Positions 1 through 64,000 of a stretch of 64,000 bases of DNA are shown here, piece after piece; position 1 is the first letter of the stretch; each line of letters opens with the position of its first letter. Both the position numbers and the translations under genes were made by a program. The DNA is from Macrostomum lignano (taxonomy: Eukaryota), in contig NIVC01001722.1 of NCBI GenBank assembly GCA_002269645.1, positions 98,072 to 162,071 of the forward strand, in the 5' to 3' direction. Below the pieces are notes generated by a model. The model did no database searches and was not told the DNA's origin. It saw nothing but the letters and a program-made list of their open reading frames with translations.

Positions 1-683
1 GCACCTTCTAGATCAGTCTGAACAATGATAGCAAGTCTTATAACAGACAACAGATTATATCACAATGATTATACTTGTTCAGGGCCTACAACTCTATCTG
101 CTTTTGAATTTTAAATTTTGCATTTTGGGTAAATGGCAGGAATAAATACAAGTATAACTATATTATTAAGGCCAAATGCCTCATCATCTAATTAGTACTA
201 TGTGTAGATTACTTGTTTTTTTCCAGGTGAGCATTTTTGCAACATATTGTTTGGCCCCTTGCCAACTAGCTAGATTGGTCAGCTTGGCTAGGTGTTGCGC
301 ATGTATGATCTTTGAAGTCCCTTTAGTCTGCCAAGGCACAAACTAAAAGAAAAATGTCTAGCTAAGAGTTTTATAGTCAAAGACATATATACCTTGGCAT
401 TTGGTACAAAAAATCCTATGATGATTGTAGCTAACTTCGTAGAGTTCTTTCTAATAGCCCATACAACATAATATAAACCAAATTTTATTAACTAAAGCTT
501 AAAATTACATACAAAGAACTAAACTTTCATGTATTTTAAAGACAATAGGTCAAAAAAGCTACCTTTTTAGCTTTTTAATGATATAATAGCTGCATTGCAA
601 TTTTTCAACTTTAAATCAAATATCTGTTGCCCTATAAATTCCATATTGGAAAACAAGATTGCAAGAGCTATAAAAGACCTATT

Positions 684-2014
684 TACAAGAGCTGCTTAAT
701 AAGTTCGCGGATAATCCCATTTCCCTTTGCCCAATTCTCAAAATTTGACACTTCCCCCAAATTTTCATAAAAGCTGTGCAAATTTTAGCTTGATTGGCCT
801 AAAATGCTGTGATGCAATGGCCAAAGAAGCAGTGAAACTCCGCAGGTTGCGCTGAGTCTCATTAATCGAGATAGACTAGTCGCAATTCTTGTCCAATTTC
901 GTCTTGGCTTGTCCGCTTCTGAGTGCGTGCAGATGCTTCAAGCAGCCTTGGCAATGAAGCCCCATCTCTGACAATGGTCCACAAGTGGTTTGCTTACTTT
1001 CGCTGCGGCTCTGTGTCTAAACAACAATGACTGGGAAGGTTGTACAAATGTAGCCATTACTGACACAACTGTGGCCGCTGTCTGGAGGCTGCTGGACGAG
1101 GACAGACACATAACAGTTCGAGAGCTCGAGAAAAGTGTGGGGATTTCGGATTCAAGCATCGTTTCCATCTTGCACGATCACCTCGGCATGAGGAAGGTGT
1201 CTGCGCTGGGTCCCCCACAACCTGGACCCAAACCAGATGCGGGCTCGGGTCGAGTTCTCGAACTTCATGCTCGAAAAGTTCGACGCAGGAGCTTCAAAAC
1301 TGGTGGATAACATCATCACTGGTGACAAAACCTGGGTCTACTTGTATGACCAGAAACCAAAGAGCAGAGCCGGCAGTGGATCGCAAGAGAAGAGGACGCG
1401 CCCATCAAGTTTCGTCGCAAGCGAAGCATCGGGAAAGTCATGGTGGCAGTTTTCTTCAGATGATGCGGCATCCTGCCACCCGTGCTGCTCAAGGATGGCG
1501 CCACAGTGACCGGTGAATGGTACTCAACCGTCTGTCTGCCACAAGTGCTCAAAAGTCTCGCTCAGCAGCGTCCAAAGACGAGAGAACGTGGGATTCTGCT
1601 GCATCACAACAATGCACCTGCACACTGTGCCAGGGTGACCCAGCAGTTTCTCCAGTCGACTCAGCTGACGCTGCTGCCACATCTGGCTTACTTACCAGAC
1701 CTCGCGCCCTCTGACTTTTTCCTCTTTCCAGGATCAAGAAGAACTTGAAGGGAAAGCGATTTGGTTGCCGTCAAGAGCTGGAAAATGCGCTGAGAACTGA
1801 GCTGGAGAGTGTCTCACAGCTGGAATTGAGAGCTGTTTTAAAGCTTGGTTTCATTGCATGAAAAAATGCATGGAATTGGCTGGAAATTATGTTGAGAAAC
1901 TTCATTAGGTTACTGCTTATGCAGGTAAAATTTTGGGCAAATCAGATGAGCAGAAATGGGATTTTCCATGAACTTATTAAGTTATATAAGTTATAATTAT
2001 AAGCAGCCCTCATA
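684..2014 (+). mobile_element. Degenerate mariner (Tc1/mariner, DD34D-type) transposon, ~1.33 kb
   Basis: Three frameshifted ORF pieces (990-1310, 1237-1509, 1482-1748) carry the mariner HTH (DRHITVRELEKSVGIS..ILHDHLGMRKVSA), ITGDKTW, LHHNNAPAH and YLPDLAPSDFFLFP. TIRs are TA-caagagctgcttaataagttc..ggataatcccattt (684-722) and its inverse at ~1966-2014, both ending in TA. Confidence 0.93.
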
Positions 2015-2965
2015 TAGCAAAAAATATGCCTCCATGGCTTATCAAATGCCCAGGGAATAAAATTATATTTACTCCTTAAAATGTATATATCAAGGTCTAG
2101 AGTTATATGTGTATACATTAGGAGCAAAAATTCCTATGAAAACAAGTAGCTATTGAGAAAAAAGTATAATTATACATAAATATACATGTTTAACTAACTT
2201 AAAAACATAAAGTTTTCACTAGTCAATAAAGTTTTAATTTTTGGTCTTGTGGTAATCTACTAATGGAATTGCCCTTTAGCACAGTTTTATAGTGGCAATT
2301 CTCTTCTTTATATAAACTTTAATATCTTTTAAATCAGACAATGGAAACAAAAGTTACAAACTAAAATGTAGTAGCAGTTTGACTATAGACCTATAGTAAG
2401 TTAACAAGCTAGAAAAGTTTTGAAGTGGAAGCTGATAAATGGGTAACTGGCTGCAGTAAATGTGTAAAAATGACTATAGTAAGTAATTGCATTAGACCCA
2501 TGCGCTAATAAAAATTGCGCATAAATCTTGGCTACACTTTGCTCTATCCTCCAAAGGGTATAAATCTCACTCCCCTGAGCAACACTTGAATGCAAATCTA
2601 TGATTTTTGATGCAACAAAAATGGGGAACAAAAAGCAATGAAGCTGAAGCCCAATGGGAAATATTCTACTGCTTTAAAAGTTTTATGGTTCTATAAGTTT
2701 TTCCATAGATCTCTCTTTGAATCAAAGTTGATTCTTATAAATCAAAAGTCATAAGTCCTCTTTGACGACAGGTACAAAGCCATCATAAACAGCAGTACAT
2801 TTAGAACTTTTTTACAAGTTTATTACCACTATAAAATTATGCTATTGCAATGACAATATGGATTATCTGATATGCTTCAGCCAATCATAATTACTTTTTT
2901 TCTACTTTTCAGAGCAATTTCCGCTGAGCTTTTGTTTTACTTAAATTGCTTAATTAGTTGAAGCA

Positions 2966-4999
2966 ATGTCCGCCGCTAAGCGAGTCAGCTCCACAGCTGT
3001 GAACTGGGCCCGTCTGGCCCAGCACACCCCCGCCCAGCAGGCTGACGCTATGCGTTCTGTGCGCTCCCGTTGCGAGACTCTGGTTGCCAAGGTCAACAGT
3101 TTGCCAGCCGAGAAGCCGGCCATTGACTGGGCCCACTTCTCCAAGACTGTGCCAGCGCCAGGTCTGGTAGACAAATTTCGCAAAGAGTACGAGGCTTTCA
3201 AGGTTTGTGAGGGCTGTGTGCTGCCGCTTGGACTGGTTGCTAGGGGAGACAACTGCTTATGGTTGCTAGGGTGGAGAACTGGTAGTTAGAGGGAGAGAAC
3301 TGTTTGCAAGGTGAAGAGGACTAGTAGCTAGGCGGGGGATTGGTAGCTAGGGGGTGACTGATTGCTACTGGAGACGGTATTGGTTTCTAGGGGCGAGGAC
3401 TGGTTGCTAGGGGAGATAGTACTGGTTGCTGGGGTCGAAAATTGATTGCTAGGGTGAGAGGATTGGTAACTAGGGGGGTGACTGGTTGCTAGGGGGAGGA
3501 TTGCTAGCTAGGGGGAGATGACTGGTAGCTAAGTGAGTTGGTAGCTAGAGCAGAGGACTGGTAGCTAAGTGAGTTGGTAGCTAGAGCAAAGGACTGGTAG
3601 CTAAGTGAGTTGGTAGCTAGAGCAGAGGACTGGTAGCTAAGAGAGTTGGTAGCTAGAGCAGAGGACTGGTAGCTAGAGCAGAGGACTGGTAGCTAGAGCA
3701 GAGGATTGGTAGCTAAGAGAGTTGGTAGCTAGAGCAGAGGACTGGTAGCTAAGAGAGTTGGTAGCTAGAGCAGAGGACTGGTAGCTAAGAGAGTTGGTAG
3801 CTAGAGCAGAGGACTGGTAGCTAAGAGAGTTGGTAGCTAGAGCAGAGGACTGGTAGCTAAGAGAGTTGGTAGCTAGAGCAGAGGACTGGTAGCTAAGAGA
3901 GTTGGTAGCTAGAGCAGAGGACTGGTAGCTAAGAGAGTTGGTAGCTAGAGCAGAGGACTGGTAGCTAAGAGAGTTGGTAGCTAGAGCAGAGGACTGGTAG
4001 CTAAGAGAGTTGGTAGCTAGAGCAGAGGACTGGTAGCTAAGAGAGTTGGTAGCTAGAGCAGAGGACTGGTAGCTAGAGCAGAGGACTGGTAGCTAGAGCA
4101 GAGGACTGGTAGCTAAGAGAGTTGGTAGCTAGAGCAGAGGACTGGTAGCTAAGAGAGTTGGTAGCTAGAGCAGAGGACTGGTAGCTAGAGCAGAGGACTG
4201 GTAGCTAAGAGAGTTGGTAGCTAGAGCAGAGGACTGGTAGCTAGAGCAGAGGACTGGTAGCTAGAGCAGAGGACTGGTAGCTAAGAGAGTTGGTAGCTAG
4301 AGCAGAGGACTGGTAGCTAAGAGAGTTGGTAGCTAGAGCAGAGGACTGGTAGCTAAGAGAGTTGGTAGCTAGAGCAGAGGACTGGTAGCTAAGAGAGTTG
4401 GTAGCTAGAGCAGAGGACTGGTAGCTAAGAGAGTTGGTAGCTAGAGCAGAGGACTGGTAGCTAAGAGTTGGTAGCTAGAGCAGAGGACTGGTAGCTAAGT
4501 TGATCGTGAATCGGTCAGTGATGACGGAATTAAACGGGCAGTCTGGTTTAGCCACAGATACTAGAATAACACAGATTAACACAATTATTCCACAGATACT
4601 AGAATAACTAGTTATTCTAGTATCTGTGGGTTTAGCTAGACCTTCCCAATGCCGCTCAAGACCACCGGCTCCAACCTGTCACAGGTGCCGTACCCGCGCG
4701 ACACGGAGGGCTGGCACGAGCTGATTGACGAGCAGCAGAAGCGTCAAAGCGAGATTCTGTCTAAGAGCCAGGCCCTCCTAACCGAGGTGCACGACGCCGC
4801 CAACTCCTACCTGAAGACTCTGGACGAGAAGATTCCGCCCAGAGACGAGTGGACCATGGAGATGTTGTGCCTGTACTTCCCCGGCACCCTGTTCGACGCC
4901 AACAATCCGGACTTCAACAGGACGCCGAACCTGCCAGAGTACACCGAGGCTCCTAACAAGAACCGAGTCCCTGGCACCGGCCTGCTGAGCAAGCTGTGA
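2966..4999 (+). CDS. ATP5PD: Mitochondrial ATP synthase subunit d; exons 2966-3202 and 4685-4999 (183 aa)
   Basis: Motifs VNW..LA, LPAEKPAIDWAHF, GLVDKFRKEYEAFK|VPYP and DEWTMEM are typical of subunit d. The GT (3203) to AG (4684) intron joins phase 0. Confidence 0.92.
3228..4500 (+). repeat. Intronic minisatellite, 36-bp unit gactggtagctaagagagttggtagctagagcagag with 20-bp variants and a degenerate 5' edge
   Basis: Directly visible tandem array filling the ATP5PD intron. Confidence 0.95.
4590..4629. other. Perfect 40-bp palindrome; its left arm is also repeated at 4552-4570
   Basis: ccacagatactagaataact|agttattctagtatctgtgg is its own reverse complement. Confidence 0.95.
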
Positions 5000-5564
5000 A
5001 GTTGAATGCTTGTTGCAAAAACGCGCAACTGACTACTGATTAGTAGATGTCGGCCATCCCTATGCTGCAGAAAATATCAATATACAGTACAATATATGTT
5101 ATGGAAGATTGCCTGCCACCACTGCAAAGCTTTGCTATCTCCAGGTCTAGTAATTAGGTTTGTTTCGGGTCTCTCATCAGTGCATAGTTAGTAGGTTTAA
5201 TTCAATTTTCAGTAGCAATTCTTATTTTAATAGATCTTATCAACTAGTAAGTTTGTTGTTTTGCAAAACCACGCAAACTTATTTTTTTTGCTTACTATTT
5301 AGCGCACTTCTCCGCAACTTGTCATCTAAATAACTCTTAGAAGATAAAAAATATAATTATGAATAAATTTGGCAACTTTGAAGCAACTAGCAAAAATATG
5401 GTTTGAATGGTAACATCTTTTTATTATTCAATTTTTTGCGAGTCCTGCGTATATCAAGTTTCCTTGTTTTTTAATGACATGCCGCTTAGGGTGCCCTATA
5501 ATACTATTAGTAGCCTTTAAACCAAAGTTGAACTGCTCGGGGTGGCTTTGGTCTCGTTTCTGAA

Positions 5565-8380
5565 CAGTAGAAAGACCACGCTATTTTTCCCCATGGGGAA
5601 ACACCACGGGGTGTATTTCAAATACACACGACCCATTTTACGATAGCTCGCAAACCGAATAACCGATTTTCGTAAAAGTCCACCATTTGGATCAGAATTT
5701 TCCGCCCTTTCCGACGAACCAACTTTCAAAGTCATCCGACGTCAGCATCAAGGTATTCAACTATTCTTGTCGAAGACACTGGTGGCAAGGACAACCAACA
5801 CTACACTGTATAATAAACCTTTATGATGAATCCATATTGGCTCAATAATTTGGGTCCATCTGTCGTAGAGGCTTTTGTTCTCAGCATCCCAGGCACCAGG
5901 GTCCCCTTCATCACCGTCTGGAGCAGCGGCGGCGACCGTCGGGACCCTCAACAAAAGCACCCGATTGGTATCTCAGAGACGGCTGCGTTCCCAAAACTGG
6001 AATGGAAGAATCCTCTTCTGCATGCAGCATTCAGTCAGTAGACATATTCAGTGAATGAAATGGACGATGGCGACCCTCTAGGCTGACCTGTAGACATACA
6101 GGCGACCTTCGGGACCTTCAACGGAGTGCCACCACGAGGCCCCGACGAGCTGACACCCCCAACATCGTGCTTTTTCTATCAAGGCACCAAACCAGGCATG
6201 TCTGCATATTATACAATGGTCCTAAACCATGTTCAGCATTCAGCTTTGTCTGGACGACCTTCGGGACCTTCAACGAAGTGCCACCACGCGGTCCTGACGA
6301 GCTGGCACCCCTATCATCGTGATTTTTCTATCAAGGCACCAAACATGCAGGTATTCTTTTGCACCATGTTAAATTCGAAACTGCTGAACATCGTCAGCGG
6401 ACTGCCGCAACGGACAAGCTGTACGGCAACGGACGCCTGTTGGACAACTTTGTCAGTCAGCTACGCCATCGTGTTCTTTCCTGGCCGTACCTCTGCGTCG
6501 ACGAAACTCTGGTTGTCTACTGGGGTGTGTGTGGACTGTGACTTCACGGTCTTTCTGAAGGAGAAGCCCGTCGCAATGGTGCCAAGCTGTTCCTGCTGAC
6601 ATCGGCTGGGAATCCAGAGATTCAGGATGACATGGACATCCGCTATGTGTCCAATGCGGAAATCTGCACTGGCAAAGGAACACTGCTGTCCACTACTTTT
6701 GCATCAGAGGAATCCGATGCTCGGCTGGCCAAGGGCTCAGAGGTGTGGAGTGGTGAGCAAGTTGTTTGCCACTTGGCTGATCCATTCAGATGACACTGGT
6801 ACAGGAAATTGGGATTCACGTTTCTTGGAACAGTGATGCGCACTCGTGGTGGCCTGCCAGCCGATCTCAAGAATTCAACTCAAATCATGGCTCCACACAC
6901 AAGCGAATTCCGGTTTTCTGAGGAGCCCACGTGTGTGCCCTACTGCCCCAAGGCGGGCCGAAACGTGATGTTGCTGTCCACCATGCATCACGATAGACAA
7001 TTGCTTCCCAATGGCAAGACTGTAGCAATAGGCACGTACTACAATTCTACCAAGAGTGGCACGGACACCTGCAACAGGATGTTCCGCACATCCGACTGCT
7101 AGCGAAAGTGCGACTCATGCGAGAAGGCAATCTTCTCCGGCGGCGTACTCAACATAGCAGCTGTGAATGCCGCTGCTATCTGAAGACTGGCGCACCCGGA
7201 GCTCTGCACCTCGCCGACTATCGCAACGAGTTCCAGCGCAAGGCAGTTGCGCAACTTCTGCAACCTCTGATCGAGGAGCGCTCGCAATCAGCCGCTCTTC
7301 TTCAGAATCTGTCCAATCATCACCGGCTGATGTTCCAGCTCGCAGGTTGTCGAATCAACGACGAGCAAATGAAGGAACAGGCACGTGAAGCGGCGGCTGT
7401 GGTGTCAGTTGGTGGCAGAAAGCGCTGTGCAACATGCGCGAGACAAAAGTCAAAGGACGAGAAGCGTGCCTTGAGTGCGACCACAAGGAAGTGTTGCATG
7501 TGTGACGAAGGAATTTGCCGAAGACACACTGCGATGGAAGAGACAGTGAGTCACCATTACTGCGCACGTTGTGCACCAAATTAAATAGTGCCAATTGACT
7601 CCGCTTTTGTGTCTATGTGTCGGTGTTTAGATCCTTCCGCTCTGAATATGCTGTAATATCATTTTGGACAAATTAAATATTTTATATTCTTCAGGCGCCA
7701 ATTAAATCTGTAACTCTCCGATTTAACATGGTGCAAAAGCATTGTATAATACGCAGACATGCCTGGTTTGGTGCCTTGATAGAAAAAGCACGATGTTGGG
7801 GGTGTCAGCTCGTCGGGGCCTCGTGGTGGCACTCCGTTGAAGGTCCCGAAGGTCGCCTGTATGTCTACAGGTCAGCCTAGAGGGTCGCCATCGTCCATTT
7901 CATTCACCGATTATGTCTACTGACTGAATGCTGCATGCAGAAGAGGATTGTTCCACTTCAGTTTTGGGAACGCAGCCGTCTCTGAGATAACCGATCGGGT
8001 GCTTTTGTTGAGGGTCCCGACGGTCGCCGCCGCTGCTCCAGACGGTGATGAAGGGGACCCTGGGGCCTGGGATGCTGAGAACAAAGGCCTCTACGACTGA
8101 TATGCATAGTTTGTTAAGCCGACATGGTTTCATGCTGAGATTTTGTGAGCAGAAAATTTCTGCCAATGTTGGTGGTTTTTTGCCACCGGACACCCTGAGG
8201 AGAATCGTTGAATATCTCGACGATGCCGATTTTTCTTGATTCTCAAAGTTGTTTCATCGAATAGAGCGGAAAATTTTAGCCGTGTTCTGTATTTTCATGG
8301 CAATTGTTAGAATATTTTTGGAGATACAGACAAAGGAAAAATGTGTGTATTTGAAATACACCCCCATGGTCTTTCTACTA
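5565..8380 (+). mobile_element. Rearranged non-autonomous piggyBac-like element with long inverted arms
   Basis: Termini tgaa|cagtagaaagacca (5561-5578) and tggtctttctacta|ttaa (8367-8384). Both ends share the subterminal palindrome gtgtatttcaaatacac. 5862-6207 is the reverse complement of 7752-8097. Transposase remnants lie inside. Confidence 0.85.
6370..7584 (+). pseudogene. 5'-truncated, frameshifted piggyBac (PGBD-like) transposase
   Basis: DKL..GRLLDNFV..PYLCVDETLV, FLGTVMR, VMLLSTMH, YYNSTKSGTDTCNRM and a C-terminal Cys-rich domain (KRCATC...KCCMCDEGICRRH..HYCARC) across several frames. Confidence 0.9.
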
Positions 8381-8477
8381 TTAAAGGAAGACGACGTTCT
8401 TCATAAAAAAATTTTACAACCAGCGATTCGAAACCAGGGAAGCCTTTTCTGTTCTTGTCGGTCAAATGTCCTGGGAG

Positions 8478-8598
8478 CGCGAGATTTTCCCACAGGAGGA
8501 TTCCCCGCAGGAAGCTTTCCTACAGGAGGGTTCCCCGCAGGAAGCTTTCCTACAGGAGGTTCCCCACAGGAAGCTTTCCTACAGGAGGGTTCCCCGCG
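8478..8598 (+). repeat. 30-bp tandem repeat (ccccgcaggaagctttcctacaggagggtt), ~4 copies
   Basis: Directly visible. Confidence 0.85.
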
Positions 8599-9289
8599 AG
8601 AATTAGGGTTTGCTTTTGTAGTTTCTCTAATGGTAAGAAACTTTAGCGAAGAAAGAGAACGGGTTCATTCGACCCATTTTTCTAAACTTAGCAGTGTTCT
8701 GTCAGGTGTTAATCTTTTAGTATCCTTTGAAATATAACATTGTTTCCGTTAGCAGTTCCTTATGTCTGTCGACCGAAAACCTAGCGCACATTCTCTCTAC
8801 GAAGGCCTTCACACGGAACTACGAAATCTCCCTTGGGAGAATTTTCCCATAGTCAGAATCACGAGAAACCTCAGCAGCCTCTTAGCTCAATTGAGTCCAC
8901 TCTCTATATTTATCTGCCCCTGGGCAGCGCCCCGCAGTGCCTGAGAGTGGAAGGAGTTTCACATGGAGTAGCGGCGCCTTCTGAACGTTAAGAGCTCGGG
9001 ATTAAAGAATTGGAAATTTTCTGGCTTATTGGCCTCTCAGCTCCTCTTCTTTAAACCCCGCCTGTTTTCTGGCGCTGTCTTGGTCTATGGAATACCACTG
9101 ATAGTGATGTTGAAGCTTAGAGCTGGGAGCCTTTGTTTTATTATTCCCCTGGTCCTCAGTTGTTTCGGGGTGGTCTGCGTCGAAAGGTCTTACCTCGAGA
9201 ATGTGTGTTTCCTCTTACGAGTACGTAGTCTCTACACAATGCCCAGTCATGAAAAGCTAAAGCAGAAGACGATACACTCTTCTTGACTG

Positions 9290-9860
9290 GTGATGGTCGC
9301 TCGCCCGGTAGCCCTTAGGTAGCGGATGAGCTGACAGAGATTCTCGGGCCGGAAAACGTCAGAGGGTTTGGGTCGAGGTAGGTGAGCTTGTCTTAAGTAA
9401 AGGCGGGGCATTCGCAGATGAAGTGCTCCGCATTCGCAACACAGAAGGGGCATTCTTTGCTACGGATTTTTCCCTGGAAGTAAGGATGTCTGGCGAAACA
9501 GGTAGGGCCCGTGAGGGCCATGGTTAATCTGAATCCCTGATGTCCCTGCGGTTGAGTCTAAGCAGGGCCCGTGAGGGCCATGGTTAATCTGAATCCCTGA
9601 TGTCCCAGCGGTTGAGTCTAAGCAGGGCCCTGCGGAGGGCGGGCGGACAGGGGACAGCCGCACGGGATTGCCGGCAGTCTGGTCGAGCCAGCCTTGACCA
9701 GACGATCGACCAACTCGAGCTTTGGGACACCTTGTTGGATGCGCTTAAGCGTTTAAGCTGCGCGTTGCAGTCGAGGACTGTACGCGAGCAGGTGGTGTTG
9801 CCCTCAAGGGCATGGATCGCCGCTTGACTGTCTGGTTGTCTGGAGGATGATCGTACCAAA
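9290..9860 (-). mobile_element. Non-LTR retrotransposon 3' fragment (RNase H-bearing I/Loa-type) with a 60-bp internal duplication
   Basis: Minus-strand remnants: RNase H-like DSQAAIHAL..SRTVLDC..L..L...NKV, then W...CRQ..LLRLNR.DIR, then the terminal zinc knuckle CPFC..EHFICECPA..RQAHL...LIRYLRATGR. All are frameshifted. Confidence 0.8.
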
Positions 9861-10899
9861 AACTCGCTGATAACAATCGCAAATCACGGGTGCAAATTTC
9901 TCTGAAGGCATCTTTTTTATTCTTAGCGCTAGTATTGATAAATCTATCAAAAGTTTTTACCTTGGGGGGGGGGTGGGGCAGACAAAGAATCTTGCTTATG
10001 GCTGCGGGCCAGATGAGAGAAAAAGGAGAGGCGAGAGAGATGGGAGAAGAGCGTGGAGATGAGATGGAAGGAGAGAAGAGAGGTGAGATGAGATGAGACC
10101 AACCTTAAGCGGGCCACATTGCTGTTGCGAAGTTTCAAGAACCCGAAGGCCGGATAGAGAGGCTTCGAAGGATGAAGTTTGCCGACCCCTGCACTAAATC
10201 TACCATTCACAGAGGCTGCACTCACAAGGTTATCAAGCTGATTTTCGTGAAATTCTGCCGGAGAAAGGTCCCGGCAAAATTTCAGTTTTTCTTTTTATGT
10301 ATTTTTTCTAGACAGTTCGACCGGATTTGTCTATGGCAAAACCCTATTCATTGCTATGCAGAAAAGTAAATATTCGAGAAATCTTGTCTATGTATACAAA
10401 CTTACAGACTAAGGTAAATGGCATTTTAAGCAAACTGCAGGTTACTGTTACTTCAGTCTCTCTGTTCCTCTTTTTAGCTTCATCTCGTTCGAATCAACAA
10501 AAACGAGTCCCTCAAAGCCTGAGAGGACTTCGATTTTCCCCATTCACCTGACGTCTCCATCGCCTTTGCTATCGACTATTTCTGGCGAGTGCCTGCATGC
10601 AATATGATGCAGTTGCAGTGACGCCCTGGCTGGACTGCAGGCTCGCATGCTAGCATGTAGACATGTATGTAGTCTGTCAGGAATTGTAGATGAAAATTCA
10701 CGATTCGCTCAATTTACAACACGCTCAGGTTTCAGTTGCTACTTTGAAACTTATCTCTATATTCGCTTAGGTATTTTTATCACTGAATTTTATCGTCAAG
10801 ATGTCACTTGGACAATCCTGCTGCTGAATTGATTGGTCAATCTGGTCAATATGGCTCCGCTTATCTGCTGGTTACGGATTCATTGTCCTAATCCAGAGC

Positions 10900-11240
10900 A
10901 ATAATAATAATAATAGTAGTTACGCCCCACGCCAGCCACAGAAGTGGCCAAAAGGGGGGAGCGTCAAATCGCGCGTTTCAGAGCTAGGTCTCTAATGTGC
11001 TTCACACCGGCCGCCTGGCTGGGTGCTCGCGCATTTTCAAAAAGGCGGTCGACGTAGCGGGCTGATCGTCCCTGGCCACGCCTGCGCGGTCCCTGCGGGG
11101 TCCACAGCAGGACGTCCTGCAGCGGCTCTGGGCAGTAGGCTTCGGCCCGGATGACATGTCCGGCCAGCCGCAGAGCAACTTTCAGTCACCGTCCGTCCTC
11201 GAATCGCATCCGACACTTGTTGTTGAGCTGCTGGCCCTAC
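10900..11240 (-). mobile_element. RTE/RTE-X-type LINE 3' end with (TTA)n-like tail
   Basis: Minus-strand LRLAGHVIR..VLLWTPQGPRRRGQGR..YVDRL..IRDLALKRAI* (stop 10964-10966), followed by the short simple-repeat tail at 10900-10917. Confidence 0.8.
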
Positions 11241-11366
11241 AAATTCCTGTAAAAATACTGCAAAAGATGGGTTTGAACACTGTTGCTGAACTGAACCGCT
11301 TTAATCCGAACTTTAAAAGGGAGCGTATAGCTCCGATGCGGATTTTAAGCCTGCAGTAAATGACAG

Positions 11367-11372
11367 TTTATT
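11367..11372 (-). terminator. Polyadenylation signal of the neuropeptide gene
   Basis: AATAAA on the minus strand ~170 bp after the stop. Confidence 0.55.
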
Positions 11373-11541
11373 TGTCTTAAGAGTTCACAAAGAGAAACAA
11401 CTTTAGAGAGGACAGTATATGCTATAATACTGGGACACAGTGCAGGCTGCCAGCAAGTCGCCGATAAATTCAGATCAGAACTTGTTTAGTCCCATATACG
11501 CCTGTCTGGCTTGCAAAACTGCAGCAATCCTGCTTAATATA

Positions 11542-12586
11542 TCAATCTTGAGTAGGATTTTGAGTGATGTAATCTAAGAAACTCGGATGCATATTGCCAT
11601 CGAAACGCTTGCCGAACATTCCCCCGTTGAACCGCTTGCCGAACATTCCACCGTTGAACCGCTTGCCGAACATTCCACCGTTGAACCGCTTGCCGAACAT
11701 TCCTCCGTTGAACCGCTTGCCGAACATTACCCCGTTGAACCGCTTGCCGAACATTCCACCGTTGAACCGCTTGCCGAACATTCCACCGTTGAACCGCTTG
11801 CCGAACATTCCACCGTTGAACCGCTTGCCGAACATTCCCCGTTGAACCGCTTGCCGAACATTCCACCGTTGAACCGCTTGCCGAACATTCCACCGTTGAA
11901 CCGCTTGCCGAACATTCCTCCGTTGAACCGCTTGCCGAACATTACCCCGTTGAACCGCTTGCCGAACATTCCTCCGTTGAACCGCTTGCCGAACATTCCA
12001 CCGTTGAACCGCTTGCCGAACATTCCACCGTTGAACCGCTTGCCGAACATTCCCCGTTGAACCGCTTGCCGAACATTCCACCGTTGAACCGCTTGCCGAA
12101 CATTCCACCGTTGAACCGCTTGCCGAACATTCCACCGTTGAACCGCTTGCCGAACATTCCACCGTTGAACCGCTTGCCGAACATTCCCCCGTTGAACCGC
12201 TTGCCGAACATTCCACCGTTGAACCGCTTGCCGAACATTCCTCCGTTGAACCGCTTGCCGAACATTCCCCCGTTGAACCGCTTGCCGAACATTCCTCCGT
12301 TGAACCGCTTGCCGAACATTCCACCGTTGAACCGCTTGCCGAACATTCCACCGTTGAACCGCTTGCCGAACATTCCCCCGTTGAACCGCTTGCCGAACAT
12401 TCCTCCGTTGAACCGCTTGCCGAACATTCCTCCGTTAAATTTCTTAACTTGGTTTGCAGCCAACGCCTGCTGTGTCGCATGCTCAGCGTTGTGAGGAATC
12501 ACTTCAGTGTCCGCTAGCGAACAGAATGGAATGGATGCCAAAATGGCAGCTACAGCACCCAGAACAAGTATATGTCGACTAGCCAT
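11542..12586 (-). CDS. Neuropeptide prohormone: signal peptide plus 31 x FNG(G/V)MF-G-KR cassettes; two 1-nt deletions in C-runs (~12050, ~11835) break the frame in this assembly (348 aa if corrected)
   Basis: MASRHILVLGAVAAILASIPFCSLA signal, KK before the first unit, 27-bp units each ending in Gly-Lys-Arg, and a unique C-terminus FDGNMHPSFLDYITQNPTQD*. TATA box upstream and AATAAA downstream. Confidence 0.9.
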
Positions 12587-12672
12587 GTTTAATCGCGACA
12601 GATCGTCTGCAGTCTATGCAGTCTAAGCCTCTCAATTTGTTGACCATGCTAAGAGCACCAGCTACACTGCAT

Positions 12673-12679
12673 ATTTATA
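12673..12679 (-). promoter_or_regulatory. TATA box of the neuropeptide gene
   Basis: TATAAAT on the minus strand ~87 bp upstream of the ATG. Confidence 0.6.
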
Positions 12680-13159
12680 CGAAAGAGGAATTCAAACCAT
12701 CTCCTGTCCCACGAGGCATGATTGGTCGAGCTCCTGCTCAGAATTCTAGTCATTGAGAGCTTATTCGTTACAAGTTACAACCGCTCCGAAATCAGAGTCA
12801 GTTATTACTGCCCAAGTTTTCAGTTGTTGCATGCAATGCGCAGGAAAAAATGAATAAATTTTAAAGCAGGCAAAACGCGATTCTGTCTCAAATATATGCA
12901 ATTTAGATTAGCACACAGAATTTATACAACCATTTTTCTCTCAACTATCGTACGAGTACTTCAACTTTCCTTCCCTGGTGAACGCAACCTAGAAATGGCC
13001 AAGATCCATATTTGGGACTCGATGATGATGGAAGCGCACGGGAGGAATCGCGCCAGCTTCCTGTCCTGGGGGGACTGCTGAATTGGTGAAAATTAACTTT
13101 CGACACGCAGAGTCTCCAAGATGATAGTCTAAAAAAGTTTGTTAGTTTTTAAAACAACC

Positions 13160-13494
13160 CAGGGGTGTCACCATGCATTTTATGGTAGGGGGGAGCCAAG
13201 AATTCTACGTGAATAAATTTCTACAGTATTTTGGGAATCTGCATGGGTTCTAGCTAGCACTCATTTTGGCGCCGCAGACACTGGCGCCACAGGCCTCATT
13301 TTTTGCACCTCAAGCACTCATTTTTTCACAGTTTTGGCGCTGAGACACTCGTTTTAGCGCTGGAGGCGTTATATTTTGGCGCTCCGAAACAAAATTTGTG
13401 ACAAATTTGGGGGTGACAAAGTAATGGTATGTCCCCACATAGCTTTTACTAGGGGGGGGGGGGGGACATGTATCCGCCGGTGGCGACGCCCCTG
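13160..13494. mobile_element. hAT-like MITE, ~335 bp
   Basis: TIRs caggggtgtcacc / ggcgacgcccctg; imperfect 8-bp TSD aaacaacc / caccaacc. Confidence 0.65.
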
Positions 13495-13597
13495 CACCAA
13501 CCTATAGCTCGTAAATTCTACAGATGTACAAGCATAGCTCACGGACAACCGAACTAATTTGCGCGAGCATAGGCCACGCCGCTGACAGAATCCGGGG

Positions 13598-16154
13598 CCC
13601 AGTGAAAAATGATTCATGGATTCCACGTGGGTTCCACGTGGCCATGTGGAATTTAAATGTTTCTTTAATTTTTGCAAATTAATGACTTAAAGATGACATA
13701 ATGGTATGCAAAGTATTTTTTATGCATTATTTTTTTATTTTTACTGTCCTAATGTTGATGTGGATTTTACAAGGAATTCATGAGAAATAAGCGTATATTG
13801 ATTCAACATGGAATCCACTTCGATAAAAAACTGTGATACACCTTATTTAGACGTTTTTATGAAATTACTAAAATTAATTATTATATTTATATGCTTTTAA
13901 GTAAAAATTATTATCTAAAAGCTAAATTATAATCAGAAAATAAGACACTGTTTGTTAAAATAGACAAAATAGAAGTTAACAATAAAAAACGTTTCGTACG
14001 TTTTAAAATTAAATTAATTTTATTTTATATTCGTCAATGTCTTGGTCCAAGGCCTTGAAAGATAAAGTGCCTTGTTTATGGCTATTTAAGCACCTTAAAA
14101 ATTTTAGTAGACCTAGCCTATAGGCAATAACTTACGAGTATAAGGCCATGGCCTCCATGGGATTAGAAATTAGATAAATCAGTATTTTATCATAGATAGG
14201 CCTAATACTTTTGGTAAAATCCATGATAAATTTATTTAGGCCTAGGCCCTATCCAATTTCTAGGAATCCCATGGCCATGTCCATAGATTGGCTACTCATT
14301 TTTTAACTTAAATAGGCCTTTAGAAGTTCATAATTTCCTCTTAGTCCTACCTATCTATTTATATGTATGCTTATTAGGCCTATTTTAAGCTAGGCCTATA
14401 ACTATCAATTTAGGTCCTTCTATTTTAATTAAGGTTGGGAGTTGGGACTAGCTTGACTTTGTGAATTGTGACTAGTCAATCTAGTTAATCTGTTAAAAAT
14501 CTATTAATTTATGATTTTCTTCAAAAAAGCCTATTAGCATCTTTTGGACTTGTTGCATTTTTAAAAACAGTATTATTAATTATAATAAATAATTCTGCAT
14601 TTACACTTGCAACTTGCTTTTGGCATAGCTAGCCTAGCAGATCCCTAAGGTTGCTATTATAAATAAATAATGATTATTGTAAATTTGATCTGATTTAGGC
14701 CAAGTCCAGAATTTAATAGGGGGCCTAGCCATAGGCATAGGGCATAGCTATTTAGGCTTAGGCCTAATGTTAAATCATACTAGGCCAGCAAATATAAAAA
14801 AACGTGCATTGCTTTGCCTAAATACTTTATAGTTTAAAATCAATTTTAAAATAAAAAATTAAATTTATAGAAACATATATTAATTATTTTTGTATTTATT
14901 ATTTTATTGGTTTATTGATTGACTTAGGTAGGGTTTTCTTTTTTGCTAGAGACAAAGTGCAAAATTATATCCTATGCTCACTTTCAGGGTTTTATGATTT
15001 TAAGGCTTAGAATGCAATTTCTCTTTTTTCTTATATAAAGGCAGTGCAAATAAGGCTTCAACAGAAAAATAGGTAATGAAATCGCACCTAAACTGTATCC
15101 ACTTTTTAATTTCAATTTTCAAGGTGCAATTTTAAAATTTAAGGCGCATATGCACACTTTGCGCTTAAAAAAATAAACCTAGAACTTAGGCCTAGTTAAT
15201 TTTAAAATAAACTTTATTAAGTATTCATCCTTAAATTAGTTTTATGAATTATATCAATATAATCTATCAATCTTAATTGGCAACAATTATTTTTCTATTT
15301 CATTTCAGCCTAACATTACATGGCCCATCCTCAAACTTGGATGTCACCTTGGTCTTTCCTTTGAAGAAGCATGCAAAGCTACTTGGAATTTGAATATAAT
15401 ATCTAGAATGCTACCTTTTGTGAAGCAATGGTAAGTTTTAGTTATAAACTGATTTTTTTCTGTTATCAAAATCTGTTATAAGATCAAAATCTATCAAAAT
15501 CTATTACAAAATCTATCATCAATCTGTTATAAAATTCTGTAATTTAACCCCTTTCTTTTCTAAGGTTTCTCACCTGACCTGAAGAAGCAGCATTCTGGCA
15601 ATTGGCAGCAGCATGTTTCTGACTGTTCTAATTCTGGTGCATTATATTATTGTTAATTAATTAATGCTATTGACAATGTCAATTTCAAATTATATATTAT
15701 ATCATATGCGCAGCGCAACTTTAAAGATATCAATATCTATATCAGTGTGTTTATTCTTTGTGTGCCAGTGACTCACTACTGTATATAAATACACCTTACT
15801 TATTGAGACATCCTTTTTGAATATATTTTTGTGCAGAAATATTTTTTCGCTATAGCTAGTGTTTTTATCTGTGTTTCAGTTTCTTTTATATGGTATTGAG
15901 ATCTGGGGTTCATATGAAGTTTTGAGATCTGATATTATTTTGAGATTTAGGATGCAACAATTTATTATGGCAACCAGTATAATGGCTGTTTACTCAATGA
16001 CAATGTGGATTCTATGTGAAATACATAATTACTTCCATGTGGATCTTCCATGTGGAATCCATATCTCAATTCCACATGGATGGACGGAGACAAATGCACA
16101 TATGGATTTCATATGAAAAATCCACATGGAATCCATATACTTTTTTTCACTGGG
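13598..16154. mobile_element. CMC/EnSpm-like non-autonomous DNA element, ~2.56 kb
   Basis: TIR CCCAGTGAAAAA / TTTTTCACTGGG, flanked by ggg on both sides (2-3 bp TSD). Subterminal ccacgtgg/ccatgtgg/ccacatgg repeats at both ends. AT-rich, CpG-eroded interior. Confidence 0.7.
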
Positions 16155-16697
16155 GGGCTGCAGACAGTGCATGCTTGCAGCATCAGTAGCAGCACCCGCA
16201 CCGGCTGTGAGCAGTCGTATACAACTCGGCGCGGATGATGTGGCCTGCCAGCTGGAGTTGCCAAAGGCGCAACAGGTTGCTTAGACTGACCAGACTGCCT
16301 TGAAATTGTGGCCTATGGCAAGCCATGATGAGACAAATTGAGTACTCCAGCTCATTTAACTTCTCCTCCGCTGGGAGTTCCGATTTTTTAATTACATTAT
16401 CTTAAAACATTGCACACCAATTTCCCCCGACTTGAACACGAGTAAACGAGCGTTTAAAAGTCGCAAAGCACAATATTTAGAGTAGAAACGAGTAGTTAAC
16501 GATAAGGATTGGTAAAATAAAAGCTTATCAAGATATTTATTGATTTTTAAATACATTCAATAGTTAAACGCTCTAAGTTTCAGATTAATGGAGAAATGTT
16601 CAATATTCAAAATTTATGATTCAATAAAACGAAAACGTTATGTTATGTAAAGAAATTTTTTTACAAATTTTCTACACACTACTGTTGTTTAACCAAG

Positions 16698-17703
16698 TCA
16701 GTAGTAAGGAACGGTGTTTGGCACCACAACAACCGGCACACTGCTGTGGTGCACCACGTAGGCTGACACGCTGCCCAGCACCGTGCGCCGCACAGTGCCG
16801 AGTCCACGGCTACCCATCACTAGGAGGTCCGCGCCTCGATCCTCGGCCAGCTTAACAATGGCCGGGCCGGGACCGCCGCAGTATTCGCACAGCCAGCGAG
16901 CGTCGGTCAGGTTGTACGGCAGGCACCAGTCGGATGTCACTTTGCGCTCCAGCTGGCGCGCTGAGGCCACTATTGAATGCCAGACCTGAGTGTGTCAGAT
17001 GTGCGATTGGCATGCGCGCTTTTGGTGGACTGCGTGTGCTTATAGGCTCACCAAGGATGAGGTGCTGTTGCAGATGACCATGTGAACCAGCGGCCCTACT
17101 ATGACCCCTATAACCCGAAGACCCATGGATCTGAAGACTCAATAACCCTATGACCCTGTGATCTGACCACCCTGTGACCCAGCGGCCCAATGACCCTGTG
17201 ATCTGACCACCCTGTGACCCAGCGGCCCAATGACCCTGTGAACCAGTGGCCTAATGACCTAAGACCCAATGATCCTGTGATCTATGACCCTGTAACCCCT
17301 GAACCCCATTACCCTGTGACCCTATGACTGATCTAATTACCAGCTGTGACCCAACCCAATGCCCTATGACCTAACGGCTGTAACCTAGTATTTGGCCTAC
17401 TAGCCACTAGCCAGCACTCATCGATTAAATATATCATATCATATCATATCAATACTCATAGATCGACCTGTCCCTCTCCCCACTCACCTGACTTGGGTCA
17501 CTCCACAAGCCCGAAGGTGGCGCTTCGACGTGCAGAAAAGTCACGTGATCGCCCCGTCGATACAGCCGCCGCATAAAGTAGTCGAACGCCCGCTTAGATT
17601 GCTCGCCGCCGTCCACAGCGATGGCGACAACTCGAGATGAGCTGTTGTCGAATTTCTGTTTCTCGCTAACAGCTGTGATTTGCTGTTGCTGCTCGGGCTC
17701 CAT
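16698..17703 (-). CDS. Universal stress protein (USP-domain); exons 17703-17488 and 16985-16698 (167 aa)
   Basis: [23 protein letters not shown] and [38 protein letters not shown]. The cag|gtgagt to cag|gtc intron is phase 0. Confidence 0.93.
17095..17390. repeat. Degenerate intronic repeat (tgaccctgtga-based) in the USP intron
   Basis: Recurrent accctgtgacc / tgatctgacc motifs. Confidence 0.7.
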
Positions 17704-18576
17704 GTTCTCGGGTGCTTTGGAACTTAACTATTTTGTTATTGCAGTCAACTCTGGTTAGATTGTTTGTCACACCAACCAAGGGCCAGCCAGACAGAACTGG
17801 CCTGCGCTTCTCTATTTAGTTGATTCTAGGGCGTGCATCTTGCTCTGTCTCGTGCGTGGGGTGCCGGTTTTCTTATCTCTCTGCCGACGCCTGCCCTTGC
17901 TAAGTGCGCTTAGAATGTACATTGTCCCGGGCAGTGTACATTCTTTTATTATTAGACTTCGACTTTTGCCCCCAACCCCATTTTTATCGGTTTGGCTGGA
18001 CGGAAGACAGACCTAGATTAAGGAATAGTTTTTTGCCTTTCTTTTATTAACTATTTGTACTTTTTGACTGAATATATCAATCATCTTTGATTCTTTAACG
18101 TTTGTTATATAATCACGCAATTTAAGCTGATTATACATTAACTTCCTTTGGTAAATATTAGGAATGCAAATGCAACAAGAGTAATATAAATAAACGAAGC
18201 ATAAAAACCGTGTTAAAACGCGTTCCTAATTTTGTTTTAACGCTTCGCTTAAAAATAAATCGCTTTTAAATTGTTCGGGGAACATTTAAAAGGTGTCTTT
18301 GTTTTACCTTTAAAAGTAGAAATACTTTATTTTGATGCATTTTATAGAATATTAACCACACATTCAATCGCAGTATCCTGAGGAACATAGTAATTGGCTA
18401 GTGCCATAAGAGATTAAAACACTGATTTTTAGTATTTAGGATTCTCAAGGAGGTAAATTACATGCACGAGACATGCTGAGCAAAGCTAATTGGTTAAACA
18501 GAAAGTGGCAGAGAGGAACAGAGCGGCTCAGATTGGTGCAGAATCTAATTTTCGTATTCTCAATGTGTCACTAGTC

Positions 18577-20676
18577 CTACATCAGTGTCGACTGGGTCGC
18601 TGCAAAGTGACTGTAGGCTGCGAATCCGGCAGCAGCAGCAGTGATGCAGCCGCCGCTGCCACCGACGCTGCCGTCGTTCCCGTTGACGCCGCCTTGATAG
18701 CCCGCAGCAGGGCCGCCGTAGCCGTAGCCGTAGCCGTAACCATAGCCGTAGCTATAACCGTAGCCTGCCTGCGCCTGGGTCCGATCCCAGCTGCCAAGCT
18801 GATGCTGCTGATGTTGCAGCGCCTGCTGCGGCTGCTGCTGCTGCTCCGCTGGCTGATAGAAACGAGGCAGCTGCTCCTCAGCCTTCGACTGCTCAGCAAC
18901 CGCGGCCTCGGCTTGAGCAGGCGAATCAATACCAACCGCCTTGGGCGCTGCCATCTGCCGCAGCGCCTTCTCCGTTCGTTTCCGCTCCACGATCAGCGCG
19001 CAGCCGTCGCATCTGCAGGCCAGGAACGGGCAGCGCCGCTTATGACCGCGCCACTCCACTGACAGGCCGTGGTTGCGGCACTTGCGGCAGTGCGCGGTCA
19101 GCGGCGAGGCTGCTGCTGCTGCTGCTGCTGACGACTCGGTCGCAGCATTGGGGTTCGGCGACGCCGAGGTCGGCGGCTGAAGGTCCGGCAGCGCGCCGCG
19201 CTGGTCCCTGTACATGGCAATCTGCCTGGCAACCACCCGGCGACTGCGATCGACCATTCGGCAGGCCTGGCAGCCGCAGGTCAGGTAGGGGCACAGCTTC
19301 TTGTGCCGCCGCACCGGGGCTTTGAGGCCGTGGGCTCGGCACTTGCGGCACAGGTAATCGGACCGAATGCTGCCTCCGCCGCTGCTGGCTGCGTGTTGGA
19401 TGGCCTCGGTCGAGCTGAAATGGGTCGAGTTGGAGATTCACTGCAGGTTGATACAGATGAAGATGCTGCAACGTTAGTTGTTTCTTTCAGTAACTTGTCT
19501 GTCCCGCAAACTCAATCTCACATTGATCCATAATCGCACCCTGAGATTCCCCACTTCACGCACCTACACCCCATCTCAATCCTTTAAGACTCCAAGTAAC
19601 ACGTCAAGCGATCCCCAATCCTAACCTAATAAGACATCCACAGCCTCACTCCAAGTCTCCAAGATATCTCAAAACTCAACTGAAGAGAACCGAACTCTCG
19701 CTCCAAGATCCAATACTGACGGTCCCAATCTCACCCAAGAGATCCTGATTTCAGCCAACAGATCCCATCTCACTCCAGCAGATCCCAATCTCACCCCAGC
19801 AGATCCCAATCTCACCCTAGCAGATCCAAATCTCACCCCAGCAGATCCCAATCTCACCCTAGCAGATCCCAATCTCACTCCAGCAGATCCCAATCTCACC
19901 CCAGCAGATCCCAATCTCACCCTAGCAGATCCAAATCTCACCCCAGCAGATCCCAATCTCAACCTAGCAGATCCCAATCTCACCCTAGCAGATCCCAATC
20001 TCACCCCAGCAGATCCCAATCTCACCCCAGCAGATCCCAATCTCACCCTAGCAGATCCAAATCTCACCCCAGCAGATCCCAATCTCACCCGGCAGAGCCC
20101 AATCTCACCCTAGCAGATCCCAATCTCACCCCAGCAGATCCCAATCTCACCCTAGCAGATCCCAATATCACCCCAGCAGATCCCATTCTCACCCCAGCAG
20201 ATCCCAATCTCACCCTAGCAGATCACAATCTCACCCAAAGAGGTCCACAATCTCACCGAAGCGATCCCGATCTCACTTCAAAAATTCCAATGACACACAA
20301 ATAGATCCCAATCTCACCCCAAAAGATCCCAATCTCACCCAACAGATCCCAATCTCACTGTAGAGGAGACCTATCACACTTGAAGATATCTTTAATCTCA
20401 TGCTTTTAGATCCCAATGTCACCTGAAGGGTTAAAAGATTCATTTTCTCATCTCTAAGAGCTGGAATCTCACCCACCTAAGACCCATATCTCAAAATCCA
20501 CTCGTGCATTAAATTACAATAAATGAAAAAAATAAATGTATAAAAGCCACTCACTGCACTTCATTTGGTGTTGATGGCGAAGCTTCAGACTTGACAGTGA
20601 ACAATTCCAAGCTGAACTGCTGCGGATGCTGGCACTGCTGATGCTGCTGATGCTGGAAGCTGGACTGTTGGTACAT
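18577..20676 (-). CDS. Double-DM-domain (Doublesex/MAB-3-related) transcription factor; exons 20676-20555 and 19414-18577 (319 aa)
   Basis: DM1 is CRKCRAHGLKAPVRRHKKLCPYLTCGCQACRMV..R and DM2 is CRKCRNHGLSVEWRGHKRRCPFLACRCDGCALIVER. The exon-1 donor ca|gtgagt and acceptor tttcag|c join in phase 2. Confidence 0.9.
19690..20480. repeat. 21-bp minisatellite (gatcccaatctcaccccagca) in the DM-gene intron
   Basis: Directly visible. Confidence 0.95.
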
Positions 20677-20899
20677 TTTCGTCTGTCTGTTGAAATTGAA
20701 ACAGTATCCAATATTGTTACTGTAATATCAAACTTATATATATATAGCTTTTTAAATTTATGATAGCATTTCGGAGGATTTTCTTTCCCTGTCCACAGTC
20801 GATTGGGTCCGGACGAATCCTATTGGTCGGCGCCCCACCCCAACCTCCGCCCGCTCCCGCTCGAACCAATCCATGGATCCATAGGGGGAGCGCACAATG

Positions 20900-23270
20900 G
20901 AAACATCCCAATCATCCCAATCTCACCTTGATAGAACCACAATCTCACCCCAAAATATCTAAAATCTAACCCTAAGAATCCACAATCTCGCTCCAAGAGA
21001 TCCACAATCACACCTTGATAGATCCACAATCTCTCTCCAAGAGATCTAAAATCTCACCTGAGAGATTCACAGTCTCAACCTAAGAAACCGCAATGTCACT
21101 CTTAAAAGATCCACAACCTCACCTTGAAAGATCCACAATCTCCTCTTGATAGATCCACAACCTCACCTTGAAAGATCCACAATCTCCTCTTGATAGATCC
21201 ACAACCTCACCTTGAAAGATCCACAATCTCCTCTTGATAAGATCCACAACCTCACCTGAAAAGATCCACAATCTCACTCAAAGAGATCCACAATCTCACC
21301 CAAAGAGATCCCCAATCTCACCCAAAGAGATCCACAATCTCATCCAAAAATGCCCACAATCTCACCCAAAGAGATCCACAATCTCACTCAAAGAGGTCCA
21401 TAAATTTCACCCAAAGAGATCTACAATCTCACTCCAAGAGATCCACAATCTCACCCAAAGAGATCCACAATCTCACCCAAAGAGATCCACAATCTCACCC
21501 AAAGAGATCCACAATCTCACTCAAAGAGATCCACAATCTCACCCAAAGAGATCCACAATCTCACTCCAAGAGATTCACAATCTCACCCAAAGAGATCCAC
21601 AATCTCACCCAAAGAGATCCACAATCTCACTCCAAGAGATCCACAATCTCACTCCAAGAGATCCACAATCTCACTCCAAGAGATTCACAATCTCACTCAA
21701 AGAGATCCACAATCTCATCCAAAAATGTCCACAATCTCACCCAAAGAAATCTACAATCTCACTCAAAGAGATCCACAATCTCACCCAAAGAGATCCACAG
21801 TCTCACCCAAAGAGATCCACAATCTCACTCAAAGAGATCCACAATCTCACCCAAAGAGATCCACAGTCTCACCCAGAAAGATGTAAAATCTCACTCCAAG
21901 AGATCCACAATCTCACTCCAAGAGATCCAAAATCTCACCCAAAGAGATCCACAATCTCACTCCAAGAGATCCACAATCTCACCCAAAGAGATCCACTGTC
22001 TCACTCCAAGAGATCAAAAATCTCACTCCAAGAGATCCACAATCTCACTCCAAGATATCCAAAATCTCACCCAAAGAGATCCACAATCTCACTCCAAGAG
22101 ATCCACAATCTCACTCCAAGATATCCAAAATCTCACCCAAAGAGATCCACAATCTCACTCCAAGAGATCCAAAATCTCACCCAAAGAGAACTACGACAAT
22201 TAACCGCCCCAGTTTAACCGCCCAAATTTTGCGGCTGACAATTTCACCGAAAAATCTACTTACTTATTTTGCCTGTAATTTTAATTTATATTACTTCACA
22301 TTTAAATACATTAGCTATACCTCTTGCAGCATGGTTCATTACAGTTTGCTGTAGCCCCTATACCACTTCAACATTGAAAACTTTACAGTCTATTTTTACT
22401 TTGTACAGTCTGTACTATTTGACTGTACTATTTGTAGAGTCTACAGTATAACTCTAAGGGATGGGATCTAAGGAATTTTTTACCAGAATATTTTCTGTTA
22501 AAACAGATCTTCCTCAAAAACCCTTCCTTAGAGTAATGTATAGTCAGTATGCATTTGTATAAACTATCTGGAAATTTCACCTCCTTAAAAAGTCTCAAAT
22601 AAGATAATAAGAGGTAGCATATTCACAGTTTTAAGAATAGCCACCCTTGCTGCAGAAAATAGGGTGATCAAATTGTTGGTCCCAAATATCCCGGTGAAAT
22701 TGTGGCGGTCAATTGTCGGTTCCCCCAAAGAGATCTACAATCTCACCCAAAGAGATCTACAATCTCACCCAAAGAGATCTACAATCTCACTCAAAGAGAT
22801 CCACAATCTCACCCAAAGAGATCCATAATCTCACCCAAAGAGATACACAATCTCAGCCAAAAATATCCACAATCTCACCCAAAAAGATCCACAATCTCAC
22901 CCAAAGAGATCCACAATCTCACCCAAAGAGATCCACAATCTCACCCAAAGAGATCTACAATCTCACCCAAAAAGATACACAATCTCACCCAAAGAGATCC
23001 ACAATCTCACCCAAAGAGCTCCACAATCTCACCCAAAGAGATCCACAATCTCAACCAAAGAGATCCACAATCTCACCCAAAGAGATCCACAATCTCAACC
23101 AAAGAGATCCACAATCTCACCCAAAGAGATCTACAATCTCACCCCAAGAGATCTAAAATCCCTCTGCAAGAGATCCACCATCTCAACTTGAAAGATCCCT
23201 AATCCCACCCGAAAAAGTTCCCAATCTCACTACGAGATGCCTCCTGTCTCACCTAAGAGACCTCCAATCT
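20900..23270. repeat. 22-bp minisatellite (gatccacaatctcacccaaaga), interrupted by a DNA element
   Basis: Directly visible; shares its core with the 21-bp array. Confidence 0.95.
22188..22722. mobile_element. MULE-like non-autonomous insertion, ~535 bp
   Basis: TIR gaac(ta)cgacaattaaccgc..acaatttcaccg / cggtgaaattgt..gcggtcaattgtcggttc. Putative 9-bp TSD acccaaaga/ccccaaaga, confounded by the repetitive target. Confidence 0.65.
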
Positions 23271-23816
23271 CACAGCAACTCCCGCTGGAATCAGTCTATG
23301 GATAGGAGGGCGGTGCGAAGTGAAACAATAGCGGCTATAGTCAAGTGCCCAGTCATACCCTGGCTTCCAGTCCGAGGGACCACTCCCTAGCACAAAAATA
23401 TTGGAGCTCCACCTCTCCTCAGTGCCCCATTCAATCTGTGCGTTGCGAGAGCCGCCCCAAAATTTGAATAGAGTATCAATCCTGAGGGTGCTGATTGTTA
23501 ATTGCCGGTGCGCATACGCCTAACCAAGTGTCCCGCCTCCGCACCTGTGTCTCATTCTGGTCCTCAGCTCCACCCACCTCTTCAGCTCGGAGCTCCGCCT
23601 GTGCCGCCTCCGCCTTTGGCCGCTGCGCGTTGTTCAGCCCTTCAGGCGGTCTCACGCGAGCCGTGTCCCCCCGCCCTGCCCCCAATTTTCCCTGCCTCTC
23701 TCGGGTGCTTTCTAAATATCGTTTGCAAAATCTTGCTTTTCTCATGACCATTTTAATCCATATCTGCCGTTCTATGCGCTCATTTTCTATGTTTAAAATC
23801 AGATGTCTGCTTATTG

Positions 23817-23942
23817 TCCTCTTCCCCTCTTCCCCTCTTCCCCTCTTCCCCTCTTCCCCTCTTCCCCTCTTCCCCTCTTCCCCTCTTCCCCTCTTCCCCT
23901 CTTCCCCTCCGCCCTCTTCCCCTCTTCCCCTCTTCCCCTCTT
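23817..23942. repeat. (CCCCTCTT)n 8-bp repeat
   Basis: Directly visible. Confidence 0.95.
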
Positions 23943-24256
23943 CCAATTCTCCCTCCTTCCTCTCTTGCCTTCTTGCCCTATTCTTACTACGGAATAGTAT
24001 TCTATTAATTACATGTCTTAGATTTTAATCATTTTGGCCCCATATATATACATTATTTTCAAGGGACACTTCACTGTTTCTTTTTCAACGGCTTCATCAA
24101 AATGACTATGTAAATTGAGCTAGCCCCGCGCACATTCGGTACATTTTAAGCAGTGGATACACTGCGGCATGCTGTGCTCAAATCACTCCAGCGATTGAAC
24201 TGGAGTTCCGTTTCCCCGTTGGCTCGGTGAACCAGCCGTACGTTTCCTCGTAATTA

Positions 24257-24562
24257 TTGGTTGCTGCATTGGTTGCCGATTCAAGTATTGGTTGTCGATT
24301 CAAGTATTGGTTGCCGATTCAAGTATTGGTTGCCGATTCAAGTATTGGTTGCCGATTCAAGTATTGGTTGCCGATTCAAGTATTGGTTGCCGATTCAAGT
24401 ATTGGTTGCCGATTCAAGTATTGGTTGCCGATTCAAGTATTGGTTGCCGATTCAAGTATTGGTTGCCGATTCAAGTATTGGTTGCCGATTCAAGTATTGG
24501 TTGCCGATTCAAGTATTGGTTGCCGATTCAAGTATTGGTTGCCGATTCAAGTATTGGTTGTC
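24257..24562. repeat. 19-bp minisatellite (ttggttgccgattcaagta)
   Basis: Directly visible, near-identical copies. Confidence 0.95.
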
Positions 24563-24764
24563 ACCTTCAACTGCCAAGCTGGCGGGCTGGGCTGTATTCA
24601 AATTCATTTCATAATCTAACACTTTCTGAATGACAACTTTCAACAATGGTTTTAATGGACTTGATCATTTTCTAATTTGGTATTTTCAAGATCATGTACG
24701 TTATGAATTACATTATAAATTGAGTACTGTCTCAATTTAGATAATTTCCTGTCTACTGTCTCAA

Positions 24765-25760
24765 TCTGTTACTTTTATAATCAGGTCCTTTCTTAATCAG
24801 ATACTTTCTTGATCAGGTACTTTCTTAATCAGGTACTTTCTTAATCAGGTACTTTATTGATCAGGTGCTTTCTTAATCAGATACTTTCTTGATCAGGTGC
24901 TTTCTTAATCAGGTACTTTCTTAATCAGGTACTTTCTTAATCAGGCATTTTCTCAATCAGGTACTTTCTTAATCAGGTACTTTATTGATCAGGTGCTTTC
25001 TTAATCAGATACTTTCTTGATCAGGTCCTTTCTTAATCAGATACTTTCTTAATCAGGTACTTTCTTAGTCAGGTACTTTCTTAATCAGGTACTTTCTTAG
25101 TCAGGTACTTTCTTAATCAGGTACTTTCTTAATCAGGTACTTTCTTGATCAGGTACTTTCTTGATCAGGTACTTTCTTAATCAAGTACTTTCTTAATCAG
25201 GTACTTTCTTAATCAGATACTTTCTTAATCAGGTACTTTCTTAATCAGGTACTTTCTTAATCAGGTACTTTCTTAATCAGGTACTTTATTGATCAGGTGC
25301 TTTCTTAATCAGATACTTTCTTAATCAGGTACTTTCTTAGTCAGGTACTTTCTTAATCAGGTACTTTCTTAGTCAGGTACTTTCTTAATCAGGTACTTTC
25401 TTAGTCAGGTACTTTCTTAATCAGGTACTTTCTTAATCAGGTACTTTCTTGATCAGGTACTTTCTTGATCAGGTACTTTCTTAATCAGGTACTTTCTTAA
25501 TCAGGTACTTTCTTAATCAGATACTTTCTTAATCAGGTACTTTCTTAATCAGGTACTTTCTTAATCAGGTACTTTCTTAATCAGGTACTTTATTGATCAG
25601 GTGCTTTCTTAATCAGATACTTTCTTAATCAGGTACTTTCTTAGTCAGGTACTTTCTTAATCAGGTACTTTCTTAGTCAGGTACTTTCTTAATCAGGTAC
25701 TTTCTTAATCAGGTACTTTCTTGATCAGGTACTTTCTTGATCAGGTATTTTCTTAGTCGC
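24765..25760. repeat. 16-bp minisatellite (tcaggtactttcttaa)
   Basis: Directly visible. Confidence 0.95.
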
Positions 25761-26549
25761 TTACCATACAGAATACTTGCTAAATTCAGTTCGAGTTTCT
25801 CAGCCGAGAATCCAACACGTCTTGATCCCTGCCACTGCCATTTGCCTCAGTTGCCATCCACAATCGAACTCACAAACGCCGACTGTCGAGTGCAATCGGG
25901 ATGCGGTAGTTCACCTGACAAATGACCCAACCTGAGCTTTTTCCCCTCAAAAGTCTGGCAGCTCATGAATACATAATGATGCCTGGCATGCGCTACCATC
26001 ATCTTCTTGACGGCTATCGCCAACAATGATCTCTCGGTTCTGAGAGGCGCGGACAGGTAATATTGTATGTCATCAATTAAAATCAAAATATATACAAACC
26101 CGCCTCTGCCGGGCTCCATCACCCCTAGGGGTAGGCGAGTTCGATGCTCGGTTGGCAACAAGAACTCGAAGCCTCCAGGTGAAAACCTATGGCTAATGTC
26201 TATTTTTTTCTCTCGATGGGTATCGCCTTGATTTTTCCCGCGCGCGCGCGCTTGTCAAGTGGGGTCGAGTCGGGGCGTCGGTGGGTTCTACATTTTTCAT
26301 CCAACGATTCTTCTTTCATAAATTCGAGCGAGATGTCTGCTAACCCCCCCCCCCGCTCGTCCCGCCCCCTTGCCGCCCCGCCTCAATTATCTCAGCTCTG
26401 CATCAATAATGTTGCTGTTTGGAGTGGCAAAGAGTTTACCCAAATTTTTTATTCTCTGCAGAATTCTGTCTGCATCATTTCTTATAGACATAACAGGACT
26501 GTTTTGTCTTTAGTTTCAATCATTCAATTCCCATTCGGTTTCTCCCTTT

Positions 26550-26935
26550 ATTTCTCATTTTATTCCCCATTCTATTTTTCATTCGATTGCTTATTCCATT
26601 TCTCATTATATTTCTTATTCTATTTCTCATTCTATTAGCTACTCCCTCTATTTATTACTCTATTTCTCACTCTACTTCTCATTTTATTTCCCACTCTATT
26701 TCTCATTCTATTTTCCCATTCTATTTCCCACTCTATTTCTCATTCTATTTCCCTATTCTGTTTCGCATTCAATTTCTCCATCTATTCCTCTTTTTATTTC
26801 TCATTCTATTTCTCATTCTATTCCTTATTCTATTCCTTATTCTATTTCCTCATTCTATTTCACATTCGATTTCTCCATATATTCCTCATTCTATTTCTCA
26901 TTCTACTTCCTCTTTTATTTCCCATTCCATTCGCC
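26550..26935. repeat. Degenerate ~12-bp pyrimidine-rich repeat (ctatttctcatt)
   Basis: Directly visible. Confidence 0.85.
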
Positions 26936-27379
26936 ACACGGATATCAGATTCCAGCTACTTTTTTGTCGCACAGCCTCCGTTATTGTTCGCCCCAGCATC
27001 CTCATTCAGTTCCTATTCTCGAAGGCGGGCGCGACCAGCCAATATAAGATCAGCTTTGTGCGTGCAGATCGAGGCGCCTCGTGCCCACCTGCACAGCACT
27101 GGACCGCAGCTTTGGTGCCAGTTTAGGCTTCATTGCGGCTGCGTGCGCTCCAACCCGCCGGTCTGGAACGCCATCCGTGCCCCTGACTGCTCCTGGTCAC
27201 GGCTGGCTGGCTCGATCGGCCTCGCCAATTGATGTCCATAGGAAGTATTTATGGCCAGTGTAGTCTAACTTTTCTCTTCCTTCAGGCGGTGTTCGACTGT
27301 CTTGCTGTTGCACCTTGGGTATCAGGTTGCATGCTGAGTGCCTGACCAGGCTCTGCTTCAGAAAGTCTGATTTTCTTAT

Positions 27380-28955
<1,576 letters not shown>

Positions 28956-29449
28956 TAAAGCAACATGTGACAAGTCTGTCGCTGCTAAGCAGTGCTGTGG
29001 AGCCAGACAATGTGCACTGTAACTGCCTGCCAGTCATATGACAGTTAGGCTTGACCTCAACTCAACACGCAGGAATCGCGAGTGATTGACAAGTATAGCG
29101 GGACAGCTCGAGTTTTAATTATTTCGACGGACATGTACCTGAGGAACAGCAGAGTTTATTTCACGCGGCGTCCCGCAGCGACAGATGAAGTTATTGAATA
29201 CTTAATTGATATTACAACAACAGCAATTGGCGCTGGTCCCTATCATAAATACACCACAAGCTGCATAAGCGTGTGATGGATTTGACAAAAGCTCAGTCTC
29301 TGGGACACTCGCTGTCTATGTCTTGAAGCTGCGAACTTCTTTATAAAGAATTTACTATGCTACATATGAGTATGGCACTGTGTTAAATAAAACTTAGAAA
29401 TTTATTGCATAGTATAGTAGGATAATCATACGCAAAAAGAATCTCTATC

Positions 29450-30649
29450 ATGTCCAGTGTACATGCGGATGCCGAAGACGGCTCTAACACCGCGGCCCGC
29501 CAGCAGCCGCAGCACCTGGTGTTCGTGTACGGCACCCTGAAGTCCGGCCAGCCTAATAACGCACGCCTGCTTGAGTACATGGACTCGGATATTAGTGTCG
29601 TTGGCAAGGCCGTCACCAGGTACCCATACCCGCTGGTGCTGGCCACTGACTACAATGTGCCCTTCCTGATTAACGAGATCTGCTACACGGCCAAGGTATT
29701 TTTTACGGTTTGATGGACAGGTAGCTATGCAGATAGGTAGATAGGTTGATAGATTGATACACTCGATTGATAGTGGGGCGGAGCAGCGGTGAACGCGTCT
29801 GACTCTCGTCTAACGACCCCTGGTTCGATTCCATGAGGCCCCATGAGGCCAACCCCCATTGCACAGAGTGTACGTGCCTGACGATTAGAAAGTCAGGGCT
29901 GCTGTACACTCTGTGTGAGCGGTGTATGAATGCGTGTCTGCATATGTATTGGCGCGGCGGTACAATGTTGCGGTGTCAAAGGCGTTGAGCCCGGGTTGCC
30001 TACAACACTTATGCGAGTTACAATAGATTGGTAGATTAAGTGATTGATATTCTTTACTTTTGGATTGATTCAGAGATTGATAAGTGTCTGACAAAACCAA
30101 ATTTAGCATCAATCGATGGCGTTCCGAGTTATCATTCACTTTGGCTGATGCATACAATCTATGTGCGATATTTATTTACTCTTACTTTCTCGAGTTGGCT
30201 ACTTTAAGTAGAAGAATGCGATCCGGTTTTTACTATCGAATAATTGCCAGAGAGTGAGCGGCGAGCTATTCAGCGTCTCCAGCCACGCGTTGGCCTTCCT
30301 CGACTACGTCGAGTCCACGCCCACGCTCTACTGCCGCGAGCGCATCGAGGTGGACCTTCAGATCGCGACCGCTGCTGATCCGCCAGACGACGTTGCTAGT
30401 TCGGCAGAAACCGGCCAGCCGGGCAAACAGCCTTCGGAGCTCATGGACTCGGCGGCGTCCGTTGAATCCCGCTGGTGCTGGTGCTACTTCCTGGCGCATC
30501 ATAATCCCAGTCTGGTGGCGCCGCCGTTTTATAGCGAGTACGACAGCGCCAAGACCCCGATGAGGCTCAACATCCAGTCGCTGACTCCGCAAGATGAGGA
30601 ACAGATAAAACGCGTCATCGCCAAGGAGGTGCAGATCATGCCGATGTGA
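29450..30649 (+). CDS. GGACT: Gamma-glutamylamine cyclotransferase-like (GGCT/AIG2 fold); exons 29450-29695 and 30251-30649 (214 aa)
   Basis: LVFVYGTLKSGQPN, AVTRYPYPLV..VPFL, RVSGELFSV..LAFLDYVE..PTLYCR. The aag|gtattt to ccag|aga intron is phase 0. Confidence 0.85.
29775..29990 (+). mobile_element. tRNA-derived SINE (family A) in the GGACT intron
   Basis: A-box-like ggagcagcggt, B-box ggttcgattcc (29822-29832); core gcacagagtgtacgtgcctgacgattagaaagtcagggctgctgtacac shared with 40186-40260. Confidence 0.75.
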
Positions 30650-32909
30650 AACCTGATTTGCGCTTTTAGCACGCTGAGCTGAAGGTTTATGTTTCATTGT
30701 ACCTTAGGGTATAATATAGTGTTTTAAATTTCTATAGCTTTACAGTAATTTTTGCGAATTGTGAATTTCATACAAGGTGAACGTTAATAACTAGAACAGA
30801 AAGAATAAAACAACGCTGCAACGCAGCTGGCACAAACAGCTGTAATTATCGCTGATGTGTCTTAGAGTGAAAAATAATGACTTAAAGAAACCACTAGAAT
30901 TGGCAGCTACTAAAGTGGCAGCTATTTTTACGAGGGGTTTTCAACTGCATGAAAATTACACAAATGAATATCGAGCGCGGCTCGATCTAGTCAAGGAGAG
31001 CAACTTTACAGCTGCTTGAGCTGAACCACGTCAGTGATTTTTAGTAGCTGTTTTTCACACATTTATCATAATATTTATTTTGCCACACAGAATGATAAAA
31101 AATCAAGTCAAAGTGGCCCGTAAAAGCTAAACTATCAAATTTATATTTGTTTTTAAAAACGCCTCGCATAAAATGCAGTGCAAAAATTACAATCGTTTAA
31201 CGTTATCAATTTTCTTACAAGTAAAAAAAAATATTCAAACAAATAGCCATTATAAGTTAACTTTGCATTAAAACGAACATCTGACAATACAACTAATTGA
31301 GGATATAAAAATCAATTGAATGACGAGAAGTTATGAAACTGATAAATCAAAGCTTGCGGGTTTTTAAAACTATTTATGTTTAAATAATAACAAACACTTT
31401 TTTATTCAGTTAATAAAGCTTGTTTCTGGTATGCAAAAAGCAACATTTATTTTAGTTGAACTTCATATTTGCAAACTAAAACGCATGTATGTAAATATTT
31501 TAGATTATTTTTGTAAATTTGAAAGACATTTTGCTGCAAAATGCCAGCTATAATTGCGAAGTAAGTACATGCGTTAGTGGGGTCAGTGCTAAGATGCTTT
31601 ACAAAGATATTTTTTATGATTTTGTTTTCATTGGAAGATTTATTTGACTAACTGTTTTAATGCTAAAAATCCTGAAATCTAATGCAACTAGTGGATTTTA
31701 AGCAGAATTATCGGTCTTGCTCGCTAATCATGAGTTTACAACAGAACATGGTGTCGCCGAGTCGGTTATGGCAATGGCTAGAGTTCCGGCACCGGAACCC
31801 GTTTTCTAACGGCTATGGATCCGGCAGTGCCATTATAATATAGACAGAACATTATATTTTTCTTTCTACAGGTGGCTGATATTGAGATTTTGTTCTAGAT
31901 ATCAAGACGATATGATAAGATTCGAAACAAGATGCTATAGATACTAGACTAGAATCAGGTCAATCAGATTCAGACTCAGTCTCAGTTATTAAAAAGGCAT
32001 GTCAATGAAGTTATATAGACAATAGGTACAACAATAATCCTGTATATGTAAACCTAAGCTCACGAGTATAAGTCTGTGGCCATATAGTATGTCTGATAAA
32101 TAGAAACAATTTTATTGATTAGAAAATTTTATTTTGCCATGGCATTGTTTGCATTATGAATAGCTTTGCCTATGTTATGTAATTATTTTATGATTTATTA
32201 CCATTTGCTAGTTAATGGTTGTTTGAGGGTTTTTAATATATAATATAATTCTCTTCTATTGACCAAATTAAATTTTTAACCTTAAATTATATAAACCAGG
32301 CCTAGGCCTATGCCTAATTTAATCAATATCCCTAGACTAAGAGGGTCAATTTTTTGTTTTTGATAATTGATAATATAAGAATATTGGCTTATTGTAGCTA
32401 AGAAACTTAGAAAGGAAGGTATCCAGATAGAAAAAAATAGACATTCCATTAGCTTATATGACAATGGCACTAGTGCTAGGCCTAACTATAATTTAAGCAA
32501 GTAACATAAGGTAGAAGTATAGATTGGGCTTATCTAGTTCCTAATCTTGCTAGTGCTATTTGCTACCTATCTTTGGACATGGTAGGCCTACTAGTACTTA
32601 TAAAGTTGCAATCTGGTCACTTGGCAGCCTTGGTTTTAGAAGGGCTAGCACTGGCATTGGTATTGCCACTGCTATAAGCCATTAGTACCATAGTCCAGAT
32701 CATGCTAGGTGCATGCCCAAATAAAAATTCAATATCTATAAATGAATACTAAAAAAATGGAATGCATGCCTATTTTCAAAACTATGCTGGTATTGCGACA
32801 ATAAAATTACCTTTTATTTTGTGACAAGAAAATTACCTTTTATATTGTGACAATAAATTAGGGCCTGACCTTTTTTGAATTGCATAATGGATCCATTAAT
32901 AGATAATTT

Positions 32910-33215
32910 GGTATATTTTTTCTACTTCATAATCACTTTTCCACATGATTCTATATAGTGTATACCAAGTATACTATTTTGTTAAGAGTGGTCCATGCCA
33001 ATTGTGCATGCCTACTTTTGGTATGCAAGGCCAATGCCACACTTTGGATCATGTAGTATATGCCCAAAAATTCGGGCATGCATTGGCCTTTCACACTAAA
33101 ATTAGGCGTGCACAGTTGGCGTGCAATCACTCCTAAGAAAATAGTATGTGTACACACCTGGTATGCACTTTATAGAATCATGCGTAAGAGTTATTGTGAA
33201 GTTAAAAAAGATGAA
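32910..33215. mobile_element. Fold-back MITE-like element, ~300 bp imperfect inverted repeat
   Basis: 32925-33040 is roughly 80% identical to the reverse complement of 33080-33205; many differences are CG-to-TG/CA type. Confidence 0.7.
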
Positions 33216-34028
33216 AAAAAGTTATTTTTAAGCGCAAATTTCAAGCTTTCTAGTTTTTTCAAGCTTGTAAAAGAGCATTTAAACAAATCTCTATGTGAAT
33301 AAATTTTCTACTGTAAATATTGCCAAAGTATCGCCAAAAAAGAATAAAAAGCAACCAAATTATCTGGTAATAAGGGTCTATAATAAGGGTCTATTACGCA
33401 ATTTAAAAAAGGTCTTTTATTGTCATAATGTAAAAAAAAGTCATTTAATGTTGCAACACTAGTAATTTTTGAGAATGGGCATGCACAACATTTTTTGGTG
33501 TGCATTTGTAATTATTAAATTTTTGTTAGGGTATGCACCTAGCATGATCCAGACTATGGGGCCAATGCACATCTAAATTTTCTGATGTATATTATGATCC
33601 AGAGTGTAGCATTAGCAGAGTGAATATTGTCAATTCTAGCATTTGGAATTTTGGATGGGATGGATAGTGTTTGATCATTGATAGATTTTAAAATGTCATG
33701 AGTTACTAGAAAGATTTACTAATCTTAATTGCTAAATTGTTTGGATTATAATATTTTATTATATAGTTTTTAACTTTTTAAATTTTAAAATGTTATAAAA
33801 ATAAAAGGTCAATCTATCACTAAAATAATGAAATTGATTGAATCACTAACATTGATTACCTTTTTAGTATTTACTTTAGTCTTTTCTATTAGAACTATTA
33901 TTATTAAAGTAACACTTTGTTATCCTAACCATTAATCATATTTTTGACACTTATTCTATTACTTTATCAGCTATGGTATAAATATATACACTTTGCTATC
34001 TACTCTTTAGACATTATCATATATTTTT

Positions 34029-34200
34029 TACATGCTTGGGCGCAACCTAGGGATTCACCCGGCCGTTTCTATTGGCAACACACACACGTAAGTCGCTATT
34101 GGACAGAATAGTAGTCACGTGACTGCTCTCAGCCAATAGCGACTTACATATGTGTGTTGCCAATAGAAACGGCCGGGTGATTCTCAAGGTTGCGCATGTA
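34029..34200. mobile_element. Young palindromic TA-flanked MITE, ~170 bp
   Basis: Near-perfect inverted arms (cacccggccgtttctattggcaacacaca..gtaagtcgctattgg) centred on gtcacgtgac (34114-34123). Confidence 0.8.
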
Positions 34201-35294
34201 TGATTTTTTACATGAAACACTTAGCTATGTGTAACTTTGTTAGCCAATTTATATCAATAGTCATAAGAGGCCACACTTACTACACCTAAATGCATATAAC
34301 TTTTTATATATAGGATAAAAACTTAAGACATATATGTATATTACTATGCCATAGCTTAGCTGACAATGCTATCATTGTTAAAATATGTGCTTGCTATTTT
34401 TTACTAATTGGTTATTGGCAAAATCTGCAGGTGTCTTATATTTTCACTTTAACCCATAGTTTGGATTGTGTATTAGTGTATACTAGGTCTATTGGGGAAA
34501 AATACAGGACCTTGTTTGTACACTAGGACTAAGATGCTTTTATTAAATAATCATGCACTTTTGCAATGTTCATAAAGAGAAAACAATTATAAAAAAAATT
34601 TTATACTTCTTATTCACTGAAAATTTAAGAAAAATAAGATTTTTAGGGCATGAAAATTGATTTTTTTATTATTATTCCTTGTTCCTATTGACAATGTTAC
34701 ATGTAGCATATCTTTATTAAGTCACTTTAATTTTTTTGTAGATACTACCATAGATGTAAGCCAAAAATTTTCCACTGTGTCATGTATGCCAGAATGTATG
34801 CTGATGTATGCTGAAAAATGGCAAGTACCCTTGTACACCAAGAAATCCTGGCATATATGTTGCCTTCCAAACTGTGAACTTCAACTAGCTATATCTTCAT
34901 CTAGCTATAGCTTCTTATACATCATAGTTATAAAGAAATTCTGAGAATGTTCTCAGTTCTCTGAGAAATGCACATCTTCCTATGTGCACTTTCTCTTGGA
35001 TCTACTACTAGGATGGTTGGTTGGTCAAAGCATACCCTATGCCTTTTTTAACCTAGATTGTACCCCAATTTCTCTAAGTAGTGCAAAGGCATAGACCTTA
35101 GTCAACTAAATCAATTGCAGATCCAATAAACTGTCTTGAAATTATGTCTTTGAATATTTACTCATGAAATTAATTTTAGTTTTTATTGCTTAATTTAAGT
35201 AAATAAGCAATAAATACAACTATCTAGTGTTAAAACTTAACCCATTGTGCCAAGAAAAGTATCTAAATATATCAAAACCTGATTAACCGCAGCA

Positions 35295-35657
35295 ATGGCT
35301 CCGCGTCGGGAAAAGAAAAAGAGCGCCCTGAAGGACGTTGTCACCCGCGAGTACACCATCAACCTGCACAAGCGCATTCACGGCATCGGTTTCAAGCGCC
35401 GGGCGCCGCGCGCAATGACGGAGATTCGCAAATTCGCGGAGAGAATGATGGGCACCCCGGACGTGCGGCTGGACACCAGGCTGAACAAGTTCGTGTGGAG
35501 CCAGGGCGTCCGCAACGTGCCGTTCCGCGTCCGGGTCCGCCTGGCCAGGAAGCGCAATGAGGACGAGGACAGCGCGCACAAGCTGTACACCTTGGTCACC
35601 TACGTGCCCTGCACCGAGTTCAAGGGCAAGCAGACCATCAATGTGGAAGGAGAATAG
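35295..35657 (+). CDS. RPL31: 60S ribosomal protein eL31 (120 aa, single coding exon)
   Basis: [73 protein letters not shown]. Confidence 0.98.
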
Positions 35658-35894
35658 TCGGCTAAATTAGAATCTGTCACCTGGTTCAACTGACGCTTCG
35701 CGTGATTTTAGTTGCTAAGCAGTTTCATTAGTGACCCTTATCGTTAATACACTGCCGGACCTGTGTTGCGGATTGTTAAAGTCCGAATTGGATTGAAATT
35801 ATTGTACGGCTTTGACCTCATTTATTTCCTATGCGACTAATTCTTTTTGTTGATAGTTAGCGATTAACTGATGCAGCAGTTTGTTGAGACTCTG

Positions 35895-36855
35895 CTATTT
35901 TATCCCAATCACCCTCTCCCGTTGCCCATTTATCCCCATCACTGCCTCCCGTTGCCCATTTATCCCCATCACTGCCTCCCGTTGCCCATTTATCCCCATC
36001 ACTGTCTCCCGTTGCCCATTTATCCCCATCACTGTCTCCCGTTGCCCATTTATCCCCATCACAGCCTCCCGTTGCCCATTTATCCCCATCACTGCCTCCC
36101 GTTGCCCATTTATCCCCATCACTGTCTCCCGTTGCCCATTTATCCCCATCACAGCCTCCCGTTGCCCATTTATCCCCATCACTGTCTCCCGTTGCCCATT
36201 TATCCCCATCACAGCCTCCCGTTGCCCATTTATCCCCATCACTGCCTCCCGTTGCCCATTTATCCCCATCACTGTCTCCCGTTGCCCATTTATCCCGATC
36301 ACAGCCTCCTTTGATTATGTATCCCCATCACAGCCTCCCTTTGACGATTTATCACCATCACTGCCTCCCGTGGCCCATTTATCCCCATTGTCTCCATAGT
36401 CCCATTTATCCCTATCACAGCCTCCTTTGCCATTCTGCCATATCCCATTGCATTTTGCCACGTCTCATTACTGCCTCCCTATTCCCGTTTATCCCCATCT
36501 CAGCCTCCCTAATCCCGTTTATCCCCATCTCAGCTATCCACTCCGTTTATCCCCATCTCAGCCTCCCTAATCCCGTTTATCCCCATCTCAGCCCCTTACT
36601 CCCGTTTATCCCCATCTCAGCCCCTTACTCCCGTTTATCCCCATCTCAGCCTCCCTAATCCCGTTTATCCCCATCTCAGCCTCCCTACTCCCGTTTATCC
36701 CCATCGCAGCCTCCCTACTCCCGTTTATCCCCATCTCAGCCTCCCTACTCCCGTTTATCCCCATCTCAGCCTCCCTACTCCCGTTTATCCCCATCTTAGC
36801 CTCCCTACTCCCGTTTATCCCCATCTCAGCCCCTTACTCCCGTTTATCCCCGAGT
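35895..36855. repeat. Two related 30-bp minisatellites (ccatttatccccatcactgcctcccgttgc; ccgtttatccccatctcagcctccctactc) between RPL31 and RPS21
   Basis: Directly visible. Confidence 0.95.
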
Positions 36856-36865
36856 CTCCCACGCC

Positions 36866-36920
36866 CCGGAAGTCAGCCGCACCAAATATGGCCCGGGATT
36901 TCCTCTCACCTTTGCAGCCG
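36866..36920 (+). promoter_or_regulatory. Ribosomal-protein-type promoter motifs (ETS/GABP-like, YY1-like, pyrimidine tract) upstream of RPS21
   Basis: ccggaagt (36866-36873), aaatatggc (36884-36892), ttcctctcacctttgcag (TCT/TOP-like start or splice acceptor). Confidence 0.45.
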
Positions 36921-36947
36921 CAATCGTTCAAGCAGCCCATAGCAACA

Positions 36948-37205
36948 ATGGAGCACTCATTTATCCCACGCAAATGCGACGCGACCCAGCGCATCATCGG
37001 GCCGAAGGACCACGCCTCCATCCAGCTGGCCTTCGCCGAGTTGAACGCTGACGGCCGCATGACCGGCGGCAAGAAGGTGTTCAACATCAGCGGCGACGTG
37101 CGGCGACGCGGCGAGAGCGACATGTCTCTGAATGTGCTGACTAGCGAGCGAGGCATCACCGCCCCGTTCCTGCTCAAGCTGGACGAGACCAACCGCACGG
37201 CCTGA
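36948..37205 (+). CDS. RPS21: Divergent 40S ribosomal protein eS21 (85 aa from ATG 36948; in-frame upstream ATG at 36888)
   Basis: IPRKC....RII..KDHASIQ, GRMTG, RRRGESD are eS21 motifs. Confidence 0.9.
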   Translation: MEHSFIPRKCDATQRIIGPKDHASIQLAFAELNADGRMTGGKKVFNISGDVRRRGESDMSLNVLTSERGITAPFLLKLDETNRTA

Positions 37206-37429
37206 GCATTGTGGCTGATGAACTCAAGACTGACAGACTTCTGTCATTGTCTAACGAGATGCTTTAGTAGTTTAACAACTTGAATGCGTTTGGTGTGAAA
37301 ATAAAAGCACTGAAGGGTTTCTCAATGCGCTGATTCTTTGTGCGGATTACCGTGGATTAATGACGGTGTCTGAGTCTTGATTGCTTTTTCTAATTAGATT
37401 CTAGATTTAGGATTTTATAAAATTAGATT

Positions 37430-37855
37430 TTTCTCATTTGGTTTTACAATCCCCAAATTTTCAAAATCTCAAGCTGCTGGATTTTTTAATCCCTAAATTT
37501 CCCAAATCCCATTCTTTTAAATCCATAAATTTTCCAAATTATCCATCCTTTTAAACCCTTAAAATTCCTCACACCCCATCCTTTTAAGTCGCTAAAATTC
37601 CCAAATTTCCCAAATTCCTATTCTTTTAAATCCCAAATTTCCCAAATCTCTATCCTTTTAAATCCCAAATTTCCCAAATCTCTATCCTTTTAAATCCCAA
37701 ATTTCCCAAATTCCTATTCTTTTAAATCCCAAATTTCCCAAATCTCTATCCTTTTAAATCCCAAATTTCCCAAATCTCTATCCTTTTAAATCCCAAATTT
37801 CCCAAATCTCTATCCTTTTAAATCCCGAATTTCCCAAATCTCTATCCCCTTCAAT
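37430..37855. repeat. ~32-bp minisatellite (ttttaaatcccaaatttcccaaatctctatcc)
   Basis: Directly visible. Confidence 0.9.
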
Positions 37856-38149
37856 TCCAAAGGGCCTGTCAACTTAAGCTCATAAAGTGGAGCCCGAGTA
37901 ACCTATGTACACAAATAATATGTCATTCGGCTCATAGTGACACCAGGAAGCTGATTTTTGGCAAAAGAGCAACAAAAATCAGACCGGGGATATGGGAGAA
38001 CAAGCAAGAGGATAAGAAGGCAGACTTTTCGGCCCACTTTTCTTTTCCTATCGCATAACAATCCAGCGAAATTCGATAGTTGCTTACTGAAATCTGAGGT
38101 CAGTAGGATTGCTTGAACATGACAAGCTAAAATTACGCTCAGCAAATAA

Positions 38150-39567
<1,418 letters not shown>

Positions 39568-40185
39568 GCCGGTGTGAACAGACTGCTAGTGAAAGGTGAG
39601 CTGATTCGAATAACAGAGAGAGAGAGAGTTCACACAACTTGAACAAACAGCTGGTGGCGGCTCGCGTCTGTGTCCTATGCGTTGTTAGTTTGTAAGCCTA
39701 TTTTTTTTTAATTTCTGCTTTTCCCCTACGAAATTTGTCCTACGTTATATTCAGTCTAATTGTAGCGAGGCAGAAGAGACCCCAGTCTGTTGCTGAACAA
39801 TATCTGATAGATTAGGCTAGCATGAGGGCTTTGTATTCGATGAGTGTTTCAAATACACGCGATTGAGCTTGCAAGCCAACTAATCATATTAATAAGTGTT
39901 GGAATTAAAAACCTTTTGTGACGCTTGAAATGATCGCTAATGTGACTTTTCTCTTCTTATTGTTTGCTATTTATTTCGTTAAAACTCCTGTCGCACTACT
40001 CATTGAAAGTAGAATTAATCGTATTTTTTAAAGCGGCTATAGAAAACGAAAAAGTAGTTTATTTGTGTAGTGAAAAAATGCGCTTGTTCTACTTTTCTAA
40101 GTAGCAAAATCATTTAAGTGCAACTTTTATTACTGAAATTTGTAAAAAAACACTAAAATAAAGCGCCTTTATTAGGAACGTGGAA

Positions 40186-40300
40186 CCTGCACAGAGTGTA
40201 CATGCCTGACGATTAGAAAGTCTGGGCTGCTGTACACCCTGTGTGAGCGTGCGTATTGACTTGCCGTCAAAGCTTTCAGGCTCTCGCGCAATTATTACAT
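40186..40300 (+). mobile_element. 5'-truncated SINE family A copy
   Basis: Near-identical to the 29860-29925 core. Confidence 0.7.
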
Positions 40301-40654
40301 GAAATTGCGGCAAGCAAATGCGCAGAAACAGGGGATCGAATCAATCAAGCGTGTCTTGATCTGATTAGCCAGAGCAATTCGCATTGCCTGGCTTGCATTG
40401 ATTGAGTGCCAGTGCGAAATTGCCAGAAACACCCTGCAGCTTTCAGCCCCGCGCGAATTTGCTTATGTATCTTATCTGATATCTGCAGTAGAGCATTGCA
40501 GTTTACTGCCGATTTTAGAAAACAATCGTAGCGTGTTAACAGACCGGTGGGCGTGTCCGCTACAGAAGGAAGCGTGCTAAAATATTGGTTTTAACTTAAT
40601 TTCGGGTATTGAAAGTAAAATTTCGCTCAAAAATTACTTCTATAGTGCCAGAAT

Positions 40655-43600
40655 CTATACATAGTGCTCTGTTGAATCTGTCAGTACAGTCGCTGCGCGT
40701 AATTCAGCTTGCTGCTGCTGCTGCTGTACAGATGTACGCGGCTTTGGCAACGGTTTCGGTGACGTCACACCGAGCAGCTCGGAAGCTGATAGGCGTAGAA
40801 TTATTGTCGGCGGCCCGTGAAGCTTCCGGGGCGGAAGCGGAGGGCGGAATGTTGGCTGCGGTGGTTGGGGCTGCTGCTGGTTAGGAAGAGTTTGCAGCCT
40901 GTGTGATTTTTGGGGGGAGGGTCGCATGATTAACTTACATGCATGCATGTGCGCGATGTAATGACACTGGTCCCTGTATGTAAATGTGCAGGTGCTGGAT
41001 CTCCAACTGGCACTGATCTATCTCTGAAACTGGCACTGATCTATCTCTGAAACTGGCACTGATCTATCTCTGAAACTGGCACTGATCTATCTCCAAATGG
41101 CACTGATCTATCTCCAAATGGCACTGATCCATCTCCAAATGGCACTGATCCATCTCCAAATGGCACTGATCTATCTCTCACTGGCACTGATCTATCTTTA
41201 ACTGGCACTGATCTATCTCTAACTGGCACTGATCTATCTCTGAAACTGGCACTGATCTATCTTTAACTGGCACTGATCTATCTCTGAAACTGGCACTGGT
41301 CTATCTCTGAAACTGGCACTGATCTATCTCTAACTGGCACTGATCTCTCTAACTGGCACTGATCTATCTCTAACTGGCACTGATCTCTCTAACTGGCACT
41401 GATCTCTCTAACTGGCACTGATCTATCTCTAACTGGCACTGATCTCTCTAACTGGCACTGATCTATCTCTTACTGGCACTGATATATCCCAACTGGCACT
41501 GATCTATCTCTGAAACTGGCACTGATCTATCTTTAACTGGCACTGATCTATCTTTAACTGGCACTGATCTATCTTTAACTGGCACTGATCTATCTTTAAC
41601 TGGCACTGATCTATCTCTGAAACTGGCACTGATCTATCTTTAACTGGCACTGATCTATCTTTAACTGGCACTGATCTATCTCTGAAACTGGCACTGGTCT
41701 ATCTCTGAAACTGGCACTGATCTATCTCTAACTGGCACTGATCTATCTCTGAAACTGGCACTGATCTATCTCTGAAACTGGCACTGATCTATCTCTGAAA
41801 CTGGCACTGATCTATCTCTGAAACTGGCACTGATCTATCTCTGAAACTGGCACTGATCTATCTCTAACTGGCACTGATCTCTCTAACTGGCACTGATCTA
41901 TCTCTAACTGGCACTGATCTATCTCTAACTGGCACTGATCTCTCTAACTGGCACTGATCTATCTCTTACTGGCACTGATATATCCCAACTGGCACTGATC
42001 TATCTCTGAAACTGGCACTGATCTATCTTTAACTGGCACTGATCTATCTTTAACTGGCACTGATCTATCTTTAACTGGCACTGATCTATCTTTAACTGGC
42101 ACTGATCTATCTCTGAAACTGGCACTGGTCTATCTCTGAAACTGGCACTGATCTATCTCTAACTGGCACTGATCTATCTCTGAAACTGGCACTGATCTAT
42201 CTCTGAAACTGGCACTGATCTATCTTTAACTGGCACTGATCTATCTCTGAAACTGGCACTGATCTATCTTTAACTGGCACTGATCTATCTTTAACTGGCA
42301 CTGATCTATCTCTGAAACTGGCACTGGTCTATCTCTGAAACTGGCACTGATCTATCTCTAACTGGCACTGATCTATCTCTGAAACTGGCACTGATCTATC
42401 TCTGAAACTGGCACTGATCTATCTCTGAAACTGGCACTGATCTATCTCTGAAACTGGCACTGATCTATCTCTGAAACTGGCACTGATGTATCTCCACATC
42501 CGTGACGCACCGCCCGCAACTCGACTGCTGATCGTCCTCATCCAGCGACTCCACCGACGCTTGCCTACTCGCGCCAACTTTAGTGGACATTGTGGAGTTG
42601 GTGGCGGCGCCGCGGTCAGCAGCCGAGGAGGCCGACGTCGCCGTTGCAGCCGAGCTGCTGCTGACGAGCCGCAGCAGCGCCGGAGCCGGCTGGCTGCAGC
42701 AGCTGACGCCGCTACCGCAGGCCCTGCGAGCCGCAGCTGCCACGAAAAAGGCGACGCCGCCGACCAGCAGGACGGCGACTGCGGCGCCGAGCCCGCCACC
42801 GACTGCCGTCGCCGAGGCGGGGATGGCGTTCGCAGAGGTTGCAGACTCTGGGCGCACCGGGGACGTCTCGTACACTTGGACATCGCCGTCCATGACCACG
42901 ATGGAGACGGAAAGGCTGCTGATTGCAGCTGCGGCAGCTTCCGGCAGCAGAATACTGGCTCTTCCGGAGACAATCTGAAGCAAAATGGCTGCGAATGAAG
43001 TACCTGGTTGTCCTCGAGGCAGTGCCGAACGAGATAGCACTGTAGATAACAGTGAGGTCTATAGATAGCTCTGTAGATAACAGTGAGGTCTGTAGATAGC
43101 ACAGTAGATAACAGGAGGTCTATAGATAGCTCTGTAGATAACAGTGAGGTCTGTAGATAGCACAGTAGATAACAGAGAGGTCTGTAGATAGCTCTGTAGA
43201 TAACAGTGAGGTCTGTAGATAACAGTGAGGTCTGTAGATAACAGTGAGGTCTGTAGATAGCACTGTAGATAACAGTGAGGTCTGTAGATAGCACTGTAGA
43301 TAACAGTGAGGTCTGTAGATAGCTCTGTAGATAGCAGTGAGGTCTGTAGATAGCTCTGTAGATAACAGTGAGGTCTGTAGATAGCTCTGTAGATAACAGT
43401 GAGGTCTGTAGATAGCTCTGTAGATAACAGTGAGGTCTGTAGATGACAGTGAGGTCTGTAGATAACAGTGAGGTCTGTAGATGACAGTGAGGTCTGTAGA
43501 TAACAGTGAGGTCTGTAGATGACAGTGAGGTCTGTAGATGACAGTGAGGTCTGTAGATGACAGTGAGGTCTGTAGATGACAGTATCCTATAGACAGGCAC

Positions 43601-46600
43601 CTCAGAGTTTAGCAGCTGCCGCAGGAAGCACGAGGATGCACCGCTGCCGCCGCCGCAGACGCGCGCCTCCAATCGGGTGAAGGCGTCCGAGGCGGGCGGC
43701 CGGAATTCCAGCCTCAGGGCGTCTGCGGCGGATCCGGCGGTCAGCGCCGCAGCCGCGACCGCCACCGACCAGTCCGGGACGGCGGGCAGCCGGCGGGTCA
43801 CCAGCGGTTCGGCGGCCGACGCGAACTCGCTGGTCCCGAGCTCGTTCTCCGCTCGCATCCGCAGCTCGTAGGCGGTGTCAGACAGGAGGCCAGACAGGCG
43901 AGTCCAGCCGAGCCGGCCGGATTCGTGTCCGGGATCGGGCAGGCCGGTCACCTCCGTCCAGTTGGCCGAGTTCAGCGGGCGCCACTGCAGCCGGAAGATC
44001 TGGGCGGCGCCCCGGCAGCGGCCGGGCAGCCAGGCGACCCAGCCGGACACGGCGGTGGCGTTGCCCGGCCACGGACCTCCAGCCGGCGCTTCTGGCGGCC
44101 CCGGCGGCGCCAGAGTCAGCGGCGCAAACACAGCAGCGCCGGCAACGTTGGACACCGTGGCGGAGTAGTCGGCGTAGTCGTTGGGCGTCAGGGAGGAGAA
44201 CAGCAGCGAGTAGGTGAGGTTCCGCGGCCTGTCGAGCACCGTCAGGCGGTTGCGGTCGATAGGCGCGCAGCTGCCGCCGCCGGAGCGCGCAAGGCGGCAC
44301 CAGACGGCGCCAGTCGGAGCCGGACTGGCTGCGGCCAACGTCAGCACCAGAGCGGCCGGCTGCCCGACCGCCGTCCAAGAGGTCGTTCGACTGGCTGACT
44401 CGAGCAGCCGCGGCGGCGACAGCGGCGTCAGTGGCACCGCGTCGGAGGCTTCCCCGAAACGGCGGCCGCTGCCCCGGCTGGCGGCCCGGCATCGATAGCG
44501 ACCGGCCGTCGTCGACGTCAGCGAGTGCACCGTCAGGATGGTGCCGGTGGCGACCATCGACCAGTTCGACCCAGCGCCGCCGGCTCGCTGCCATTCGAAT
44601 TCGACTTCGTCGTCTTCGGCGGCGCTGGCGGCGTTGGGGTTCCCGCCGAAGGCCCGGCAGGCAAGCAGCACGCGAGCTCCTGGCGGGCAGCAGCCGCCGA
44701 TGCCGCCGCCACCGACGCCGCCGCCTGCGGACCACTCGGCGACCGATGCGGCGGCGGATGGCGGGTACAGCACGGCGAGAGTCCGGCTTCGCTGCAGGGC
44801 CGGCAGCGGCCGTCCGGAATGGCCGATCGAGCACGTGACGTTGGCCGAGTTCAGCGACCGGCCAAGGCTATCAAGGCGGAGGCGGCTGGCCGAGCTGAGG
44901 CCGCCGAACAGACCCGGCTCCGTCCAGCTGGTGGCCGCCGACAGGCCGGAAGCTGCATCGGGGAGAGTCCAGCTGATGGAGGCGGCCGGGTTGGCCGAGT
45001 CTGCCCGGCACAGCAGCTCCAGCGACTCGCCCTCGAAAGCCGCGGCAGACGAGACCGTCAGGGAGCTGTCCGAGGGCGGGAACTGCACCTGAATGGGTTG
45101 GCAGGCGCCGGACTTGATCTACAGCTGATCTACAGCTGATCTACAGCTGATCTACAGCTGATCTGCAGCTGATCTACAGCTGATCTACAGCTGATCTACA
45201 GCTGATCTGCAGCTGATCTACAGCTGATCTGCAGCTGATCTGCAGCTGATCAACACCTGATTGACCCTCATCAACAGCACAGCGAATGCCTCACCCTGAG
45301 ACTGGCGATTCTCCTGTCAATCTCGGTGCCGAGGTACCTCAGGCTGCACCCCACCGTCCGGCCGTTTATCTCCTGCCTCAGCCGCAGCCGCAGGCGGGAC
45401 CAGGCCGCCCGGCCCACCTCCGACGGAGAGGCCACCACTGTCTGGCCGTCGGTCACCTCGGAAGCCGCTGAATCCCAGGTGGCGGGCGCGGGCAGCCAGT
45501 CGATGGCGCTGTCCGGGCTGCTGGGCGCCGATGCCGCGCAGAACACCTCGCCGACGGTGCCAGCCGGCCCGGCGACCGAGGCCGCCGACTCCGAGGAGTT
45601 CAGCGTCATGCGGAGGCCTCCGCCGGTTGGCGGGAAGGGAACCGTCAGCTGCTCCTTCTGGCTGAGCACCGCAGGCAGCGGCGGGCCGGGCGAGGGCGTG
45701 TCGGCCTGGCAGACGACCGCGGCCAGGTTGTCCGCGGGTGACAGCCGCAGCAACGCGCCCGGTCGCAGCTCCGAGACGTTGGCCTGCCGCGTGTTGAATT
45801 GATCTTAAATCCCCAATCCCGGAATTCAAATCGCAATATCCAGAATGCCGGATTTTAAATCCTTGAAACTCTGGAGCTCTAAATCCCAATCCCGAATCCC
45901 AATCCCGAATCCCAATCCCGAATCCCAGTCCCGAATCCCAGTTCCGAATCCCAGTTCCGAATCCCAGTTCCGAATCCCAGTTCCGAATCCCAGTTCCGAA
46001 TGCCAGTTCCGAATCCCAGTTCCGAATCCCAGTTCCAAATCCCAATCCCGAATCCCAATCCCAAATCCCAGTTCCGAATCCCAGTTCCGAATGCCAGTTC
46101 CGAATCCCAGTTCCGAATCCCAGTTCCAAATCCCAATCCCGAATCCCAATCCCAAATCCCAGTTCCGAATCCCAATCCCAAATCCCAGTTCCGAATCCCA
46201 ATCCCGAATCCCAATCCCAAATCCCAGTTCCGAATCCCAATCCCAAATCCCAATCCCGAATCCCAATCCCAAATCCCAGTTCCGAATCCCAATCCCAAAT
46301 CCCAGTTCCGAATCCCAATCGCGAAATCTCAAACAATCAGCATAAATCCTAAATCCTAGATACGGACGCAGTCATACGCGCAGGCACACTCACACAGGAG
46401 TTTACAGCGGCCCTGAATTTATTTATCGTTAGGCATGTACACTTCACTGTGCCTTGTGGTTTGGCCCTCAAGGGCGCTAATTGCACGAGCAGAGCCAAGC
46501 CGAGATTTCAGTTTAGCAGACTACGGCCCCCCAATATGAAGATCCGACCATCCCGGAACTGCGCTGTCGCACCTGTCCGAGTCTCCGAAGCAGCAGCCGC

Positions 46601-47454
46601 AGCGCGGGCTCCGGCCAGCCGCCCTCGGCCGCACAGTCCAGCGCCGCCGTCCCCGGCACCGACTGGTTGACGATTGCGCGAACCTCCGTCGGCGGATGGG
46701 CGACGTTCAGGACGGCCAGGCCGACGCCGACCCCACCGGCTGCGTTGGTCACCGAGCAGTGATAGTGGCCGGCGTCTGTCCGGCTCAGGTTGCTTAGCAA
46801 CAGCCGCGACTCTGTGCCGTCCACTGATTGGACGGCGGCGGCACCGGCCGGCAGCGGACGGCCGTCGGCGCGCGACCAGACGAAGCTCAGGCCGGCAGCC
46901 GCGGCACGGAAGGCTGCGCACCGGCCCACGGCCTGGCCGGTTTCCATGGCTACGGCCGGATCGAAGGCGGCCAGCCGGACGCCCGGGTCGGACAGGACCC
47001 TCAGGCTGGCCGGCGGCTGGCTGGAGTCGCCGGCGTGTCGGCAGCTCCAGTAGCCGTCGAAATCGGCGGCGGCGGCCTCCGTGATGGTGTACAGGAAGCT
47101 GCGGGGCCCGGCCTGCTGGCAGAACAGGCGCAGCAGAGCCGGCCGCTCCGGGCAGGTGTGCACCGAGTCGGAGCACACTCGGTGGCAGTTCTCGAAGCAG
47201 GCTGAGCCTGAGGCGGCGCTATCCTCTGCGGCGCTGTCACCGACAAACGGCGCCGGGCAGAAGAGCCGGACGGAGAAGCTGCTGGAGTTGACGCCTGGAG
47301 CCAATTCGCAGGCAAACTGCAGGCTGGCGCCCTGGCGAACGAAAGCGCTGGAGGCTGGGACGCTGGAGTTGATGAGGAATTGGCCCGTGATTGCCGGTGA
47401 AACCACGTGCGGCAGAGCGCACAAGAGCAGGATGAGGCGAAGAGGCGGCTGCAT
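40655..47454 (-). CDS. Nephrin/SYG-2/Sns-like type I Ig-superfamily receptor (signal, ~7 Ig, FN3, TM, tail); exons 47454-46573, 45783-45295, 45088-43601, 42974-42511, 40898-40655 (1188 aa)
   Basis: Signal MQPPLRLILLLCALPHVVSPA; Ig motifs DGYWSC, DAGHYHCSV, LLCRADSANPAASISW, TAGRYRC; FN3 WLPG..QIFRLQWR..LSGLLSDTAYELRMRAENELG; TM GGGLGAAVAVLLVGGVAFFVAAAA. All four GT-AG introns are phase-consistent (0,0,0,2). Confidence 0.85.
41005..42490. repeat. 21-23-bp minisatellite (actggcactgatctatctctgaa), Ig-gene intron 4
   Basis: Directly visible. Confidence 0.95.
43045..43585. repeat. 19-29-bp minisatellite (tagataacagtgaggtctg), Ig-gene intron 3
   Basis: Directly visible. Confidence 0.95.
45113..45252. 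repeat. 11-bp repeat (tgatctacagc), Ig-gene intron 2
   Basis: Directly visible. Confidence 0.95.
45860..46322. repeat. 13-bp repeat (gaatcccagttcc/gaatcccaatccc), Ig-gene intron 1
   Basis: Directly visible. Confidence 0.95.
46362..46532 (-). mobile_element. SINE family B copy with the B-box region deleted
   Basis: Highly similar to 63645-63880 (cactcacacagga..gttaggcatgtacacttcactg..gcacgagcagagccaag..ctacggcccc) but lacks ~80 bp including the B box. Confidence 0.75.
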
Positions 47455-47506
47455 GGGTGTGGCGGCTGAATAAAATTCTTTGAGAAATTTGCTTTACTGA
47501 GCGCTC

Positions 47507-47518
47507 CTTTTATATATA
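47507..47518 (-). promoter_or_regulatory. TATA box of the Ig-superfamily gene
   Basis: cTATATATAAAAg on the minus strand ~55 bp upstream of the ATG. Confidence 0.65.
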
Positions 47519-47654
47519 GGCGCCTGTCAGGGCAGACCCTTGATCCACTTACTACTGCTTTCGTTCAGTAGTAGTATATATAAATTGTATTCATATTTAG
47601 AGCTGTAGAGAGACAGCCATGAAAGAGCCTGTCTAACAACCGGTTCGCCTGCAC

Positions 47655-50600
47655 AACTGAATGACTTGCCCACTCACTGAATGACTTGCCCACTCACTGA
47701 ATGACTTGCCCACTCACTGAATGACTTGCCCACTCACTGAATGACTTGCCCACTCACTGAATGACTTGCCCACTCACTGAATGACTTGCCCACTCACTGA
47801 ATGACTTGCCCACTCACTGAATGACTTGCCCACTCACTGAATGACTTGCCCACTCACTGAATGACTTGCCCACTCACTGAATGACTTGCCCACTCACTGA
47901 ATGACTTGCCCACTCACTGAATGACTTGCCCACTCACTGAATGACTTGCCCACTCACTGAATGACTTGCCCACTCACTGAATGACTTGCCCACTCACTGA
48001 ATGACTTGCCCACTCACTGAATGACTTGCCCACTCACTGAATGACTTGCCCACTCACTGAATGACTTGCCCACTCACTGAATGACTTGCCCACTCACTAA
48101 ATGACTTGCCCACTCACTGAATGACTTGCCCACTCACTGAATGACTTGCCCACTCACTGAATGACTTGCCCACTCACTGAATGACTTGCCCACTCACTGA
48201 ATGACTTGCCCACTCACTGAATGACTTGCCCACTCACTGAATGACTTGCCCACTCACTGAATGACTTGACCACTCACTGAATGACTTGCCCACTCACTGA
48301 ATGACTTGCCCACTCACTGAATGACTTGCCCACTCACTGAATGACTTGCCCACTCACTGAATGACTTGCCCACTCACTGAATGACTTGCCCACTCACTGA
48401 ATGACTTGCCCACTCACTGAATGACTTGCCCACTCACTGAATGACTTGCCCACTCACTGAATGACTTGCCCACTCACTGAATGACTTGCCCACTCACTGA
48501 ATGACTTGCCCACTCACTGAATGACTTGCCCACTCACTGAATGACTTGCCCACTCACTGAATGACTTGCCCACTCACTGAATGACTTGCCCACTCACTGA
48601 ATGACTTGCCCACTCACTGAATGACTTGCCCACTCACTGAATGACTTGCCCACTCACTGAATGACTTGCCCACTCACTGAATGACTTGCCCACTCACTGA
48701 ATGACTTGCCCACTCACTGAATGACTTGCCCACTCACTGAATGACTTGCCCACTCACTGAATGACTTGCCCACTCACTGAATGACTTGCCCACTCACTGA
48801 ATGACTTGCCCACTCACTGAATGACTTGCCCACTCACTAAATGACTTGCCCACTCACTGAATGACTTGCCCACTCACTGAATGACCTGTCCACTCACTGA
48901 ATGACTTGCCCACTCACTGAATGACTTGCCCACTCACTGAATGACTTGCCCACTCACTGAATGACTTGCCCACTCACTGAATGACTTGCCCACTCACTGA
49001 ATGACTTGCCCACTCACTGAATGACTTGCCCACTCACTGAATGACTTGCCCACTCACTGAATGACTTGCCCACTCACTGAATAACCTGTCCACTCACTGA
49101 ATGACTTTCCCACTCACTGAATGACTTGCCCACTCACTGAATGACTTTCCCACTCACTGAATGACTTGCCCACTCACTGAATGACCTGTCCACTCACTGA
49201 ATGACCTGTCCACTGACCTGTCCACCATTGAATGACCTGTCCACTCACTGAATGACCTGTCCACTGACCTGTCCACCACTGAATGACCTGTCCACTCACT
49301 GAATGACCTGTCCACTCACTGAATGACCTGTCCACTGACCTGTCCACCACTGAATGACCTGTCCACTCACTGAATGACCTGTCCACTCACTGAATGACTT
49401 GCCCACTCACTGAATGACTTTCCCACTCACTGAATGACCTGTCCACTCACTGAATGACTTGCCCACTCACTGAATGACTTGCCCACTCACTGAATGACTT
49501 GCCCACTCACTGAATGACCTGTTCACTCACTGAATGACCTGTCCACTCACTGAATGACCTGTCCACTGACCTGTCCACCACTGAATGACCTGTCCACTCA
49601 CTGAATGACCTGTCCACTCACTGAATGACTTGCCCACTCACTGAATGACTTGCCCACTCACTGAATGACTTGCCCACTCACTGAATGACTTGCCCACTCA
49701 CTGAATGACTTGCCCACTCACTGAATGACTTGCCCACTCACTGAATGACTTGCCCACTCACTGAATGACTTGCCCACTCACTGAATGACTTGCCCACTCA
49801 CTGAATGACTTGCCCACTCACTGAATGACTTGCCCACTCACTGAATGACTTGCCCACTCACTGAATGACTTGCCCACTCACTGAATGACTTGCCCACTCA
49901 CTGAATGACTTGACCACTCACTAAATGACTTGACCACTCACTAAATGACTTGCCCACTCACTAAATGACTTGCCCACTCACTGAATGACTTGCCCACTCA
50001 CTGAATGACTTGCCCACTCACTGAATGACTTGCCCACTCACTGAATGACTTGCCCACTCACTGAATGACTTGCCCACTCACTGAATGACTTGCCCACTCA
50101 CTGAATGACTTGCCCACTCACTGAATGACTTGCCCACTCACTGAATGACTTGCCCACTCACTGAATGACTTTCCCACTCACTGAATGACTTGCCCACTCA
50201 CTGAATGACCTGTCCACTCACTGAATGACCTGTCCACTGACCTGTCCACCATTGAATGACCTGTCCACTCACTGAATGACCTGTCCACTGACCTGTCCAC
50301 CACTGAATGACCTGTCCACTCACTGAATGACCTGTCCACTCACTGAATGACCTGTCCACTGACCTGTCCACCACTGAATGACCTGTCCACTCACTGAATG
50401 ACCTGTCCACTCACTGAATGACTTGCCCACTCACTGAATGACTTTCCCACTCACTGAATGACCTGTCCACTCACTGAATGACTTGCCCACTCACTGAATG
50501 ACTTGCCCACTCACTGAATGACTTGCCCACTCACTGAATGACCTGTTCACTCACTGAATGACCTGTCCACTCACTGAATGACCTGTCCACTGACCTGTCC

Positions 50601-52878
50601 ACCACTGAATGACCTGTCCACTCACTGAATGACCTGTCCACTCACTGAATGACTTGCCCACTCACTGAATGACTTGCCCACTCACTGAATGACTTGCCCA
50701 CTCACTGAATGACTTGCCCACTCACTGAATGACTTGCCCACTCACTGAATGACTTGCCCACTCACTGAATGACTTGCCCACTCACTGAATGACTTGCCCA
50801 CTCACTGAATGACTTGCCCACTCACTGAATGACTTGCCCACTCACTGAATGACTTGTCCACTCACTGAATGACTTGCCCACTCACTGAATGACTTGCCCA
50901 CTCACTGAATGACTTGCCCACTCACTGAATGACTTGCCCACTCACTGAATGACTTGCCCACTCACTGAATGACTTGACCACTCACTAAATGACTTGACCA
51001 CTCACTAAATGACTTGCCCACTCACTAAATGACTTGCCCACTCACTGAATGACTTGCCCACTCACTGAATGACTTGCCCACTCACTGAATGACTTGCCCA
51101 CTCACTGAATGACTTGCCCACTCACTGAATGACTTGCCCACTCACTGAATGACTTGCCCACTCACTAAATGACTTGCCCACTCACTGAATGACTTGCCCA
51201 CTCACTGAATGACTTGCCCACTCACTGAATGACTTGCATACTCACTGAATGACTTGCCCACTCACTGAATGACTTGCCCACTCACTGAATGACTTGCCCA
51301 CTCACTGAATGACTTGCCCACTCACTGAATGACTTGACCACTCACTAAATGACTTGCCCACTCACTGAATGACTTGCCCACTCACTGAATGACTTGCCCA
51401 CTCACTGAATGACTTGCCCACTCACTGAATGACTTGCCCACTCACTGAATGACTTGCCCACTCACTGAATGACTTGCCCACTCACTGAATGACTTGCCCA
51501 CTCACTGAATGACCTGTCCACTCACTGAATGACTTGCCCACTCACTGAATGACTTGCCCACTCACTGAATGACTTGCCCACTCACTGAATGACTTGCCCA
51601 CTCACTGAATGACTTGCCCACTCACTGAATGACTTGCCCACTCACTGAATGACTTGCCCACTCACTAAATGACTTGCCCACTCACTGAATGACTTGCTTA
51701 CTCACTGAATAACCTGTCCACTCACTGAATGACTTGCCCACTCACTGAATGACTTGCCCACTCACTGAATGACTTGCCCACTCACTGAATGACTTGCCCA
51801 CTCACTGAATGACTTGCCCACTCACTGAATGACTTGCCCACTCACTGAATGACTTGCCCACTCACTGAATGACTTGCCCACTCACTGAATGACTTGCCCA
51901 CTCACTGAATGACTTGCATACTCACTGAATGACTTGCCCACTCACTGAATGACTTGCCCACTCACTGAATGACTTGCCCACTCACTGAATGACTTGACCA
52001 CTCACTAAATGACTTGCCCACTCACTGAATGACTTGCCCACTCACTGAATGACTTGCCCACTCACTGAATGACTTGCCCACTCACTGAATGACTTGCCCA
52101 CTCACTAAATGACTTGCCCACTCACTGAATGACTTGCCCACTCACTGAATAACCTGTCCACTCACTGAATGACTTTCCCACTCACTGAATGACTTGCCCA
52201 CTCACTGAATGACTTTCCCACTCACTGAATGACTTGCCCACTCACTGAATGACCTGTCCACTCACTGAATGACCTGTCCACTGACCTGTCCACCATTGAA
52301 TGACCTGTCCACTCACTGAATGACCTGTCCACTGACCTGTCCACCACTGAATGACCTGTCCACTCACTGAATGACCTGTCCACTCACTGAATGACCTGTC
52401 CACTGACCTGTCCACCACTGAATGACCTGTCCACTCACTGAATGACCTGTCCACTCACTGAATGACTTGCCCACTCACTGAATGACTTGCCCACTCACTG
52501 AATGACCTGTCCACTCACTGAATGACTTGCCCACTCACTGAATGACTTGCCCACTCACTGAATGACTTGCCCACTCACTGAATGACCTGTTCACTCACTG
52601 AATGACCTGTCCACTCACTGAATGACCTGTCCACTGACCTGTCCACCACTGAATGACCTGTCCACTCACTGAGTGACCTGTCCACTCACTGAATGACCTG
52701 TCCACTCACTGAATGACCTGTCCACTCACTGAATGACCTGTCCACTCACTGAATGACCTGTCCACTCACTGAATGACCTGTCCACTCACTGAATGACCTG
52801 TCCACTCACTGAATGACCTGTCCACTCACTGAATGACCTGTCCACTCACTGAATGACCTGTCCACTCACTGAATGAAT
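47655..52878. repeat. 5.2-kb satellite, 20-bp unit cactcactgaatgacttgcc (~260 copies) with ~1.02-kb higher-order structure
   Basis: Directly visible; identical variant blocks recur at 49174, 50198 and 52242. Confidence 0.97.
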
Positions 52879-54394
52879 AAATGCCCACCCCTATCTCCCA
52901 CTGCTCACCCCTATCTCCCACAGCTCACCCCATCTCTCACTGCTCACCCCATGTCTCACTGCTCACCCCATCTCTCACTGCTCACCCCATCTCCCACTGC
53001 TCACCCCATTCTACCCCCTGACACCTCTATGACCTGACACCTCTGTCCCCCTGAAACTTCAATCCCCGACATCTTTATCCGGCTCCACTCATGGACTCAT
53101 CATCACAGCCGATGTTAATGACAGCTTCATTAAGCCTCCCCTTTTTCCGTGCAAGGTGCTAACTTCTCTTGAATCTCCATTTAAATAAAGTTCGGGAGAA
53201 ATCACACAATACGCAAGAGACCGGAAGTCATCTAAAAAAGCTCTGTCCGCAGAAGTTACTGTAAATCTTTTAAACTCAAATATCGAATGTATATTTGTGT
53301 TTACAAAAAGTCTAAACTTACTACACAGGAGGTCTTCGGCATCTCGGGTACAAAAGTTCGTACATGATTGCTTCAGCAGTAATTTTATAATATATAAAAT
53401 CGATACCCTATACTTTAACAGCCGTAAGTTTGCAAGTTTCGTTTAAACACTGGCTGAATATTTGTGTACGAGCTACATAATAACTGCCTTATTAAAAGTC
53501 CAAAGTAAGCATGCAATTTTTTTGCAAATTCGAATATTTGTGAAAATTAGTTTAATAATTAATACGCCAGCTCCAAAGCACTTCGTTTTCGAGCATTGAA
53601 TCCTTTAAATTTTATCAAGAATTTTTTGTTATTTAAAACAAAATAAAAAACTTTATAATAAAAGTTCCTAGAATATCATTAATGTTTGATACAAATGGTA
53701 AAAGCAACAAAATGTTGGACATATTTCTGAAAAAATTACATATTATATTAGCCAACAACTATTTTGATGTTTGACCTCTATCACAATCTCTATTTTGTAG
53801 CAAGTACCTTCTTGAGGAAGGAAGAATCTTCTTCTAGTGGTCCTTGTTTAGTAGATTAATATATTAATTCATATAAACAAAGAATAATCAAATATAATAA
53901 AAAAAGGATAGATAAAGCATGTGCTAGATAACTTGTTGCAAGAGTAATCATTTTTAATTTTTAATTTGATTATGTAAAAATATTACATCTACTGATATAA
54001 AAATTGATCGAGAAAATAAATCAGTTATTTAGCTACTTAAATTCAAAATATTAATTTTGACGACGGGGTATTCATAGACACAACACTTAAAATGTGAGGA
54101 AAGGAAAGCAGAAAAAATTGTGTTGTTGCTACTCACTTTTTGTGCCTTTTTGCGCGTTTTCGTCGGTTATAAGATTAAAATTTTATACCAGTAAAAACCA
54201 AGCTCTCTTCCTTTCATTAAATAGATTGTTCCTCTTGCCACAAATAATAGAACAAATCCTCGCCCCATTTACATGTACGTGTGAGCACACTTAGTCAGTT
54301 ACTGGAATACCGGTCAGACAGACAGACAGACAGACAGATCTTAGAGATTTAGTATATTGTGATTAGTTTAAAGTCAATTATCATCGAAAACTGC

Positions 54395-54640
54395 CACCAA
54401 CAGAAAGCGGAGGAAAAAATCCGGAGAATTCAGATCAATCAGAAAGCGGATGAAAAATCCGGAAAATTCAGACCAATCAGAAAGCGGAGAAAAAATCCGG
54501 AGAACTCAGGCCAATCAGAAAGCGGAGGAAAAATCCTGAAAATTCAGACCAATCAGAAAGCGGAGAAAACATCCGGAGAACTCAGGCCAATCAGAAAGCA
54601 AAGGAAACATCCGGAAAATTCAGACCAATCAGAAAGCGGC
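54395..54640. repeat. ~38-39-bp repeat (ccaatcagaaagcggagaaaaaatccggagaa..), 7 copies, overlapping the TRPM stop codon
   Basis: Directly visible; the last copy contains gct ttc tga on the minus strand. Confidence 0.9.
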
Positions 54641-57600
54641 ACCGTGGTGCTGCGCGGCCAGCCTCAGCAGCATTCGCTCGGTGGAGCCCAGCATTCGCCT
54701 GTTGGCCAAATCCATCCAAGCCGGCTGATCGACCTCGCCGAAAACGGTGGCCGCCGCCAGCAGCTGGTCGCCCATGCTTGAAGTGTAATTCTCGTGCACG
54801 TTGACGCAGGCCAGCTCAAGCCAGGCGTTGCTACCCGGATGCGATGGCGGCGAGACACCGGTGTAGAGCTGGTGGCGGGGAGCAGCAGTGTAAATCGAAA
54901 CGTTTAATGCCTTGGGCAAAAAACAAAAACCTCCCTTTGTGACCATAGACTATTCGATTCTAGAATTAATCTCTAATACCGTGTCCATACCCTCTCCACC
55001 GTGTCCATATACCCTCTCCACCGTGTCCATACCCTCTCCACCGTGTCCATACCCTCTCCACCGTGTCCATACCCTCTCCATTGTGTCCATACCCTCTCCA
55101 CCGTGTCCATACCCTCTCCACCGTGTCCATACCCTCTCCATTGTGTCCATACCCTCTCCACCGTGTCCATATACCCTCTCCACCGTGTCCATATACCCTC
55201 TCCACCGTGTCCATATACCCTCTCCACCGTGTCCATACCCTCTCCACCGTGTCCATACCCTCTCCACCGTGTCCATACCCTCTCCACCGTGTCCATACCC
55301 TCTCCACCGTGTCCATATACCCTCTCCACCGTGTCCATACCCTCTCCACCGTGTCCATACCCTCTCCACCGTGTCCATATACCCTCTCCACCGTGTCCAT
55401 ACCCTCTCCACCGTGTCCATACCCTCTCCACCGTGTCCATACCCTCTCCATTGTGTCCATACCCTCTCCACCGTGTCCATACCCTCTCCACCGTGTCCAT
55501 ACCCTCTCGATTGTGTCCATACCCTCTCCACCGTGTCCATATACCCTCTCCACCGTGTCCATATACCCTCTCCACCGTGTCCATATACCCTCTCCACCGT
55601 GTCCATACCCTCTCCACCGTGTCCATACCCTCTCCACCGTGTCCATACCCTCTCCACCGTGTCCATATACCCTCTCCACCGTGTCCATACCCTCTCCACC
55701 GTGTCCATACCCTCTCCACCGTGTCCATACCCTCTCCATTGTGTCCATACCCTCTCCACCGTGTCCATACCCTCTCCACCGTGTCCATACCCTCTCCATT
55801 GTGTCCATACCCTCTCCACCGTGTCCATATACCCTCTCCACCGTGTCCATATACCCTCTCCACCGTGTCCATATACCCTCTCCACCGTGTCCATACCCTC
55901 TCCACCGTGTCCATACCCTCTCCACCGTGTCCACACCCTCTCCACCGTGTCCATACCCTCTCCACCGTGTCCATATACCCTCTCCACCGTGTCCACACCC
56001 TCTCCACCGTGTCCATATTCTCTCCACCGTGTCCATACCCTCTCCATTGTGTCCATACCCTCTCCACCGTGTCCATATACCCTCTCCACCGTGTCCATAT
56101 ACCCTCTCCACTGTTTCCATACCCTCTCCACCGTGTCCATACCCTCTCCATTGTGTCCATACCCTCTCCACCGTGTCCATACCCTCTCCACTGTGTCCAT
56201 ACCCTCTCCACCGTGTCCATACCCTCTCCACCGTGTCCATACCCTCTCCACTGTGTCCATACCCTCTCCACCGTGTCCATACCCTCTCCATTGTGTCCAT
56301 ACCCTCTCCACCGTGTCCATACCCTCTCCGCCGTCCCTCTCCCTAGCCTCTCCATTCTCACTGCTTATTCTAGTTAATTTCAGCCAGTGCTTCAGTATCC
56401 GTAGTTGAAATCAATGAGCTCTTCAACTGCTCACCGTCTTGGTTGAGGCTTGCCGCAGGCTGCTCAATCTGCGGTCCAGCTGCCTGCGCCCGTCTGGGCG
56501 GCCGCGCGACTCGGCGACCAGAGCCTCCTGCAGCCAGCCCATCGCCAGCTGCTCGTTGCAGGTGGCGGCTGCCGACTCTGCCGAGCCGCATCGTTCGGGA
56601 TGCTTGACCAGGAACTGGGGGCGAGCGGCCGGGTTCGGGTCGTGTGCTTGGACCCACCAGTCATTGACTTCTCACATTAAATCTCAAAATCCCACACCCT
56701 CGATCGAAAATCCCACACCCTCAATCGAAAATCCCACACCCTCAATCTAAAATCCCACACCCTCAATCGAAAATCCCACACCCTCAATCGAAAATCCCAC
56801 ACCCTCAATCGAAAATCCCACACCCTCAATCGAAAATCCCACACCCTCAATCGAAAATCCCACACCCTCAATCGAAAATCCCACACCCTCAATCGAAAAT
56901 CCCACACCCTCAATCGAAAATCCCACACCCTCAATCGAAAATCCCACACCCTCAATCGAAAATCCCACACCCTCAATCGAAAACCCCACACCTTCAGTCA
57001 AAAGTCCCACACCCTCCAGAACGGAAATCCCATTCGCTCACCCAAGGCAGCAGGTGCTCAGCCATGCTGACATATTGCAGCACCTTCTGGCTTCCCTTCT
57101 TCACCAAATTGTGCTTGTCGTCCCGTTTCCATCTGGTGATGAGCACCACCAGTCCGTGATTTGGTCCCCACAGAGGCAGCGGTCCTCGACTGGGCGGTCC
57201 AGCGGCGGCCGCGGTATCCTGCGTCGGCGGCGGCAGCGGCCAGCCATCGTCAGTCAGCGGGAAGCCGCCAACCAGCAGAGAGCGGCGGCTGAAGCCGCGA
57301 GCCCGGTCGAATGAATTGAACACTCGACGGCGATTCTCTGGTGTGGTGGCCGTGAGGCTGGGCTCGTCTCGCTGCCACTCCTGCCAGCTCGCATCGTCTG
57401 GGGCCGATGGCTGCGGAATTGGGGAAACAGCTGCCCTTGTCTGTGCCTTGTCCGTGTCTTGTCTGTGCCATGTCTGTGTCATGTCTGTGCCATGTCTGTG
57501 TCATGTCTGTGCCTTGTCTGTGCCTTGTCTGTGCCTTGTCCGTGTCTTGTCTGTGTCTTGTCTGCGCCATGTCTGTGCCATGTCTGTGTCATGTCTGTGC

Positions 57601-60600
57601 CTTGTCTGTGCCTTGTCTGTGTCTTGTCCGTGTCTTGTCTGTGCCTTGTCTGTGCCTTGTCTGTGCCTTGTCTGTGTCTTGTCTGTGTCTTGTCCGTGTC
57701 TTGTCTGTGCCTTGTCCGTGTCTTGTCTGTGCCATTTCTGTGTCTTGTCTGTGCCATGTCTGTGCCATGTCTGTGCCATGTCTGTGCCATGTCTGTGCCA
57801 TGTCTGTGCCTTGTCCGTGTCTTGTCCGTGTCTTGTCTGTGTCTTGTCTGTGTCTTGTCCTTGTCTTGTCTGTGCCTTGTTTGTGTCTTGTCTGTGTCTT
57901 GTCTGAGCCTTTTCTCTTGCAAACTTTTTGTCTTTTTCATGCTTCCTGTTTTAGTCCCCTGTCCCCCTGTGTCCCCTGTCTCCTGTCCCTGACCCCTGTC
58001 CCTGTCCCCTGTCCCTGACCCCTGTCCCTGTCCCTGTCCCATGTCCCCAGCCGCACCGGATCGGTCAGGGCATCAGCTGGCGATCGGAAGGGTTTGGCCC
58101 GCAGCATCTGGTGCTCCATCAGCGGCAGAGCCACCCAGGTGAGCTCGGTGGTTAGCAACAAAGAGAATCGACTGCTGGCCCTGGCGCTGGCGACGTCGAT
58201 CTCGGACAAGTGCAGCGAGTTGCTGCAGTGGCGAGGAGGGGGTCGGGGGTTCGAGTTTTGTAGGGAAGAGAAATGAGGAAAGATGGCGAATTAGAGCCAC
58301 ACCTTCTGCTTCCGGTTGCTTGGGCGGCCTCGGGCTCTCGCGCCGCTTGCCGGGCACCCCGCGGCGCCGCCTGGGCCTGAGCGGGCGACGGCGCGCGCCT
58401 GGAGCCGCCTGTTGAGGCGGCCGCGGCGGCCGGTTTTGGGTGTACGTCGATGTTGAACTTGGAGCCTGCGCGGGAGCTGCAATAGAAATCGGTGGCAGAT
58501 TGATAAGATAGCAGACACCCCAGGGGAAATACCGGACACCTTAGAGATCACGGACACCCCTGGTGAAATACCGGACAGCCTAGATATCGGACCCCCAGGT
58601 AAAATACCGGACACCTTAGAGATACCGGAAACCCAAGGTGAGATACCGGACACCCAAGGTGAAATACCGGACACCCCAGGTGAAATACCGGACACCCTAG
58701 AGATCGCGGACACCTAGATAAAATACCGGACAACCCAGGTGAAATACCGAACAACCCAGGTGAAATACCGGACACCTACGTAAAATACCGGACACCCTAG
58801 AGATAGCGGACACCCCAGGTGAAATACTGGACACCCTAGGTGAAATACCGGACACCCTAAAGATATCGGACATCCTAGGTGAAATAGCGGACACCCTGAA
58901 GATATCGGACATCCTAGGTGAAATACCGGACACCCTAGGTGAAATACCGGACACTCTAGAGATAGCGGACACCCCAAGTGAAATACCGGACACCCTAGGT
59001 GAAATACCGGACACCCTAGGTGAAATAGCGGACACCCTGAAGATATCGGACATCCTAGGTGAAATACCGGACACCCTAGGTGAAATACCGGACACACTAG
59101 AGATAGCGGACACCCCAAGTGAAATACCGGACACTCTAGAGACATCGGACACCGAGGTGAAATACCGGACACCCCAGGTGAAATACCGGACACCCTAGAG
59201 ATAGCGGACACCCAACAAAAGCGACAGCAAGCCAAGCAAAAGCTGACCCCATATGCTGCACCAGCTGGTTCAGGCAGTTTAGACAGGCGGTCTGCTGCAG
59301 CTCCATCCTCTGGCCCAGCCTCCGCACTTCCTCTTGCAGTCCGTCGACCCGCTCAGACAATCCGACGCATCTCTCGTCAACATCGTCAATTCGACGCAGC
59401 TGCTTCTCGGTGTCGCGGAGACCCTCGCGGATTCGAACCCGGACCACCGAGTGCATGGTGTCCCAGTCCATGGACTGGGCGGCGGCTGCCGCGGCTGCCG
59501 CGGCCGCAGCGACCGCCGATGCGGTGTCGTCGGTAGTGCCGGCAGCCGACTGCGACGGCAGCTGCAGCTGGCGGCGACCTGCCGGGTCGGATGCATTCGC
59601 TCGCCGGCGCTGCTGATTGGCCTCCTGGCGACGGCGGAGGAACTCCTGCGAGCGGAGGCCCTCCCACTTGGTCAGCTGCTCCTCGCTCACGGCGGAGTCG
59701 CCTACGATGCAGCCTTGTAGGGGGGGGGGGTGATCAGGTGTTTGTGAGCAGGATGGAGTGATCTGTGTTTGTGAGCAGGCTGGAGTGACCTGTGTTTGTG
59801 AGTAGGCTGGGTGATCTGTGTCTGTGAGTAGGCTGGGGTGACCTGTGTTTGTGAGCAGGATGGAGTGATCTGTGTTTGTGAGCAGGCTGGAGTGACCTGT
59901 GTTTGTGAGTAGGCTGGGTGATCTGTGTCTGTGAGTAGGCTGGGTGATCTGTGTCTGTGAGTAGGCTGGGGTGACCTGTGTTTGTGAGCAGGATGGAGTG
60001 ATCTGTGTTTGTGAGCAGGCTGGAGTGACCTGTGTTTGTGAGTAGGCTGGAGTGATCTGTGTTTGTGAGCAGGCTGGAGTGACCTGTGTTTGTGAGTAGG
60101 CTGGGTGATCTGTGTCTGTGAGTAGGCTGGGGTGACCTGTGTTTGTGAGCAGGCTGGAGTGACCTGTGTTTGTGAGCAGGCTGGAGTGACCTGTGTTTGT
60201 GAGTAGGCTGGGTGATCTGTGTCTGTGAGTAGGCTGGGGTGACCTGTGTTTGTGAGCAGGCTGGAGTGACCTGTGTTTGTGAGCAGGCTGGAGTGACCTG
60301 TGTTTGTGAGTAGGCTGGGTGATCTGTGTTTGTGAGTAGGCTGGAGTGATCTGTGTTTGTGAGCAGGCTGGAGTGATCTGTGTTTGTGAGCAGGCTGGAG
60401 TGATCTGTGTTTGTGAGCAGGCTGGAGTGATCTGTGTTTGTGAGCAGGCTGGAGTGATCTGTGTTTGTGAGCAGGCTGGAGTGATCTGTGTTTGTGAGCA
60501 GGCTGGAGTGATCTGTGTTTGTGAGCAGGCTGGAGTGATCTGTGTTTGTGAGTAGGCTGGGGTGATCTGTGTCTGTGAGTAGGGGTTATGGGGGGAGTCA

Positions 60601-62883
60601 TTTGGTGTCTGTGAGCAGGGGCTGTAGGGGCAAGAGCAGCATGAACACACAATGAGACATTTCTGACTAGTGAACTCACGCAAAAATCCTCGAAAATCTG
60701 AAATTTTGGTAGTGTAAGTATATTGTATTAAATAGGTAATAAAAATCTGATATCCATAATTCCCATGAAATTTGATTCGAACTTACTGATACGACACATA
60801 AGCGGATCTGTTTCAAATTGGATCCGCCTGCGACGCACACCTAGATAAATTAGCAGAGCCAGATTCCACAGCAGCGACAGAGGCGGCGGCGCAATGCTGC
60901 GCTCGGTGTACTCGCGCATGATTAAGTAGCGCTGTAGAGTCCAGTACTGCATAGAGGAGCTCTGGATGCGCTCGTACGTGTTGCTGGAATGTCATTTGGG
61001 TCTCGATGTGCACTCTGTCGGGGTGGGGTGGGGGTGAGGGTTCCAATGTACACTCTTTCTATCCCTCTGTCTGGTTAGTGCGCGGTGAGGGTGAGGGTTT
61101 CACTGTACACTCTTTCTATCCCTCTGTCTGGTTAGTGCGCGGTGAGGGTGAGGGTTTCACTGTACACTCTTTCTATCCCTCTGTCTGGTTAGTGCGCGGT
61201 GAGGGTGAGGGTTTCACTGTACACTCTTTCTATCCCTCTGTCTGGTTAGTGCGCGGTGAGGGTGAGGGTTTCACTGTACACTCTTTCTATCCCTCTGTCT
61301 GGTTAGTGCGCGGTGAGGGTGAGGGTTTCACTGTACACTCTTTCTATCCCTCTGTCTGGTTAGTGCGCGGTGAGGGTGAGGGTTTCACTGTACACTCTTT
61401 CTATCCCTCTGTCTGGTTAGTGCGCGGTGAGGGTGAGGGTTTCACTGTACACTCTTTCTATCCCTCTGTCTGGTTAGTGCGCGGTGAGGGTGAGGGTTTC
61501 ACTGTACACTCTTTCTATTCCTCTGTCTGGTTAGTGCGCGGTGAGGGTGAGGGTTTCACTGTACACTCTTTCTATCCCTCTGTCTGGTTAGTGCGCGGTG
61601 AGGGTGAGGGTTTCACTGTACACTCTTTCTATCCCTCTGTCTGGTTAGTGCGCGGTGAGGGTGAGGGTTTCACTGTACACTCTTTCTATCCCTCTGTCTG
61701 GTTAGTGCGCGGTGAGGGTGAGGGTTTCACTGTACACTCTTTCTATCCCTCTGTCTGGTTAGTGCGCGGTGAGGGTGAGGGTTTCACTGTACACTCTTTC
61801 TATTCCTCTGTCTGGTTAGTGCGCGGTGAGGGTGAGGGTTTCACTGTACACTCTTTCTATCCCTCTGTCTGGTTAGTGCGCGGTAAGAATGGGAGCTTCG
61901 ATCTGAAATTTCGAGCTTGTGAAAGCGACCGGTGGAGAGGGTGGAGTTAAAAAGTAAACATTCAAAGACACTCACGCAAACATGGCAATTAGCAAGTTGA
62001 GAAGAAGCACATTCGTAAAGACTATGTAGAATCCCAATAGGACTGGCGCGATGTAGCGGCCCCAGGAGTCTGGACAGCCGGTCATGTTTAGCCTGCAGGC
62101 GTCCGCTGAAAATATGATATAATTTCTATGGCTTATGAAAAGTTTAGCAACGATACGAAAACATCGGGGTCAGGCTGGTACAACGGGGTCAGATGAGACC
62201 ATACTGTCAGGGCATGAAACCATACTGTCAGAGCATGAGACCATACTGTCAGGGCATGAGACCATACTGTCAGGGCATGAAACCATACTGTCAGGGCATG
62301 AGACCATACTGTCAGGGCATGAAACCATACTGTCAGGGCATGAGACCATACTGTCAGGGCATGAGACCATACTGTCAGGGCATGAGACCATACTGTCAGG
62401 GCATGAAACCATACTGTCAGGGCATGAGACCATACTGTCAGGGCATGAGACCATACTGTCAGTACATGAGACCATACTGTCAGTACATGAGACCATCGGG
62501 TCAGGACATGTACTGTCAGGAGATGACGAATCAGTGAGTCAGTTGTCGCCAGCAGCTGAGGTCCAGATTCGAACTTACACAGCGTGGAAACTGAAAACGA
62601 GTCAAATCGAAGTGATTGAGTTTATTTTTACGGTGCCACAGAAGCCGAGTTATTTAATTTGCGGAAAATCTGCTCTCAAGCTCTCACCTTCGCCGCTGAT
62701 GTAGCCAACTTGTAGTTCGCCAAATGACTCAAAGTAAGCCAGCTTGAGCAGGCTCATCACAGCGTCCATCGCTCCGCCCATGTCCGGCGTGGACATTGGG
62801 AAGATTGTGCTCCACACAAACACTCCGTAGCCAACAACAAAGACCATGAATATGACCATGAACGGGATGAGGTCCTCAATGAT
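54629..62883 (-). CDS. TRPM2-like channel, 3' half (S5 to NUDT9-H; 5' part beyond the window); exons 62883-62688, 62105-61976, 60983-60787, 59713-59248, 58476-58303, 58222-58057, 57410-57042, 56614-56435, 54868-54629
   Basis: S5 LIPFMVIFMVFVVGYGV, pore AYFESFGEL, S6/TRP box NVLLLNLLIAMFANTY..YWTLQRYLIMREY..PPPL, a coiled coil, then NUDT9-H motifs PDDASW, FNSFD, GPLPLWGPNH..ITRWKRD, SNAWLE..VNVH. All junction phases match. Confidence 0.88.
54978..56335. repeat. 20/22-bp minisatellite (ccgtgtccataccctctcca), TRPM intron
   Basis: Directly visible. Confidence 0.95.
56685..57015. repeat. 21-bp minisatellite (aatcgaaaatcccacaccctc), TRPM intron
   Basis: Directly visible. Confidence 0.95.
57435..58050. 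repeat. 10-bp (ttgtctgtgc-type) and 6-7-bp (ctgtcc) repeats, TRPM intron
   Basis: Directly visible. Confidence 0.93.
58505..59215. repeat. ~20-bp minisatellite (aggtgaaataccggacaccc / agagatagcggacaccc), TRPM intron
   Basis: Directly visible. Confidence 0.93.
59730..60615. repeat. 27-bp minisatellite (gtgatctgtgtttgtgagcaggctgga), TRPM intron
   Basis: Directly visible. Confidence 0.95.
61027..61884. repeat. 57-bp minisatellite, ~15 near-identical copies, TRPM intron
   Basis: Unit ggtgagggtgagggtttcactgtacactctttctatccctctgtctggttagtgcgc, no spacers. Confidence 0.96.
62190..62500. repeat. 21-bp minisatellite (tgagaccatactgtcagggca), TRPM intron
   Basis: Directly visible. Confidence 0.95.
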
Positions 62884-62959
62884 CTGGTTGGAGATGTGCG
62901 GGATTTGAGGCGATCAGTTTGAGTCATAGGCCTTCCCTTGTCGTGTGATCTAATAGTCT

Positions 62960-64000
62960 AATCTGGATGATGAGTCACTAATGATCTGGATGATGACTCA
63001 CTAATGATCTGGATGATGACTCACTAATGATCAGGATGATGACTCACTAATGATCTGGATGATGACTCACTAATGATCTGGATTATGACTCACTAATGAT
63101 CTGGATGATGACTCACTAATGATCTGAATGATGACTTACTAATGATCTGGATGATGACTCACTAATGATCTGGATGATGACTCACTAATGATCTGGATGA
63201 TGACTCACTAACGATCTGAATGATGACTCACTAACGATCTGAATGATGACTCACTAATGATCTAGATTATGACTCACTAATGATCTGGATGATGACTCAC
63301 TAATGATCTGGATAATGACTCACTAATGATCTGGATGATGACTCACTAATGATCTGGATAATGACTCACTAATGATCTGGATGATGACTCACTAATGATC
63401 TGGATGATGACTCACTAATGATCTGGATGATGACTCACTAATGATCTGGATGATGACTCACTAATGATCTAGATTATGACTCACTAATGAACTAGATTAT
63501 GACTCACTAATGATCTAGATTTTTTTATTAGAGGCAGGGGGGTTGTGTGCACCCTGGCGCACTTTAAGCGACATATGGACACAACCGGCGAGAGGCATTA
63601 CTGCCCATTCCGCCGACTCCCCTGAGCAGGCATACAAGCGCGCGGATACGTACGCAGGCACACACTCACACAGGAATGTACAGCGGCCCTAACTTTATAT
63701 TATCGTTAGGCATGTACACTTCACTGCGCCTTGGGGGGTTGGCTCTCAAGGCCGTTAATTGCACGAGCAGAGCCAAGTCGAGATTCCAATTCAGCCCCAA
63801 ATTAATGTGACTGCACTTGGAATCGAGCCTGGGTCGCTGGCACACCAGAGCAGCTGCGCTACCGCTGGGCTACGGCCCCCCTTAATGATCTAGATTGTGA
63901 CTCACTAATGATCTGAATGATGACTCACTAATGATCTAGATTATGACTCTCTAATGATCTGGATGATGACTCACTAATGATCTAGATTATGACTCACTAA
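62960..64000. repeat. 23-bp minisatellite (gatgactcactaatgatctggat), TRPM intron, interrupted by a SINE and running off the window
   Basis: Directly visible. Confidence 0.95.
63522..63882 (-). mobile_element. Full-length tRNA-derived SINE (family B), ~360 bp
   Basis: Minus strand: ggggccgtagcccagcggta (A box), ggctcgattcc (B box), shared core, aataaaaaa tail. 14-bp TSD taatgatctagatt on both sides. Confidence 0.88.

What the first reader, a model, noticed from the sequence alone, without database searches (positions are those of the whole stretch)
11542..12586. Prohormone encoding 31 copies of a candidate amidated hexapeptide, FNGGMFamide (29) / FNGVMFamide (2)
Seen: signal peptide, KK, then 31 x 27-bp cassettes F-N-G-G-M-F-G-K-R, a unique acidic tail, TATA and AATAAA. 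The recurring base substitution between units is at the third position of a Gly codon (ggt/ggg/gga, synonymous), apart from two Gly-to-Val units. Neutral intronic minisatellites in this window do not vary this way, which points to selection on the peptide. Established: Gly-Lys-Arg is the convertase plus amidation signal. Inference: I do not recognise this exact peptide. Its F-[DN]-x-x-M-F-amide shape resembles the planarian SPP-15/16 FDPIMF-type peptides as I recall them, so it may be a new high-copy member or a new family. Automated annotation would likely mask it as a repeat.
Basis: partly seen in the sequence, partly recalled or inferred. Interest (0 to 1): 0.8.

Follow-up and report, generated by a model that had tools for sequence, protein, structure and literature searches.

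The report
Flatworm FNGGMFamide neuropeptide precursor gene
This is a real, intronless gene of the flatworm Macrostomum lignano for a secreted precursor that is cut into many copies of a small amidated peptide, FNGGMF-amide; as assembled only 14 of the 31 repeat units are in frame, and the peptide closely resembles the SIFamide/NLP-10 neuropeptides of insects and nematodes.

Summary
The array is real: minus strand, 31 units, with ATG 12586, stop 11542, TATA and AATAAA. It is not 31 x 27 bp. Units 15 and 23 are 26 bp (GGGGGA>GGGGA), so the 1045-nt span is not one reading frame. As assembled, the ORF (11942-12586, 214 aa) gives a signal peptide, a spacer, KK, 14 x FNGGMF-G-KR, then a 39-aa out-of-frame tail.

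The window is Macrostomum lignano Mlig_3_7 contig NIVC01001722.1. The gene is already in GenBank as 'hypothetical protein BOX15_Mlig004279', mis-modelled with 5 repeats. Two paralogous copies exist. One has 28 units with the same 26-bp unit 15. The other is intact, with 15 units and 204 aa.

Every variant in the translated units is synonymous. The Gly>Val units and all structural differences lie downstream of the first frameshift. I judge the frameshift real at about 60:40 against an unpolished-assembly error.

FNGGMFamide shares 5 of 6 residues with the C-terminus of C. elegans NLP-10-1 (AIPFNGGMY, ligand of the SIFamide/NPFF-type receptor NPR-35) and 4 of 6 with arthropod SIFamide (PPFNGSIFamide). 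It has the same 9-residue cassette layout as planarian SPP-15 (FDPIQF/FDPIMFamide). It is a new member of a known kind, of moderate interest.

The parts
12721..12725 (-). CCAAT motif upstream of the TATA box (candidate only)
   Evidence: Motif search. It lies inside the -570..+147 block that is identical in all three genomic copies.
12672..12679 (-). TATAAATA box, 86 nt upstream of the ATG
   Evidence: Identical in L005, L006 and L007.
12515..12586 (-). Start codon and predicted signal peptide MASRHILVLGAVAAILASIPFCSLA (24 aa; Ser at -3, Ala at -1)
   Evidence: Sequence inspection. No SignalP run was available. Identical in the three copies.
12440..12514 (-). Acidic spacer DTEVIPHNAEHATQQALAANQV followed by the KK cleavage site
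12062..12439 (-). Units 1-14: 14 x 27 bp, each F-N-G-G-M-F-G-K-R, in frame with the ATG. This is the part certainly translated as the peptide.
   Evidence: All variants here are synonymous: TTT/TTC in unit 1 and GGA/GGT/GGG.
12036..12061 (-). Unit 15, 26 bp (GGGGGA>GGGGA): the first frameshift
   Evidence: The same 26-bp unit sits at the same position in paralogue L006.
11942..12035 (-). Out-of-frame read-through (ECSASGSTV... 39 aa counted from FNGE) ending at a TAA created inside Val unit 19. This is the end of the 214-aa ORF as assembled.
11605..12035 (-). Units 16-31. They include the Val units 19 (11928-11954) and 27 (11713-11739) and are not in frame with the ATG as assembled.
   Evidence: The variant string is AAGTTAGATGTTTTxTTAVATTxTTTVATTG, so an 8-unit block carrying both x and V is duplicated.
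11821..11846 (-). Unit 23, 26 bp: the second frameshift
11542..11604 (-). Tail FDGNMHPSFLDYITQNPTQD plus TGA. It is in frame with units 24-31 only. It looks like a decayed last unit (FDGNMH).
   Evidence: The intact paralogue has FDGNMHSSFFDYITQNPTQD.
11367..11372 (-). AATAAA polyadenylation signal, 170 nt after the TGA
   Evidence: Conserved in all three copies.

Best explanation
The window is a stretch of Macrostomum lignano (free-living flatworm) contig NIVC01001722.1. The feature is one of three paralogous copies of an intronless gene, Mlig004279, that encodes a neuropeptide preprohormone.

Inferred mechanism, from established prohormone biochemistry:
- The signal peptide directs the protein into the secretory pathway.
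- A PC2-type convertase cuts after KK and KR.
- A carboxypeptidase removes the basic residues.
- Peptidylglycine alpha-amidating monooxygenase converts the C-terminal Gly into an amide, giving FNGGMF-NH2 ([M+H]+ 671.297).

In this copy the array has 31 units, but 1-nt deletions in units 15 and 23 break the frame. The ORF as assembled therefore yields 14 peptide copies plus a 39-aa out-of-frame C-terminal piece. It stops at a TAA made by the same G>T change that reads as Gly>Val in the original frame. That is about the same dose as the intact 15-copy paralogue. I judge the deletions real rather than assembly errors at roughly 60:40.

The peptide most probably acts through a rhodopsin-type GPCR of the SIFamide/NPFF kind. 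This is inferred from its near-identity to NLP-10 and SIFamide C-termini.
For: Gene anatomy is shown.

Organism and locus. Window 1542-22586 is identical to L005, which is NIVC01001722.1. NIVC is the Mlig_3_7 assembly.

Existing models. These are PAA64743.1/PAA89184.1 and PAA90071.1, 114 aa each. They have the same N-terminus and tail with 5 repeats, inside gene ranges of 1045, 965 and 615 nt. The models derive from RNA-seq, TBONE and TransDecoder, so a transcript exists.

Paralogues. L007 is intact, 15 x 27 bp and 204 aa. L006 has 28 units and the same 26-bp unit 15.

Conservation. Positions -570 to +147 are identical in all three copies, while the flanks differ by 2-10%.

Selection. All variants in translated units are third-position and synonymous (columns 3, 6, 9 and 27; 5 or more events; about (1/3)^5). 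The only nonsynonymous change (G>V) and every structural difference between L005 and L006 lie downstream of unit 15.

Frameshift reality.
- x is shared at unit 15 by two contigs that differ by real substitutions elsewhere.
- x is duplicated together with V inside an 8-unit block.
- Four other G5 runs in the same array are intact.
- Other arrays in the window carry periodic +/-1-nt units.

Processing machinery. M. lignano has a PC2 homologue that is expressed in neurons and is essential.

Relatives.
- NLP-10-1 is AIPFNGGMY and activates NPR-35.
- NPR-35 is named SIFR-1, an NPFF/SIFamide-type receptor.
- SIFamide is ..PPFNGSIFGKR.
- The nematode protein P0078 (MPFSGGMYGKR x4) was the only other library hit with this motif.
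- SPP-15 peptides were confirmed by mass spectrometry.
- SmNPP26a (NFDPILF) activates SmGPCR9, whose best modelling template is human NPFFR2.
Against: - There is no direct peptide or expression data for this gene: no mass spectrometry, no in situ hybridisation and no full-length cDNA.
- The assembly is Canu consensus polished only with Pilon. Pilon cannot correct a 27-bp array that is triplicated in the genome. Both gaps sit in the longest homopolymer of the unit, so they could be errors. L005 and L006 are identical around the array, so a shared error is conceivable.
- The transcript behind the model is repeat-collapsed and says nothing about the gaps.
- Similarity to NLP-10 and SIFamide rests on six residues. 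The precursor lacks the single or dual copy plus Cys-pair layout of arthropod and lophotrochozoan SIFamide precursors, and the peptide lacks their N-terminal extension.
- No receptor was examined.
- Signal-peptide prediction was by inspection only.
Confidence: 0.8

Rival explanations
1. The two 26-bp units are assembly errors (G5 homopolymer under-calls). The gene then really is one 348-aa ORF with 29 FNGGMF and 2 FNGVMF copies plus the acidic tail.
For: - Mlig_3_7 is Canu 1.4 on PacBio RSII reads with Pilon polishing only. Short reads cannot be placed uniquely in a 27-bp array present in three near-identical copies.
- Both gaps are in the longest homopolymer of the unit.
- Adding the two bases restores a clean ORF to the conserved tail and stop.
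- The third copy is intact.
- Downstream units are still near-perfect.
Against: - The gap is at the same unit in two contigs, while four other identical G5 runs, including one in the same T-G-T context, are called correctly.
- The gap is duplicated along with the Val unit in an 8-unit block.
- The only nonsynonymous change and all array rearrangements lie downstream of the first gap.
- Homopolymer indel differences between the contigs are rare outside the array: 1 in a run of 3 or more over 7.7 kb.
Confidence: 0.38
2. The window copy is a decaying duplicate, effectively a pseudogene. The function is carried by the intact 15-copy paralogue on NIVC01000127.1.
For: There are two frameshifts and a premature stop. 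An intact paralogue exists. The genome is highly redundant.
Against: The promoter, 5'UTR, signal peptide and first 14 units are intact. The flanks are identical to those of the intact copy, and all variants in units 1-14 are synonymous. A single-exon gene is not subject to exon-junction-dependent decay. The 14 copies still encoded match the 15 of the intact gene.
Confidence: 0.12
3. FNGGMFamide belongs to a flatworm-restricted family (SPP-15/NPP-26), or is a lineage-specific peptide. Its likeness to NLP-10 and SIFamide is convergent.
For: - It has the same 9-residue back-to-back cassette as Smed-SPP-15, aligning ungapped at 52% identity.
- Schistosome NPP-26 includes TLFNPILF.
- SIFamide/FFamide precursors of annelids, molluscs and nemerteans look different: two peptides and a Cys pair..NxLLF/NSLFFamide.
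- Six residues with common Gly and Phe can converge.
Against: The identity is 5 of 6 with NLP-10-1 and 4 of 6 with SIFamide, in the same C-terminal register, against 3 of 6 with FDPIMF. The nematode NLP-10-type precursor P0078 is also multi-copy and lacks Cys. The receptor for NPP-26, SmGPCR9, models best on NPFFR2, so the two ideas may be one family.
Confidence: 0.4
4. It is a non-coding minisatellite whose 27-bp period and open frame are coincidental.
For: The window holds about 40 minisatellites, many with long open frames. The homogeneity and +/-1-nt units resemble those arrays.
Against: - The ATG, signal peptide, KK site, exact G-K-R in every unit, TATA and AATAAA are all present.
- Variation is synonymous only.
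- The 5' block is perfectly conserved across paralogues.
- There is a transcript-based gene model.
- The peptide matches known bioactive peptides.
Confidence: 0.03

Closest known systems
Nematode NLP-10 (SIFP-1) peptides, ligands of NPR-35/SIFR-1
   Same: The C-terminal hexapeptide FNGGMY of NLP-10-1 (AIPFNGGMY) matches FNGGMF at 5 of 6 residues, with Y/F at the end. NLP-10-2 and -3 end in FSGGMY. The nematode precursor P0078 is also a signal peptide, a spacer and back-to-back copies each ending G-K-R, with no Cys domain.
   Different: Nematode peptides are 9-10 residues long with an [IM]P extension and end in Tyr. They occur in 4-5 copies with a 13-aa period, against a bare hexapeptide in 14-31 copies with a 9-aa period. 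The two phyla are far apart. Receptor pairing is untested for the flatworm.
Arthropod SIFamide ([AT]YRKPPFNGSIFamide) and lophotrochozoan SIFamide/FFamide
   Same: FNGSIF matches FNGGMF at F-6, N-5, G-4 and F-1, with an aliphatic or Met residue at -2. It is amidated through GKR. Asn at -5 and Phe at -1 are also kept in annelid, mollusc and nemertean forms (..NMNNLLFa..NLNSLFFa..GSNLFFa).
   Different: Those precursors carry one or two peptides directly after the signal peptide, plus a C-terminal domain with two conserved Cys. The Macrostomum precursor has neither. The peptides are 11-12 residues, not 6.
Planarian SPP-15 (and SPP-16) / schistosome NPP-26
   Same: They come from the same phylum. 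The layout is the same: signal, spacer, dibasic site, then uninterrupted 9-residue cassettes F-[DN]-x-x-x-F-G-K-R (8 x FDPIQFGKR plus FDPIMFGR). The amides were confirmed by mass spectrometry, and expression is in brain and nerve cords. S. mansoni has TLFNPILF. NPP-26 peptides have receptors, SmGPCR9 and SmGPCR20.
   Different: The core is D-P-I rather than N-G-G, which gives 3 of 6 identities with FDPIMF. Copy number is 9 against 14-31. Orthology was not tested; no synteny or phylogeny is possible with such short peptides.

Membership tests
Amidated multi-copy neuropeptide prohormone (generic) | N-terminal signal peptide | tested here: met
   MASRH + 16-residue hydrophobic core + CSLA|D, by inspection. 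No SignalP run was available.
Amidated multi-copy neuropeptide prohormone (generic) | Every copy is flanked by dibasic sites and ends in Gly (amide donor) | tested here: met
   KK before unit 1 and G-K-R in all 31 units.
Amidated multi-copy neuropeptide prohormone (generic) | One continuous ORF through all copies | tested here: not met
   The frame breaks at units 15 and 23, so only 14 copies are in frame in this locus. The feature is met in paralogue L007, with 15 copies.
Amidated multi-copy neuropeptide prohormone (generic) | Transcribed | tested here: inconclusive
   The GenBank models Mlig004279g1/g2/g4 derive from RNA-seq-based annotation. The transcript is repeat-collapsed, and no reads were examined.
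Amidated multi-copy neuropeptide prohormone (generic) | Mature peptide detected; expression in neurons or secretory cells | not testable with these tools
   Needs LC-MS/MS and in situ hybridisation.
SIFamide / NLP-10 (NPFF/SIFamide-type) peptides | C-terminal motif F-N-G-[SG]-[IM]-[FY]-NH2 | tested here: met
   FNGGMF against FNGGMY (NLP-10-1) and FNGSIF (SIFamide).
SIFamide / NLP-10 (NPFF/SIFamide-type) peptides | Precursor with 1-2 peptides right after the signal peptide and a C-terminal two-Cys domain (arthropods, annelids, molluscs, nemerteans) | tested here: not met
   A 23-aa spacer comes first, then 14-31 copies, and the tail has no Cys. The nematode NLP-10-type precursor P0078 also lacks this layout.
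SIFamide / NLP-10 (NPFF/SIFamide-type) peptides | N-terminal extension with Pro before the FNG core | tested here: not met
   Each peptide is cut directly before Phe (KR|FNGGMF).
SIFamide / NLP-10 (NPFF/SIFamide-type) peptides | Activates a SIFamide/NPFF-type GPCR; receptor orthologue present in the species | not tested
Flatworm SPP-15 / NPP-26 | Hexapeptide core F-[DN]-x-x-[LIMQA]-[FY] | tested here: met
   FNGGMF fits the pattern. Compare FDPIMFa, FDPIQFa and TLFNPILF.
Flatworm SPP-15 / NPP-26 | Conserved Pro-Ile at core positions 3-4 | tested here: not met
   Gly-Gly occupies those positions.
Flatworm SPP-15 / NPP-26 | Uninterrupted 9-residue cassettes ending G-K-R after signal and spacer | tested here: met
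   Ungapped BLASTP alignment with Smed-SPP-15 in the same register, 52% identity.
Flatworm SPP-15 / NPP-26 | Orthology (synteny or intermediate forms in other flatworm orders) | not testable with these tools
   No other flatworm relatives were returned. No flatworm genome collection is searchable here.

The most novel reading that the evidence does not exclude
FNGGMFamide is the early-branching flatworm version of the protostome SIFamide/NLP-10 peptide. It would be the missing link showing that the supposedly flatworm-specific SPP-15/NPP-26 peptides (FDPIxF) are derived SIFamide-type ligands acting on NPFF/SIFamide-type receptors such as SmGPCR9. The schistosome NPP-26 reproductive signalling axis would then belong to an ancient bilaterian system.
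Probability: 0.3. Interest if true: 0.65.

Novelty: new member of a known kind. Interest (0 to 1): 0.45.

Why it matters
- It corrects a mis-modelled 'hypothetical protein' in the M. lignano annotation. The model has 5 copies. The loci carry 15 units (intact), 28 and 31, of which 14 are in frame in each frameshifted copy.
- It adds an abundant candidate neuropeptide to a transgenic, regenerating flatworm model.
- It gives a concrete, testable bridge between ecdysozoan SIFamide/NLP-10 signalling and the flatworm SPP-15/NPP-26 peptides. Receptors for those peptides are being pursued as anti-schistosome targets.
- It is a compact example of how a coding minisatellite evolves. Half of an array appears to have been cut off by a 1-nt deletion and then drifts: a Val substitution, block duplications and a second deletion.

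Tried and rejected
- The search for homologous proteins with the repaired 348-aa protein gave no hit. The long repetitive query probably defeated the scoring, because a 175-aa query later found P0002.
- Exact look-ups of the 214-aa and 312-aa ORFs were not on record, because the deposited model is the 114-aa 'spliced' product.
- I tried to reach the paralogous loci by walking from RPL31 and through the DMRT ORF. This became unnecessary once P0002 and P0152 gave the loci directly.
- Literature strings FNGGMF, GGMFamide, FNGGMY and GGxYamide returned nothing in main texts.
- McVeigh 2009 (PMC2749192) is not held. Neither it nor Koziol 2016 could be checked, so an earlier description of this peptide cannot be excluded.
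- Mlig004279 is not in the held supplements of Wudarski 2017.
- Pfam has no family for the precursor.
- The last homology search, with P0002, found only bacterial-looking metagenome proteins with RFNGGMF(T/E/D)P repeats and no GKR. I rejected these as a chance low-complexity resemblance.
- Other top library hits are unrelated multi-copy precursors or repeats (GIWamide, FVamide, FG-repeat nucleoporin-like).
- Echinoderm SALMFamides turned up through 'MFGKR'. I considered them and set them aside. From memory, S1 is GFNSALMFamide, a longer SxLxFamide motif in deuterostomes, and no test was possible.
- I did not pursue programmed frameshifting. No slippery site or structure argues for it, and the simpler readings suffice.
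Full report
**What is in the sequence.**
On the minus strand, an ATG at 12586 sits in the context AAACATGG and is the first ATG of its ORF. It opens MASRHILVLGAVAAILASIPFCSLA|DTEVIPHNAEHATQQALAANQV-KK. This is followed by a tandem array that TRF reports as period 27, 31.0 copies, 96% matches, score 1544. I split the array at every TT[CT]AACGG and obtained 31 units. Twenty-nine units are 27 bp and read F-N-G-G-M-F-G-K-R, or F-N-G-V-M-F-G-K-R in units 19 and 27. Units 15 (12036-12061) and 23 (11821-11846) are 26 bp, because a run of five G is four G.

ATG to TGA (11542) is therefore 1045 nt, which leaves remainder 1 on division by 3. No single ORF spans the feature.
- The ORF from the ATG is 11942-12586, 214 aa. 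It holds the signal peptide, the spacer, 14 intact copies, then FNGECSASGSTVECSASGSTVECSASGSTEECSASGSTG. It stops at a TAA that lies inside Val unit 19.
- The other units and the tail FDGNMHPSFLDYITQNPTQD are open only in the other two frames.
- Adding one G to each short unit gives a 348-aa ORF with 29+2 copies.
- TATAAATA lies at 12672-12679, a CCAAT at 12721-12725, and AATAAA at 11367-11372, all on the minus strand.

It is wrong on '31 x 27-bp cassettes' and on the implied single ORF.

**Where the window comes from, and what is already on record.**
RPL31 of the window matched two contigs of GCA_002269645.1 exactly. A library-wide HMMER search with the signal peptide plus 14 units found one near-identical protein, P0002, 114 aa. 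It is GenBank PAA64743.1/PAA89184.1, 'hypothetical protein BOX15_Mlig004279g2/g4', from Macrostomum lignano. A cluster mate, P0152, is PAA90071.1 (g1).

Their loci are three contigs.
- L005 (NIVC01001722.1) is base-for-base the window at 1542-22586.
- L006 is NIVC01000162.1.
- L007 is NIVC01000127.1.

NIVC is the Mlig_3_7 assembly of the DV1 line. It was built with Canu 1.4 on PacBio reads and polished only with Pilon using Illumina and RNA-seq. Its genes come from RNA-seq-guided assembly, TBONE and TransDecoder.

The deposited 114-aa products have the true N-terminus, five repeats and the true tail, inside gene ranges of 1045, 965 and 615 nt. So the models contain an artificial 'intron' that removes 26, 23 and 10 units. 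This is what a repeat-collapsed short-read transcript produces when mapped to the genome. The gene is therefore not masked. It is annotated, mis-modelled and unnamed, and its existence implies a transcript.

**The three copies.**
I coded each unit by its Gly-Gly or Gly-Val codons (A, T, G, V; x = 26 bp).

| Copy | Units | Variant string | State |
|---|---|---|---|
| Window / L005 | 31 | AAGTTAGATGTTTTxTTAVATTxTTTVATTG | two 26-bp units |
| L006 | 28 | AAGTTAGATGTTTTxTTTVATTTVATTG | one 26-bp unit, again at unit 15 |
| L007 | 15 | all 27 bp | intact 204-aa ORF, tail FDGNMHSSFFDYITQNPTQD |

The 570 nt upstream of the ATG and the 147 nt before the array are identical in all three copies. Downstream, L005 equals L006 for more than 1 kb and L007 differs by 2-3%. 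Upstream of -1008 the window differs from both other copies. Elsewhere the contigs differ mainly by substitutions, with few homopolymer indels. They are therefore distinct genomic copies and not one locus assembled three times. This fits the known redundancy of this genome.

**Is it a gene or a minisatellite?**
The window is full of minisatellites, and many have open frames. My control shows that they are as homogeneous as this array and also carry +/-1-nt units.

The following does discriminate:
- the start codon, signal peptide, KK site and exact G-K-R in every unit;
- the TATA box and AATAAA signal;
- a perfectly conserved promoter and 5' block across paralogues;
- a transcript-based gene model;
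- variation in the translated units that is always a synonymous third-position change.

The synonymous changes in the translated units are TTT/TTC and GGA/GGT/GGG in units 1-14 of L005/L006, plus AAC/AAT and CGG/CGT in L007. That is five or more mutational events, all synonymous, roughly (1/3)^5 by chance.

**Are the frameshifts real?**
For an error:
- The consensus is Canu with Pilon polishing only, and Pilon cannot work in this array.
- Both gaps are in the longest homopolymer of the unit.
- An intact paralogue exists.
- L005 and L006 are so alike around the array that a correction-stage error could be shared.

For a real change:
- The gap is at unit 15 in both contigs, while four other identical G5 runs are correct, one of them in the same T-G-T context.
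- In the window the short unit and the Val unit are duplicated together as an 8-unit block. Random errors would not follow such a block.
- The only nonsynonymous change and all structural differences between L005 and L006 lie downstream of unit 15, whereas units 1-14 are identical between them.
- Another 27-bp array in the window has a regular 107-bp higher order containing a 26-bp unit, so such variants do spread in this genome.

I put the real frameshift at about 60%. Either way the locus encodes at least 14 copies, close to the 15 of the intact paralogue.

**How it most likely works.**
These steps are inferred from established prohormone processing. The protein is imported co-translationally and the signal peptide is cut after Ala24. 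A convertase cuts at KK/KR; M. lignano has a neuronal, essential PC2 homologue. The basic residues are trimmed, and Gly-directed amidation yields FNGGMF-NH2 (671.297).

**Comparison with known peptides.**
Smed-SPP-15 is a signal peptide, a spacer, KR, 8 x FDPIQFGKR and FDPIMFGR. Its amides were confirmed by mass spectrometry and it is expressed in brain and nerve cords. Schistosome NPP-26 includes TLFNPILF and xFDPILF. The two precursors align without gaps in the same 9-residue register.

A closer match emerged. Apart from the Macrostomum proteins themselves (P0002/P0152), the only one of the 152 retrieved proteins with a GGM[FY]G[KR] motif was a nematode protein, P0078 from Mesorhabditis, with MPFSGGMYGKR x4.
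- C. elegans NLP-10-1/2/3 are AIPFNGGMY, STMPFSGGMY and AAIPFSGGMY, and they activate NPR-35.
- NPR-35 is classed as the SIFamide/NPFF-type receptor SIFR-1, with NLP-10 as SIFP-1.
- Arthropod SIFamide ends ..PPFNGSIFamide.

FNGGMF is thus 5 of 6 identical to NLP-10-1 and 4 of 6 to SIFamide in the same C-terminal register.

Against full membership:
- SIFamide/FFamide precursors of arthropods, annelids, molluscs and nemerteans have one or two peptides followed by a two-Cys domain, which this gene lacks. The nematode precursor lacks it too.
- The flatworm peptide has no N-terminal extension.

One further pointer: SmNPP26a (NFDPILF) activates SmGPCR9, for which human NPFFR2 was the best modelling template. 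Neither that paper nor the SmGPCR20 paper mentions SIFamide. The idea that flatworm SPP-15/NPP-26 peptides are derived SIFamide-type ligands, with FNGGMFamide as the intermediate, is therefore open. I rate it at about 30%.

**Verdict.**
This is a genuine multi-copy amidated neuropeptide precursor gene of M. lignano. It is already deposited as a hypothetical protein but mis-modelled and, as far as the searchable literature shows, undescribed. Two key flatworm surveys could not be read.
- The copy number is overstated for this locus as assembled.
- It is a new member of a known kind and of moderate interest, mainly for the SIFamide/NLP-10 link and as a case of a coding minisatellite truncated in situ.

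Noticed in passing
window 13594-16100 (approx.): The window copy carries about 2.5 kb of AT-rich sequence between the Usp gene and the peptide gene. The two paralogous contigs lack it, and homology breaks at about -1008 from the ATG. It is possibly a transposon insertion.
   Followed up: partly
window 18577-19471 (-): A DMRT-type gene with two DM DNA-binding domains (Pfam DM, 1.2e-19, two stretches). The first domain is split between overlapping ORFs, which indicates an intron or a frameshift. An older UniProt model (A0A1I8FPH8) fuses it with the neighbouring Usp gene.
   Followed up: partly
window 16698-17703 (-): A universal-stress-protein (Usp) domain gene of at least two exons, on the same strand and about 4 kb upstream of the peptide gene. 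It is called as 167-169 aa in all three paralogous contigs.
   Followed up: partly
window 2966-4999 (+): The mitochondrial ATP synthase subunit d gene. Its intron (3260-4499) is almost entirely a 36-bp minisatellite.
   Followed up: partly
window 990-1748 (+) and 6126-7584 (+): Decayed transposase remnants. The first looks mariner/Tc1-like by eye, with broken frames. The second is piggyBac-like (weak DDE_Tnp_1_7 hit, E 0.006).
   Followed up: partly
window 35295-35657 (+), about 36900-37200 (+), 38189-39567 (+): A cluster of housekeeping genes: an intronless RPL31, then RPS21, then NACA, whose intron holds a 31-bp minisatellite. RPL31 is identical at the protein level on two other contigs, with 98-99% DNA identity in the surrounding sequence.
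   Followed up: partly
window 42419-47454 (-): An Ig/FN3 (DSCAM-like) cell-adhesion gene in a region of 63% GC. One 889-aa ORF runs straight through the 31-bp/19-bp minisatellite at 43032-43583, so that array is either an in-frame coding repeat or an unspliced intron.
   Followed up: no
window 59136-60683 (-): A 515-aa ORF runs through the 27-bp minisatellite at 59730-60583, which has a 107-bp higher order with a 26-bp unit every fourth unit. The ORF ends in a non-repetitive, coiled-coil-looking segment with no Pfam hit. It may be a second coding minisatellite.
   Followed up: no
proteins P0153, P0154, P0025, P0020, P0131, P0134 (metagenome contigs): Small signal-peptide proteins from JGI/ENA metagenomes with repeats such as RFNGGMFTP or RFNRGMFEP. 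They contain the literal string FNGGMF but have no Gly-Lys-Arg sites. I judged this a chance resemblance. Their nature is unknown.
   Followed up: no
L005/L006/L007 versus L003/L004: Similarity among the three homologous contigs is mosaic. Around RPL31 the window is closest to NIVC01000127.1. Around and downstream of the peptide gene it is identical to NIVC01000162.1. Upstream of the peptide gene the other two agree against it. This suggests recombination or gene conversion between duplicated chromosome segments.
   Followed up: partly
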